In this document: positions 1-64,000 of the stretch, one piece after another
How positions within the stretch are numbered: the stretch's first letter is position 1
How the letters are laid out: every line of letters begins with the position of its first letter
From: Paraphysomonas bandaiensis
Taxonomy: Eukaryota; Protista; Chrysophyceae
Assembly (NCBI GenBank): GCA_965644295.1
Contig: CBFFRP010000298.1
Location: forward strand, 124,001 to 188,000
DNA length: 64,000 bases
Direction: 5' to 3'
The notes under the pieces: generated by a model
Seen by the model: only the letters and a program-made list of their open reading frames with translations
Databases searched by the model: none
Told to the model about the DNA's origin: nothing
Translations under genes and position numbers: made by a program

Positions 1-2700
1 ACCAGCAGCAACAAAGTATTACCCACTTAGAGTCCGAGTTAAGATTGAGCACTCGTCGAATTAGCTCACTTGAGACGTCCCTTTCTGAGACGCAACAGAG
101 TCTAATTGAGTCAGAGAGTGCTCTTTCTAACGCCAATGCGAAACTTCAGTCACTCACACTCGAAAAACAGAAATATCTAACTCAAGTGGATCAATTAACT
201 GATGAAATATCCAATCAGAGGGAAATTGTATCCGATTCACATGGTCGGTTGGAGGAATATCAACGCCGCTTGGTAGAGTGCAAGGCTGATTTAAGAACTG
301 CACTCCAGCAAAAAGAAGATAGCGAGAGAGCTTGTGATGAACTTAAGACATTATTACGAGCCATGGAAAGTAATGAAAAGGTATATTCGTTGTTATCCAC
401 GTTATTGTCTGTGTGATATGTAATCATCGTTGTAGTCCAAATCTTCAAATCAATCTCGTTGGGAAAGTGAGCTGAAGTCTGCTGAGCAACGAATTGATGC
501 CCTTGAAGCTGACAAAGCTACGCTGAAGCAAGAATTGGCTAGTAAAGATCGTAGGATCAAGGTCAAAGTAATGTAATGTAGAACCCCTGCATGTAATCAG
601 TTTTTTAGGATCTTCACGATAGTTTAGTTGAGTTGGACAGAGAGCGAGACGATCTCCAACTTCAGCTTGACAACGAATCATCTTTACAGGATCAACGAGA
701 GGCAACTATCGCCGAGTACAGTCGTCGCTTGGAAGATATGACATCTCAGATAGGCCAGAAAGACAAACAGCTATGTAGTATCAAAAAGGAAGTTATGGCG
801 GAGGGGTCAAGGGTTCAGAGTTTAGAGCAAAGACTCAAAAGCGTTGTTCATGAGAATAACGAGTTGAAAAAAAGACTGCACGCTAAACACTCTGAGGTCA
901 GTAGACTTGTTACGTACCTACTTGGATTACATATGCATGAGTTACATAGAGCTCATGTCAGTATGTGTGCATTAAAATATGATGTTTAAGGTTGGAGCGG
1001 CCAGTGAGGACCTCATGATGCTCACAAAGGAGAACCAAAGTCTCACAAGTGCGTTGCTTTTTTGCATTATCGCTACTCGTACAGTGAGAACACACCCTAA
1101 AAGTTTGTACTGATTAATTCAGGTGAGTTAGCGGATGTTTCCGGAGAGTTGGATAGATTGAGGTCTAAATATGCCGAAGAGACTGAACGTTGCGCATCGC
1201 TGGAACAGGCAGTCAGGTACTGATGCAGCATATGATACCTGCTATGTATCGAGTAGTATGTAGTTGGTGTTCGTGGGATAAAATACTTATGATGCCATCA
1301 GATCTCTAGAGATAGAGCGCAGCGATTTGCTGGAGACATACCGTTGTTGCCTTCAAGAGAAGAGGAAGTGCGAGGCTGATCTCAGCAGCATGAGGTATAA
1401 TTCAAGATTGACTGCACTCGATCCTGCCTTTCTAATGATATATCTAGTGCCACGAAGCTTAAAATGTCCCAAACTATAAATGAATTAAGGGCTGATATTA
1501 CAGACCTGAGCACTGAGCTGACATCCAGAAGGAACTCTGAAAACAGACAGGTATGTTATAGTTATGTAATCCCCGGATGTATACTAGGTTGATAAAGTAT
1601 AGTACTTTGATTATTGATTATTGCGTGCAGTTGTCGGAGAGGTCTGCATTAATGTTGCAGATTGAGTCCCTCAACGAACAGTTGGTCGCAACCTGTAGAA
1701 AGGTGGAAGATCATGAGTCTGATGCCAATAGACTAGCACAGGTAACACTCAGATAGGCCTTAGGGCTGTTGCCACGTATAATGGAAATTGTAAACGTAGG
1801 ATAAAGTAGCATGATAAAGATACAGTTACTGATGTGCAGTTATACCTAACACGCTTTTCATTTTAGGAGAATTATGGCCTCAAGCAAACCATATTGACAC
1901 TCCAGCAGCGATCAGTGACTCTTGTAAACAGAGCTGCAAGTGCCGCAGACTCCGCCAAAATCTTGCAAGCAAGGTTTGTACTTGTACCGTGCACTCGCGC
2001 TTCCTTTGTCTACTGCATGGATGTACACAATTATGAAGTAATTAGACCGTATAATATAGTATGTGGATATTGAGTACTGATTCTCCATTTTCAGTAGTGT
2101 AGTTTACCATAACTATATCGCCATATTGAGGACAATATATCTGTCGTATTATTGGTTAATTTTTTATGGCAGGGTATCTGCTCTAGAACGGGAGAGAGAT
2201 GCACTGAGGAGTGTTGTGGATAGTGAGCGGAGGAAATCGTCAGACTTGACACAAATTGTGCTGGTAAGGGTTTCTACGTCATTCCGTTGTGCGCGATTTG
2301 TGGTGACATTGTGCCATTGACTGAATGTAGAGTTCCCGTTCCCGTGATGCTCGCCAAGCGTCAGTCTCCCCTGAACAGATGAGCAGAAATATTTCCCGAA
2401 GTAATACCACATCTCCGGAAGATACACAAACGAGGTATATCTATGGTGCTAACATTCCTGTACTGCATGTGATCGAATAGTATTATGTTATGTGATACCT
2501 TTATAAGTGGCTCGTCTATATACTGTGCTTATTTTTTTCTATCCTGTAGAATTTTACAAGGTACAGCTACATCATCACTTCATCAATCGAAGGCAACTGA
2601 TGAAGTAGTATTAACTCACACGAGTGAGAGTGAAACCTCACACGCAGAAAAAGTATTGGGTATATCTTCTGATGATGAATCGGATGATATCACTGCGTAA
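1..2700 (+). CDS. 3' part of a multi-exon long coiled-coil protein, CEP135/BLD10-like centriolar protein (5' end outside window)
   Basis: Heptad-rich exons (45-416, 633-895 and later) joined by short GT-AG introns. Spliced segment EDLMMLTKENQSLTSELADVSGELDRL...ERSDLLETY resembles the DLATMxRENQ region I recall from CEP135. Probable last exon ends at TAA 2700. Confidence 0.5.
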
Positions 2701-3294
2701 ACGTGGCATATATTATTAGCTAAGCGTTGCTAATTTGATTACTGATATGAATTGAGCCGTCGGACTGTAAAACATTGTGTAATTTATTTTATTTAAAGGA
2801 AAGTGTAAGTATCTTTTTCCTCCAGCTTATAGTCTCAGTCCATTCACCATATTATTCATATATCAATGCCTGAGCTTACAAGACATAAGTTGGTGCAACG
2901 AAGAAACCAGCAACTCTAGCACATATGCATGCATTTTTTCTTCTGACAAAACGAAATTTAAATTTGGGCAGTCTGAAATTGCCCGAACTACTTCTTTATA
3001 TATGATTGTCAATTGTCATATTCTTTTCTCTAATTTTTCCTTCACCAACATGGCACTTGAGCGACTCGAGCAAATCCTTAGAAATAAAGTTCGAGGTCAA
3101 AGCTCCAGTGTCGAAAAGTCTCCCACGCACAATTATTATATATTTGTCATCACACACAATTTTTCTCTCAAAATTCTAGTTGTCAGAAAAGAAGAGACGG
3201 TGCAAGGCAACCACATCTCTACCCACTTGGCCTAAAGTTGTCCAAGGATGCAAAAGAGGAAGAAAATGATGAACGGATCTTGATACCTGCAGAT

Positions 3295-3724
3295 CTATTA
3301 CAGGGTATATTGTCTATATCTGTGGGGTGCCCCAATTGCATGGCAGTCCAGACTGCAGCCAACAGTGGCTACATCGACTATGGAAGCTGAATACATGGCT
3401 GCATATGCTGCAATTCAGGAGATTGTATGGATACGAGGGGTGATGACAGAGCTCGGAATTCGTGGATTTGAGCTCAGTAAGGATGTGTCTCCAACAATCC
3501 TGAATATGGATAGCAAGAGTGTGATAGATCTAGCTCAGAATCCGGTAAACTATAAACGTTCTAAGTACATTAGAAACAAATATCATTGGATTCGAGAGCA
3601 AGTGGGAGACTGTATCATAAGGCTGTATCATGTGCCAACGGCAGAGATGACAGCAGATGTGATGACTAAAGCCTTGTCAGAGAAGCTGCACTACAAGCAT
3701 GTGCACACTATGATATCGCACTAA
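3295..3724 (+). pseudogene. Ty1/Copia retrotransposon RNase H 3' end
   Basis: PIAWQSRLQPTVATSTMEAEYMA...MDSKS..LAQNPV..KRSKYI..KYHWIRE..ADVMTKAL is the canonical Copia RNase H; upstream part is truncated. Confidence 0.9.
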
Positions 3725-3782
3725 GTAGACTTGCTTATTATAGTATATTCTGATATGTTCATATGTTCATTAAGAGTGGGAG

Positions 3783-4377
3783 TATTGAACTACAACCAAC
3801 TCCTACGTGCGTACTTGAAGTTTGGTAAAACCTATCGCTAGTAGCAATCGTGTATTCTATGCAGCAATGAAATAAATACAGAATATACATGACAAGTATG
3901 GGTGATTTAGGAGGCTGTTATGGCTGAAGAATAAGATGAAGTGATGTAGGTTATAGTATGAGATGAGATGCAGATGGTAGATAAGATTAGATTAGAAGAT
4001 ACGAGTATTAAGGCCAGATATAGGGTTGGAGTGTACCGTGACTATCCATATATACGGGTGTAACGGGCGCTTATGATGGTAACCCGTACAGTATTATGAT
4101 GGTATACGTAGGTATTCTGTAGGATGATATAGGAGTAGATAACAGGATGTTAAGGGATTTCTATATGATTAATTCTGGAAGTAGAAAACTAGCTATTTAT
4201 GGCTGGGAAACCGCTTCTAGAATTAACTATGGGGATATAGGTAGAAGGATATGGAGTTTTAGATATAATAGTGAAAGTTGATATTGTAGTTGAGTAAAAA
4301 GTTAAGAAGTAGCGAAGTAAAGAGTAAGAAGAGGAAGCTAAGTGAAGAGTGTTGTGAGAAGCCTATCCTACCCCACA
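3783..4377 (+). mobile_element. Copia 3' LTR (right end approximate), preceded by polypurine tract
   Basis: PPT aagagtgggag at 3772-3782 is followed by TATTG (degenerate TGTTG). About 3889-4233 recurs at about 10683-11023. Confidence 0.6.
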
Positions 4378-4763
4378 TCACCTGTGCACATGGACAGGGA
4401 CGATAAGACCAGCAATGTTAGTCATGATAGCGAGGCTCAATCACCCGTAGTCGTTACACTTGGTGGACAACGTGGGCTGGGTACAGTGGTTGAGAGTGAT
4501 CAACTCAGCCATGTGTCGCCCAGCGCACTATCGGCACGATCTCAGAGAGAGCCTTTGCCAGAAGAGGGAGACATTGAGAGTATCAGCCTAGACCATGAGG
4601 GAGAGGAGAGCCAGGAGACTATAAGGAGGAACTGCGGTCCCATGCACGTTACATTGACTTTTAGGACCCTATGTTAGTTTAGGACCCTATATCAGGACCC
4701 TATATATCGCTTCAGGATCTTTATATTGTCAGGGTACATATTATGCAACACCATTTGGATATT

Positions 4764-4860
4764 GGTTAGGGTTAGGGTTAGGGTTAGGGTTAGGGTTACG
4801 GTTGGGTTGGGTTAGGGTTGGGTTGGATTAGGGTTGGGGTTAGGGTTAGGGTTAGGGTTA
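4764..4860 (+). repeat. Interstitial telomere-like (TTAGGG/TTGGG)n tract, copy 1
   Basis: Run of ggttag units with TTGGG variants. Confidence 0.9.
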
Positions 4861-5419
4861 CCACAGTGTACCTACACATACTGAAACAACGTTCAGGTAT
4901 GATGTCCAATTATATCTGCTGATGATGATGTACGACTATGATCTGCTGCTGGTGACTTTGTCCGATGTGAAATCTGCTGTAAATTTATATCAAAGTCGAA
5001 TAGAAATGAGACAGAGTAGATTGAGGATGTTCTTTTCAGTTTAGTACTTGAAGTGACTGTATAGGATACGCATGGTCCCATGGTGGCTATAGTATCACGT
5101 TATTGAGTCACATGGATGGTTACATTGACTTTTAGGACCCTATGTTAGTTTAGGACCCTATATCAGGACCCTATATATCGCTTCAGGATCTTTATATTGT
5201 CAGGGTACATATTAGTAGTGAATGTCTGATTATTTAGCAATAGGCGTTGAGACCTTGCATCAATTAGTGGCTAGAAGAATGCTAGTCATACTAGTTAGAC
5301 CACTACCCGTAACTAATCAATACAAACTCTTTTATCCTACTATTTAACGCTACGAAAGCTGCTTGTGCGTCGTCGCAAGCACCAAGAGGGTACATATTAT
5401 GCAACACCATTTGGATATT

Positions 5420-5550
5420 GGTTAGGGTTAGGGTTAGGGTTGGGGTTAGGGTTAGGGTTACGGTTGGGTTGGGTTAGGGTTGGGTTGGGTTAGGGTTGGG
5501 TTGGATTAGGGTTGGGGTTGGGGTTAGGGTTAGGGTTAGGGTTAGGGTTA
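5420..5550 (+). repeat. Interstitial telomere-like (TTAGGG/TTGGG)n tract, copy 2
   Basis: Same flanks as copy 1; part of duplication 4731-5075 / 5387-5765. Confidence 0.9.
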
Positions 5551-7512
5551 CCACAGTGTACCTACACATACTGAAACAACGTTCAGGTATGATGTCCAAT
5601 TATATCTGCTGATGATGATGTACGACTATGATCTGCTGCTGGTGACTTTGTCCGATGTGAAATCTGCTGTAAATTTATATCAAAGTCGAATAGAAATGAG
5701 ACAGAGTAGATTGAGGATGTTCTTTTCAGTTTAGTACTTGAAGTGACTGTATAGGATACGCATGGGACACATTGTTATGTATGGTGTTATGTTATGCAGT
5801 GTTTTGTGTACGGCTGTAGAATAGAAGCATAATAAAGGCCACGGGGGTATTCCGTCCGTTTATTGATCTGTAGCATCCGTAACTTTACGACCGAGTACCG
5901 TATTTTTCTCTGCGGTCGGTACGAGAAAGTGCGAGTGACATGTGTTGCTATTTTTTCCCAACGGTTGTATTTTTCAGTTTAGGCTACTAATTATAGTGAG
6001 ACAAAAAGACAAAACGACAGAAGTTATAGGAGGACAAATTTATGTCTTTTTGTCTTCAAGAGGACAGAAATCGAGAGTGGAAGACATTTTTACACAATAG
6101 AGCTTCATTAATAGTTTTATACACCTGATAAACAGCACCACGTGCAATGATTTATAGTCTCAAGCATTGGCAGAAGCTTGCCATTGCTTTGGCAGGCATG
6201 GAGACCCATGGTGTCAAAAGACCACGACGATAACAGAGCTTGGAGAAATTTGTCTGAGAAACTTCTTACGACACGCCGCACTCCTGCCAATAATGATAGC
6301 ACAGACATCTACATCAGTGAAACCGTATCCCTGATGGAGTATATTTCGGCAGGAACCATTACTTATGATCAGATTGTGAAAGGTGAAGAGTGAGTGTTGA
6401 TTTAAACCTACATACATACATACATTAATGAACTCTTTGGAATTCACTCTGAAACTATTTGGAAGGAATAACTCGACATTTTTTAGGAAGAAATAAGGAT
6501 GTCAGTCATTAATGGGTTTACTCCAGATATACCCTTTTGAATAAGGTATATATATCTTATAATGTTATTCAATAGTAACATTTGTTGATACAGGACGAAA
6601 CTATACCGTCAGGCGTGCAGATGAGAGAGCTGCTCGTCAAGACGGTGAAGCTCTCCTGGAATCGTAAAGAAGCTGAAAGGATGAAGAAGTGAGCTGGCAC
6701 AACTCTCGAAGGCGAGAACAATGGCACTGACAGCAACGCCAACCAATTATCTTGGTCCGATTAATTTTCTGTTATCCATGCAAGTTCTATTTGGTTTATA
6801 CATATGTTGTTACTATAGTATACACTTTAGTTATAATGAAGCATTTGTCAGTGTCAGTTTTAAATTCACAACTTTGTTTATTACAATTGACTAATAATCA
6901 TCACATGATCTAATTGTAGGATGCATTTAATCTTGCATTTAATCACAGATATATTGAATGGGATCTAACTACACAAACAACTGAAATGCAGTGTGTGTTG
7001 TAGATATCACATATTGGCAACATATTGTAATAAACTAAATATGCTCATGCAACTTCAATATTTATCAATTATGATATTGACAGTCATATGTATGTGATTT
7101 CATTATATTACACAATTATAGAGAAACCACAATGATGAGTCAACTATCAAAAGGAGATCATCAAACACTCCAAGTCATCGTCCATCTTTCGTCTGATGTG
7201 GAAGATCATAATGATGTCAGTGCATGCGATCTATCTTCATAACCTGGACTTCGAAACAATTTTAGAGAGGACAGAATTATAAGATAAAAAGGATAAAAGG
7301 ATATAGTAATAAGCACGGTTAAGTGTTGGTGAAATTAAGCACTGTCAATCTACCTATCGTCTGTTGCACGCATGGATAAAGATGACATGTTCATTGAAAC
7401 CCACAGGGATGATACTCAATCACCCGATGTTGCCACAGTAGTACCCCAATTAAATACTTCAACTGATTTCCTCTTGAGCGTATATATCCACCATAATACC
7501 CGTCTGTAAATG

Positions 7513-9309
7513 TCAACACTGCTTTATCCATTTGATTTCTTCTCTTTGACAAAACGATATGATACTGCTATTCCACGTGATATTTCTTCCTTCCACAACC
7601 ACGATATTCATGTCTAAAAAAGCAGAAGTCGCAGGACTCGAAATATCCCAAGTAGAGTACAGATATAGACTTCCAGCTCTACAATCCACTCGTCTGAACA
7701 TAGACATTTTCTTGTTAAGAGCCTGTAAATACATGGCTTGGGTTCGTGATAATTTGTTAGAAATTTCTTCTGCAATTGTTTTAGAAATAGAGGATTGATC
7801 TGAAAGTTTGATCTGAATGCAGTCCACATATATGGTTGTTTTCGGCCACCTGCCACCATCCGCACGATCCAGTCTCAGTTGAATCATATCAACACCGCAG
7901 TCGTTAAACGGTTTTAAACGTTTGTTCATTCTAGCAAATTCTATGATGTCAACTAACGTCATATTGGACACAACATGTACAGTTCGACCAGCTCTGTTGC
8001 TCTCGCCGGGGAAAGTCAAAGATATATATTCCATAGAGGGTTGTACAGTATCGACATGACAGTACCACTCTAATAGTTCTGCATGGGGCCTTCCCACCGG
8101 ATACCTCAGAGCTCGAACTAACTCCAAGGACAGATCATGTGACTGCTCATACTTCCACAGCTGATATACACAGTGGATGCAAGCAGGTAGGAAGTAGTGC
8201 GGATATCCAGGTTTGGGCACCAACAGGTCCTTGTCCACCAAGTCATCTACAGTACATTCAAACTGACGCTCGGACAAGATTCGCGCAAGTGTATTCCTAC
8301 CAACGCTGACAACGTTTAACAACAAGTGCACGAGTGAGTCATCCGTAACGCGGCGCAACAAATTCTCATTCTTGATTAAATAAGTATCCCAAATTGCCCA
8401 CTCTAAACTTCCGCTATGAAATTTAAATATTTCAAGATGGATAGGTTCTGGTGTACGGACATAATCAAAACGTCCACCCGTTATAACAAGACGACTAGCG
8501 GCATCTTCCGGAGAAATATCCTCGCCATAAAGGGCAAGGAATGAGCAGGTATCATCAGGATCGGTGAGCGGATAAAGTGGCAACTCCGAGTATTTCTGAT
8601 GGTTCAAATTCTGGTACTCATTGAACCGGTGATATTCTGAGGACGTCATGAAGTCCTTTTTATATGCCAATGACACTAGCTTCCAAGTACTGCCAGACAA
8701 GCATCCAAAGGCATACCCACTGTTTCCTATCGCGTGGAGTTGGTCTATTAAGCCCACACAATGTGAAAAACTGTCGTGATGCTTAGCCCACAAAAGGTCA
8801 GCTTCATCGTAGAACACCACAGGAAGAATAGATTTTGATTGAAAAGTACATAAAGTGTCAGTAATAAACCTCTTTTGCCGAAGACTTCCTATTTCTACTT
8901 CATCCAAAAGCGAAAGTTCTTGAGCTCGATTCAGAAGTAACTCCTTCGGTGTAATATTCATGGATTGGTCTCCAACGCATTCAAAGTACACCGCGCATAT
9001 TTTGCATTGTATAGAGGATAAAAAATCTACTGTGTGTTTCATGAGAGTCGTTTTCCCACACTGCTTGCTACCCGTCAATATGACACACACTCGATTGCTC
9101 TGAACTCCTGTAGAAACAGCTGTAAGAGCAGCATAAATCTTTTTAAAGAATCGTTGAATCGTAACAGAATTCAAAACTGAAATAAAATATTTTCTTTTTA
9201 TTAAAAACTTTATTGCTTTCTTTATAAAATCAAGATGACTGATAGAAGAGTTTAAAAGAGAAAATGAATAATTTTTATTTGTTTTATTCATGTGAATATT
9301 GTTGTACAT
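7513..9309 (-). CDS. Intronless P-loop NTPase fused to a putative PD-(D/E)xK nuclease (Crinkler-like effector architecture)
   Basis: 598-aa ORF with Walker A GSKQCGKT, Walker B VVFYDEAD and a C-terminal GVD...IQIK motif. Start codon uncertain (very AT-rich 5' end). Confidence 0.65.
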   Translation of the reverse strand: MYNNIHMNKTNKNYSFSLLNSSISHLDFIKKAIKFLIKRKYFISVLNSVTIQRFFKKIYAALTAVSTGVQSNRVCVILTGSKQCGKTTLMKHTVDFLSSIQCKICAVYFECVGDQSMNITPKELLLNRAQELSLLDEVEIGSLRQKRFITDTLCTFQSKSILPVVFYDEADLLWAKHHDSFSHCVGLIDQLHAIGNSGYAFGCLSGSTWKLVSLAYKKDFMTSSEYHRFNEYQNLNHQKYSELPLYPLTDPDDTCSFLALYGEDISPEDAASRLVITGGRFDYVRTPEPIHLEIFKFHSGSLEWAIWDTYLIKNENLLRRVTDDSLVHLLLNVVSVGRNTLARILSERQFECTVDDLVDKDLLVPKPGYPHYFLPACIHCVYQLWKYEQSHDLSLELVRALRYPVGRPHAELLEWYCHVDTVQPSMEYISLTFPGESNRAGRTVHVVSNMTLVDIIEFARMNKRLKPFNDCGVDMIQLRLDRADGGRWPKTTIYVDCIQIKLSDQSSISKTIAEEISNKLSRTQAMYLQALNKKMSMFRRVDCRAGSLYLYSTWDISSPATSAFLDMNIVVVEGRNITWNSSIISFCQREEIKWIKQC

Positions 9310-9400
9310 ACACGAAGAAATAGAGTGAGGAATTATGACTGAAGATCTAGTGAAAACAACTAGGAAGGCCTACAGGAGAGTTCAGGCTACTATCACACTA

Positions 9401-9733
9401 CCGTCTTGGCATCGTTGGTATATTTTTGTTCAAAGATGCCTCTAATATTGAGACAAAAATTATCTGTATTCCAGCTCTAGTTTTATTGCAGATATATAGA
9501 GTATATTTGCTTCAATTTATTTCCGAAAAATAAGATGCTGACTGATGAGTGGAATAGATATATGCATGTCTTGTCGTCGTATCGGCAGTCAGCATCTCAT
9601 TTTTTCGGGAATGAATTGAAGCAAATATACTCTATACTACTGCTACACAACTACGGCTAGAATACAGACAATTCTTGTCTCAATATTAGAGGCATCTTTC
9701 AACAAAAATATACAAAGGATGCCGATGATACGG
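9401..9733. mobile_element. Foldback MITE with ~135-bp imperfect inverted arms
   Basis: 9408-9544 is an imperfect reverse complement of 9586-9723; termini ccgt...acgg. One arm recurs at 14785-14935. Confidence 0.8.
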
Positions 9734-9772
9734 TTTTTCTAAACGGTCGAAACTAGGAATTCCTAGAAATGG

Positions 9773-10003
9773 ACTTGGTTCATTCTGTAGATGCGTACCA
9801 TTCTATATGTATGTTATTCCTTGCATGTCATTGTGTTAAGTTACTTGACACTGTCTTAACAGCGATCTTTATTCTTAGAGGGATTACTGCGCGGCGTTAT
9901 CTAGCGGATATCGTTGACCGTGTTAGGTGCTTTACCAGTAATAACAAGTGTTTACTCATACCTATATATATATTGGGAGCAAACCCGCAAGTCTGGTTTG
10001 TGC
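9773..10003 (+). mobile_element. Fragment of the Gypsy family A LTR/leader region
   Basis: Near-identical reverse complement of ~43336-43568 (shared ctgcgcggcgttatctagcggatatcgttgaccgtgtt and ttgggagcaaacccgcaagtctggtttgtgc). Confidence 0.85.
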
Positions 10004-10011
10004 GTAACAGA

Positions 10012-10634
10012 ATGCCTTTACCAAAAACCCTTCAAGATGCCAGCTACACAGCTATAAAGAAAAATGCATTTAATGCAATTAATTATTCGCTGACTTTTGT
10101 AGCAACAGCCTTTTCAGTTCTGATTGCCATCGCAGATGAAGATTCCAAAACTTACGAATATTTCGACGGCTTTCAAACAGGCTTTATGTTTCTATCAATA
10201 GGTATTGATTATTGTGCTTCATTTCTACGCTGTCAGGAGCTTATTGCTAAAAGACGAAGTCGTTTAGATCCACACGAATATGATGGGCATGGTAACAGAA
10301 CAGGAAACATGCACACAAAAGCTGAGCTAGACAAGTATTCAACAAATGGGATGTACTTTGATTTCTGGCCCTCACTAATTGGTGCTATTGCTGGATTAGC
10401 AATGGGTATCGTTGGTGTTGGCTGCAAAAAGAAGCCAGCGACGGCGTGAAATTAGCATTAAGAACGATTGCGCCACCTTTTGCGACTTTATGGCACACAG
10501 TATCGTCAGCGACTATCGACAAAGAAATAGCTGAGTTAGAAACTCATGCAGAGAGAAGTGTCGTATTTCCGGAGCAGAAGGTCGTAACTCTTCAAAAAAA
10601 CCCAATTCAGATACAAATAAGTCACACGCATTGA
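10012..10634 (+). CDS. Intronless multi-pass membrane protein of unknown function, split by a 1-nt frameshift near 10426-10430
   Basis: ATG 10012 (MPLPKTLQ) and three hydrophobic segments. One extra A in the A5 run joins the ORF ending at 10449 to ORF 10446-10634. Confidence 0.5.
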
Positions 10635-10682
10635 GAGACGTACTTTTAAGTTTAGTTACTGCTTACTGTAGCAAAATTGGGT

Positions 10683-11598
10683 ATGACAAGTATGGGTGAT
10701 TTAGGAGGTTGCTATGGCTGAAGAATAAGATGAAGTGATGTAGGTTGTAGTATGAGATGAGATGTAGATGGTAGTTATGATTAGATTAGAAGATACGAGT
10801 ATTAAGGCCAGATATAGGGTTGGAGTGTACCGTGACTATCCGTATATACGGATGTAACGGACGTTTATGGTGGTAACCCGTACAGTATTATGATGGTATA
10901 GGTATTCTGTAGGATGATATAGGAGTAGATAACAGGATGTTAAGGGATTTCTATATGATTATTTCTGGAAGTAGAAAACTAGCTATTTATGGCTGGGAAA
11001 CCGCTTCTAGAATTAACTATGGGCACACATACATACACACATACATACATACACACAACATACACATACACATGCATGCGTTTGCTGAAAATTAACGACA
11101 AATCTTGATATATGCTAAATTTCACCTAATCTTATAGTTCAGTACAGTAGCATACATACACATACACATGCATGCGTTTGCTGCAAACTAACGACAAATC
11201 TTGATATATGCTAAATTTCACCTAATCTTATAGTTCAGTACAGTACCATCTAGTTCTCATACACATGCATGCGTTTGCTGCAAACTAACGACAAATCTTG
11301 ATATATGCTAAATTTCACCTAATCTTTTATAGTTCAGTACAGTACCATCTAGTTCTCATTATTGCTTGCGCATGTAACAGAAAAGCAATAACTGTACCCA
11401 ATGAATGAACAATGAACTATAGGAGTAGATAACAGGATGTTAAGGGATTTCTATATGATTATTTCTGGAAGTAGAAAACTAGCTATTTATGGCTGGGAAA
11501 CCGCTTCTAGAATTAACTATGGGCATACACGCATACACATGCATGCGTTTGCTTAAAATTAACGACAAATCTTGATATATGCTACATTTCACCTAATC
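10683..11598 (+). repeat. Copia-LTR-derived segment with ~95-100 bp tandem repeats and an internal duplication
   Basis: 10683-11023 matches 3889-4233. Unit cacatgcatgcgtttgc...cacctaatc occurs four times, 10918-11025 recurs at 11418-11525, and an inverted copy lies at ~35480-35635. Confidence 0.8.
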
Positions 11599-11599
11599 A

Positions 11600-12403
11600 T
11601 AAGTTTATACGGCGGATGAGATTCCAGGGAAGAGAATGTCCCTTCGTACTTTGCCTAGAGATACTGTGCATACTAAGTCTAGTGAGATCAGTGCGAAACG
11701 TGTCTGTGAGACTGTACCTGCTGAGTCTAGGGAGACTTGTGTGATAAGCGTACGGGTGTTGACTAGTGTGTCCACTCTGGGTGAGGTAAACCTTCTCCAT
11801 GATGAGGAGATTGTCAATCTGTGTGTTGATAGTGACTGTGCACTAATAACTAACAAAATATGTCTAATTGTAGAGAGACCAATCAAGACACCATATATGA
11901 GAAGCTTGTTAATTGCCTTGATTTGCCTCTCCGTGTGTAAGTAGCAGGCTATGTCTACTGGCATGCAGGAACTGGTATGGCTTCGGGGGGTGGTGTTGGT
12001 CGAACGGGGACTTCGATTGTACGAACCCACTCCATTCTTCCTGACACAGCCAGAGCGCACGTAACTTAGCGTGTTGAATGTTGTGGTGTGATTGATCCGA
12101 CGAGGATCAGAAATCATGCGTGGAGGTTCTAAGAGACAGAAGATCATATAGATGTGTTGTCTATGGTGAGGCTAGCTGAACGTCAGAGTCATACGTCCAC
12201 TGGTTTGTCCTATGAGGTTCTGGTGGTTGCGTATCCGTCAGTTATGTCTCGTGATGTAAAGATTCAATCTACAGCGTATCCGTTAGTTATGTCTTGCAAT
12301 GTGAAGATTCAATCTACAGCTCATGAGGTCTTGGTGGTTGCGTATTCGTCAGTTATGACTCGTGGTTTGACAATTCAATGTACAGCTTTGAATTGAGAGG
12401 GAG
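11600..12403 (+). pseudogene. Highly degenerate Copia pol remnant ending in a PPT
   Basis: Frame at ~11945-12040 reads QAMSTGMQELVWLRGVV..GLRLYEPTPFFL (Copia RNase H-like). PPT gagagggag at 12395-12403. Confidence 0.6.
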
Positions 12404-12685
12404 TGTTGAGTTTTGCTGTTTAAGCAATTAAAAGCTGTAATTCTATGATATTGGAATTATGACGGTAGCGGTTAACTGTATTATGAGAAGTAATGAGAAC
12501 TGAATATATATTGACCATACAAGAAGATAGTGACGATATAAGATCGTACCAGAAATGAGTGGTCATAGAGATAACATGATATTGATGAATAAGAAGATAT
12601 ATTGATTATAATTTTATAATAAGATTAATGACTGAATACACGTCCAGTTAACATAGTAAATCATCCAATTGTGTCATAACTTGAC
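12404..12685 (+). mobile_element. Copia LTR (second family), truncated
   Basis: Starts TGTTG directly after the PPT. Inverted homologues end at 62723 and, more diverged, lie at ~21560-21815. Confidence 0.7.
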
Positions 12686-13130
12686 AACGTATAGATTATT
12701 AATAAAAATCTCAGCATATTCTTTGTGTGTCGGCACCAAGAAAACTCTAGCTAGATCTGCACTATATATACTTGCATAGCCTATATGAGATTATGAGAAA
12801 CATCGCGCATTCTAGGGGAGGGGGGGGGCGGCCAAAGTCACACTAGACCTATACTGAGTCATGCATGGTCACGAGAAGTTCCGCGTAATCTTTGTTAGGT
12901 AATAATGGGATGGTACACATGGTCCTACTAGAATCTGCGCGAATTACATAAAAGTCATGCATAGTTATGAGAAATCCCGCGTATCTCAGCAAAGGTTAAC
13001 ACAGGTGGGGGGGTAACAGAATCTGTAAGTTGGTACACGGGTGGGTGGGTAGTCGAATCAGTTCTATATCTCGGTGTTTTAGGTGGTGTACAGCCAGCCT
13101 ACACTATGGCCACGCCCTCGGAATGGGGCA
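12686..13130. mobile_element. Left-truncated copy of the TGCCCC-ended MITE
   Basis: Highly similar to 36281-36756; ends tggccacgccctcggaatggggca. Confidence 0.8.
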
Positions 13131-13251
13131 TTTATCTCCATACACTCAATAAAGTTACATGACGAATATGAAGCTTCGTGGTATGAAGAAGGAGTAGAAG
13201 GTCTAGCAGCGGAAGAGAATTGTAAGCTTCATTTACTCTCGATACTCAGAT

Positions 13252-14682
13252 TCAGTTAGATATATCCAAGTGTCCACGCTCTGCAGCTTCCCTGCGACTC
13301 TCTTCATCCCATGGACACGGAGGGTCCTGTGAACGAAGCCATTTCAGAACATCCAAGTGCCCACGCACTGCAGCTGCCGTGCAACAATCTTCATTCCATG
13401 GACATGGAGGGTCCTGTGAACGAAGCCATTTCAGAACATCCAAATGCCCACGCACTGCAGCTACCCTGCAACTCTCTTCACCCCATGGACATGGAGGATC
13501 CTGGGAACGAAGCCATTTCACCACATCCAAGTGCCCTCCCATTGCAGCATTGCGACAAGCCCATGGATCCCATGGACATGGAGGGTCCTGGGAACGAAGC
13601 CATTTCACCACATCCAAGTGTCCTCCCATTGCAGCATTGCGACAAGCCCATGGATCCCATGGACATGGAGGGTCCTGTGAACGAAGCCACTTCACAACAT
13701 CCAAGTGCCCACGCTCTGCAGCACAAGCGCAAGTCGTAGCATCCCACGGACATGGAGGGTTCTGGGAACGAAGCCACTTCATAATATCCAAGTGTCCACG
13801 CTCTGCAGCATATGCGCAAGTCCTGGTATCCCACGGACATGGAGGGTCCTGTGAACGAAGCCACTTTAGAACATCCAAGTCTCCACACCTTACAGCGTTA
13901 AAACAAACACGTTCATTCCACGGACATGGGGGTTCCTGGGAACGAAGCCACTTCATAATATCCATGTGTCCACGCTCTGCAGCATATGCGCAAGTCCTGG
14001 TATCCCATGGACATGGGGGTTCCTGTGAACGAAGCCACTTTAGAACATCCAAGTCTCCACACCTTACAGCGTTAAAACAAACACGTTCATTCCACGGACA
14101 TGGAGGGTTCTGGGAACGAAGCCACTTCACAACATCCAAGTGTCCACGCTCTGCAGCATACGCGCAAGTCCTGGTATCCCATGGACATGGGGGTTCCTGG
14201 GAACGAAGCCAGATGAGAACATTCAAGTGTCCACGCTCTGCAGCAGAAGCACAAGTCATGGTATCCCATGGACATGGAGGGTCCTGTGAACGAAGCCAGA
14301 TGAGAACATTCAAGTGTCCACCTCTCGCTGCAGCATTGCAAGTCCGTATATCACATCTGTATGTGGGGTCCCGTGTATGTGTATGTGTGTATATGTGTAT
14401 CATCTGCTGTAGTCTGCCGTATAGTGCACATGTATTCATGAGGTGGGTGTGTGGGCAGCCCATAGCCAGAGCCCATGAGACCATTGAGTTGGTCATACAG
14501 TAGTGAGATGGAAGTGACTCAAGTCTCTCTCTGCTCTTATCTCTGCTCTCATCTCTGCTCTCAGCCATATCGTGAAGTCTCTTACAAGTCATGGCGACAG
14601 GAAGCAGAGCCGTGTGTGGGATCATAGAGACGATGAGACGAAGAACATCATCGTTAAGATCAGACAGAGTGATTTCATTCAT
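13252..14682 (-). CDS. F-box-like plus 12 tandem 29-aa ankyrin-like repeats (CxxAAxxGHLDVLKWLRSQDPPCPW), intronless
   Basis: 476-aa ORF. N-terminus LSDLNDDVLRLIVSMI..VAMTCKRLH is F-box-like; 87-nt repeat units. Confidence 0.85.
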   Translation of the reverse strand: MNEITLSDLNDDVLRLIVSMIPHTALLPVAMTCKRLHDMAESRDESRDKSRERLESLPSHYCMTNSMVSWALAMGCPHTHLMNTCALYGRLQQMIHIYTHTHTRDPTYRCDIRTCNAAARGGHLNVLIWLRSQDPPCPWDTMTCASAAERGHLNVLIWLRSQEPPCPWDTRTCAYAAERGHLDVVKWLRSQNPPCPWNERVCFNAVRCGDLDVLKWLRSQEPPCPWDTRTCAYAAERGHMDIMKWLRSQEPPCPWNERVCFNAVRCGDLDVLKWLRSQDPPCPWDTRTCAYAAERGHLDIMKWLRSQNPPCPWDATTCACAAERGHLDVVKWLRSQDPPCPWDPWACRNAAMGGHLDVVKWLRSQDPPCPWDPWACRNAAMGGHLDVVKWLRSQDPPCPWGEESCRVAAVRGHLDVLKWLRSQDPPCPWNEDCCTAAAVRGHLDVLKWLRSQDPPCPWDEESRREAAERGHLDISN

Positions 14683-14784
14683 AGTTTATATGAGGCTGAT
14701 AGAGTGGCCATACAGCAGACGACTATGAGATGAGTTCATGGGTGTATGTATGTATGTACAGTGTGGATGTGTGTCAAGATATCG

Positions 14785-14935
14785 CATCGGCATCCTTTGT
14801 ATATTTTTGTTCAAAGATGCCTCTAATATTGAGACAATAATTATATGTATTCCAGCCGTAGTTATACAGCAGTTATATAGAATATTTTTTCTTCATTTTA
14901 TTCCCGAAAAATAAGATGCTGACTGCTGATACGAT
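14785..14935. mobile_element. Single arm of the foldback MITE seen at 9401-9733
   Basis: Shares ggcatcctttgtatatttttgttcaaagatgcctctaatattgagac...aagatgctgactg. Confidence 0.8.
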
Positions 14936-15127
14936 CACGGAGAAGAAAGTGTTTCAGAGTTGGCCTATCGTTCTTTACGGGGAGCAAAGTTACCATATCA
15001 TAAAATCCAGAAACTAATTCGGAAAGTCGTAATATCAGTTCTAAAATCCTTAAAACACGGTATTTATTGCTGTGAGTTGTGAAATCTAGGACTAAAACCC
15101 ATAAAAATTTGTGTGTGTAGTGGTGGG

Positions 15128-15457
15128 TATGTATGTATGTATGTATGTATGTATGTATGTATGTATGTATGTATGTATGTATGTATGTATGTATGTATGT
15201 ATGTATGTAGGTATGTATGTATGTATGTAAGTATGTATGTATGTATGTATGTATGTATGTATGTATGTATGTATGTATGTATGTATGTATGTATGTATGT
15301 ACGTATGTATGTATGTATGTATGTATGTATGTATGTATGTATGTATGTATGTATGTATGTATGTATGTATGTATGTATGTATGTATGTATGTATGTATGT
15401 ATGTATGTATGTATGTATGTATGCATGTATGTATGTATATATGTATGTATGTATGTA
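15128..15457. repeat. (TATG)n microsatellite
   Basis: Direct reading. Confidence 0.98.
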
Positions 15458-15628
15458 GGTATGATTGTGTCTCTGGTTTGTATAGTAAACGCAATTATTC
15501 CTCCTGAACCAATCGAGTATCCTGTGAACAAAGTTATACCACGACTGTGCTCTTCTAACTTTTTGAATGATTCGTATGCACTGCCTATATGTATATTTCC
15601 ATGCATATAACTGTGATTGAACGTAACA

Positions 15629-16020
15629 ATGTATCAATATCGGTCTTTTATACGTTCATTTAGTTTAAGACGGCAAGCATCTACTTCATCAAGTCCATAC
15701 GAATCATTCAAAAGTTAGAAGAGCACAGTCGTGGTATAACTTTGTTCACAGGATACTCGATAGGTTTAGGAGGAATAATTGCGTTTACTATACAAACCAG
15801 AGATACAATTAAGCTCAACGAAGAGATTGCGAAGAGAGATGTTGAGATGGCACAGACGATTGCGAAGAAAGATGTTGAGGCGGCGAAGATAGATGTTGAG
15901 CTCAGAGCTCTTAAAAATTTGCTTCTATATGGCCAGAGCGAAGAGTTTAGAAGCATGAGAGAATCATGTGCCAGCCGCGAAATGGATGAGGCGTCGACGG
16001 ATAAGACGGAAAAAAAGTAG
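15629..16020 (+). CDS. Small single-pass membrane coiled-coil protein with a possible mitochondrial presequence; 1-nt frameshift at ~15710-15713
   Basis: ATG 15629 gives MYQYRSFIRSFSLRRQASTSSS (Arg/Ser-rich, no acidic residues). The A4 run here is A5 in the inverted copy, which restores FKKLEEHSRGITLFTGYSIG into ORF 15742-16020. Confidence 0.55.
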
Positions 16021-16636
16021 CAAATCCAAGACACTTGCCTTCACAATATAGCGTGCTTTGTTTAATCGAATATTTAGATATTCTTTTTTTTCTTCTTTTT
16101 CACTATTTTCTGGCAGTTTGCAGCGGGTAATATTTAGTATTCGGTTCACCCACAACCAAGTAACACAATATTCATAAGTGGCCATCGTAGCTAAATGAAG
16201 CTAAAATCGTTCCCATCGTAATTTATTTGACACAATCATTTGATTTTTTATTTGTCTCCTTAAATGTTAATCAGGGAACACCTATTTTCTCTAGTTCCCG
16301 CAAGCTATGCATTCTAGATATTATGTTTTCAGTATCATGAGAATAAGCTACAATTTAACCTAGGGATAAGGATTTTCGTCTCTTGTCGAAATTTTAAAAC
16401 TCAGGCTCTGCGTCTACTTATAAACCATAACTATAGCTTAAGATATTAGAATGATGCGACAATGATGCTGTTGCCTACTTCGGTTAATGCATACCTTGTT
16501 GAGAAACGCTCATCCTTGACTTAGTATTGACTATTAACCGTTTTCAGACAATGAAGATCGTTTTAAGAGAAGTTAAAGTTAATCAAACTAGATAGATTAT
16601 GTTATCAGAATTGTATACATAATTGTGTGCGTTGTC

Positions 16637-16846
16637 AAGTAAAACTCATTAACAACATGATAATATACTTTGTTCATGTCATCCACTGATCAACTTCCGT
16701 ATCTTGTAGAGTCGTGGTACAATACTTCAGTTTCACAGTTATAGCTATATAATAATAATATTGTTGTATTCACCGTATTCTATGGAAATATCTTAGAGAG
16801 ACATACGTATTCCAACGCTAACGTGCGTATTCCAACACTCCCACTC
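16637..16846 (-). mobile_element. Copia-type PPT plus LTR start (third family)
   Basis: Minus strand reads gagtgggag-TGTTGGA from 16846. 16637-16779 is repeated inverted at ~36757-36899. Confidence 0.6.
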
Positions 16847-17162
16847 AATGTAGAAACGGATAATCGTCATAATACTCAAGCTATACATATTTTCTAAATA
16901 TCTAGTCATAACATAGGATAAAAAGCGGATGTGATATCTTCACAAGATACTGCGCCCATCACTCCTCGCTGTAACACAGTTATGTGGGATTCTTACCCAC
17001 TGAAACACACCCTTAACCTTTCTAGCAAAGAGTTCGCTCAGTAAATTTTAAAATTCTGATCGTTTACCCACAAACAGCATTTTCTACAAGATAATTGAAA
17101 GTTTATTATTATTCACACACTGAATACAAAAGAATACAACAACACAATTTGTTTACTTAAGT

Positions 17163-17825
17163 TAGCATATATTTCGTTTTTTACCTATGAAATATACACC
17201 AGTGAAGTTTCTACCATTTACACTAAATGACCTCACATCTTTACCTCGCTTCTCATAACGAGAATCAAACCCAGATAAAAAAGAATCAACTACACTCTCC
17301 CGAATACGTATAGGGTGTAGTAATGCATCTAAGTCAAGTACATCAAGAGGAGTGTAATTATCCCACCACCAGTTCCGCCAGGCTTTAAAGCGTTGTACGT
17401 ATTGCGCAGTATTTTCACTGCGTTCTCCACATGCTCCAGAACATTCACAATAATCAGAGCGTCAAAAAAATGCTCGGCTCCAGCGTTGATAATTGTTGCC
17501 CCGTCAGGAGCAATGTTATTCACTCGACCCGTTCTATAGGGACAGCTCTTGACATGTGCCGCGTAGCTAAGTGCATTAGGATCCAGCAGCACATACCGTG
17601 ATACACTATAATTACGTTCTTGAAGCATACCTAATGACTGCGTCCAAGACCAGCACCAACTGCCATCTGGAGCCACTGCTTTATAGACGAATCGACATCG
17701 ATGGATGCAGTGTCCCACAAAGCAGTCTCTGCTTCACGAGCAAGATTCCAGCGACTAGGAGACACAGTCCATACACCATCAGACTATGCATTGATGTCCT
17801 CTTGTATGTCCCTTTTCAATTCTTA
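17163..17825 (-). pseudogene. Class I SAM-dependent methyltransferase-like pseudogene
   Basis: Pieces in different frames: VSPSRWNLAREAETALW, VGAG/WTQ, FDALIIVNVLEHVENAVKILRNTYNALKPGG, HPIRIR...GVYFIGKK. Stops and frameshifts present. Confidence 0.65.
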
Positions 17826-18152
17826 TATTCGAATCTTTCTATCCATATATGGATACATGATGAAGTATACACTCAGGTGAACAGATTGATACATACATGT
17901 ATATATGTAGCTAATATCTATAGGAATCTACTGTATGACTAGAATACATCGTATTCGATATGGTATACAGTGATTGGTGATGGGTGATGGGATATGATAG
18001 AGCGGATATGGGCCACGCCATATATGCTATATTAGGATATATAGAGTGCATTATATAGCGGGAAAACCATACGTGCTCTGTACTTTGTATGAAAAGTCTC
18101 ATACCATACCACTGCACATATACCTACGTACCTACCTACATACATACCTACA

Positions 18153-18428
18153 TGTATGTATGTATGTATGTATGTATGTATGTATGTATGTATGTATGTA
18201 TGTATGTATGTATGTATGTATGTATGTATGTATGTATGTATGTATGTATGTATGTATGTATGTATGTATGTATGTATGTATGTATGTATGTATGTATGTA
18301 TGTATGTATGTATGTATGTTTGTATGTATGTATGTATGTATGTATGTATGTATGTATGTATGTATGTATGTATGTATGTATGTATGTATGTATGTATGTA
18401 TGTATGTATGTATATGTATGTATGTATG

Positions 18429-18462
<34 letters not shown>

Positions 18463-18881
18463 TGTATGTATGTATGTATGTATGTATGTATGTATGTATG
18501 TATGTATGTATGTATGTATGTATGTATGTATGTATGTATGTATGTATGTATGTATGTATGTATGTATGTATGTATGTATGTATGTATGTATGTATGTATG
18601 TATGTATGTATGTATGTATGCATGTGTATGTATGTATGTATGTATGTATGTATGTATGTATGTATGTATGTATGTATGTATGTATGTATGTATGTATGTA
18701 TGTATGTATGTATGTATGTATGTATGTATGTATGTATGTATGTATGTATGTATGTGTATGTATGTATGTATGTATGTATGTATGTATGTATGTATGTATG
18801 TATGTATGTATGTATGTATGTATGTATGTATGTATGTATGTATGTATGTATGTATGTATGTATGTATGTATGTATGTATGT
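18153..18881. repeat. (TATG)n microsatellite, ~730 bp
   Basis: Direct reading. Confidence 0.98.
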
Positions 18882-18939
18882 GTGGGTGGTGTATTTGGCT
18901 CTGGTTTGTGGGTTTGTTAGTTAGTGTGTTGAGTTGAGT

Positions 18940-20530
18940 ATGAATTTTAACAGGTTAGGTAAGCGTTTTTTCTCCTCGGCATCAGGTCGTCGAGTGGTTC
19001 TTGTTGATGGGTGCAGGATCCCCTTCACTCTGGCGGGGTCTGCTTATAAGGATCTGCTGGCTGTTGATTTGGGTGAGCGCGTTTGTTGTGTTGTCTCTAT
19101 CGGGTGTAACGGGTGCACAGGGAGGCTTGCTATGAAGGGCATCTTGACCAAGACAGCTCTTGACCCGAACCTGGTGAGTGTGTGTGTATGTTGCGTGTGT
19201 ATGTATGTACAGCTGCGTGTGTATGCTGTGAGTGTGTGTACAGCTGTGTATGTATGTGTATATGTGCAGGTATGTTATATGCTGATCTATTCGTATATGT
19301 CAGATCGACTATATCTTTTATGGCACTGTCATTCAAGAGCCAAGAACCAGTAACATTGCTAGAGAGGCTGCTCTGGGAGCGGGCATCCCCCTCTCAGTAC
19401 CGTAAGTAGACTGGGGTACTTGTTTCGTTTCTCACTCCCGCTCATAGATCCCACACCGTCACTCAAGCTTGCATATCTGCCAACCAGGTGGGTTATTGTT
19501 TACTTGAATAGTGTATGCATTAATCAATTCATAGGCGATCACCACTGGTGCTGAAAAAATTTTGAGCGGTCAGGCGGACATCGTCCTCGCCGGGGGATGC
19601 GAGACCTTCTCTGATGTTCCTATTCGCTTTTCCAAGCCCGTTCGCCAACGCCTGCTTCAAGCACAGAAAGTGATGAAGAAAGGTACCATGGCTGCTCTAG
19701 GTCTGCTTAAAGGACTTAGTCTGAAAGACTTGGCACCGGAAGCCCCTGCTATAGCGAACTACACCACTGGTGAGGTAATGGGTCACTCGAGCGATCGGCT
19801 TTCAGCTAGATTCGGGATTTCCAGGCGGGACCAGGATGAATTTACAGTTAGATCTCACCAACTTGCCGCAAAAGCCCACGCTGATGGGCTGTACGAAGAC
19901 GAGCTAATCCCAGTGGACGGGTCCTGTGAGGAAAATGGAATCAAGGGCGACAGTACTGTGGAGAAGGTGTCGAAGCTGTCCCCCGCCTTCATAAAGCCAC
20001 ATGGTACACATACGGCTGCGAACTCTTCCTTTCTTACCGATGGGGCCTCTGCAACTCTCCTCATGTCAGAGGAACGTGCGCTGCAGCTAGGCTTCACGCC
20101 TAAAGCCTACTTACGTGCGTGGACCTACGTGGCTTCCGATCCATTTGAGGAGCTCCTGTTGGGACCCACTTACGCCACACACAAGGTCCTGAGGTCCTCT
20201 GGACTCACTTTAAAGGACATAGATGTCATCGAGATTCACGAGGCGTTTGCTGGACAGGTTTTATCTAATTTGACCGCAATGGCGTCACCTTCATTTGCCG
20301 AGAAAAGTTTACCGGACGGAAAGCCTGTGGGGGAAATTGACATGAGCAAGATGAACACTCTAGGTGGGTCCCTTTCTCTTGGACATCCATTTGGAGCTAC
20401 AGGTGCGAGACTTGCTACAACAGCAGCTAATCGATTGCAGCGTGAGGAGAAGCAGTTTGCATTGCTCACTGCCTGTGCGGACGGAGGATTGGCACATGCC
20501 GCAATCCTGGAGCGTTATGACGCGAAGTAA
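18940..20530 (+). CDS. HADHB: 3-ketoacyl-CoA thiolase, mitochondrial trifunctional enzyme beta-subunit-like (about 5 exons)
   Basis: Presequence [13 protein letters not shown]; motifs [33 protein letters not shown] and DVPIRFSK. Confidence 0.9.
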
Positions 20531-21004
20531 ATTTGGATAATTGGTTGTCAGATGCGGTGCTAACGCTCATTGACCTGTCATTGTTTTGTCATCTCAGTCT
20601 AACGCCCGCGGCGTATCGTGAAATTTCGTAATAATTGCTAAGATAGGCTTTTAATTCTTTGATTTGCTGTGTTCGCTTTACTTATTACATATTTATTGAC
20701 TATAGCTTCAGTAGAACTGTCACAGGCTAATGATTTCACTGAAAAATACCCTGCAATATACTTCAAGCGACCAATAACCTCCATTTTATTCTCTACCTGT
20801 ATCCACTGGTTTTCAGGGCTGAGTAACACTTAAATGCCAATCATTGTATTGCAACAATTGAAATATATGCAATACTATCAACTTGATGCTGACTGCTGGC
20901 AAAGTATACTTGAAGTCTTGAAGTGCGTAAATGAGTTACTTAAGTCAGCAGATGTCAGGTATATATCAACATTATGCTTGCTCATGGCGTTTGCTTTGAC
21001 GGAG

Positions 21005-21387
21005 GTGGTTGCACCTTGGTGCTTGCGGCGACGCACATACAGCTCTTGTAGCATTATAAGGCAGGATACTAGAGTTTGTACGTTTGTACTAGTTAGTTAC
21101 AGGTAGAGAGGTCGATCTATCTTGACTAGTTTTCATCTAGCTATCAAGCTGGCGCTGTTTCTTAACGCCTATTCCTAATAACAAGACTTTCACTGGCTTG
21201 TAAGAGTCAGAACTAATGTAGCAACACAATTTAACTAACTAGTGCTTTACTCTTATATTCTATATAATATAAGAATGTCTGATTATTACATGAGAACGGT
21301 TGTGTACAGAAACTTGTTTCTTATATCCTACTATTTAGCGCTACGAATGCTGTTTGTGCGTCACCACAAGCACCAAGGTGCAACCAC
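21005..21387. mobile_element. MITE with TIR gtggttgcaccttggtgcttg
   Basis: 21-bp perfect terminal inverted repeat extending imperfectly to ~60 bp. A related arm lies at ~5215-5386. Confidence 0.7.
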
Positions 21388-22279
21388 TTTCGCTCTCTGT
21401 CCTTAAGAGGTGAACTCAGCAGGCAGCCCAAAACACCCCTGATGCCCTTGAGGTGGACCCATTCCCGGATGCCTGTTTATTCGTCAAGGCCCAATGACGT
21501 CTAGCATTATATGAGATGTATTAACCTAACAACAGAAGGTAAACTTATACTCAATGCTGAGAATTATAAATTATAATTAATATCTCTTATCATTCATCAA
21601 TTTCATGTTGTCTGTAAGTCTGTACTACCACTCATTTCTCGTACGATCTTTACTTCATCACTACAACTTGCATCGTCACTATATTCTATATTCCGTTTTC
21701 CGTTTTCCGTTTCACTACTGCATATTTATCGTCATTCATTCTCACAGTACGATTAGCAAGAGTACAACTGTAATTTAAAATTTAAAAGCCTTATAGCTAC
21801 AGCTTTCAATTGCTCTCATATAGTTGAGCTCAATATGTACATTCAGATATATCTTGTATAGATTAGAGATGTGGTCGACTATAAAAATGTTTATAATAAA
21901 AATATCATAATGTGTATATCAAGATTAGGATGATTGTTGTGACTCTATCTAGTCGAAGTGTGAGACTAGTGCAGCTGATGGAATTACTCAACAAATCGTA
22001 TGTATGGAGGTGTATAGTGTAGAGGCCCTCAATACCCCAGCTTGCTAGATACTGTATACTGCAATAGTTCAGATATAAATTTCATTTGTATTAATAGCAT
22101 GTGATAAATTTCACCAAGTTTGATCGAGTGCTACCTTCAAGGTATAGCATCATATCTAATACACTTAGAGTTAAAAAGGGTGCCTATACTAAGTTTTATG
22201 GTCGCAGCTACTGTGGGATAAATTTGAAGCACTTTTTGCTCTAGTATGCTGATAATGTTATTCTATATACATTGCAAGG

Positions 22280-24304
22280 TTAGAGAGATTCAAATTTCCC
22301 TTTACCTGCAGCAATGAGGGTCTGCAAATCAACGTGAACAGAAGGCGCCGCCTTATGAGCGTTGTACTGCACTTCATGACGTGGGCGCTTCGTTGCACTT
22401 CCACATGTGTTGTCTGTGTCTCCAGCATTATCTTTCCTGCAATTACCAGCGTGTGGTGGAGGGGGAGCCTGACGACAACCCTTATAATTATTACCGCCTG
22501 TTTGATGTCTCTTGGTGAAAGGATTTACATTTTCCGACATGTTTTCTTCAGATATTTTTTTATTCACGAGATAGTTTCTGTAGAAAGCACTTGGCTGGGT
22601 ATGAGTTTCACTTGTCTTTGGTTTTTGCCGATTTCCCAATAAACCTGCAGCTTCTGCAGTCATAAGACGAGGTTTCCCAAGAAGTTCTCGAGCTCGTGCC
22701 ACTCCGGCTGAAAAATCATCCTTTTGTTCACTAGTATCATTATATATAGTAAACGGGGCGGCTCTAGGCTGGGTGTCACATTCTTCTTGTAACGACATTC
22801 TCCGATCACCATCATCATCACTATCACACTCTTCCAGATTAACCTCCATCGGCGCACTGCTGGTGCGCCGAATTGGATAGGCTTGTTCCGAACGCTGAGA
22901 TCTACTTTCTCTAGCTATCAAACTTTTTTCCCGAGCTAATAACTGAGCTTCCTGAGTTTTGATCTTTTCTTCACGAGACTGTAGGGACTCCTCCCAAGCT
23001 CGAAGTTCTCGCCACTTGGCCGAGTACGACTGAAAAAAGCACCAATGTCGATTAAATTGCTACTAAAAAGCATACATACAAACCTGATGGAGTTGTGCCT
23101 CTTTAACGATGACATTCGCTTGACGGAGAGCAGACTGAATAAGTGTTACTGTTGAAGAAGTGGAAATTGTATATGTACCTGGAGGGCGGGAAGTGCCTCA
23201 ATTTCCTCAATCCGTGGACGCCGTGAAGAGTCAACCAGGAGCATACTCTTGATTGCAGCATTGAGGTCTTCAGAATACTTGTTCGGTATACGATGAAATC
23301 GTCCAGCATTTATCTTGACAGCTAAAGAAAGCTGATTGGATGCGTCAAAGGGAGGGCGTAATGCCGCCAGCTCGTACAGCAAGCAACCCACAGACCTGCA
23401 TATAAACCAATAGATTAGGGAAGCGGACATCGACAGTCACACTGCAATTTACCAAATATCGGATCGCTCGTCGTATTTCTTCCCATTAATGAGTTCTGGT
23501 GACATATAAAATGGAGTACCGACGTTGGTCTTGGCCAGTTTACTGCCACTGCTTAGTTCCTTGGCCAGACCAAAGTCACCGATCTTCAAATTCTCATTTT
23601 GATCGAGCATTATATTAGCAGGTTTAAGATCTCTATGCAAAATAGGACGGCATTCTCCGTTTTCAGTTCTTCTATGACAATCCTGTAATGACAATGGGGG
23701 TTACTACATCACCCAATTTGGTAGTCACCGAACTACCTTCAGTGCTATGACAATCTGTGCGAGAACTTTCCATATTATGGCCTCATCCAAATTAACCCTA
23801 ATCGTATAGTCAGTATATTTACTCCTGCGATTGGTTAGAGTGTCACCTGTCTCTCTTGCACTTACGAATAATTCGTCCCAAATCTCCTCCTGAGCAGTGT
23901 TCCATAACGATATATAGCCTGAAGAAGATGAGACACAAGAGCACAAGAGTGCATAACATACCGTGTTGTTTTCTTGTCGACAATTCTATCGTAGTATCTG
24001 ACGATGAACGGATTGCGGAGCTCCCGAAGAATATTTACCTGAAAGCGAATGAGATCTCTGCACATATACACACAACTGCACTGTACTTCTGCAACAAGTT
24101 GCTGCTTCTCGTGTTCGTTCATCGATCCGTAATTCAGTTCTTTCCAAACTAGAATCTGTTGATATTGTTAGTATGGGTAGATCTATGTGTGTATGTGTGT
24201 ATGGGGTGTGGGGCACTTGCCTTGTCGTCTGCTTTTCTTCTTATTTTGCAAACTTTACCGAATGCACCAGTGCCGATAGTCTCCAGCACATCGTATTGAT
24301 CCAT
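22280..24304 (-). CDS. NIMA-related (NEK2-like) Ser/Thr kinase, multi-exon
   Basis: [50 protein letters not shown], followed by a coiled coil and disordered tail. Confidence 0.92.
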
Positions 24305-24804
24305 TCTTGCCACACAGCAGTGACTTCTAGTGGCTTTATCTTAACTTTAATGTGGTAGATAGCTGTGTGCAATAGACTGACAGGCGAGTGAGTTCGACAG
24401 ACATGCTCGCATCAACTGCATCAACTCAGTGCTGATTTCAACGGTCACTTTCATCTCTGCTGATGATGATGGCGCCCGTAGTATCGCCCTACAGTGTATT
24501 TGGTAGTGCAATACAGTACAGTACGTACAGAGTGCTGATGATGGCGCACGTAGTATAGCCCTACAGTGTATTTGGTAGTGCAGTGCAGCAGTATGGTACG
24601 TACAGAGTGCTGATGATGATGTCTATATCGAACTGCTTTTCAAAATTCGAATACGTATAAGTGCACTGTATTACTGCGGTATACACCGTATACATTGTTA
24701 CTGGGATCTACTGATAGCATCATGGTACTTCTATCAGTCCAGTGCTGAAGCCCACATAGCTCAGCAGCATCGCATCGCATCGCATCGTCTAGCTATCAGT
24801 GACA

Positions 24805-28775
<3,971 letters not shown>

Positions 28776-29196
28776 CTTGAGTTAATATTTCTAAATAGCG
28801 TTAATTTCTATGTATCAATGGATATGAAATTTGTTTCCGTAAGTGAATAATAGCGAGTTAGTCTTACATCAATCAATGCGTTTCCGGCTGATGTACAGCG
28901 TCTTAGTTGTGAAATGAGTACATACGCTCTAGGTAATATTGTGATAATAAATTATGCGGTAAGTGATAATCATCTGTTCTAATTTGCATACATATTGACT
29001 TCGAACTAACCAGGTATGATGCCGTATTAATTGTCAAGAAAATAGTTTTTCTGAACATAACTAATATCGGCAGTTTGTGTCCGCTGAGCACAACACAGTA
29101 ACATATATTTTCCCGCACGAAAAATAAAATAAAAAGATAACAATTTACTGTCTCTGTCTTAATTATACAATATGACCGATGAATGTATGACCACAA

Positions 29197-31156
29197 CTAT
29201 TCGAATTTAACTTTCTTGCCTGCACTCTGAACTATGGCACCAGAGAGCTTTTGTTTCATTGTTCCAGAGGCATTGAGCGCACTCACACCACCAGCTTCTT
29301 CCCATGCAGACCGTTGACCAGACGATGATCCAGCTTCTGTACTTCTCGCCCTACCACCTCTTCCCCTAGCATTATCTATCCTACCACCTCTGCCCCTATT
29401 CCCATCCGTCCTACTACCTCTGCCTCTAGCTCCATCCACCCTACCACCTCTACTTGTATCTCCAACCGCTCTTCCTCGATTTGGAAAAGCCGCATCACCC
29501 TGTTTCTCTCGCTCGCCACCTCTTCCAGCTGTTCCACCCCTACGTCCTCTGCCCCTGTGTCCTGACTGCCACTTGAGAAGCCGCGCCTCTTGTTTGTGCA
29601 TAGGCCCTCCCCTTCCACGTACCTTCCCGGCTCCTCGTCGGCCAGGGTTAAACATATTGTGATTACTCGAAGTTACTTCACTATCCACCACATTGGTGTC
29701 ATCTTCTCCACCTTCTTCCAGAAAAAATGAATCCGGCTCATATTCATCACCACCAGATGAAATTACTTCAGTAGGTCTGGGAGACATAGCACCGTCACTA
29801 TCACTGGTGGGCTCAGAGTCAGAATCGGCAGGAACTTCAGTTTTTCGTTCGAGAGCGTCAGTAGCATCAACCTCATCACTTGAACTCTCACTGTCACTAT
29901 CAGATTCACCGTCATCAGCTTCGTTGTTAGAACTGTCGTTGTCGGTATCAGAGTCATCACCATCATTGTCGAAGTGACTTTGGTCCTCCTCATGGCTATC
30001 ACTGTCACCAGATTCATCACTGTCAATGTTCTCCGCCTTTCTGCGACGTCTTTTATTTCCCCCACCACCCTGTCTCTCTACATCCAACGCATGTGCCACA
30101 CGATCCTGCTCACCCTCCGCTATACTCTGCTTCCGTGCTTCCACAGCCATAGCCCTCGCTCTCTCGCTCCTGCCACTGCTATCTTCCTTCTGGTTGAACA
30201 GACTGATGTACTTCATGTGCTTCGGGTAGTACAGTACATACTGATACATATAATTTATATTAGCTCAGTATTTACCATACATATGATACAGATACAGGTC
30301 ACTGACCGCTAGATCCTCTTCGACCTTCTTCATCTTCTCCTTGAGAGCCTCTGATTCATTCGAATCAAGCTGTCTCTCCAGTTTACAGTATCGTCTTGTC
30401 AGTTTTCTTCTTTCGAAGAATTTCACCTGTCGCAGAGCATAACGACAACTACATCACTGTATTACTGCGTATACCATATGATACTTCTGCGACATCTTCT
30501 TCTCTCTGTGAGACTGAGCGATACGAACCCTCTGAATGCACATATAAATACGATATATATATATATATATATAACACCCTACATAACACGTATATATACT
30601 CTTATAGTCCCATACACTCAAATATATATACTAATTCCTATAGTCCCATTCACATATATATCCATATAGTCTTATACACATATATATACTTATAGTCCCA
30701 TATTAACACATATGTAGCTATAGTCCAATACACATGTATACATCTAGTCCCATTCACATATATATACATCTAGTCCCATACACATATATACATCTAGTCT
30801 CCTATATATACCTACAATCCCATACATACACATACATAGTCATACACATACATACATATATGCCTATAGTCCATATATACACATACATACACATACACAT
30901 ATATGCCTAGAGTCCATATATACACATACATACACATACATTCATGTGTATTTTATGGATGCATATCGTCGCATTACTGCCACATCACTGACCTCTTCCT
31001 TGAGCTTAAGCAGAGCTTCTCTCATGCCCTCCGCACTCGGATCATCGGCACTCTAACACACAACCATAACACACACAAACTCACTGCCCATAAGCATCTC
31101 ACCCTCTTGCGCAGAGCCCTCTCTAAGTCTCTGATCTTCTTCTGAGTTGAAGGCAT
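29197..31156 (-). CDS. EFG1: rRNA-processing protein Efg1 with long acidic and RGG-rich C-terminal extension
   Basis: Spliced N-terminus MPSTQKKIRDLERALRKR...KKMSQKYHM..FFERRK...YVLYYPKHMKYISLF matches Efg1 motifs. Confidence 0.8.
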
Positions 31157-31232
31157 CAGATACACACAAACAGAATCGTATTGATAATATAATCAAACCA
31201 CGAGACTGACTGACTGGAACTCGCCTCTATCC

Positions 31233-31263
<31 letters not shown>

Positions 31264-31269
31264 CACACA

Positions 31270-31416
31270 CAGGGGGTGGTTGTGCATATCGATCATTGAA
31301 AAGTCATCGTTTTTTCATTAAAAAGTCACTTTTTTTCACTTTTCACTGAAAAAAAGATTACTTTTCAATGAAATAAACCATGACTTTTTGATAAAATCGA
31401 TATGCACAACCCCCAG
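31270..31416. mobile_element. Small foldback MITE, possibly hAT-like
   Basis: ggttgtgcatatcgat...atcgatatgcacaacc inverted arms of ~60 bp. Flanks tacacaca / tacataca could be an 8-bp TSD with one mismatch. Confidence 0.65.
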
Positions 31417-31749
31417 TACATACAGACACACACAGCACTGGTCACTGAGGTGTCTGTATACCTGTGTACCGGTATACATCATATAGAAGTACAGATGTAC
31501 ACTGGTGCTTATACTCGCCAGTATACAGTGTACTGCTGTGTAGGTGTACTCTGTACTGCTGTGTATGTATGATACTCTGCCGATACGATCTACACTGTGT
31601 ATGTTCTGCATACATACTGCAGTATGTCTACGTATAGGTATATACGTACAGAGGATGTCGAGGTGTGTGTATCTACACTCAGCACTGTGGGCATATTCCA
31701 CAATCAGAAGCATCATCATACACACATACACATAATCATATCAAGAGAG

Positions 31750-33771
31750 ATGTCTGAGCTGATGCGTTTGTTTGAAGACGGCAGATACTCTGACTTCCTG
31801 TCAGCGTATGGCGAGGAGGGTTCGGATAGCGACAGCAGGAACAGCAAAGAGGTTCGTGTGGCTCTGGGAGTGTCCCTCTTAAGAGAAAGAAGACCCGCAG
31901 AGTCACTCAGATGCTTATCATCCGTACTGAGAGAGTATCCTGAGGACAGAGAGACGTCAGTGTACATAACAGCAGCGGGAAACTCTCTGATTCATGTGTG
32001 TTTAGAGCGAGGCAACAGCGCGCTGAGTGTGTCTGATTACGAGACCGCCTTAAGAGAATACTCTCAGATGGATCACCTCATCAGTAATCAGGAGGTGGAC
32101 TTCAAAGATCTCAATGCGGATCTCGTCTATCAGCTGTTCAACAACAGAGCTGTTTGTTTGCTTAACACGGGACGACCTGAAGAGGCCCTCAGCACTTATG
32201 CGGACACTGCACTCACAGCCTGTAAGAGCTCTCTGTCGGCCTCAAAACGATCTGAATGGGCTCAGAATAAAGCAATCATTCTTAAGTCTATTGGCAGGTT
32301 AGAAGAGGCTCTCACTCAGTTCGAAGAGTGTCTCTCTGAGACACCTGATCGTGTGAATGGTCATGTTGGGAAGTCGGAGTCACTGAGTGGACTGGAGCGC
32401 TACTCTGAGGCTGAACAAGCGGCCACTGAAGGCTTACAGGTCTGTGAAGATGAAAAAGGGGAGAAACGTGGCCTTTACGTCGCGAGAGCCTATGCTCGTA
32501 TGAAATCTGGGAATTACGATGGTGCCATGTCTGATCTTGATCTTGTCGATACCAAAGATGATAACAGCGACACTGTATCCGGTGAAGCCAAAAGGCTGAG
32601 AAGCGTTTGCATGTCTCTTCATGGGGATAACCTTCTGTCCAAGGGGGATGCTCAAGGTGCTATAGATGTATACAGTGATGCTATAGCCAAAGCTGGGACC
32701 GATTCTCCTGTGAGCCTTTTGTTCAACTGTGCACTCGCCCACATGCAAGCAGCTTCTGCAAATCGTGGTAATTATTCATGTTTGAGTATATTTTGCATTG
32801 AAATACAAACTATGCACCACTGTGTGTCTTCTTGTTAAACTCTGTGTTATATTTCAGGCGGCGAGAATGCTGCATATCATGCTGAGAAAGCTGCATCTGG
32901 TTTTGAGGCTGTGATTTCCAGAGAGAAGGGCCATTTTCAGGGCCATGTGGGACTAGGCCAGGCCCTGCTACAGAGTGCGGATTTAGTGACAGGTATGTAA
33001 CACTGTACGAGTCGTACTTATTGGTGAGGTGTTGAATGCCCATCTATTGGTATACCTGTCGTAGCGGACACGTACTTATCGTAATATGTGGTCATGAAAT
33101 TATAATCTACTCATGTTATCACAGGAGACGAATCTAAAACGCATAGTCTGCTATTGAAAGCCGCTAATGCTCTGGAGACAGCCCATTCTATCAACTCCTC
33201 TGATATAGAAGTGACTTATAGTCTTGCGGTTACTTTGTTGAGAACAGACCAGCCAGAGCAGGCGTCTAATAGGTTTAGGGATGTGCTGAAAGTATCTCCA
33301 AACCATGAAAATGCGCTTAAAGGCTTGTCGGCCTGTGAGGAGAGGGTGCAAAGCAAAGCTACAATGGAAAGAGTTAAGACGTTATCACTTAAACATTCCG
33401 ATGAGTCGAAAAAAGCAGATGCCAAACCAGCTACAACTGAGGAGCCGCAGACACCTCAGAAAGCCCCAAATACTGGTGGATCGCCAGTATTTGATTTGCT
33501 GAACGATATTCGAAACAGTGAAAATTACTTCTCCTTGGCCGATCTCAAGACCCCTGGACCGTATCCCAGTGGAGTGAATCCGGCCCACCGGGAGCTTTAT
33601 TTGCACGATGACGAGTTTGCTAAAGTGTTAGGGTGTCCTTCTAAAGAAGAGTTTCTGAAGTTTCCGCAGTGGAAACAGGTGAGCGATTTCCATGCTTGCA
33701 ACTTCAGTGCATACCCACTAACTGTATGTACGTATCAGGTATCGAAAAAGAAGTCTGCCGGACTTTTTTGA
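31750..33771 (+). CDS. TPR-repeat protein with C-terminal villin headpiece domain
   Basis: Multiple TPR-like helical repeats. C-terminus ELYLHDDEFAKVLG..KEEFLKFPQWKQ|VSKKKSAGLF after removing intron 33679-33738. Confidence 0.85.
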
Positions 33772-36226
33772 AGGAATGTTTACGTGGTGCTGGACTAATT
33801 ACAGTAATGACATTAGTGCATACCCACTAACTGTATGTACGTGTCAGGTATCGAAAACGAAGTCTGCCGGACTAATTATCGATAATTACGTGTTGCTGGA
33901 ATAATTACAGTAATTTTTTCACGATGGATGTTGTGTCCCCCTTGTACTTTCTGTAATTAATACACACTAACCTGTGGCCAAACTATTCGATTAGGGTTAG
34001 GGTAGTGAATATCTTATTATTAGCAGTTCCACTCACTGACATTATCGATGCCATTTTTTCCTGTTTATTTTAGTTAGGAGGGTTAGAAGTAGAAAACTCA
34101 TATCATAAAGCCATTAAATATCTAGTTATATTTAACCACGGAGAACAAGGAGGCTATATCGTCCCGCGCTGAGCATTTTGCAACGAGGTATATATTATAG
34201 GATTATCAGGCAAGGGAATTTTACTTGCGCTCTGGAGTATATTCTGGATACGAGTGTATGTATGGGTCTATGAGCTCTACTGGGACACCCTTCGTGCTAA
34301 CGAGAACAAAAGCATCGTGTTTTCATCGTCTTGTCCAAAAAACCATACCGCAGAAGCCAATCAGAAATGGAGCTTGCCAATAAAAAAGAGTCACTCCAAC
34401 ACACACTGTGAGGACACGAATCTTTGTCGTGATGATAACTCTGACTTGATTGCAGTGAAATTGTGATTGTATAGTAATAACGAATGCTATGCGGCTGACT
34501 AAAGTGTGACGTCGAACAGAACATTGAAGTATTGGCAGGCACTGGTATATGACAGCGTTTTGGAACTCCAAGAAGCAGATTAGGGATGGTTTGAGGGAAC
34601 AAGTTATCGTCACCCAGCTGAAATCTTGATGTCGTGCTCAGAATAAAAGAAACCGCAACTTCAATTTTGCGTAATTAGTTAGTAATTTGGAATTCCAATA
34701 AGCAATTTGAGAGAGCGAATACACTGTGAATTGTGCTATTATTAACTGTGAGTTCGTATAGCAAGCTTCAATACTAACTGTCTATGCGGGAGAGCTATTG
34801 TAAAGGTTTATGCCTCGTTATCGACAAAATGATCGTGACAAGTGGGTTCCCACGACCTGTAGAAATGCGGAGAGTGTATGTCTCGAGGTTATTGAAGATG
34901 ACGCAAGCACTATGCCTATTAGTATTGGAGGGGAGTAGAGCATTTGAAATGTGCAGTGAAAGTTCAGTCCGAGTACGTCGTTGACTTATGTGCTGATTTA
35001 CGCATGAAACCGTGTTTGAAATGGAAAACGAAGACCATGCAGGTGAGGTAGTGGACTTACTGAGCAATGCTCTCAGTCGTGAAGCAGATGTAGCTATATG
35101 AGAATATGATATTACAAAACACAAGTAATAATAGCAGGGCCAACTTGTAACGCAATAAATACTGCTAATAACAACTATACTTGCGACTTTTTCTTTATCT
35201 TTAACCTCTCAGATACAAATTACAGTAAAATAATAACTCAATACTTATATATGAAACCTGGTGAAATTGGTTTACCAGGTTTTGGTATTACCTCGACTTG
35301 TAGTGGATATGCTCGACTTACTGAGCAATGCTCTCAGTCGTGGTAAAAAGAGAAATGCATCAGAAATTGCTTTCAGCTCCAGAGACTCCCGGCTAGTGTC
35401 AGGTAATAAGTAGTAGTACTAGAGACTAGAGTAGTAGAGTGTGTAGCTGGTGTACTATTGGACTGTTGAGTAATAATCAGTTCATTCATTGCATATGTAC
35501 AGTTATTGCTTTTTTGTTACATGCGCAAGCAATAATGAGAACTAGATGGTACTGTAAAGAACTATAAGATTAGGTGAAATTTATATATGCTCAAGATTTG
35601 TCGTTAATTTGCAGCAAACCCATGCATGTGTATGTATGATATGTATGTTATATATATGATATGTTATATATTATGATATGTTATATTTCTATGATCAGTT
35701 GTTGCACTTGTATTTTGTGTTATGCAATTGTATCGAGTGAGTTTGAATGTTTATTGTGAATTGAAAGTTTAAATCAACTGAGAGTAGATTTTCGTGTTGA
35801 GAGAGTGATTTGAATATTGATTGTTCTTCATCAGAAGATATATATGTTCGATTACATTATTTCTCTATATTATCTCTACTGTATCCTATATATGTATATC
35901 AATTAACTCTCTATCTCTATACTTACTCAATCTATTCCTAATTCTTTATCATATGTAACTATCTATCTACGTATCTACGTATCTAATCCATATCTAGTAC
36001 TATATATTTCTTTCCTTGTTAGGAAAAGAAAAGGTAATATCATGCAGCTCACTGGGTTCACTACGTGTATCTTAGTATCAATGTTCTCTATGACATTGTA
36101 TATATTGATCTTCATATGTATACTAGCGAAATCACGGCTCGCAGTACACCATGGTACTGGTATACCACACAAACATAAGAACAATGTATTCTTAATGTTT
36201 TTGACTGCTCTAAGCAATAATCTAAT

Positions 36227-36756
36227 TGCCCCATTCTGAGAGCGTACCCTAGTGAAGTGCTAGTGTTGACTAAGCTAAGTAACGTATAGATTATTAATAA
36301 AAATCTCAGCGTATTATTCGTGTGTTGGAATCAAAAAAACTCTAGCTAGATCTGCACTATATATACCTGCATAGCCTATATGAGATTACGAGAAACCCCG
36401 CGCATTCTAGGGGAGGGAGGGGGGCGGCCAATGTCACACTAGACCTATACTGAGTCATGCATGGTCACGAGAATCCCCGCGTAATCTTTGTTAGGTAATG
36501 AAGGGAAGGTACACATGGTCCTAATAGAATCTGCGCGAATTACATATATAAAAGTCATGCATAATTATGAGATATCCCGCGTAATCTTAGCAAAGGTTAA
36601 CACAGGTGGGGGGAACAACAGAATCTGCGCGTGATCTATATGGTCAGCTAAGTTGGCACACGGATGGGTGGGTAGTAGAATTAGTGCTATATATCTTGGT
36701 GTTATAGGTGGGGCACCAGCCAGCCTACATTATGGCCACGCCCTCGGAATGGGGCA
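36227..36756. mobile_element. MITE with ~28-bp imperfect TIRs (tgccccattc...gaatggggca)
   Basis: Terminal inverted repeats, AAT on both flanks, and a second copy at 12686-13130. Confidence 0.75.
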
Positions 36757-37525
36757 AATACGGTGAATACAACAATATTATTATTATATAGCTATAACTG
36801 TGAAACTGAAGTATTGTACCACGACTCTACAAGATACGGAAGTTGATCAGTGGATGACATGAACAAAGTATATTATCATGTTGTTAATGAGTTTTACTTT
36901 GTGACGTAACCCGGTTTGATAACCAGAATCACGGCTCGCAGTACAGGTATACCACACAAACACGCAAGTGTAAGAACAATGTATTATTAAAGCTGTGACT
37001 GCTCTCTAAGCAATAACCTAATGCCCAGTTAATGATTTCCGCCAGAAATCACCACGCAGGTAACACCGCCAGTGCAACAAGATCGTTGGCACCAAGCACT
37101 TCGGTTAAGCCTAAACATGTGCATAACACCATCATAGCATACATGTTACACACACTCCTACTCCTCAACAACATCACAACACCCTGCAACGTCATCACTA
37201 CCCACAGAAACGTGTTTATTCTATAAACTGAATACCCACAGCAACCTAAGGAGCAACGTATAACCGCATACTAATAGTACATCATATCCTACGTTTACTT
37301 TCTACCTAAATACCCATACAAAAAAACAGTATACCGCCACTTTGGTGTATTTTAGCATTCAAGAACCCAAAATCCCTAATATCCAGGTTATACGTAAATA
37401 CAACCCTGCATACCAGGTATTGCATATCACAATTGATTCCCCTATGACGTAACCCGGTTTGATAACCAGAATCACGGCTCGCAGTACAGGTATACCACAC
37501 AAACACGCAAGTGTAAGAACAATGT

Positions 37526-39079
37526 ATTTACTTCCCGAAATCCAAGCCAACTCTTAGGCATCTTGAGTTTTACATTACGTTCAATACATCTGTCAATTAT
37601 CATTTCAAACTTCTTGTATGCATCAGCGGGGTCTTTGGCTAAGATCAACATGTTGTCAAATATGACTATGGCCCAATCACTGAAATCAGAAAACAAATCT
37701 CTTACAACCTCTTGAAGAATTCCAGTGGCTGGCGCAATACCTTCAGGCATAAACTTTGGGGCAAATTGACCCCATGGTGTTTGAATAGATAACCTCTCCG
37801 ATGTTTCTTCATGCAATGCTACTTGATGGAACGCATTTGTTAAATCAATATCCATGTATAACGGGAAATTTGTAATCTTTTGAATTTCATGTCTCACATT
37901 TGGGATTGTGTGGTTACCCACTTCCATATGCTTGTTTATCTGGACGTAGTCCCCACAGAATCTTATGTATGGAGGCGTGGCTTTTGGCGCTACCACCAAA
38001 CATGATGCCCAGGGCGATCTACTTTTACCATAGAAATAACCACATAGCCTATGAAATTCTTTCTCCGACGCTTCCCAGAGTTTCGGATTGATAGGTCTCG
38101 CCTTCGGCTTCATACGTTCCGGTAAACTCTCTTTCCATTTTAAACGTAACGGCTCTATTCCTTTTATACCGCTCCATTCCTCTGGAACAAAAACTTTCTC
38201 TGCTTTTCCTTTTAATAAGGCTACTATGTCCGTGTTGCACCTAAGTTCCTCACTAACATGTTTGTCTATCAAGTCATGGTAATCCTGAACTGCTTCTTGT
38301 CTAGGCTTCCCTAAGAAAGTCAATGCATCCCCAAAGTTTACGGGCAGTTCCACTTCAGCTTCCTCTGGCGCTTCCTCATCATTGGATTTTAGCCACGGCT
38401 TGATTAAATTGTCTCTTGTAAACGTATTTGATCTCCTCTGTTTCAGATCTTCTGTGTCTTTCATCTCTTCTATTTGGTTTAATTGCGAGTCTAGGACATC
38501 CTGCTCCTTTAGCTCCTGGTTAGCCTGTCTAAGCAGCTCGTCCATAAAAGGATATAATTTACCAGTGAGTGCCGGCAAACCCAATATTATGTCCTGACTC
38601 TTCATGTCTAAGACGAAAAACTCTCCAGTGTATGTGTGAGTCCTCGCTCTCTTGTCTTCAACTTTCAAATTTAACTTCACTGCCTCCTTCAAAGGTTTCA
38701 CTGTTCGACTGTCCGCCAATATGACTCTGCACTTGGTCTTCATAATATCTTTGTCATCTAATCTACTTCGTATCCTTTTGATTAAATCAGCACTAACATA
38801 ATTTGCTGACAAGGCTCCCGTATCACATAATATATATACTAATTCTTCAATGTCCATTTTTCTGTTTAGCACTACTCTTCCTACCGTGTGACTACTGGAT
38901 AGAATTTTCTTATCTGGATAACTGGCGTATAAAACTGAAGACCTATTGTCTTCTTGCTTCAGTCTACGTAAATCAAAATCCTGCGAAAGCGTTCTCCTCT
39001 TGTCATCTTCACTCTCGCAAGATTCTTCATGCTCGACTTTATGCCTACTATGTACATATTCAGTGTCTCTACTTCCTAG
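37526..39079 (-). pseudogene. pol: Gypsy family A pol, 3'-truncated (protease plus most of RT)
   Basis: Protease LCDTGA; RT motifs SPWAS, RFCGDY, DLTNAFHQ, IFDN. Matches 52966-54519 and breaks off at 37526. Confidence 0.9.
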
Positions 39080-40708
39080 TCAAGCTCGAGTACCCGAGGG
39101 TTCTCTTCGCATGATGGAAGTTTGGGACGCAGCACCCGAGTCCGAGGTGCCTTGAACAAATTTATCAATCTTTAATTTCATTTCCTTGGCTGCTTTAACC
39201 AATTCTGGACCATGGTGCAAATATTTGCAGTTTTCCCTTCTACATGTCCCAGTCAGTATCTTCTGAAGACACCCATACCTTTTATCAGACTTGACTGGTG
39301 GTCCCACCACGTGTAAATGTTCTGGAATTTGGTCGAACTCCTCATCTGACTCATTCAAATCAATACTAAGTGAAGCCTCTGGTTTCAAATCAGCAGATAT
39401 AGTGACCGTAGGCGCAGCTGGTTCTGGTAGATAATCCCTCCAATCATCTTCATCCATAGCTGTTTCCTCTGACACTGGTTGCTCAGTGTCACTTTCTGAG
39501 AGTTCATATGCCCCTCCATCAATAGCATTTAAGGGTTTTATGACACGTGGCTTCGCAAAAACCTTCTTCTCGTTCTCTTTCTTTTCTCTGTAAGTTCTCA
39601 ACCTCTCCTTGTTCTCAATCAGACTTTTGTAAGGTATCTCTAGTACTGCAACGCTCAATTCATATTCATCATAAATGATCTCCGAAAACTGATCAAAAAA
39701 CTCTTGCATCGTCTTGAATTTTGTTTCAGTCATACAAGATAATACATGCTCCACGTATACCGGATCATTACACGTTTTAAAGAGTCGAATCAGTCCTCCA
39801 GGCTTGTCATCAATTCTGGGGCACCAGTCTTTGTTGCCTTCTAACATGATGTTAAGCATCCTACCAAACTCGGAAATCAACTTTAACTGTTGGTGGTAGA
39901 ATGTCTCGTGGTTTACAGGAGAGACTACAGACCACCCCATGACCTTGGTGTGCCTCAAAGCCTCTTCCAACTCTTTGTAGAAAGCCGGTCTAGAAAATAC
40001 CTTTGTTTCATTAGCTATAACTCTGATCAAGTCTGTAATTCCCAACGCCCCTAGCTGGCCCTGAGTCAATTTGTATTTTGTACGCAGATGCTCTTTGCAC
40101 GGCCTGGAAAGTATTTTCTGAACTCTGACCTTAGTATTCTCCTCCTCCTGAAAGTTTATGATGGCTTTTATAGCTTTGGTCACTTTCGAAAGTTGAAAAC
40201 TGTCAATCCGTACATTGCATTCTTTAGCTTGCCTCATTATCACCTCCCCACTAGCAGCCACTTGCTTCTCACTGCTTGCGATCTCTCTGAATATGCTTCC
40301 TCTAACTGATTTTACATCGAATGGATCCGCTTCGTCCTCTTCTTCGGCTGAAAAACGCGTAGGGATTATAGCCTCAATAGATTGCCTTCGCGAGCTTTTT
40401 GCTATCTCTTGCAGAACTGAGGGCCTATCCTTCCTTCGTTTCTCAGATTGCTCTAGCTTAGATTTCAATTCTTCTATGGCTCGGTCCTGACTGGTTTCAC
40501 TGGCCTCTGCTGGAGAATTAGCAGGCGGGGTTGGATTGGGAAAATAACTAGCTCCTTCCAGTACCGAGACCCTCTGTTTCAATTCCTTGAGGTCGTCTTT
40601 GACCTCTGTTACCGTTTCTGTCAAAGTGTTTACGGCACCGGTGATTTGTTCCACGAAACCTTGCATCAGAGCCTGCAGGTCCGTGACAGCCTCTTGACTA
40701 GTATCCAT
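39080..40708 (-). CDS. gag: Gypsy family A gag-like protein (N-terminal coiled coil, C-terminal CCCH zinc finger)
   Basis: 542-aa ORF directly upstream of and in frame with pol; CLQKILTGTCRRENCKYLH. Confidence 0.8.
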   Translation of the reverse strand: MDTSQEAVTDLQALMQGFVEQITGAVNTLTETVTEVKDDLKELKQRVSVLEGASYFPNPTPPANSPAEASETSQDRAIEELKSKLEQSEKRRKDRPSVLQEIAKSSRRQSIEAIIPTRFSAEEEDEADPFDVKSVRGSIFREIASSEKQVAASGEVIMRQAKECNVRIDSFQLSKVTKAIKAIINFQEEENTKVRVQKILSRPCKEHLRTKYKLTQGQLGALGITDLIRVIANETKVFSRPAFYKELEEALRHTKVMGWSVVSPVNHETFYHQQLKLISEFGRMLNIMLEGNKDWCPRIDDKPGGLIRLFKTCNDPVYVEHVLSCMTETKFKTMQEFFDQFSEIIYDEYELSVAVLEIPYKSLIENKERLRTYREKKENEKKVFAKPRVIKPLNAIDGGAYELSESDTEQPVSEETAMDEDDWRDYLPEPAAPTVTISADLKPEASLSIDLNESDEEFDQIPEHLHVVGPPVKSDKRYGCLQKILTGTCRRENCKYLHHGPELVKAAKEMKLKIDKFVQGTSDSGAASQTSIMRREPSGTRA

Positions 40709-40993
40709 AACTACTTATAGTTATTTTCGGTGAATAGCTTATTGGGGTAATATACTATGAACGTGCAAATCTGTCCGTACTGGATCAGGTATTTCTTCCA
40801 ACTCACTGTTCCCAAAATTGACTTAAAACAATTACAGATTAGTCAGCTAGCTACGATAATTGTCTGTTATGTTCCTATGTGTATACTAAGTTTTCTGCAA
40901 CAACTCTACTGTCTTGACGTGCAAATCCGTCCGCACTGTACAAGATGAGATACTATTACGTCAAACGTCGACGACACAATGAGATATAACTTC

Positions 40994-41258
40994 CAATCTA
41001 AACAATTGCTATGTACTACTCAATTTCGCAATATATAAGGCCTTATGGGACTTATAGTAATATTACTATGCACAAACCAGACTTGCGGGTTTGCTCCCAA
41101 CAAAATGTATAATAAGGTGTGAGTAAACACTTATTATTACTGTTAAATCACCCAACACGGTCAACGATATCCGCTAGATAACGCCGCGCAGTATTCCCTC
41201 TAAGAATAAAGATCGCTGTTAAGACAGTGTCAAGTAACTTAAAACAATGACATGCAAG
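40994..41258. repeat. 265-bp direct repeat, copy 1
   Basis: Identical by eye to 43261-43525. Confidence 0.9.
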
Positions 41259-43260
41259 ATGGCTAACCGGGTTTTTACGCAAGTTGGACAGTTGGATATA
41301 TATTCTGCTACCACCTGATATGGTATTCCATGCCCTGGAAAACGTTTATTGAGACGAATCCAAGTAGCTTTCCCTCCAAGATGACCCACGCGAGAGTTGT
41401 GTACCTCACGCAAGCATTCCTCACGAGATATATTCATGGAAGGTTGTTCTTGGTCACTGAGATCCGACGGGTCCATAAAATTTCCTAGGAATGAGAAATA
41501 CTCAGAATCCTGACAGTCCTCTCCCAGAAAATAGGCATCATCCCACATAGAATCATCCAAGAACATGCCCGACAGATAAGCCAGTTGGTGTTCCCTGGAT
41601 AACCAGTCTGCTAACCAATTCTGTGCTCCCGAAATATGTCGGATTTTAAAATTGAATGATTGCAAGAATATTCTCCATCTAACAATTTTTGGTACCTCAG
41701 ACGCTTCCATCCAGAGCAAATTGTTATGGTCTGTTTCTATTGTAAACTGCTTTCCAACTAAGTAATACGCTAGCTGTTTAACCGAATAGTAGATACCATA
41801 GCCCTCCTGCTCTATAGTAGCCCATTTCATTGCTTGCTCTGAAAACTTTTTAGAGATAAAGGCAATAGGTTGCAATTGAGCTTCTCCTGACGGTAATATC
41901 TTCCGTTGTAGTAGTACAGAACCTATACCTAGCTCACTTGCATCAGTCCGTAAAATCCACTCTAACTCATAATCAGGGTAGAAGAGCTCACAAGCATCTT
42001 GTAAACCTTTTATGAAACGTTTGTACTCAGCTTCATAATCATGACGCCAAGTAGATTTATTCCAATTGAAAGATTTCTTAGTGAGGTCCGTTAAATGACC
42101 TACTAAGTCAGAATACTTTGGCGTGAAGCTGGAAAAGAAAACTCCCTTGCCTAGCAGAGATCTAGCTTGTTTAGTCGATGTTGGCATAGGTATGTTTGCC
42201 AACGCTTCCTTTTTATCCGGACACACTTCATACGATTTGTGTTTGCACACATATCCGAAAAAATTAACTTTCTTAAAACCAAGCCAGCTCTTAGCCATTT
42301 TCAACTTGATGTTTCTCTCCAGACATCTGTCAATAACTCGTTCCAACTTTTCATAAGCATCCTGGGGATCGTTGGCTAGTATTAGCATATTATCAAAGAT
42401 AACGATAGCCCAGTCTGAAAAATCGGCAAATATCTCCCGAACAACCTCTTGCAGAACACCAGTAGCAGGCGCTATACCCTCTGGCATGAAATTAGGTGCA
42501 AACTGTCCCCATGGCGTTTGAATGGACAATTTTTCGGAAGTTTCCTCATCTAAAGGTATTTGATGAAACGCATTTGTAAGATCTATATCCAAATAATATG
42601 GAAAATTAATGATCTTGTCAAGTTCATGTTTGACATTGGGAATAGTGTAGTTTCCCACATGCATATGATCATTGATCTTAACGTAATCCCCACAAAATCG
42701 AATATAAGGAGGTGTAGCCTTGGGCGCTACTACAAGACAAGAAGCCCATGGCGATCTACTCTTCCGGTAAAAATACCCACACAGACGACGAAATTCTTTC
42801 TCTGAAGCTTCCCATAGCTTCGGATTAATAGGCCTCGCCTTGGGTTTGATCCGATCCGGAAGTGTATCTTTCCACTTAATTTTTAAAGGTTCAACACCCT
42901 TTACACCAGACCACTCATCTGGTACAAAGACTTTAACCGCTTTAGTTCGTAGGAGATGCATCACATTTGTTTGTTCCTTCATCTCACTACTAACATGGGT
43001 CTCCAACAACTGCTCATAGTCTTTTAAAGCTTCCGCTCTAGTCTTTCCTAAGAATACCAAAGCTTCTTTAAATTGAACCGGCAATTCGGAATCCTCTTCC
43101 TCCGGTGCAATTTTAGTACTCGCTTTAGACCATGGTTCCACTATTTGTCCATGCTCTAAGCCAGACAAATCATGAGTCGAAATCTTCTTGGAATCACTTT
43201 CTATCTCATAAGATGTTTGTTCAAAAGCATGCCTCATCGATTCACACATAAAGGGATACA
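41259..43260 (-). pseudogene. pol: Gypsy family B pol fragment (RT, RNase H, integrase HHCC), open throughout but truncated at both ends
   Basis: 680-aa ORF homologous to but distinct from family A; RTDASELG, ETDH, H..H..CPTC. Confidence 0.9.
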
Positions 43261-43525
43261 CAATCTAAACAATTGCTATGTACTACTCAATTTCGCAATA
43301 TATAAGGCCTTATGGGACTTATAGTAATATTACTATGCACAAACCAGACTTGCGGGTTTGCTCCCAACAAAATGTATAATAAGGTGTGAGTAAACACTTA
43401 TTATTACTGTTAAATCACCCAACACGGTCAACGATATCCGCTAGATAACGCCGCGCAGTATTCCCTCTAAGAATAAAGATCGCTGTTAAGACAGTGTCAA
43501 GTAACTTAAAACAATGACATGCAAG
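43261..43525. repeat. 265-bp direct repeat, copy 2
   Basis: Identical by eye to 40994-41258. Confidence 0.9.
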
Positions 43526-44323
43526 GAATAACATATAGAATGGTACGCATCTACAGAATGAACCAAGTTCATTTTATATCACACACACCACACCGCATGC
43601 ATTCTTGCATACACCGTGTATACCACACGTATTATGACAATAAAACAAAACTGAATAACAGCGTATGAAACTGAATAACTGCGCATAAAACTGAAACTAC
43701 CTACATAGCATAAAACTGAAATAAAACCATAGTGATAAAACTGAAAAACAGCTAACTAAAATGAGTAACGTAATACCGTATTCGCTGATAGTCTACTGCT
43801 CTTATCATACTCCCTAAACTCATATAAAACTTATTGCATCTTTACTCTCTCTATATATTCCTCTTTAAGCCACACGCTTGCCATAATAGCCACCCACTAT
43901 GCCTGCTTAGCAGCATCACCATGCATAGCGTCTATAGCATGCTCTTGAATGGTCCTAACTCCTGCTCATCTCCATATCCAGAGCACCATTAAGTCGGAGG
44001 AAGGCGATGACCAGGTCAAATGGTCAAAACCAGGCCAAATAAGCTATTACCTAAAAAATTGTATTTTATGTGTCTAGATTCTTTCTAACATGTTTGTAGC
44101 TTGTTTCTACTGCTCAAAACATTATATTTGTTCATTATTTACAAAATAAAATTAGCGATACAAGCATTATAATTACCAAAATATATAACTATTAACTATA
44201 ATATATATTATACATATAACAATATTCAACAGTTAAATCATAATATATATATAGTTAATAAAGCGTTTGAGAATTACTCAAACATACGAGCAGTACAACT
44301 AATCCAGGATACAAACAACATGA

Positions 44324-45905
44324 TTACATAGGCTGATACTGTGGGGGATACTGGAGGGGATAGTTAGGTGGTTGCATGGGAGGCGTTACCACGTGTTGCT
44401 GTGGCTGCATACTCAAGATGAAAGCCTCATACGTTTGAACCTGCAGCTCAGCTTCATTCCAGCGTGAAGTACGTTTACCTTGATTAAGAAGAGCTTGCGC
44501 TTGCATGTATTGCAAAGGAGAGGAAAGGGTAGAAGAGCAGGGCCCAAGTGTCATTTGTTGTGCCGTTGGCTGCATGTGAGGGGTGTATGTGGGTGTCACA
44601 GGTGGATACCCGCCAGTGAATTGTTGAGAAGGAGTCCCAACAACTTGAGGAGTTGGTACAGGAGTGCTAGGCGTACTTGATGATGCGCTACGCTGCAGCA
44701 GCTGGTCCTCAAGCAACTCATACTTTCTCTTTTGCTCCTCAAGCATCCGAACAAGATCTTTTTTCAAGGGAATTTTTGACTTCTTGCTTGTTGGTAAGTC
44801 ATTATCAGTCCCACCGTCTTCTACCACACTTTCGTTCTTAACCTTCTTTTGGTCGTTCTTAACAGCACCCTGCTTTGATGCTCTCGTAGCAGCTGCACGC
44901 TTCGCTTTTGCCTTGCCCCTACACTTCTTATCATTGTGGACTGCTATTAGTGTGGACACCAGTGGTTCATGCTTAGTGTTTCTTTTCGGATTACGCCTCT
45001 TGCGGACCTTTTCGTTAGTCGCTGCAAGTTGCCCTTCGACAATTGGGTCAAAGCCATCAACAATTAGGTGGCCCTGCTCATCCTTGTTTGGTCCATTCTT
45101 CGAATCCCAGAATAAAGGTGTCAAGAACTTCACTAGATGAACTCCCATTTGGTCAGAATCAACTTCTTCATCAAGCAAATAGTCCAATTCGAGTACATGC
45201 TTACTGATTCCAGTCCACAAAATAACAACTTCGCTGTCGACGTCCCAAAGCACGACGTCGTAGCGAGGCCTGGCGCTCTTTGTCCGAAGGTAGCATAAGA
45301 TAACGTACTCCTTTCCAGTTTTATAGTTCCGAGTGCGGACCATAGACAGGTGAATAATCTTGGTGCTCGTATTGAAATGAGCACCAAGGACATAATAGTT
45401 GAAGAGCGGCGGGATAGACGCCATGACTTCGGGGTTTACGAAGAGTCGAAGTGTAGCTCCATCCATCTGAAACTTCTTCCGAGCGTAGCAGTGACTCCTC
45501 CCTGAGTACTCAATCGAAAAGGAAGCTTCAGTGGTCATAAAATCGTCAAGGAATTGATGGCCCCTGGTATTGCTCCTACCTTTCTTTGCGTCTGTTTTCT
45601 TGTTTGTTTGCAATGCATATGATGAATCACAAGCTGTGAATAAAAATAAGATCATTTGTTTGATTTCACTCACTGCACGACTCACCATCTTCTGCTGTTT
45701 CTGTTTTATCATCATCAAATTCATCAAGGAATGCTGCAGCTGCATCCATAGCACACTGGGAGCACATCGAGGAGCTTACCCCTCTATCTGATGACCTAAA
45801 CGTTTTGTTGCAAGAAGTGCAACAGACAGGACCCGCCGGCATTTCCTGAGAGCCACCACTGGAGTACATATCTAGAGTGTTGGAATATGAATCCAAGTCA
45901 TCCAT
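44324..45905 (-). CDS. Transposon accessory protein, ~509 aa, two exons: N-terminal CxxC...CxxC, central globular domain, basic region, coiled coil, P/Q-rich tail
   Basis: Exon 45905-45686 joined to 45633-44324 via a 52-bp GTGAGT...CAG intron keeps frame (EDA-CDS). Confidence 0.75.
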
Positions 45906-46377
45906 TACTTTAACATGTATGCTGTATATATGTGTCTATATATGTGTATATGTTTATATGTTTGTAGTGTATGTGTGTGATATCACTGAGAGGAGTGGAT
46001 TTGATGACAAAACAGCAACTCAACTCAAAAAAATGATGGAAGAAATTCCGAATTCCGAATACGATCCTCTTTTTTTAGTTCAACACTTCGACTTCACTTC
46101 ACTTCGACCTCATTCATCATCATCACATGCATACATGTATACATACATATATATTCCACTCATCCATAATATATACATACATACATAGCCTGAGACTCTA
46201 GTAATATCACAATCATTTAGATCAAACTCTCTGCAGTGCATCTCTCGGTTCGTTGCGCTATTTTCATCGTTTCAATCTGCTTGCTGTGTGAGCTGTGGAG
46301 TTGTTCGCAACAGGTATAGAGAATTTCAGTGCCCTCCACTCTCTGCTTATCGTGATATTATTGTCACCAACAGAACA

Positions 46378-46879
46378 CAGCACTAGCTGACTAGTTTGAC
46401 GGTTGTATGCTGCTCCGCGTCAACAGGTTACAGCACTAGCTGACTAGTTTGACGGTTGTATGCTGCTCCGCGTCAACAGGTTACAGCACTAGCTGACTAG
46501 TTTGACGGTTGTATGCTGCTCCGCGTCAACAGGTTACAGCACCAGCTGACTAGTTTGACGGTTGTATGCTGCTCCGCGTCAACAGGTTACAGCACTAGCT
46601 GACTAGTTTGACGGTTGTATGCTGCTCCGCGTCAACAGGTTACAGCACTAGCTGACTAGTTTGACGGTTGTATGCTGCTCCGCGTCAACAGGTTACAGCA
46701 TCAGCTGACTAGTTTGACGGTTGTATGCTGCTCCGCGTCAACAGGTTACAGCACCAGCTGACTAGTTTGACGGTTGTATGCTGCTCCGCGTCAACAGGTT
46801 ACAGCACCAGCTGACTAGTTTGACGGTTGTATGCTGCTCCGCGTCAACAGGTTACAGCACCAGCTGACTAGTTTGACGG
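46378..46879. repeat. Tandem array of 9 complete plus 1 partial 53-bp units
   Basis: Unit cagcactagctgactagtttgacggttgtatgctgctccgcgtcaacaggtta; only positions 6-7 vary. Confidence 0.97.
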
Positions 46880-46982
46880 GAGTGTGTATTATTATTCGTG
46901 TATTGTGTATATATAATATATTATATTGATTAAAATATTATATAATCACAATAATAACATCTTCATTTTGTTGTTGCGGTAG

Positions 46983-49655
46983 ATGAAATGTCTTTTGAAA
47001 ACAGCCCACCAGGCATGCTGTTGCCTCATATGTGTCCTATGTTGCGCTTGTGAGGGTTGTACTATTTACCGTGCGTTGAACGATACATACCTGGACGAAA
47101 CGCAGGACCTTATGATCGATTGTATGAAAGAGGTGGCAAGGAAGAATGCAGAGCAGCGGAAGCAGTATTTTCTTGATAAGTGCCGATCGTTTGAGTGCCG
47201 CGTAACTGTGTGCGGGAAGTACAAGCTAAATTTTATTGCTGGTACTGGGACACTTGCCACACGTGTCTGTCGGCAAGGTTTTCTGAGTGCCTACTGTATC
47301 TCGAAGTGGTATCTTGATAATATTGTGTCAATGATGAAGGCGGGTTATACTTGTGTAACTGCTTCCTTCAACGATCGTTCCGCGATACCTGCGGAGTTTC
47401 GTTCGAGCAAAGACTTGTTGAAGTTTGCTGATTCGTATGACATCAAGCTGTCCATGGAGATGCTGGGAAACGTAAATATGCCTAATAGTGTGTCTTCTCT
47501 TATTGCTGTAGCATGGATGCAGTACTTTTTCAGTTTGGTTGGCGATTGCCCTCCTTGTGGTACCGAGGAAGTTCACCTTGACCAATCGACAAAGCATAGC
47601 ATCTACGATGAATACGTTAATGATATGAGTGCTTTTGATAATAGCAGAGATCCGCTTTCTGAGCGCTCTTTTTTAGAGCTGTGGCGAAATGTGTACAAGC
47701 ACGTCAAACGTCGTAAGTTCAAGCACTGCTGTGGGAAGTGCAATGTATGTTCCGCTTTATCCGAGTTAAGGAGGAAGTATCAGGACAGCAGAGGGCGTAG
47801 GGAGGTTACCATGCTGTTTAACATGCACCGTATTACTTTCATGGGTGAGCGCCGTATGTACTATACACGACGAGGTCTGGGACTAATGGAATCATGGGCT
47901 TATATTTCCGGTATTACTGATGGAATGCAACAGAATAGATGCTTGCTACCATGGTTTGGTCACAAAAAAGCTCCACCTAAGCATTTGAAGCAGCACCTTC
48001 AAGGACTTTTGTTGCATGGTCGTAGCCTTGACATTTATCGCTCGTTTTCCAATGTTAGAGTTACAGCCTCGTTTTGTATATATACGTGGCTTCTGAGTCT
48101 TGAGAAATTGTTCGTTGCGAATGGGCGCAAGTCTGTGGGAACAATTTTTCATCAGATTGATGGTGGATCAGAAAATGCCAATGTGTTGTATTTGGTGGTG
48201 TGCTTCATGTTAGTGTTATATGGAATTTGTGAAAAAGTTGTCTTGACTCGGTTATTGCCGGGCCATACCCACGAGGATATAGATGGACTCTTTGCCCTCA
48301 TATGGAACTATCTGAAGGACAGGCACTGTCTCAGTCCAGATGAGTTTGAAGATGTCATCAAATCCGCGTTGCAGAAGTACGAGGACAAACTTGAAGTGAA
48401 GAATATACTTGTCGTCCCGGACTTTTCGGATTGGTTCGACGGGTTAGTTGACCCAAAGGTTGAACGTTTTGCAAAAGAGGAATGGACTCAACTGCAGTTC
48501 ATTTTTGAAAGAGTCGAGCCCTCGGAGAGGTATGAGCATGGCGTGAAAGCTACTTGTCGGCCGTATGCAAAAGATGAAGTGGTTGAGATTGTGGATGACC
48601 CTGACCAGGATTCGATCACCGGGCTGATCCCTCAGCTTACCAAGGTCAACATTCAACCTGCAGATGAAGACCCTCCCTTCAATTTTTTATTGCGGTTACC
48701 ACGAGAGGCTAAAGTATTTAAGCCGGAGCCTTTTGTTGCGATGAGTAGACAACATGCATTAGTTTGCTCAAATAAGATGATTCAATCCTACACTGGTAAG
48801 AATCCTGCTGTGGTGGAGAGTTGGACGCGGTGGAGAGACAGTGTGTTGCCACAGTCTGATGATGCAGATGAATACGTAGCCGAGCATCCCATGTACATTC
48901 CCTTTAAAGACCAACTCTTCTCTGGTAATCCAGCTCCAGAGAGGAGTTCATTGGAAAGAGCAGATCATGCTACAACCCTTGATGGCGTGACTCTTCCGCC
49001 AATGAGAGTTGTCGAGAGTACAACAAGCAGTCTGTGTCACTCTGGGAAGCCCAAACCTTCTTCCAAAAAACACGAGACACCTGCTCGTCTTGTAGTCCGT
49101 GAGAGGGATGGTTCTGTGCCATCTCAACCAAAGGAGGCCCGGGCAGGAATTATTGTTACCCAGAAGACTCCAAGAAAAACGCAGACGAAGAAGGGGTATT
49201 CATCTGGCAAGAAGAAGGAGTCAGCGACAAAGAAGAAGGGCTCTTCTTTCAACTCTGACATGATTACTAGTGACGATATTGATGGTTTTGTTGCGGAAGT
49301 CGAAGACGAGGAAGAAGAGTCAGAATATGAGGAAGAAGAAGAGGAGGGAGTTCGAAACTTTGAACTTGGTGCTGTGATTCAGAACATGCATCGCCTGCGC
49401 GGGACTATCACAGCTTGTCATGACGATGGATCCTATGATGTGAAGTACAAAGACGGTAGAACTGATGAGAATGTGTCTTGGAAGTTGCTGTTCCCTCCTC
49501 CGGCTCCTCGAAAGAGTACTTCTAGCAAGAAAGGTTCGTATGAAATGATGGTTGTTCCGGATGACTACAAGTGGGTGGATACTGGGGCTGTTTCTTCCGC
49601 CATTCACTCTGTATCCGGCAAGCGCAAGCGATCGAATGTAAATTATAAAATGTGA
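46983..49655 (+). CDS. DDD-type transposase (Sola-like by motif recall) with C-terminal Tudor-like domain
   Basis: 890-aa ORF with CGKCNVC...H zinc motif and candidate catalytic ITDGMQQ, QIDGGSEN and LLPGHTHEDID. Tail RGTITACHDDGSYDVKYKDG..DENV; NLS-like KRKR. Confidence 0.8.
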   Translation: MKCLLKTAHQACCCLICVLCCACEGCTIYRALNDTYLDETQDLMIDCMKEVARKNAEQRKQYFLDKCRSFECRVTVCGKYKLNFIAGTGTLATRVCRQGFLSAYCISKWYLDNIVSMMKAGYTCVTASFNDRSAIPAEFRSSKDLLKFADSYDIKLSMEMLGNVNMPNSVSSLIAVAWMQYFFSLVGDCPPCGTEEVHLDQSTKHSIYDEYVNDMSAFDNSRDPLSERSFLELWRNVYKHVKRRKFKHCCGKCNVCSALSELRRKYQDSRGRREVTMLFNMHRITFMGERRMYYTRRGLGLMESWAYISGITDGMQQNRCLLPWFGHKKAPPKHLKQHLQGLLLHGRSLDIYRSFSNVRVTASFCIYTWLLSLEKLFVANGRKSVGTIFHQIDGGSENANVLYLVVCFMLVLYGICEKVVLTRLLPGHTHEDIDGLFALIWNYLKDRHCLSPDEFEDVIKSALQKYEDKLEVKNILVVPDFSDWFDGLVDPKVERFAKEEWTQLQFIFERVEPSERYEHGVKATCRPYAKDEVVEIVDDPDQDSITGLIPQLTKVNIQPADEDPPFNFLLRLPREAKVFKPEPFVAMSRQHALVCSNKMIQSYTGKNPAVVESWTRWRDSVLPQSDDADEYVAEHPMYIPFKDQLFSGNPAPERSSLERADHATTLDGVTLPPMRVVESTTSSLCHSGKPKPSSKKHETPARLVVRERDGSVPSQPKEARAGIIVTQKTPRKTQTKKGYSSGKKKESATKKKGSSFNSDMITSDDIDGFVAEVEDEEEESEYEEEEEEGVRNFELGAVIQNMHRLRGTITACHDDGSYDVKYKDGRTDENVSWKLLFPPPAPRKSTSSKKGSYEMMVVPDDYKWVDTGAVSSAIHSVSGKRKRSNVNYKM

Positions 49656-49944
49656 ATTGGCTTGGGACTTTTGTATGATTATATGATATTATTTAACGTG
49701 TTTTATATATATGAATTTTTACGTATATTATTATAGTTAATAGTTATATATTATGGTAATTATAATGCTTGTATCGCTAATTTTATTTTGTAAATAATGA
49801 ACAAATATAATGTTTTGAGCAGTAGAAACAAGCTACAAACATGTTAGAAAGAATCTAGACACATAAAATACAATTTTTTAGGTAATAGCTTATTTGGCCT
49901 GGTTTTGACCATTTGACCTGGTCATCGCCTTCCTCCGACTTATT

Positions 49945-50438
49945 ATGAAAATGCATCTCACTGAGGTATTGGGCTGTGTACATCCATAGTTCTGCACTTA
50001 ACTTGAGACATTTATGTTCAGGATGTACTAGCAACATCTGAAGATCACTTCTTATGCTGTTCTGAGGATGATGCAGAGAGAATTGTGTGTACATCACGTT
50101 GATGCTACCTAAGTCTCTCTCCATTGCCCTTATTGCCTCTACGTCATAGAACAACAGGTGCAGTCGGCTGGCTTCACATGTATTGCAAGTAGAGATACTG
50201 GGTAACGTGTTTTGAGTGTCGTGATATTAATAACTGCCTATAGAGTAGCCGCATGTATGCACTTCAGTGTGAATGGCTTGTTGTAATTCCGTGACTCGTG
50301 GCTAGATCCTTGCACTTCCTCCGTAAATAATTATCTTGTACTGTTTGCTGTCCGTCTTCTATTGTTGACTCTCTTCTTGTTGTTGAATACCCTATTTCAC
50401 TACTGCAACTTGCTACTATATAAACCCCCAGGGTTACA
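49945..50438 (-). mobile_element. Start of the Gypsy family A LTR, interrupted by the DNA transposon and presumably continuing below 43990
   Basis: Minus strand: A-run and gagagggaaaaagg PPT (50442-50477), then tag, then TGTAACCC at 50438. Confidence 0.75.
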
Positions 50439-50518
50439 CTACCTTTTTCCCTCTCTTTTTTTTTTTTTTTTTTTTTTGTTTCGATAATAATATAACTCAG
50501 TATAAAAATAAGTCAAAA

Positions 50519-53500
50519 TTAATGTTGATTGACTTGGGGAAAACGTAGCGCAAAGTCGGAATCTACCAGTACCATAGTTGTCGGATCGAAGTCGCGATGT
50601 ACAAAACATTTCACATGGTAGTTATCAAATCTGTATGTGGCTTTGGTCATGGGATTCTTGACAGAAATTAGCTTCTTGCTGGTTTTATGATACCAGTGAG
50701 TAAGCATAAATTGCATCACATATGTAACAGTGGGCGAATCTGGTAGTTGTAGAGCATCATACCAGTCATCTCCGAACACTCTGATGTCTACATACGCCTC
50801 GTCACCAGGTTGAACCGTAGTTATGGACTGCTTCCTCTTCTCACTGATATATTTGGCGGCCCCATCCGTGGTATAAATAAGATGATGTAGATAAGGTTTG
50901 CTGCTACAGAATTCCTCATAAGCGATGGAATCAAATAAATCCTGGCTGTAAGGTAGCTCTCTGATATCTCCATCTTTGAAACGAACTGTAAACAACATTG
51001 TTGAACGCCGTTCTCTGTCTCCAGTGTAATATAAAATAGTGTCAATCTCATGCTGATCATGATCTCGCATAGCCATTTTATAGGCTTGTTCCCTGTCTCC
51101 TGGATACAATTTTACATCCCGTACGTCTACTTTTGTTACAACACCGGTCACCAAATGCTTGCAGTCAATATCATTCTTATACTGCGATATAACCTGAAAC
51201 GGTCCTAGGTATCTATGAGACATTTTAGGGTAAACCTTGGCCCCTTTGTCAAATAAAACAAAATCGCCCGGCTGATACTGATTCTGTCGCTGAGGAGATA
51301 TGCCTTTACTGAAACGTTTGGCCTTCAACTTATCTTGATATTCTCTCGAACTGCGTTGCAACAGAGCTAGATTATCATTGAGTTTATGTAGTCTGGCGTG
51401 GGCTTTCTCTGGTACTTCGTCCATTCCCATATTGTTATACCTCTCACTCTCAGAACCAAATGTTAACTCAAAAGGCGAATACCCCGTTTCAGATGAGACT
51501 TCAGAATTCAATACATGTGCCACTGTAGGAATCCAGCTGGGGTCTTCAAATACATCTCGCTTCTCTTCTTTCTCACTGTAATCGAATACTAATGCTCTTA
51601 AATGCCGCACTACCTCTCCTATGATCCTCTCGCATCCGTTGGCATGCCTGTCCGCTATGCTGAATGTGTGTTTGACACCAATATATGAGCAAAGTTGGTC
51701 AAATAATTGGGATTTTAGATCAGGTCCTTGGTCCGATATGATTACGTCAGTATACCAAATTGACTCCAATACTTCCATACAGTATTAGCAAGATTTATGG
51801 CAGTGACTCCCTTCACTGGTTCGAGGTAGACATGTTTTGTAAACAGATTTACCACCACGTTAATATGAGTGTAGCCTTCTTTACCGTGGGGTGTAATTTC
51901 CACTGCATCGATACCGATGGCACTACGAGCTGAAGGTGGTTTTAAACTGCGAGGTATAGCTATCAAAGCTTCTTGCATTCCGAGTCGTGTCTTAGCACAG
52001 TTGGGACATTTATTGATCATCTCGGTGACTTCTTCAAAAGATATTCTGTGTCCCGGGCATTTCTTATTCAATTTTACCCACGTGGCATAAGCTCCTTTGT
52101 GACCTTGTCTGGCATTATGAACTGCTTGAAAACATTCCTCTTTGGATAAATACAACGGTTCCAACTCTTCTTCCTTATCATCCGGATCCATAAAATTGTT
52201 AAGATAGATGTCTAAGTTGCCAAACATAGTTTCATCAATGTATTCCTCAATGTCCACATCAGGAAATATACCAGCCAAATGTTGCAACTTATGTGCTCTG
52301 GAGAGCCAATCTGCTAACCAATTTTGAGAACCTGGAATGTGTCGAATCATAAAGTTAAACGATTGTAGGTATATACGCCATCTCACAATTTTCGGTACTT
52401 CAGATGCCTCCATCCACACTAAATTGTTATGATCAGTCTCAATAATAAACTCCTTGCCCACTAAATAATATGCGAGGTTTCTGACAGCATAATAGATACC
52501 GTAGCCTTCCTGCTCTATTGTAGCCCATCGTTGTGCTTGCGTTGAGAATTTTTTCGATATAAATGCTATTGGTTGTAACTGAACAGTACCATCATCTAAA
52601 ATTTTCTTCTGTAATAATACTGCTCCTACTCCTAGCTCGCTAGCATCAGTTCTTAGGATCCATTCTAACGAATAGTCGGGATAAAATAACTCACAGGCAT
52701 CTTGTAGACCCTTTATGAATCTTCGATACTCCTCTTCATAATCATGCTTCCATGTAGATTTATCCCAGTTGAAAGTTTTCTTGGTCATGTCCGGAAGATG
52801 ACCTACCAAGTCAGAATATCTAGGTGTGAACCCTGAGAAGAAAACTCCTTTTCCTAGTAAGCTTCTGGCCGTCTTAGTACTTGTAGGCATTGGAATATTA
52901 GCCAAAGCTTCCTTTTTGTCTGGGCTAACCTCATAAGATTTGTGTCTGCATACGTAGCCAAAGAAATTTACTTCCCGAAATCCAAGCCAACTCTTAGGCA
53001 TCTTGAGTTTTACATTACGTTCAATACATCTGTCAATTATCATTTCAAACTTCTTGTATGCATCAGCGGGGTCTTTGGCTAAGATCAACATGTTGTCAAA
53101 TATGACTATGGCCCAATCACTGAAATCAGAAAACAAATCTCTTACAACCTCTTGAAGAATTCCAGTGGCTGGCGCAATACCTTCAGGCATAAACTTTGGG
53201 GCAAATTGACCCCATGGTGTTTGAATAGATAACCTCTCCGATGTTTCTTCATGCAATGCTACTTGATGGAACGCATTTGTTAAATCAATATCCATGTATA
53301 ACGGGAAATTTGTAATCTTTTGAATTTCATGTCTCACATTTGGGATTGTGTGGTTACCCACTTCCATATGCTTGTTTATCTGGACGTAGTCCCCACAGAA
53401 TCTTATGTATGGAGGCGTGGCTTTTGGCGCTACCACCAAACATGATGCCCAGGGCGATCTACTTTTACCATAGAAATAACCACATAGCCTATGAAATTCT

Positions 53501-54519
53501 TTCTCCGACGCTTCCCAGAGTTTCGGATTGATAGGTCTCGCCTTCGGCTTCATACGTTCCGGTAAACTCTCTTTCCATTTTAAACGTAACGGCTCTATTC
53601 CTTTTATACCGCTCCATTCCTCTGGAACAAAAACTTTCTCTGCTTTTCCTTTTAATAAGGCTACTATGTCCGTGTTGCACCTAAGTTCCTCACTAACATG
53701 TTTGTCTATCAAGTCATGGTAATCCTGAACTGCTTCTTGTCTAGGCTTCCCTAAGAAAGTCAATGCATCCCCAAAGTTTACGGGCAGTTCCACTTCAGCT
53801 TCCTCTGGCGCTTCCTCATCATTGGATTTTAGCCACGGCTTGATTAAATTGTCTCTTGTAAACGTATTTGATCTCCTCTGTTTCAGATCTTCTGTGTCTT
53901 TCATCTCTTCTATTTGGTTTAATTGCGAGTCTAGGACATCCTGCTCCTTTAGCTCCTGGTTAGCCTGTCTAAGCAGCTCGTCCATAAAAGGATATAATTT
54001 ACCAGTGAGTGCCGGCAAACCCAATATTATGTCCTGACTCTTCATGTCTAAGACGAAAAACTCTCCAGTGTATGTGTGAGTCCTCGCTCTCTTGTCTTCA
54101 ACTTTCAAATTTAACTTCACTGCCTCCTTCAAAGGTTTCACTGTTCGACTGTCCGCCAATATGACTCTGCACTTGGTCTTCATAATATCTTTGTCATCTA
54201 ATCTACTTCGTATCCTTTTGATTAAATCAGCACTAACATAATTTGCTGACAAGGCTCCCGTATCACATAATATATATACTAATTCTTCAATGTCCATTTT
54301 TCTGTTTAGCACTACTCTTCCTACCGTGTGACTACTGGATAGAATTTTCTTATCTGGATAACTGGCGTATAAAACTGAAGACCTATTGTCTTCTTGCTTC
54401 AGTCTACGTAAATCAAAATCCTGCGAAAGCGTTCTCCTCTTGTCATCTTCACTCTCGCAAGATTCTTCATGCTCGACTTTATGCCTACTATGTACATATT
54501 CAGTGTCTCTACTTCCTAG
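50519..54519 (-). CDS. pol: Gypsy family A pol (PR-RT-RH-IN-chromodomain-like) with a 1-nt frameshift at ~51753
   Basis: DTGA; IFDN; TDAS; HHCC; integrase GIDAV, SDQG, NGCER; GPF motif; HEIDTILYYTGD...FTVRFKDG. ORFs 51742-54312 and 50519-51778 join as SQFG-xTDVIISDQG. Confidence 0.9.
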
Positions 54520-54809
54520 TCAAGCTCGAGTACCCGAGGGTTCTCTTCGCATGATGGAAGTTTGGGACGCAGCACCCGAGTCCGAGGTGCCTTGAACAAA
54601 TTTATCAATCTTTAATTTCATTTCCTTGGCTGCTTTAACCAATTCTGGACCATGGTGCAAATATTTGCAGTTTTCCCTTCTACATGTCCCAGTCAGTATC
54701 TTCTGAAGACACCCATACCTTTTATCAGACTTGACTGGTGGTCCCACCACGTGTAAATGTTCTGGAATTTGGTCGAACTCCTCATCTGACTCATTCAAAT
54801 CAATACTAA
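54520..54809 (-). pseudogene. gag: 3' end of family A gag, 5'-truncated
   Basis: Matches 39080-39369; homology stops at 54809. Confidence 0.9.
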
Positions 54810-56819
54810 TGTAAAGCCGTGGGCTTTTATAACACCCTTGTCTCATGTTTAATGATATAATATTATGATAATGACACTGACTAATATAACTCCAATACAA
54901 CTATGATATTCATTTAAGGCATGTAGCTGGTTTAATATAGGAAACGGATGTAGTAAATGTTTATTATTATATTATGAGAGAACTGTGAGGAAGAAGAGTA
55001 CTAGGACTTGCCCTCGAGCACACAATTTCGGTTTTGAGCAATGGATTTCTACTCACTGGTATACACCTATATTCATATGGTAGTCGGTGTCGGTGTTATA
55101 GCGATTTAAGTAGCTCGTTGGACTCAGCTATTATACGACTATTTGCTGTTATCACACTCCATCAATTTTCTCCGGAAGGTGCACAAATTGGAAAGGGGCC
55201 TTAGGCATATGGCGAGAGGACGGTATGGGTGATATATGATACAGATATGAAGGTGTAACTTTCGTTGGGAATGTTAATCGAAATCGATATGTGTTAATGC
55301 ATTTAACGTTTGGAATGAGATTGAGTTTATCATGAAATGAGCTGGCGAATTTTTAGTGACTCGAAAACTAGTGTTTTCTGTTTTTTTGGGACTCTATAAT
55401 TGGTGATTTCTTGCAAGACTCGGGAATTGGTTGTTTTGGGGTCTTTGTAGCTCAGAAATCGGAGATTTTACTGTAAGATTCCAAAACCGGTGGTTTTGGG
55501 GTTTTCGGTCCCGAAATCGGGGATTTTGGTTTTTTCGGGACCAGTAAACTGGCGGTTTTCTGTGAGGACGTTTTCTAGGCTTATTTCAGTTCGCATTTTG
55601 GGTACAATGGACATGGGACATGAACTGTATTCAGTGTACTGCATGTATGGTCATATTTATTGAACGGTGCTGGTTGTTTGCTTGGCATGTGTACTATGGG
55701 GGTCTTAGACTAGGAATCTGTCTTCTCACTTTTTTATCTAACTAATCATAGCTAAGTTAATTGATCTACCTTTTGGGAGCTTAAGGTTGCGAGATACTTG
55801 GGAGCTTGTATATCTGGCTGTGATAAGTTAAATAAGCATTCTGTTTTGTTGTTTCGATAAACAACCATTTCCATATATTTTCAGTGATCTTAGGTTGCAA
55901 GACCTGAGTTGTTTACAGTAAATTTACTCACGATAAAATCACATAAGTGAAGAATAGTTTTAAGGAAATAGATTTTTTAAATTATGTCTGATTCGAGCAG
56001 TCCCATTGTCTTTTCCGAAATGGATGAAATCAAAGGAATGTTGAGAGTAATCGCTAATGAGTTAGGAGAGGTTGCGAAGTTGTGTGCAACGACCGCTGGT
56101 AGGGTGGACCACCTTGAGACAAGGGTTGCCATAGAGCGTTGTTTCATTACTTTTTGTGAATCCCCCCTGTACTTGCCCCCTAATAAGGGGCGTCCGTCGT
56201 GGTTTGCAAAAAACCTCCAGGTTTTTTCCGCCGCGTCCGGACCGCTAAAAAAAGTTGAGAAAAACTTATTTTGCGTCCAAGCCTTTAAAAAACTTCCCAA
56301 GTTTGCGTCCAAGGTTTACGACCTTTGAAAAACTTTGAGGAAAAATTATTTAGCCCGCACCGCAGGTGCGGGATCCCGCACCCTTGTTTTTACACAAAGG
56401 CCGCACAGCAAGTGCGCCCATCGAGTGATCCAATCAGCAGAGTGCATCATATCACATGCATCGAGTATATGTATATAGTAATATGACGAGGCAGCCATAT
56501 GCAGCAGATACACGTTAATGAGTGCTTGAATGATAGGTGATAACATGTTGCTACCATCTTATTTCATGAAACTGTGAGATGAGATATGCAGTTAGTGGAC
56601 GAGGTTTATAAGGCTGTATGGAGAGGAACTGTGAAGGGCTGTATATTATGGTATGAAGTGATATGATATGGATATCAATGATTGAATTCCAGGTAATTGC
56701 ATCATGCTCCCATCATCCTATTTAAAGTGTCAGGTATGCAGAGAGATGAGAAGTGGTACATTTGAAGGAATAGAAGGCTGTATATCATGCATGCACTATG
56801 TTGTGTGATGGTATATGAG

Positions 56820-57235
56820 ATGCTGAATGTTGTCATGGTTTATTATGCTGTTGTAGGCGCAATGACGTTTATACTTACCGGTGCAAGAGGGATGCCTAAG
56901 CGACACAAGCGCCCGGCTGCCCCTGTACCATCTTGCAGTGAATATGTGTCATGTTGTGTAAGGGTATGCAGTATGGCTGTATGTGATAAGAATTCTGAAC
57001 GGTGTGGAATAATAAAATGCTGAAGGCTGTGATGGTTTATTATGCTGTTGTAGGCGCAATGACGTTTATACTTACCGGTGCAAGAGGGATGCCTAAGCGA
57101 CACAAGCGCCCGGCTGCCCCTGTTCCATCTTGCAGTGAATATGTGTCATGTTGTGTAAGGGTATGCAGTATGGCTGTATGTGATAAGAATTCTGAACGGT
57201 GTGGAATAATAAAATGCTGAACGCTGTGATGGTTG
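56820..57235. repeat. 197-bp tandem duplication
   Basis: tattatgctgttgtaggc at 56841 and 57038. Confidence 0.9.
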
Positions 57236-57755
57236 ATTATACTGTTGTATGCTCTGTAAATAATGATACGATGTATTCCAATTACTAATGAATCATTAAT
57301 TATAAGGGTACAGTATAAAAAGTTGATGGAGTGGTTATAAATGAATACATATAGGCATTCTACAGATTACTAACATCAGACTGTGTCGAATAATAAAATG
57401 CTGAACGCTGTAATGGTTGATTATACTGTTGTATGCTCTGTAAATAATGATACGATGTATTCCAATTACTAATGAATCATTAATTATAAGGGTACATTAT
57501 AAAAAGTTGATGGAGTGGTTATAAATGAATACATATATTGGCATTCTACAGATTACTAACATCAGACTGTGTCGAATAATAAAATGCTGAACGCTGTAAT
57601 GGTTGATTATACTGTTGTATGCTCTGTAAATAATGATACGATGTATTCCAATTACTAATGAATCATTAATTATAAGGGTACATTATAAAAAGTTGATGGA
57701 GTGGTTATAAATGAATACATATATTGGCATTCTACAGATTACTAACATCAGACTG
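57204..57755. repeat. Three tandem ~185-bp units
   Basis: gaataataaaatgctgaacgctg at 57204, 57388 and 57574. Confidence 0.9.
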
Positions 57756-59199
57756 AAGTTTCCTTTTCTTTGTCCTTGGAATAATGTTACCATCACTGTC
57801 CCTTCGTGCACTCATTGCATCATATATACTGTTTATGTATTTCTTAGAGGCTTTTTTTTGGGGGTGAAACTTGTCGTAATTTTCCTGACCAAATAAATCA
57901 ACAATAACACGCAATTCAACCTTTTCAGCTATGCATTTTAAATTACTCTTCCATTCTCTGTACGAATCTTGTTTCCGAACTCGAATCCGGAATTAAGTAT
58001 TCCTCGAAGTTTTTATACAGTAAGTATCTGATTTTATACAGATCCATGTCATCATAGGCGTATGGTGAAGACATATATACAATGCGGGAGTACGTGAAAT
58101 TCTGTCACACTCATGTATACTTTTCAGTTTGTGTCGGTTGTAGATGTGTGTTTTCGGAATACGGTGTTGTATTATGTGAAGTGTGTATGTATCATATAAC
58201 GCATCTCTTTATATGTTACTTTAAACTATCAACAGTGCCATGAGAGGAGGTGATATCCACACCAGAAACAGAAGAATATCTTCTTCACCGTCGTGTTTCT
58301 TTCAACCTCTGCTCTGAAGCGATCCAGGTTCTTGTATGTATGTGAGGGTGACTGTTAATAGAGCTACATACCCTCTCACATACATACACATATACACCCT
58401 TTGAGACAGGCACACACGTACATACCCGCCGTAAAATAACAAATATTAGCTATTTTATGGTGATAGCGTGCCACTTCACCTATTCTTATTTCACGTATAT
58501 TAAGGAAGGAGGATTTGGTTATTGTTTACTTAACTGAGTGAACTACGTGCCCTCTTCTGATTGCCATTCACACGCGCTGGTACACCACAGTGGCCAAGGT
58601 CTTCTGATTTAGTCACAGTACCTCTGTATTGTTTTATTTCCCTAATTTTCTGGAAACTACGAATATCTTGAAACTTGAAAATAGACCCTAATATATATCT
58701 AACAGTGGTTTTCGTAGCTGGCTTATATACAATCAACTTTCTTAGTCAAAAATTTACATATATTTCAAGTGCAAATAATATATATACTGTAGTAGACATA
58801 CATACTGCGTATATTATTACTACTTAGTATAATATTGAATAGTACTCACTTACCTCTACTACTAGAACATAGCCTACTATAGAAACTGCCATAACTGAAA
58901 TTACCAACATCCTTACATTCCATTCCTAACTCCCGATACAATTCTTTCAAAGCACTTTCATATACTCTACCAAACTATTAGGATTCAGCTTACAAATACA
59001 TGATGCTGGACTAGAAGGATGGCCTCACAATATATGGCACCTCTGCAGTTTTTATTGACTAGTGACAGCTACTCTGGTTTTTACTCACAGTGTGTATAGT
59101 TCATATTCTCTCTATTATCTACAGTTCACTGATTATTTCATTGAGGGGGCGTATTAGGATTCAGCTTAATACAAGATTGGAATCGCATTTCAGTACACT

Positions 59200-59700
59200 C
59201 CCATGCTCGTTTAAGAAAGAATTCTATTGTCTTTCTTGCACGTAGATGAGAATCATCCCTATCAGCTTTTGTCAAAGCTTGAAGTCCACATAAAAGCCGA
59301 TATGGTTGGATCCCTTCTTGTCGATTACCAAAATGTCAGAGGTCCCACAAAGTCTTCACACTAATGCACTATAGCCTTTAACATGTAATGCACTGGAGAG
59401 GTCCTCCTGTCATTGGGTATATCATTTGGTCCATCTAATTTCTTCCGGTCGTTAGCTGTATTGCACTGAACCCCAAAGAACTCCATCACTCGGTCTTTGT
59501 TGGCAGAAATTATCAGCTTATCTTCATCATCCAACCTTTCAGGATAATGAGAACAAAAGCACTACGTCATATGCCTCACTTTGCCAGTATACATTGCCTT
59601 TGTTTTGGCATGAATTAAGAGAATGAGAGACGTTCTTGAAGTCGATGAGGAGGAAGCTCGAGATGTAGCAGGAGAAGTATCATCTGAGAGGACCCATGGT
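59200..59700 (-). pseudogene. Possible internally deleted Crypton-like (tyrosine recombinase transposon) remnant
   Basis: Broken frames KTKAMYTGKVRHM...HYPERLD...VMEFFG and SVKTLWDL*HFGNRQEGIQPYRLL resemble the termini of stramenopile Crypton-associated proteins as I recall them. No catalytic core is visible. Confidence 0.3.
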
Positions 59701-61619
59701 ATTAAATACAGACAAGATATTCAATGTAGGTTCGATATTAAAGTGAATATGGTTTCTACGCAGATCACATATATCATACAGATACAACCTTGTATCTTTT
59801 GCATACGATTTCTACGTAGAAATCTCCGGAATTCTACTGTATTCTACATAGAAATCTCCGGTATTCAGTGTGCCATGATAATTTCACGTACGGTAAAAAT
59901 CTGATATTTCAGTTTTATTTTGTTGATATTCCAGGCGTAAACATAGTCACACGCTACCCAAAAAATACTGCCACAGTATTTCACCTACGGTGCATATATA
60001 TATATGTACAGAGATACTTAAGTGTTGTCATCCCCGTATAGGAGGTTGGCTGTCATTGGAGTGAAAGCTTGGTTTGAGAGTATACTGCTGTATATTGCAC
60101 TATACTGTGGATGTATAGTATACAGGATATATACAGTGTAGACAGCCAGCTACAGTAGGGTAACGGTATACCATTATACGGTGTATGATGACAATACGGT
60201 GTAGGATATGTACAGTCCAATATGTACAGTGGATTGGTATAGAGTAAGGGCATATATATGTCCAAAGTGTAAGCTGTAGGTGTAGTCTGTGATAGAAGAC
60301 AGATTAGAATGCTAGTCATTATTATCACAGATAACCTCTGATAAAACAAGTTAATAACACTATCATTACTATCAACTTGTGGCTTGTTATTGCCTTACAA
60401 CATTAACTTGTTCTCGAGAGTATGTTATCTGAAGCATGTCACGAGCAGTGACTACAACACGCACATCATGACCATAATACATATGCACAACTTAACACAC
60501 ACACATACATATAGAGGGATGGATCTTCAGAGTCAGTATCTTCTGGTGCTTAGATAGTGACATTGTTGATGACAGTGAGGAGTGCTCAGGAGGTGTGGTT
60601 TATCGGATGAGGTGTTCATTGTTGTGTGGATCACACCTCCTGAGCACACAGACAGACACACATATATATATACACACACACATACATCCGATTGCTGCAG
60701 AGCTGATACCACTCTCAGACGACACTCTTAGTATGGCATCTTCCAGATAGAACACTTCCTACTCCCCTGCTGTGATCCCACCTCAACATTCAACCGCTCC
60801 TCCTGGTGTGATCGATCCTCCTGCGCCTTCGGTAGTACTTCTTGATGTTGCCGATCGGAGCCATCTGCACCTTCGGTCACTCTCCTTGGGGTTGCCAACA
60901 ATACACCTACTGCTGGTATGTATCACGATACACGATCTCATATATTCCACTTCTTTTATGTATATATATGTGTACAGTACAATATCAGAATGATTGATTG
61001 TGTAGATTGCATGCTGCAGAAGAAAGGACTGCCACTACGAAAGCTTTACTTCAAAGGCATTTCATGTAAGCATTTAACCTGCCGTAAGTAGCTAGAAACA
61101 TAACTGCGTTTTATTTATAGTAATATATTTAAAGTAATATAGTATCTATTTATTATGTGTTGTCACTTCTGCTTCCAGTGAGCCCATACTGGATGCATCA
61201 TGCACTTCAAATGAAACTAGAGGAATCACGGGTGATGTGTATGGCTATGCAGGAGGAGATGAAGAGAATAAACCGAATCCGCCTGCACTTGCACCATCTG
61301 CACCTCTTCCACCAGCTGAAATTCTACATGAACATCCAGTCGTCGTTTCTTCTACTCTCGTCGCTTATTGTTAACTTGTACTGCTCTTTTTATCTACTTC
61401 TGTAGAAATTTAACACTTATAGCAGTTTAAGTTAATAATAATTGTGTTGACAACACACACTTGTAATTGTTTAAACATAACAACGTTACTTTTAGTATCT
61501 ACTATCCACCAACAAAACCTGGTAAAATCACTTTACCAGGTTTGGGCATCACATCGACTTCTACTAGACATAGCGCTAACGCTTCTCTCGGGTAGGCACT
61601 TGGGATCTCTATCCCCGAT

Positions 61620-62723
61620 GAGTCATCTGCCGTAAACTGTTTGGGTGTCCCACCCCCAGCCGGCATCGATCGCTCCTCACCACCTGCCCCATCGTCACGG
61701 GTCGCAGGTTTTTCGTACCACCAGCGTTTATACATATTGGTTAAAGATACAACATCCCCAACATGATGCAATGGAGTTCTCCTCCAACTGCTCTCGACCA
61801 GCAGTTACTAAGGCTCTATAAGCCACAATCGGACCCTTCCGAACTACGACTCTCGCAGCTCTAAACAGGAAGCCTTCATCACCATGACGGTATGGTCCGA
61901 TTAAATGGTTGAACTCTTCAACCTGTCGAGCATCATCGATAGCAATCCATTACATGAGGAAACACTCTCATCAAATGTAGGGTTAATTGATGCGACTCTT
62001 GATATCACATTGCACCCTCATCGATAGCACTCCATCTATCTCATGAGGAGATGCTCTCATCATATATAACACAATGGACACGACTCCTCATCACTCGCAC
62101 TCCCATCGATAGCACTGCACCCCCATCCACACAATCAGACACATTACTGAATCACCGTGCTCACACTCCATGCGCATGAGATATTCTGATAATTATGCGG
62201 GGTCTCTTCAGAGGGTTCATACATTCATCAACCACTACAACATAGCTACAGTACATAACAATAGCAGTCATCATTTCCAGTCTACTTTTTCTGTCATGTT
62301 CGTATGAAAACCCCGATTTTCATAAATAATACTGGTTTTATATCCTATATACTGTATGTTTCTACTATAAAAAGCAGTATCACTCCTACTTCTCTGTCCA
62401 GTACATTCCAATGGTCACACTTCAGCAGTTGCTTCCAACTACCATCCGCTACCATGTCAAGTTATGACACAATTGGAAGATTTACTAAGTTAACTGGACG
62501 AGTATTCACTCATTAATCAAGTTAAGATAAGAGAAGATTATAATAAATATAATAAGCAATATATCACGTTATCTCTACTACCACTCATTTCTAGTACGAT
62601 CTTACATCGTCATGATATCACTTCTCATAACACAGTTAACCACTACTGTATTCTCCAGTAACCGTCATAATTCCAATATCTTAGAATTACAGCTTTTAAT
62701 TGCTCAAACAGCAAAACTCAACA
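61620..62723 (-). mobile_element. Degenerate Copia remnant: LTR (starting at 62723) plus internal pol fragment
   Basis: The LTR is the inverted homologue of the one starting at 12404. Frame at ~61760-61925 reads EEFNHLIGPYRHGDEGFLFRAARVVVRKGPIVAYRALVTAG, similar to a Copia inter-domain region. Confidence 0.55.
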
Positions 62724-63108
62724 GGGCCTGTTTAAAAAATCCATCAATACTATTGATGGAACGCTATCTAACAATTGTATTGCAAGATATTGTTCCCTAT
62801 CCCTGATAGCTATCATATCATTGGTTCTCATTTCTCATAATAGGGTTAGCTACTACTGCATTCTTAGAGCAACGGTTATAATTCTAATATCTTAGAAACT
62901 ACAGCTTTTAATTGCACACAAACAGCAATACTGAACACTACTACCTCCATACTCAATACAGGTTCGAAGAACCCCCTTCCTCCCACGTTTTTTTCAGTGA
63001 AGTTGCATAACTTCAATACATGATGACTAGTAATTCCATTAAAGAACAACGCAACTTTCAGCGCAACACTAAATCTATTGCAATTTTGAATAATGAAAAT
63101 GGCTAGCA

Positions 63109-64000
63109 CTAGGTTTGTAAGTCTGTTCTAAATGAACTGTGACTACAGTCTACATCCACAGATGAGGACGACAACCTATACAACTCCTGCACTACACCTT
63201 CCTGTCTCAAGTACTCGGCATCATTAATATCACACCACTCCTGATCGTCTTTGAAAGGGTACTGAGCGCCCTCGTGTCCAATGAACCGATTCTTATACTT
63301 TTCGAATAGATGATGAGCATCGTAGAAGAGAAGAATCTCGTTTAATTCATTTAGACGAGTGCAATCCCACGGAATATTCTTTGTTAGTATATCGCTACTG
63401 ATCAAGACATCCTCTCTGTCACGCCCAACATATCCCGTGCAACCAGCTATACCCAAGACGTAATTCGCTATGTTCCTCAAACTGATTCTCATATTCATGT
63501 CATGCTCCGCAGCAGCGTACTCCTTCTGTTGATTTAATTTAGACTTTTTATCCAAAAACTGGGGTTGTTGAGCCAAACAACGTATCCCCATAATCTCGCA
63601 TGCGAATGGAGTAATTTCTTCCTGGTCACGACCTCGAATACCGTCATAGTCCATTAAAACTATCGAGTTGTTGCCAAATACCCTCCCATATCTCTGTGCT
63701 AGCTCCTCAATAAACAGTGACACAGACCAGAATTTTTGGTTGTGCACTATCCATGAGCTATAACTGCTCGGCCTTTTGGCATTCTTATTCATTTGAGTGT
63801 AGTATGATTTGAGCCGACTGATAGGGTTTCTGTATGTAATAACAATCTTAACAGCGTCATACCCTTCGCAAATCTCTTTCAGCTCCACAATTTCATCGTG
63901 ATTGAGCACAACTAAATCTTCACTAGAAAATACAACTGATTTTCCTTGGTCGAATGCATTTTTAATGTCACTTCTTGTCCGCTGCAAGTAATAAGCATAT
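63109..64000 (-). CDS. 3' part of a protein with possible sulfotransferase-like P-loop fold (5' end outside window)
   Basis: 292-aa open frame with VVFSSEDL and KIVITYRNPISRLKSYYTQ motifs. Confidence 0.5.
   Translation of the reverse strand, partial: YAYYLQRTRSDIKNAFDQGKSVVFSSEDLVVLNHDEIVELKEICEGYDAVKIVITYRNPISRLKSYYTQMNKNAKRPSSYSSWIVHNQKFWSVSLFIEELAQRYGRVFGNNSIVLMDYDGIRGRDQEEITPFACEIMGIRCLAQQPQFLDKKSKLNQQKEYAAAEHDMNMRISLRNIANYVLGIAGCTGYVGRDREDVLISSDILTKNIPWDCTRLNELNEILLFYDAHHLFEKYKNRFIGHEGAQYPFKDDQEWCDINDAEYLRQEGVVQELYRLSSSSVDVDCSHSSFRTDLQT

Follow-up and report, generated by a model that had tools for sequence, protein, structure and literature searches.

A two-gene DNA transposon of 5951 bp was found at positions 43991-49941 of a 64,000-nucleotide stretch of DNA (the window) on contig CBFFRP010000298.1 of Paraphysomonas bandaiensis. 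With a probability of about 0.8, it is an autonomous and recently active class II cut-and-paste element with terminal inverted repeats (TIRs), belonging to a DUF7869/Sola1-like lineage of marine protists. What is new here is its 3-bp target site duplication (TSD), which is at odds with the 4 bp of Sola and matches Zator/ISAzo13, and its conserved second gene, ORF2, which encodes an undescribed protein with a zinc ribbon and a beta-barrel; the type of transposon itself was already known. A sequence-only reading of this DNA had proposed a young, intact two-gene TIR transposon, and the present analysis supports it. The same reading had placed the element in an undescribed lineage, which does not hold in the strong sense, since the transposase belongs to the Pfam family DUF7869 and its core resembles that of Sola1.

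The inverted-repeat arms at 43990-44203 and 49729-49942 show 100% inverted complementarity, confirming the near-perfect TIRs of about 213 bp that had been read earlier; the true TIR is 213 bp, and the outermost complementary pair is part of the duplicated target (Table 1). The left TIR begins AAGTCGGAGG and contains subterminal ACCAGG and GGTCAAA motifs, while the element as a whole ends in AAGTCG...CGACTT. The AAGTCG terminus is common to the window element, C139, C656, L102, L103, and L104, and together with subterminal ACCWGG motifs it is kept across lineages and organisms. The duplicated target had been given as either ATT or TA. Of these, 3-bp ATT was established by an uninterrupted copy of the flanking repeat (G000:C297:6640-6800) that reads CACC-ATT-ATGAAA, which is exactly the empty site predicted beforehand (gagcaccATTatgaaa). 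This copy shares the diagnostic SNPs of the window flanks and, by its coordinates, is a paralogous repeat copy rather than an allele. Duplications of 3 bp were found in five independent insertions, namely the window element (ATT), C139 (TAT), C656 (ATT), and, from another assembly (ENA ERZ25071330), L103 (TAT) and L104 (GTT). A 4-bp duplication (ATTA) would fit the window copy too, but only a length of 3 bp gives a consistent frame in all five insertions; duplication of TA or TTA was ruled out by the empty site and the other insertions. In the C93/C132/C346 lineage, the right end is of the usual kind (…CATCAACTT), and neither a TIR nor a duplication was found at the left boundary.

Table 1. 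Features of the transposon, in window coordinates.
Feature	Position	Strand	Evidence
Left TSD copy, ATT, 3 bp	43988..43990		Paralogous empty site and flank reading
Left TIR, 213 bp	43991..44203	+	100% complementary to right arm
ORF2 exon 2, stop included	44324..45633	-	ORF, spliced CDS, homologue alignments, AF2
ORF2 intron, 52 nt, GT..AG	45634..45685	-	Spliced transcripts
ORF2 exon 1, from start codon	45686..45905	-	Translation and paralogue Cys pattern
Intergenic stretch without RNA cover; putative bidirectional promoter	45981..46378		RNA/DNA run depth
Tandem array, 53 bp x 9.5	46377..46879		Repeat detection
Transposase gene, 890 aa, without intron, stop included	46983..49655	+	ORF; Pfam DUF7869
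Winged-helix (RFX-like) segment, residues 197-245	47571..47717	+	RFX_DNA_binding profile matches
RNase H-like catalytic core, residues 305-445, D313/D393/D434	47895..48317	+	Conservation and AF2 model
Small C-terminal beta-barrel (Tudor/Agenet-like), residues 795-838	49365..49496	+	AF2 model
Right TIR, 213 bp	49729..49941	-	Inverted-repeat match to left arm
Right TSD copy, ATT, 3 bp	49942..49944		Flanks and paralogous empty site

Residues 332-489 of the transposase match Pfam DUF7869 (PF25273) at 68.1 bits, against a gathering cut-off of 26 (E 1e-18). A set of 103 homologues was collected, and all 50 aligned homologues match the same family. Every aligned sequence has D393 and D434, and at least 90% have D313, giving a D-D-D triad with spacings of 80 and 41 residues. 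The AF2 model (pLDDT 80) shows the canonical order beta1-3/alpha1/beta4/alpha2/beta5/alpha4 and places D313 on beta1, D393 at the end of beta4, and D434 on the helix after beta5 (alpha4). Foldseek returned weak matches to Mos1, TnsB, integrases, and RNase H. N-terminal to the core, the RFX_DNA_binding profile matches 24 of the 50 family members (best E 3e-5), and the family profile matches RFX5 in the PDB with an E of 0.0019. The Tudor tail that had been proposed for the protein corresponds to a confidently modeled small barrel of four strands (pLDDT about 95), but its Pfam matches, to Agenet (E 0.024) and the PTM/DIR17 Tudor domain (E 0.033), are sub-threshold. DUF7869 is listed in Atlas clusters from plants, oomycetes, molluscs, and arthropods, and no mention of it was found in the literature searched. 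Several homologues labeled as bacterial (L082-L088) lie on short contigs from lake and marine MAG bins; they were taken as eukaryotic contamination and are therefore uninformative on a bacterial origin.

The sequence-only reading had described two uninterrupted divergent genes. The genes are divergent and the transposase frame is unbroken, but ORF2 is split by a short intron. Its long ORF spans 44324-45754 on the minus strand, and the spliced CDS (45905-45686 joined to 45633-44324) encodes 509 aa. The intron is missing from transcriptome contig L099, and the joint of 45633 to 45686 is present in RNA runs X11, X17, and X9 and not in DNA run X1. Exon 1 encodes a CxxC...CxxC zinc ribbon (CCTSC...CSQC), which falls outside the long ORF, and the first part of an acidic linker; the same Cys pattern was found in four paralogues (L053, L063, L070, and L074). 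Exon 2 encodes a conserved beta-rich core of about 200 aa (pLDDT >90 in the AF2 model), followed by a basic tail, a coiled coil, and a P/Q-rich end. The ORF2 family has 95 members among 1.84 billion representative proteins. No Pfam family matched ORF2, and the earlier remark that it has no Myb/SANT domain was confirmed by a Pfam search of ORF2 and 50 homologues. Searches with the core by Foldseek against the PDB and by shape against the Atlas gave nothing significant, and its alignment to BAH domains (VIA-align, Z 4.3-5.5) falls under the level that would mean more than a common barrel.

Genomic comparison revealed that ORF2 homologues with 32-43% identity adjoin diverged DUF7869 transposases at C345, C656, C538, C351, C139, C93, C132, C546, and C435, the transposases of these lineages being mostly 42-51% identical. 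The same pairing occurs in two other assemblies (L102; L103/L104), and wherever ends were mappable the paired genes lie within TIRs. An accessory gene had been claimed as part of this lineage, and with at least nine diverged lineages in this assembly and two other assemblies it can be regarded as a family trait; one-off capture of ORF2 is ruled out by the recurrent pairing. It could still be argued that ORF2 is a passenger, either a captured or co-opted host gene without a role in transposition or a regulator serving the host. Consistent with this, the protein has no recognizable transposition-related domain, its C-terminal half (coiled coil and P/Q-rich end) is specific to the window subfamily, and gene order varies, being divergent in the window element and convergent in L103/L104. 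A complex prediction with transposase residues 1-660 and the ORF2 core scored 0.00, which is evidence neither way. However, linkage has been kept despite the divergence of the lineages, and an internally deleted copy of the element (C204) retains an intact ORF2, which together make a passenger role very unlikely.

A related question is whether the transposon still moves. Both genes are present in polyA metatranscriptomes, and one polyA RNA contig of 2801 nt spans 46958-49758, covering the transposase; this RNA evidence consists of assembled contigs, which do not reach as far as strand, transcript ends, or level. A marine metagenome contig (L100, PRJEB4352) is 99.7% identical, and the element was found in 20 runs from 13 studies. 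On these indirect signs, taken with its perfect TIRs and intact frames, the element is probably still mobile. Alternatively, this copy may have been recently immobilized or domesticated, remaining transcribed but no longer transposing. In the assembly, the window subfamily has only one full-length copy and the others are deleted or decayed; moreover, the 99.9% identical second copy, C204, shares the left but not the right flank with the window copy, which points to rearrangement and not to transposition. Against immobilization stand the perfect TIRs, the intact TSD, both intact reading frames, and the near-identical copies in marine samples, and domesticated transposon genes usually lose their TIRs. 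Loss of mobility is therefore considered improbable.

Between the two genes, the 53-bp array noted earlier was confirmed, and its 9.5 units match at 98%, differing by 0-2 bases. Each unit contains two inverted TGACG words and an upstream ATG. The putative promoter stretch beside it has a depth of zero in three RNA runs and is covered by the DNA run. The sequence-only reading had taken the array for the element's own cis module. An intergenic array is a family trait, since arrays occur in about seven separate lineages, either between the genes or directly upstream of them, but a conserved cis module is not supported, as the position recurs and the sequence does not. The periods differ by lineage, from 50 to 260 bp, and arrays of different lineages have no common motif or shared words. 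No words common to the window array and the TIRs were found beyond chance, and the array unit is not significant as a hairpin (z -0.87). Furthermore, no intergenic array was found in C345, and the convergent L103/L104 lack one. All of this, along with near-identical units of the sort left by recent slippage, would be expected of a neutral minisatellite of the kind that forms readily within a long spacer. Such an origin is a serious contender, falling somewhat short of even odds, given that the arrays recur at a like position, that the window array is richer in G+C (0.52) than its surroundings, and that short RNA contigs cover it while the neighboring 400 bp are bare.

For an autonomous and active element, a working scheme can be proposed. 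End binding by the transposase would involve the Cys-rich and winged-helix parts of its N-terminus together with the subterminal ACCWGG words, and the transposase would then excise the element and integrate it with 3-bp staggered cuts. ORF2, with its zinc ribbon, acidic linker, beta-barrel core, and basic tail, may act as an obligatory or stimulating helper, in the manner of the second PIF/Harbinger or CACTA protein, whether by binding the ends, by nuclear import, or by tethering to chromatin. The untranscribed spacer of about 400 bp could serve as a bidirectional promoter, with the array placed within the transposase leader or where that leader begins. With an upstream ATG in every unit, the array may damp transposase output.

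A second protein is needed by few DNA transposon groups, and each of them has shed light on the recruitment and restraint of transposases. In the present case, a putative helper with no clear fold match is tied to a widespread Sola1-like transposase family, Pfam DUF7869, that has hardly been studied. Transcribed in the open ocean and apparently mobile, the gene pair offers a testable system and might yield a transposon tool for marine protists, diatoms included. Finally, the joint occurrence of a 3-bp TSD, Sola1-like motifs, and a fold like that of ISAzo13 is relevant to the kinship of Sola, Zator, and the IS630-Tc1-mariner assemblage.

The Sola superfamily was reportedly introduced by Bao et al. 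in 2009. The motifs GHTHEDID and DGGSEN had been read as Sola-like from the sequence, and a by-eye comparison with published Sola1 cores agrees. Majorek et al. (2014) give the Sola1 core sequence in their supplement (PMC3985635), where, as judged by eye and unscored, the motifs of Sola1-1_AP and an aphid Sola1 protein agree with those of the transposase. The transposase and Sola1 share a DDD-type RNase H core, and by eye they look alike around the three catalytic residues and alpha1 (D..QQ..LP; G[AS]N...[CW]LL..[IL]E; D-x3-4-[EQ]N-x-N; PGH[TS]). Sola1 elements in bivalves are also long, at about 5.4 kb (PMC10294476), and long elements and AT-rich targets are common to both. Conversely, the hallmark of Sola1 is a 4-bp AWWT TSD (PMC3845634), compared with 3 bp here, and insect Sola1 elements end in GGACCG rather than AAGTCG. 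The window element also adds the conserved second gene and the intergenic array, neither of which was found described for Sola in the literature searched, which did not include Repbase.

An alternative is that the element falls outside Sola1 and within the IS630-Tc1-mariner assemblage, in its Zator/ISAzo13 branch, as a far-diverged Zator type with an inherited 3-bp TSD. Zator and its bacterial kin ISAzo13 both make 3-bp TSDs (PMC10045372), as do all five insertions here. In the Atlas, the nearest named folds are four ISAzo13 clusters (TM 0.73 by target, 231 residues), followed by IS630, and one arthropod cluster carries DUF7869 in 95% of its members and PF07592 in 11%. By hhalign, DGGSEN pairs with DGGGSN and PGHTHEDID with PGTSKWNKIEH, and the second Asp motif of Zator-1_HM is DGGPDEN; DGG[SP].N is common to both sides at this residue, and the spacing of the second to the third acidic residue is 41 here and 43 in ISAzo13. 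Nevertheless, the likeness to Zator/ISAzo13 (TP36, PF07592) is one of fold, with no significant sequence match. The PF07592 and NCBIfam ISAzo13 models match none of the 50 family members, hhalign against eight ISAzo13 transposases reached only E 0.14, PF07592 was not found in the source genome, and an Atlas feature search for an ISAzo13 link that skipped DUF7869 returned nothing. The third catalytic residue is Asp here and Glu there, the first-Asp motif differs, and this motif, the alpha1 motif, and GHT are closer to Sola1-1_AP than to Zator-1_HM. Neither Zator nor ISAzo13 is known to carry an accessory gene. In addition, DUF7869 is recorded from plants in the Atlas, and in a survey of plants the active clusters included Sola but not Zator (PMC12973397). 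Membership of the Zator branch is therefore judged unlikely, if still deserving of attention.

Less probable again, when all its parts are taken jointly, is a separate and undescribed superfamily-level lineage bridging Sola1 and Zator/ISAzo13. In such a lineage, ORF2 (zinc ribbon and BAH-like barrel) and the Tudor-like tail would read chromatin marks and steer integration, for instance into silenced retrotransposons, and the lineage-specific arrays, as binding-site arrays or uORF-rich leaders, would let each lineage control its own transposase.

Among other known systems, the resemblance of the element to Tc1/mariner (ITm) is at the level of the fold only (Mos1, IS630), and membership was rejected, as a TA TSD does not fit the empty site and DDE_1, DDE_3, and Transposase_1 gave no match. 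CACTA/En-Spm elements likewise have two products, a 3-bp TSD, and repeated binding motifs near their ends, but they carry a Transposase_21 transposase and CACTA termini, and their repeats are subterminal rather than central; with AAGTCG termini and no Transposase_21 match, the window element was excluded from this group. In PIF/Harbinger, a transposase and a helper are both required for transposition. There, the pair consists of a DDE_Tnp_4 transposase and a Myb/SANT helper, whereas Pfam matches to these domains were absent from the transposase, ORF2, and the 50 ORF2 homologues here; what the two systems share is a two-gene organization and a 3-bp, AT-rich TSD.

The flanks of the element consist of a multicopy repeat with 41 matches, a putative retrotransposon LTR according to the sequence-only reading, and in the eukaryotic, 62.5-Mb source assembly an uninterrupted copy of this repeat was found on contig C297. 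At the insertion point this empty site reads CACC-ATT-ATGAAA, while the occupied site in the window reads CACC-ATT-[AAGTCGG...CCGACTT]-ATT-ATGAAA. The C297 copy is a paralogue (98-99% identity) rather than an allele, and its diagnostic SNPs are identical to those of the window flanks. From the comparison of empty and filled sites, the element therefore spans 43991-49941 (5951 bp), with 213-bp terminal inverted repeats (TIRs) and a 3-bp duplication. The near-perfect TIRs of about 213 bp noticed in the sequence-only reading were borne out, as the inverted arms, at 43990-44203 and 49729-49942, show 100% complementarity. The same reading had offered ATT or TA as the duplicated target; the empty site supports ATT, and TA was discarded, the duplication being 3 bp in five of five insertions. 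A 4-bp duplication (ATTA) is compatible with the window site alone and was ruled out by the other four insertions. The sole framing consistent with all five is 3 bp plus AAGTCG...CGACTT ends, and subterminal ACCAGG/CCTGGT words are common to them all.

Features of the element (window coordinates) and four further insertions (contig coordinates)
Feature	Position	Strand	Details
Transposase ORF	46983-49655	+	890 aa
ORF2 long ORF	44324-45754	-	divergent from transposase ORF
ORF2 exon 1	45905-45686	-	holds zinc ribbon
ORF2 intron	45685-45634	-	52-nt, GT..AG
Tandem array	46377-46879		53 bp x 9.5 copies, 98% matches
Insertion, this genome	C139:78946-84906		ends AAGTCG...CGACTT; duplication TAT
Insertion, this genome	C656:8892-15046		ends AAGTCG...CGACTT; duplication ATT
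Insertion L103, 5.7 kb	ENA ERZ25071330		ends AAGTCGCC...GGCGACTT; duplication TAT
Insertion L104, 5.7 kb	ENA ERZ25071330		ends AAGTCGCC...GGCGACTT; duplication GTT

The view of the element as intact and young held: beside the perfect TIRs, a contig from marine metagenome PRJEB4352 matches it at 99.7% identity over 3 kb, and a second copy in the same assembly (G000:C204:23461-27155; L002, L004, L018, L047) is 99.9% identical. The C204 copy lacks window positions 46197-48449, comprising the array together with transposase codons 1-489, and its ORF2 is intact. It has the left flank in common with the window copy (657 bp) and an unrelated right flank; its flanking triplets are unmatched (ATT vs TAG), so there is no 3-bp duplication. 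A rearrangement, recombination between copies or an assembly join seems a likelier origin for this copy than transposition.

The surroundings are rich in repeats. Within window 37000-57000 the transposon lies in a nest of multicopy repeats, and matches to the flanks, at 93-100%, number in the dozens, one of them on the same contig (C298:176966-178818, matching window 37526-39377). At G000:C661:32082-35291, 100% identical copies of window 39365-41259 and 54807-55921 directly adjoin a TIR copy at 96% and a tandem array (50 bp x 17), which suggests nested repeats or a duplicated or haplotype contig in this repeat-rich region. A sister lineage (G000:C93:1850-8648, C132 and C346; L070, L025, L071, L024, L023) is 6.8 kb long, has both genes and a 249-bp x 4.7 array, and ends on the right in the usual way (...CATCACATCAACTT). 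On the left, two copies with different flanks show an AT-rich boundary that lacks a TIR and a target duplication.

Two uninterrupted divergent genes had been described. The divergence and the transposase ORF stood, whereas ORF2 proved to contain a spliced intron. Its zinc ribbon (CCTSC...CSQC), correctly recognized earlier, lies outside the long ORF in the upstream exon, and splicing yields a 509-aa product. Exactly those 52 nt are absent from a contig of transcriptome type (JGI sample 3300017004), and the joint of 45633 to 45686 was found in three RNA runs and not in the DNA run. The JGI contig that proves the splicing (L099, Ga0186469_103218) begins with an ankyrin-repeat coding sequence (positions 1-665) that is absent from the window and precedes the ORF2 part, and 7 nt are deleted from its zinc-ribbon exon; this marks it as a transcript, read-through or chimeric, from a decayed copy in a related strain.

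ORF2 homologues (32-43% identity) adjoin diverged transposases, mostly 42-51% identical, on nine contigs (C345, C656, C538, C351, C139, C93, C132, C546 and C435), in divergent orientation in every case. Two more were placed in other assemblies: P0113 is divergent from an 886-aa gene, and P0116 is arranged tail to tail with a 903-aa DUF7869 gene in two separate genomic locations. The neighbourhood of homologue P0110, on a 2-kb contig, is uninformative. Since ORF2 accompanies the transposase in these diverged lineages and in other assemblies, the pairing is a lineage trait rather than a one-off capture. The homologues have a common plan of zinc ribbon, acidic linker, core of ~200 aa and basic tail, with LRTKC..PRYD and PNKDExG as core motifs. 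An exhaustive profile search gave 95 relatives among 1.84 billion representatives, and a Pfam scan of 50 found no family in any, in agreement with the earlier remark that no Myb/SANT domain was obvious. The core was modelled as a beta-rich domain (pLDDT >90) with no significant structural match; its VIA list is headed by BAH domains (Z 4.3-5.5), a possible resemblance that is only a lead.

The 53-bp array between the genes was also confirmed, with units 0-2 bases apart. Related copies of the subfamily (C597, C661) carry a related 50-bp unit at least 17 times. In other lineages (C93/C346, C139, C538, C28, C37) the arrays are unrelated, with periods of 68 to 260 bp, and lie between the genes or directly upstream of them; no intergenic array was found in C345, nor any array in convergent external elements. 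No words are shared among arrays of different lineages, or between the window unit and the TIRs. The array is recurrent in position, not in sequence, and its reading as a conserved cis module of the element was not supported. Folding of the unit as a hairpin was not significant. Each unit contains two inverted TGACG words (TTGACGG ... GCGTCAA), at 38 per kb in the array vs 1.4 per kb in the window; they are kept in the 50-bp unit of C597 and absent from other lineages' arrays. Each unit also has one ATG on the transposase strand.

The element is present in 20 runs from 13 studies, 8 of these runs being recorded as RNA; the RNA data are assembled contigs, from which strand, transcript ends and levels are not readable. 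A single polyA metatranscriptome contig covers 46958-49758, the entire transposase gene, and ORF2 is covered and spliced. Positions 45981-46378 have zero cover in three RNA runs and are covered by the DNA run, which argues against DNA carry-over. Because RNA cover stops there while DNA continues, this segment is likely a bidirectional promoter. Short RNA contigs map on the array, which may therefore be part of the transposase leader; a regulatory role would be the other candidate.

The transposase matches Pfam family DUF7869 (PF25273) with E 1e-18, and its 103 homologues in metagenomes and genomes are all unnamed. An alignment of 50 homologues shows no variation at D393, G427, H428, H430 and D434, and at least 90% keep D313. 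The AlphaFold model (pLDDT 80) has the canonical RNase H order, with D313 on beta1, D393 where beta4 ends and D434 on the helix that follows beta5; the catalytic spacing is D-80-D-41-D, without an insertion domain. The N-terminus is conserved and Cys-rich, and an RFX-like winged helix N-terminal to the core was matched in 24 of the 50 family members (E 0.0019 against PDB RFX5). As for the Tudor tail claimed earlier, a small barrel was confidently modelled, but Agenet and Tudor matches are sub-threshold. DUF7869 transposases of 25-41% identity also occur on 1.5-6.4 kb contigs (L082-L088, genome_contigs) in 'bacterial' MAG bins of lake or marine source, labelled Bacteroidetes, actinobacterium or uncultured bacterium, most likely as eukaryotic contamination of the bins.

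The transposase could belong to Sola1, in the Sola superfamily, or to the branch of Zator and bacterial ISAzo13. The element's 3-bp duplication differs from Sola in length, the Sola1 hallmark being 4-bp AWWT (PMC3845634); 3-bp duplications are made by Zator and by ISAzo13, to which Zator is similar (PMC10045372). Foldseek gave weak matches only (Mos1, TnsB, integrases, RNase H), and in an Atlas shape search the closest families outside DUF7869 were four ISAzo13 (PF07592) clusters, one with TM 0.73 over 231 residues, followed by IS630. No Pfam or NCBIfam match links the transposase to ISAzo13, and hhalign against eight ISAzo13 transposases was not significant (E 0.14), although catalytic motifs two and three line up. 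The family's DGG[SP][ED]N recalls DGGPDEN of Zator. Membership of the Zator/ISAzo13 branch is, on balance, unlikely.

The Sola-type likeness seen in the sequence-only reading was compared by eye with core sequences printed in the Majorek et al. 2014 supplement (Sola1-1_AP, Sola2-1_HM, Sola3-1_HM, Zator-1_HM). To the eye, four motifs of the family are closest to Sola1, namely D..QQ..LP following the first Asp, G[AS]N...[CW]LL..[IL]E from helix alpha1, D-x3-4-[EQ]N-x-N at the second Asp and PGHT ahead of the third. A 2025 survey used custom profiles for Sola and took its Zator domain from Pfam 37 (PMC12973397), a choice which suggests that Pfam 37 had no named Sola domain; DUF7869 as an unnamed Sola1 family would fit this. 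Atlas clusters of DUF7869 include plants, oomycetes, molluscs and arthropods. On the motif fit, the survey and these taxa, the transposase was filed as probably Sola1-like (about 0.6), and the wholly undescribed lineage first supposed was not supported. The anatomy, catalytic triad, 3-bp duplication, conserved gene pair, transcription and splicing of this probably Sola1-like transposon are established; its transposase would bind the ends for cut-and-paste, and its ORF2, which is not Myb-like, may act as a helper by analogy with the second proteins of PIF/Harbinger or CACTA.

Follow-up and report, generated by a model that had tools for sequence, protein, structure and literature searches.

An inherited minisatellite just upstream of the transposase gene in a two-gene DNA transposon of Paraphysomonas bandaiensis

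The transposon and its central array

We analysed a 64,000-nt stretch of the Paraphysomonas bandaiensis genome (contig CBFFRP010000298.1, positions 124,001 to 188,000, forward strand; hereafter the window). An intact 5951-bp transposon of the cut-and-paste type, bounded by terminal inverted repeats (TIRs) and carrying two divergently transcribed genes, occupies positions 43991-49941 and encloses a tandem array. The initial annotation had placed this array between two transposon genes, and the map of the element bears it out. The features are as follows, with a slash marking each boundary.

43988-43990, no strand: left target-site duplication ATT (...ACCATT/AAGTCGG)
43991-44203, plus: left TIR, starting AAGTCGGAGG; the arms are 100% complementary, over 214 nt with one flanking base
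44324-45754, minus: ORF2 helper gene, 476 codons, transcribed away from the array
46262-46376, plus: conserved block left of the array, holding the donor-like CAG/GTATAG (46311-46319)
46377-46879, plus: array, 9.5 units of 53 bp
46880-46982, plus: conserved AT-rich block that borders the array on its right; TATA-like words at 46908 and 46939
46944: ATCACAAT, within the AT-rich block
46980-46982: T-rich tract plus TAG at the end of the AT-rich block, directly before the ATG
46983-49655, plus: transposase gene, 890 codons, Pfam DUF7869, motifs DGMQQ / QIDGGSENAN / GHTHEDID
49729-49941, minus: right TIR, ending ...CCTCCGACTT
49942-49944, no strand: right target-site duplication ATT (CCGACTT/ATTATG)

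The TIRs are perfect inverted repeats of 213 bp. The left terminus recurs in the copies C204, C254, C336, C432, and C661; a clean ATT/ATT target-site duplication is found in the window copy only, and C432 shows TAA/CAA. The transposase matches DUF7869 in Pfam (E = 1e-18), its N-terminal region is Cys-rich, and residues D313 and D393 together with the block 427-434 (GHTHEDID) are conserved among 27 sequences. A direct Pfam match of the window transposase to ISAzo13 was not found; the ISAzo13 DDE family is present in part of one related ESM Atlas cluster, and the searched literature yielded no mention of DUF7869. A 3-bp target duplication is stated for Zator and ISAzo13 in the available text of PMC10045372. 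The window element resembles this Zator/ISAzo13-like group in its 3-bp target-site duplication and DUF7869 DDE/D transposase and differs in its helper gene and central array, which are missing from the description in that same text (PMC10045372).

ORF2 belongs to no Pfam family and to no recognisable DNA-binding family, and the ESM Atlas and a word search returned only a self-like match. Its paralogues and those of the transposase lie side by side and divergently oriented on at least seven other contigs of the genome, and this recurrent pairing makes the two-gene layout a family trait. Match coordinates put the distance between helper and transposase in these paralogous families at about 1 to 2.9 kb. 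Paralogous families in the Paraphysomonas bandaiensis genome lie on contigs C345, C93, C132, C656, C351, C139, and C538. Five 847-residue versions of the transposase occur in public assemblies (ENA, Logan), on contigs of 2.8-3.0 kb; they are 99.5-100% identical, all begin at M44, and fit either DNA or RNA contigs. The copies C597, C661, and C310 carry a 25-bp deletion that takes out the T-rich tract and TAG together with the A of the first ATG.

Tandem Repeats Finder reports the array at 46377-46879 with a period of 53, 9.5 copies, 98% matches, and a score of 964, and an independent repeat search recovers the same 53-bp ladder. This upholds the about 9.5 near-identical units of the initial annotation. 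Cut at ACAGCA, the array resolves into nine full units and one partial unit, head to tail. Unique spacers are absent, as had been noted, and the polarised series of variants is exactly reproduced: the dinucleotide 3' of ACAGCA, the sole variable site in the window array, reads CT,CT,CT,CC,CT,CT,TC,CC,CC,CC. The inverted arms TTGACG and CGTCAA, described for each unit, do occur in all of them, but the paired CTAG described alongside is seen in just the five units of CT type, and those with CC or TC have a single CTAG. Tandem repetition of the 53-bp unit is far above chance; the 6-bp arms are at chance level, an inverted repeat of at least 6 bp occurring in 18.6% of shuffled units. Array lengths here and below are those of the given assembly.

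Two further features of the unit concern single positions. A hypervariable site (window 46382-46384 and its equivalents) alternates between CAGCTG, an E-box-like palindrome, and TAGCTG, and the C597 and C661 arrays show independent C/T variation at the equivalent unit position. The three CpGs of each unit never vary.

The window is rich in other repeats and elements. The transposon is located between two retroelements: identical 265-bp direct repeats (40994-41258 and 43261-43525) bracket one 680-codon ORF (41219-43261, minus strand) encoding RT/RNase H/integrase-zinc-finger, and another pol of Gypsy type, with 74% identity, occupies 51742-54312. The assembly carries TTAGGG-type repeats, and interstitial telomere-type hexamer runs (GGTTAG = TTAGGG) of 17 and 23 copies are found at 4764-4860 and 5420-5550; both are followed by the same 27-bp repeat, which indicates duplication of a block of ~0.65-0.7 kb. 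Long tetranucleotide microsatellites lie at 15127-15463, (GTAT) x 84, and 18152-18881, (ATGT) x 184. A repeat with an 87/174/261-bp period (~12 units, 80% alike) spans 13264-14344, and one of 186/197-bp units (96-98% alike) spans 56820-57755.

Inheritance and turnover of the array

We sought copies in the whole 62.5-Mb assembly with the element sequence and a unit pattern. The pattern search restricts the unit to six element copies and a few stray near-matches across the assembly; the unit is no general satellite of the genome. The copies and remnants compare as follows.

Window copy (W): unit 53 bp, 9.5 copies, intact element
C597: unit 50 bp, 19.4 copies, transposase interrupted by stop codons in its 5' half
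C661: unit 50 bp, 21.4 copies, 7-unit higher-order pattern
C310: unit 50 bp, 5.4 copies, units 93% alike inside the array
C432: unit 50 bp, 44.5 copies, units all identical
C297: unit 49 bp, 1.5 copies, shortest form
C413: unit 56 bp, ~1.3 copies, element truncated within the array

All related genome copies that retain the region carry the array with an identical right boundary (..GACGG/[AG]AGTGT.., followed by AT-rich sequence), which is constant even in C432. As C432 is only ~68% identical to the window element (~32% nucleotide divergence), this common boundary argues that the repeat is older than the split of the lineages. The initial annotation had named absence from sister copies and related elements, along with a lack of transcription and binding, as what would speak against its proposals; the array is instead retained in both kinds of copy. 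Arrays also persist in C597, C661, and C310, where numerous stop codons interrupt the transposase in its 5' half.

Units at the array edges are degenerate and orthologous among copies, and interior units are 93-100% alike (98-100% in the 50-bp copies). The 50-bp copies open with a degenerate unit of 49 bp, the orthologue of the one full unit in C297. Identity within arrays reaches 93-100%, against 66-92% between lineages. This is the pattern usually seen when slippage and unequal exchange enlarge a direct repeat, here one of 1.5 units, and leave its edges unhomogenised. We conclude that the array is a real, inherited minisatellite of the transposon, located just upstream of the transposase gene.

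Two copies depart from the general layout. C432 holds no transposase remnant, and an unrelated repeat lies 3' of its array (L031:1983-4208); that repeat is 89-93% identical to window positions 34199-35635 and replaces the transposase gene. C432 is a decayed non-autonomous relative, and its 44.5 identical units reflect either a very recent expansion or an assembly artefact. C204 (G000:C204:23460-27155; L002, L004) is a ~99.9%-identical internal-deletion copy that lacks element positions 2208-4460, and with them the array and the transposase's 5' half, and shows GAC microhomology at the junction. Its left flank has 655 bp in common with the window copy and its right flank differs (TAG, not ATT, after CTT), which relates the two loci by duplication, or as divergent haplotypes, plus a rearrangement.

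Between the window copy and C597, intergenic sequence outside the array is 94-99% identical, the 5' part of ORF2 75-80%, the 5' half of the transposase 86-96%, and its 3' half 95-100%. We considered selection as the cause of the flank conservation and rejected it: the identity profile is a recombination mosaic, since the 3' transposase is also 95-100% identical in the dead C597, and it cannot be read as constraint.

More distant relatives were found by a word search, which returned 102 relatives of the transposase, every one DUF7869. A scan of metagenome contigs gave 80 loci; 42 of them, 41 non-redundant, extend 150 bp or more 5' of the estimated start codon. Tandem arrays lie within 900 bp upstream in 7 of the 41 and are absent there from the other 34. 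Repeat density reaches 11% within the upstream 900 bp and 6% beyond it, against 3.7% on the downstream side and 0.7% in coding sequence. We looked for assembly breaks at upstream arrays and saw no signal, edge repeats occurring at 6/31 5' ends and 6/31 3' ends. To judge from these contigs, upstream arrays are recurrent in the DUF7869 transposon group, not general.

The closest parallel is L039 (34% protein identity), with about ten units of 46-59 bp. Its array (5277-5884) is built as a 161-bp higher-order repeat of three unit types (59, 56, and 46 bp) and stops ~120-140 bp before the candidate starts (the first ATG or the ATG opening MLKTC). The ORF upstream of this array is unrelated to ORF2, and the ORF2 homologue of L039 lies downstream of its transposase. 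The upstream arrays of L046 and L047 have 43-45-bp units. At L046:52-977, a 332-bp repeat joins four or five such units to ~155 bp; those ~155 bp also lie 3' of the last L046 array, which implies that part of the downstream region was duplicated together with the units. Unit sequences in the upstream arrays of distant relatives are unrelated to that of the window family. A motif common to the distant arrays was sought and rejected: ACAGCATTAG matches L046, but 20% of shuffles yield a 10-mer.

Candidate roles of the array

Anatomy, inheritance, turnover, and position of the array are direct observations; from them we infer a possible effect on transcription. Our leading but tentative reading is that the array serves as a repeated upstream control module, its unit number changing as slippage and unequal exchange proceed. 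The family as a whole would have inherited, in the non-coding stretch 5' of the transposase gene, an ancestral direct repeat of 1.5 units; replication slippage and unequal exchange would then have expanded, contracted, and homogenised it. It may act as a repeated control module of the transposase promoter, perhaps also of the divergent helper gene, with unit copy number setting promoter strength by analogy with mouse L1 monomers and LTR enhancers. We favour this because the array abuts the conserved AT-rich, TATA-like block, its 3' end lying 104 bp before the transposase ATG; conservation of both array flanks across copies also counts for it, as do the upstream arrays in 7 of the 41 distant relatives. 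Several observations count against it. Large arrays persist in dead copies and in the transposase-less copy, so array growth needs no function. The 34 arrayless relatives tell against a control module, as do the units of the different lineages, which have no common motif beyond chance. The intergenic stretch is the only repeat-tolerant place in the element, and the high flank identity of the window copy and C597 is explained equally well by the recombination mosaic.

Ranked close behind, and only somewhat less probable, is that the array has no function at all and is a neutral passenger, perpetually remade by slippage in the element's only unconstrained part. Copy number ranges from 1.5 to 44.5 with units of 49, 50, 53, or 56 bp, the biggest and 100% homogeneous array sits in the decayed, transposase-less C432, and copies with a stop-ridden transposase still carry ~20 units. 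Absence of arrays from most distant relatives fits as well, and so does the lack of a common motif, of excess fold stability, and of a TIR-matching word. A passenger accounts less readily for an array kept at one exact site over ~32% nucleotide divergence, for arrays with periods of 43-59 bp that recur at the equivalent place in unrelated lineages, or for stem pairs retained on the sense strand.

Third in rank, and unlikely on balance, is a model that puts the transcription start 5' of 46313 and the array within an intron of the 5' UTR (46314-46982), with sense-strand hairpins of its units acting in the pre-mRNA or being processed to small RNAs. The initial annotation had pointed to a donor-like CAG/GT at 46313/46314 and to a TAG at 46980-46982 before the ATG (46983), and both are there: GT at 46314-46315 and AG at 46981-46982 give the candidate intron GT..AG boundaries, the latter behind a T-rich tract. 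AG/GTR, though, occurs once in 622 bp, as chance predicts. No ATG occurs within 46138-46313 (P about 0.06), which favours a leader there. Between the array end and the start codon at 46983 there is no ATG either, which, with the TATA-like words of the AT-rich block, speaks for a transcription start after the array. The units of W and C432 do contain ATG, which places the array outside the mature leader: transcription would have to begin 3' of it, or splicing would have to remove it. Splice-like sites also surround the L039 array, with CAG/GTACGT 34 nt before it and TTTTGGAATAG, a T-rich tract plus AG, 5 nt before the first ATG; two upstream ATGs lie between the array and this first ATG. In L047, TTTTCTTTACAG stands 17 nt before the ATG. 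On the other side, the block left of the array (46262-46376), nearly invariant in C597, C661, C310, and C297, is missing from C432, which leaves that copy without the donor; conservation extends 60 nt into the candidate intron, and TATA-like words lie 3' of the array. From these sequence signals, a 5'-UTR intron containing the array is possible.

The initial annotation had envisaged units that form hairpins or structured RNAs; their predicted folds are no better than dinucleotide shuffles (z between -1.12 and +0.98 for units of three lineages, folded in two registers and on both strands). We therefore rejected the hairpin as a significant feature, given ordinary fold z-scores and an equal inverted repeat in nearly a fifth of shuffled units. 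In an alignment of 16 distinct units, the TTGACG/CGTCAA stem pairs in 97.9% of cells on the plus strand, with G-U allowed, and single changes in live arrays are all wobble-compatible on that sense strand. Two of six stem pairs show a compensatory change, both from C432 alone; 11/500 column shuffles match the stem values, a level that related sequences can reach without structure. The same stem emerges from RNAalifold, with a consensus energy of just -5.96 kcal/mol. L039 units show no covariation, and the Rfam search gave no family, its single hit being mir-297, below threshold, on a simple repeat (46128-46190). A hairpin on the sense strand only is weakly suggested by the alignment. It is improbable, in our estimate, that conserved sense-strand hairpins in a 5'-UTR intron tune transposase output and that the distant arrays are the same device with co-evolving sequence.

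Last comes a phased landing pad, in which 53 bp, about five helical turns, would align sites for ORF2 or the transposase as an internal transposition enhancer or operator. The Mu IAS, an internal transposition enhancer/operator, is one comparison. The extra THAP sites of Galileo's tandem repeats (cited in PMC4079207) are another. Proposed in the initial annotation, in-phase spacing fails on the relatives, which use 49, 50, and 56 bp; periods of 49, 50, 53, and 56 bp within one family (4.7 to 5.3 turns; 43-59 bp and more in distant relatives) mean that helical phase is not kept. Spacing of the inverted arms also shifts between 13, 14, and 16 nt. We looked for 8- to 11-mers common to the unit and the TIRs or the rest of the element and found none in excess, and accordingly rejected the unit as a copy of TIR binding sites. 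The array does lie between divergent genes, the 12-mer TAGCTGACTAGT is invariant in all three unit lineages, and the non-autonomous C432 kept its array though the transposase gene was lost; set against the drifting period and arm spacing, the lack of a common word, an ORF2 without recognisable DNA-binding family, and a ~99.9%-identical deletion copy, C204, that does without the array, these points leave a phased pad very improbable.

Relation to known repeats and significance

Mouse L1 5' monomers and repeated LTR enhancers are tandem units with measured promoter activity. The array resembles them in its head-to-tail units directly upstream of the element's own gene, in their variable number, and in fast turnover between lineages. 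It differs in its host, a DNA transposon, and in that any promoter activity here is putative.

The array is of the same kind as the tandem repeats already known from the interior of DNA transposons, Tetris and Galileo among them (PMC4079207). In Tetris TIR-220 and Galileo of Drosophila, internal tandem units vary in number, homogenise, and grow longer (PMC4079207), and the likeness extends to the tandem units inside a TIR element, here ranging from 1.5 to 44.5. The repeats of those elements, in contrast, lie inside long TIRs, and Galileo's carry transposase-binding sites, its tandem repeats holding extra THAP sites (cited in PMC4079207). The present array occupies the middle of the element, with a gene on either side, and has no word in common with the TIRs.

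Mobile-element repeats are a known source of satellites and promoter variation. The present case contributes a clean series at a single orthologous site, spanning 1.5 to 44.5 units, within a two-gene group of DUF7869 (Zator-like) transposons not mentioned in the searched literature. Were the intron-hairpin device real, splicing efficiency or small RNAs would let the element limit itself. If unit number has no effect, the array is an ordinary minisatellite; if it sets transposase expression, these copies would form a natural dosage series for DNA-transposon self-control in a protist.
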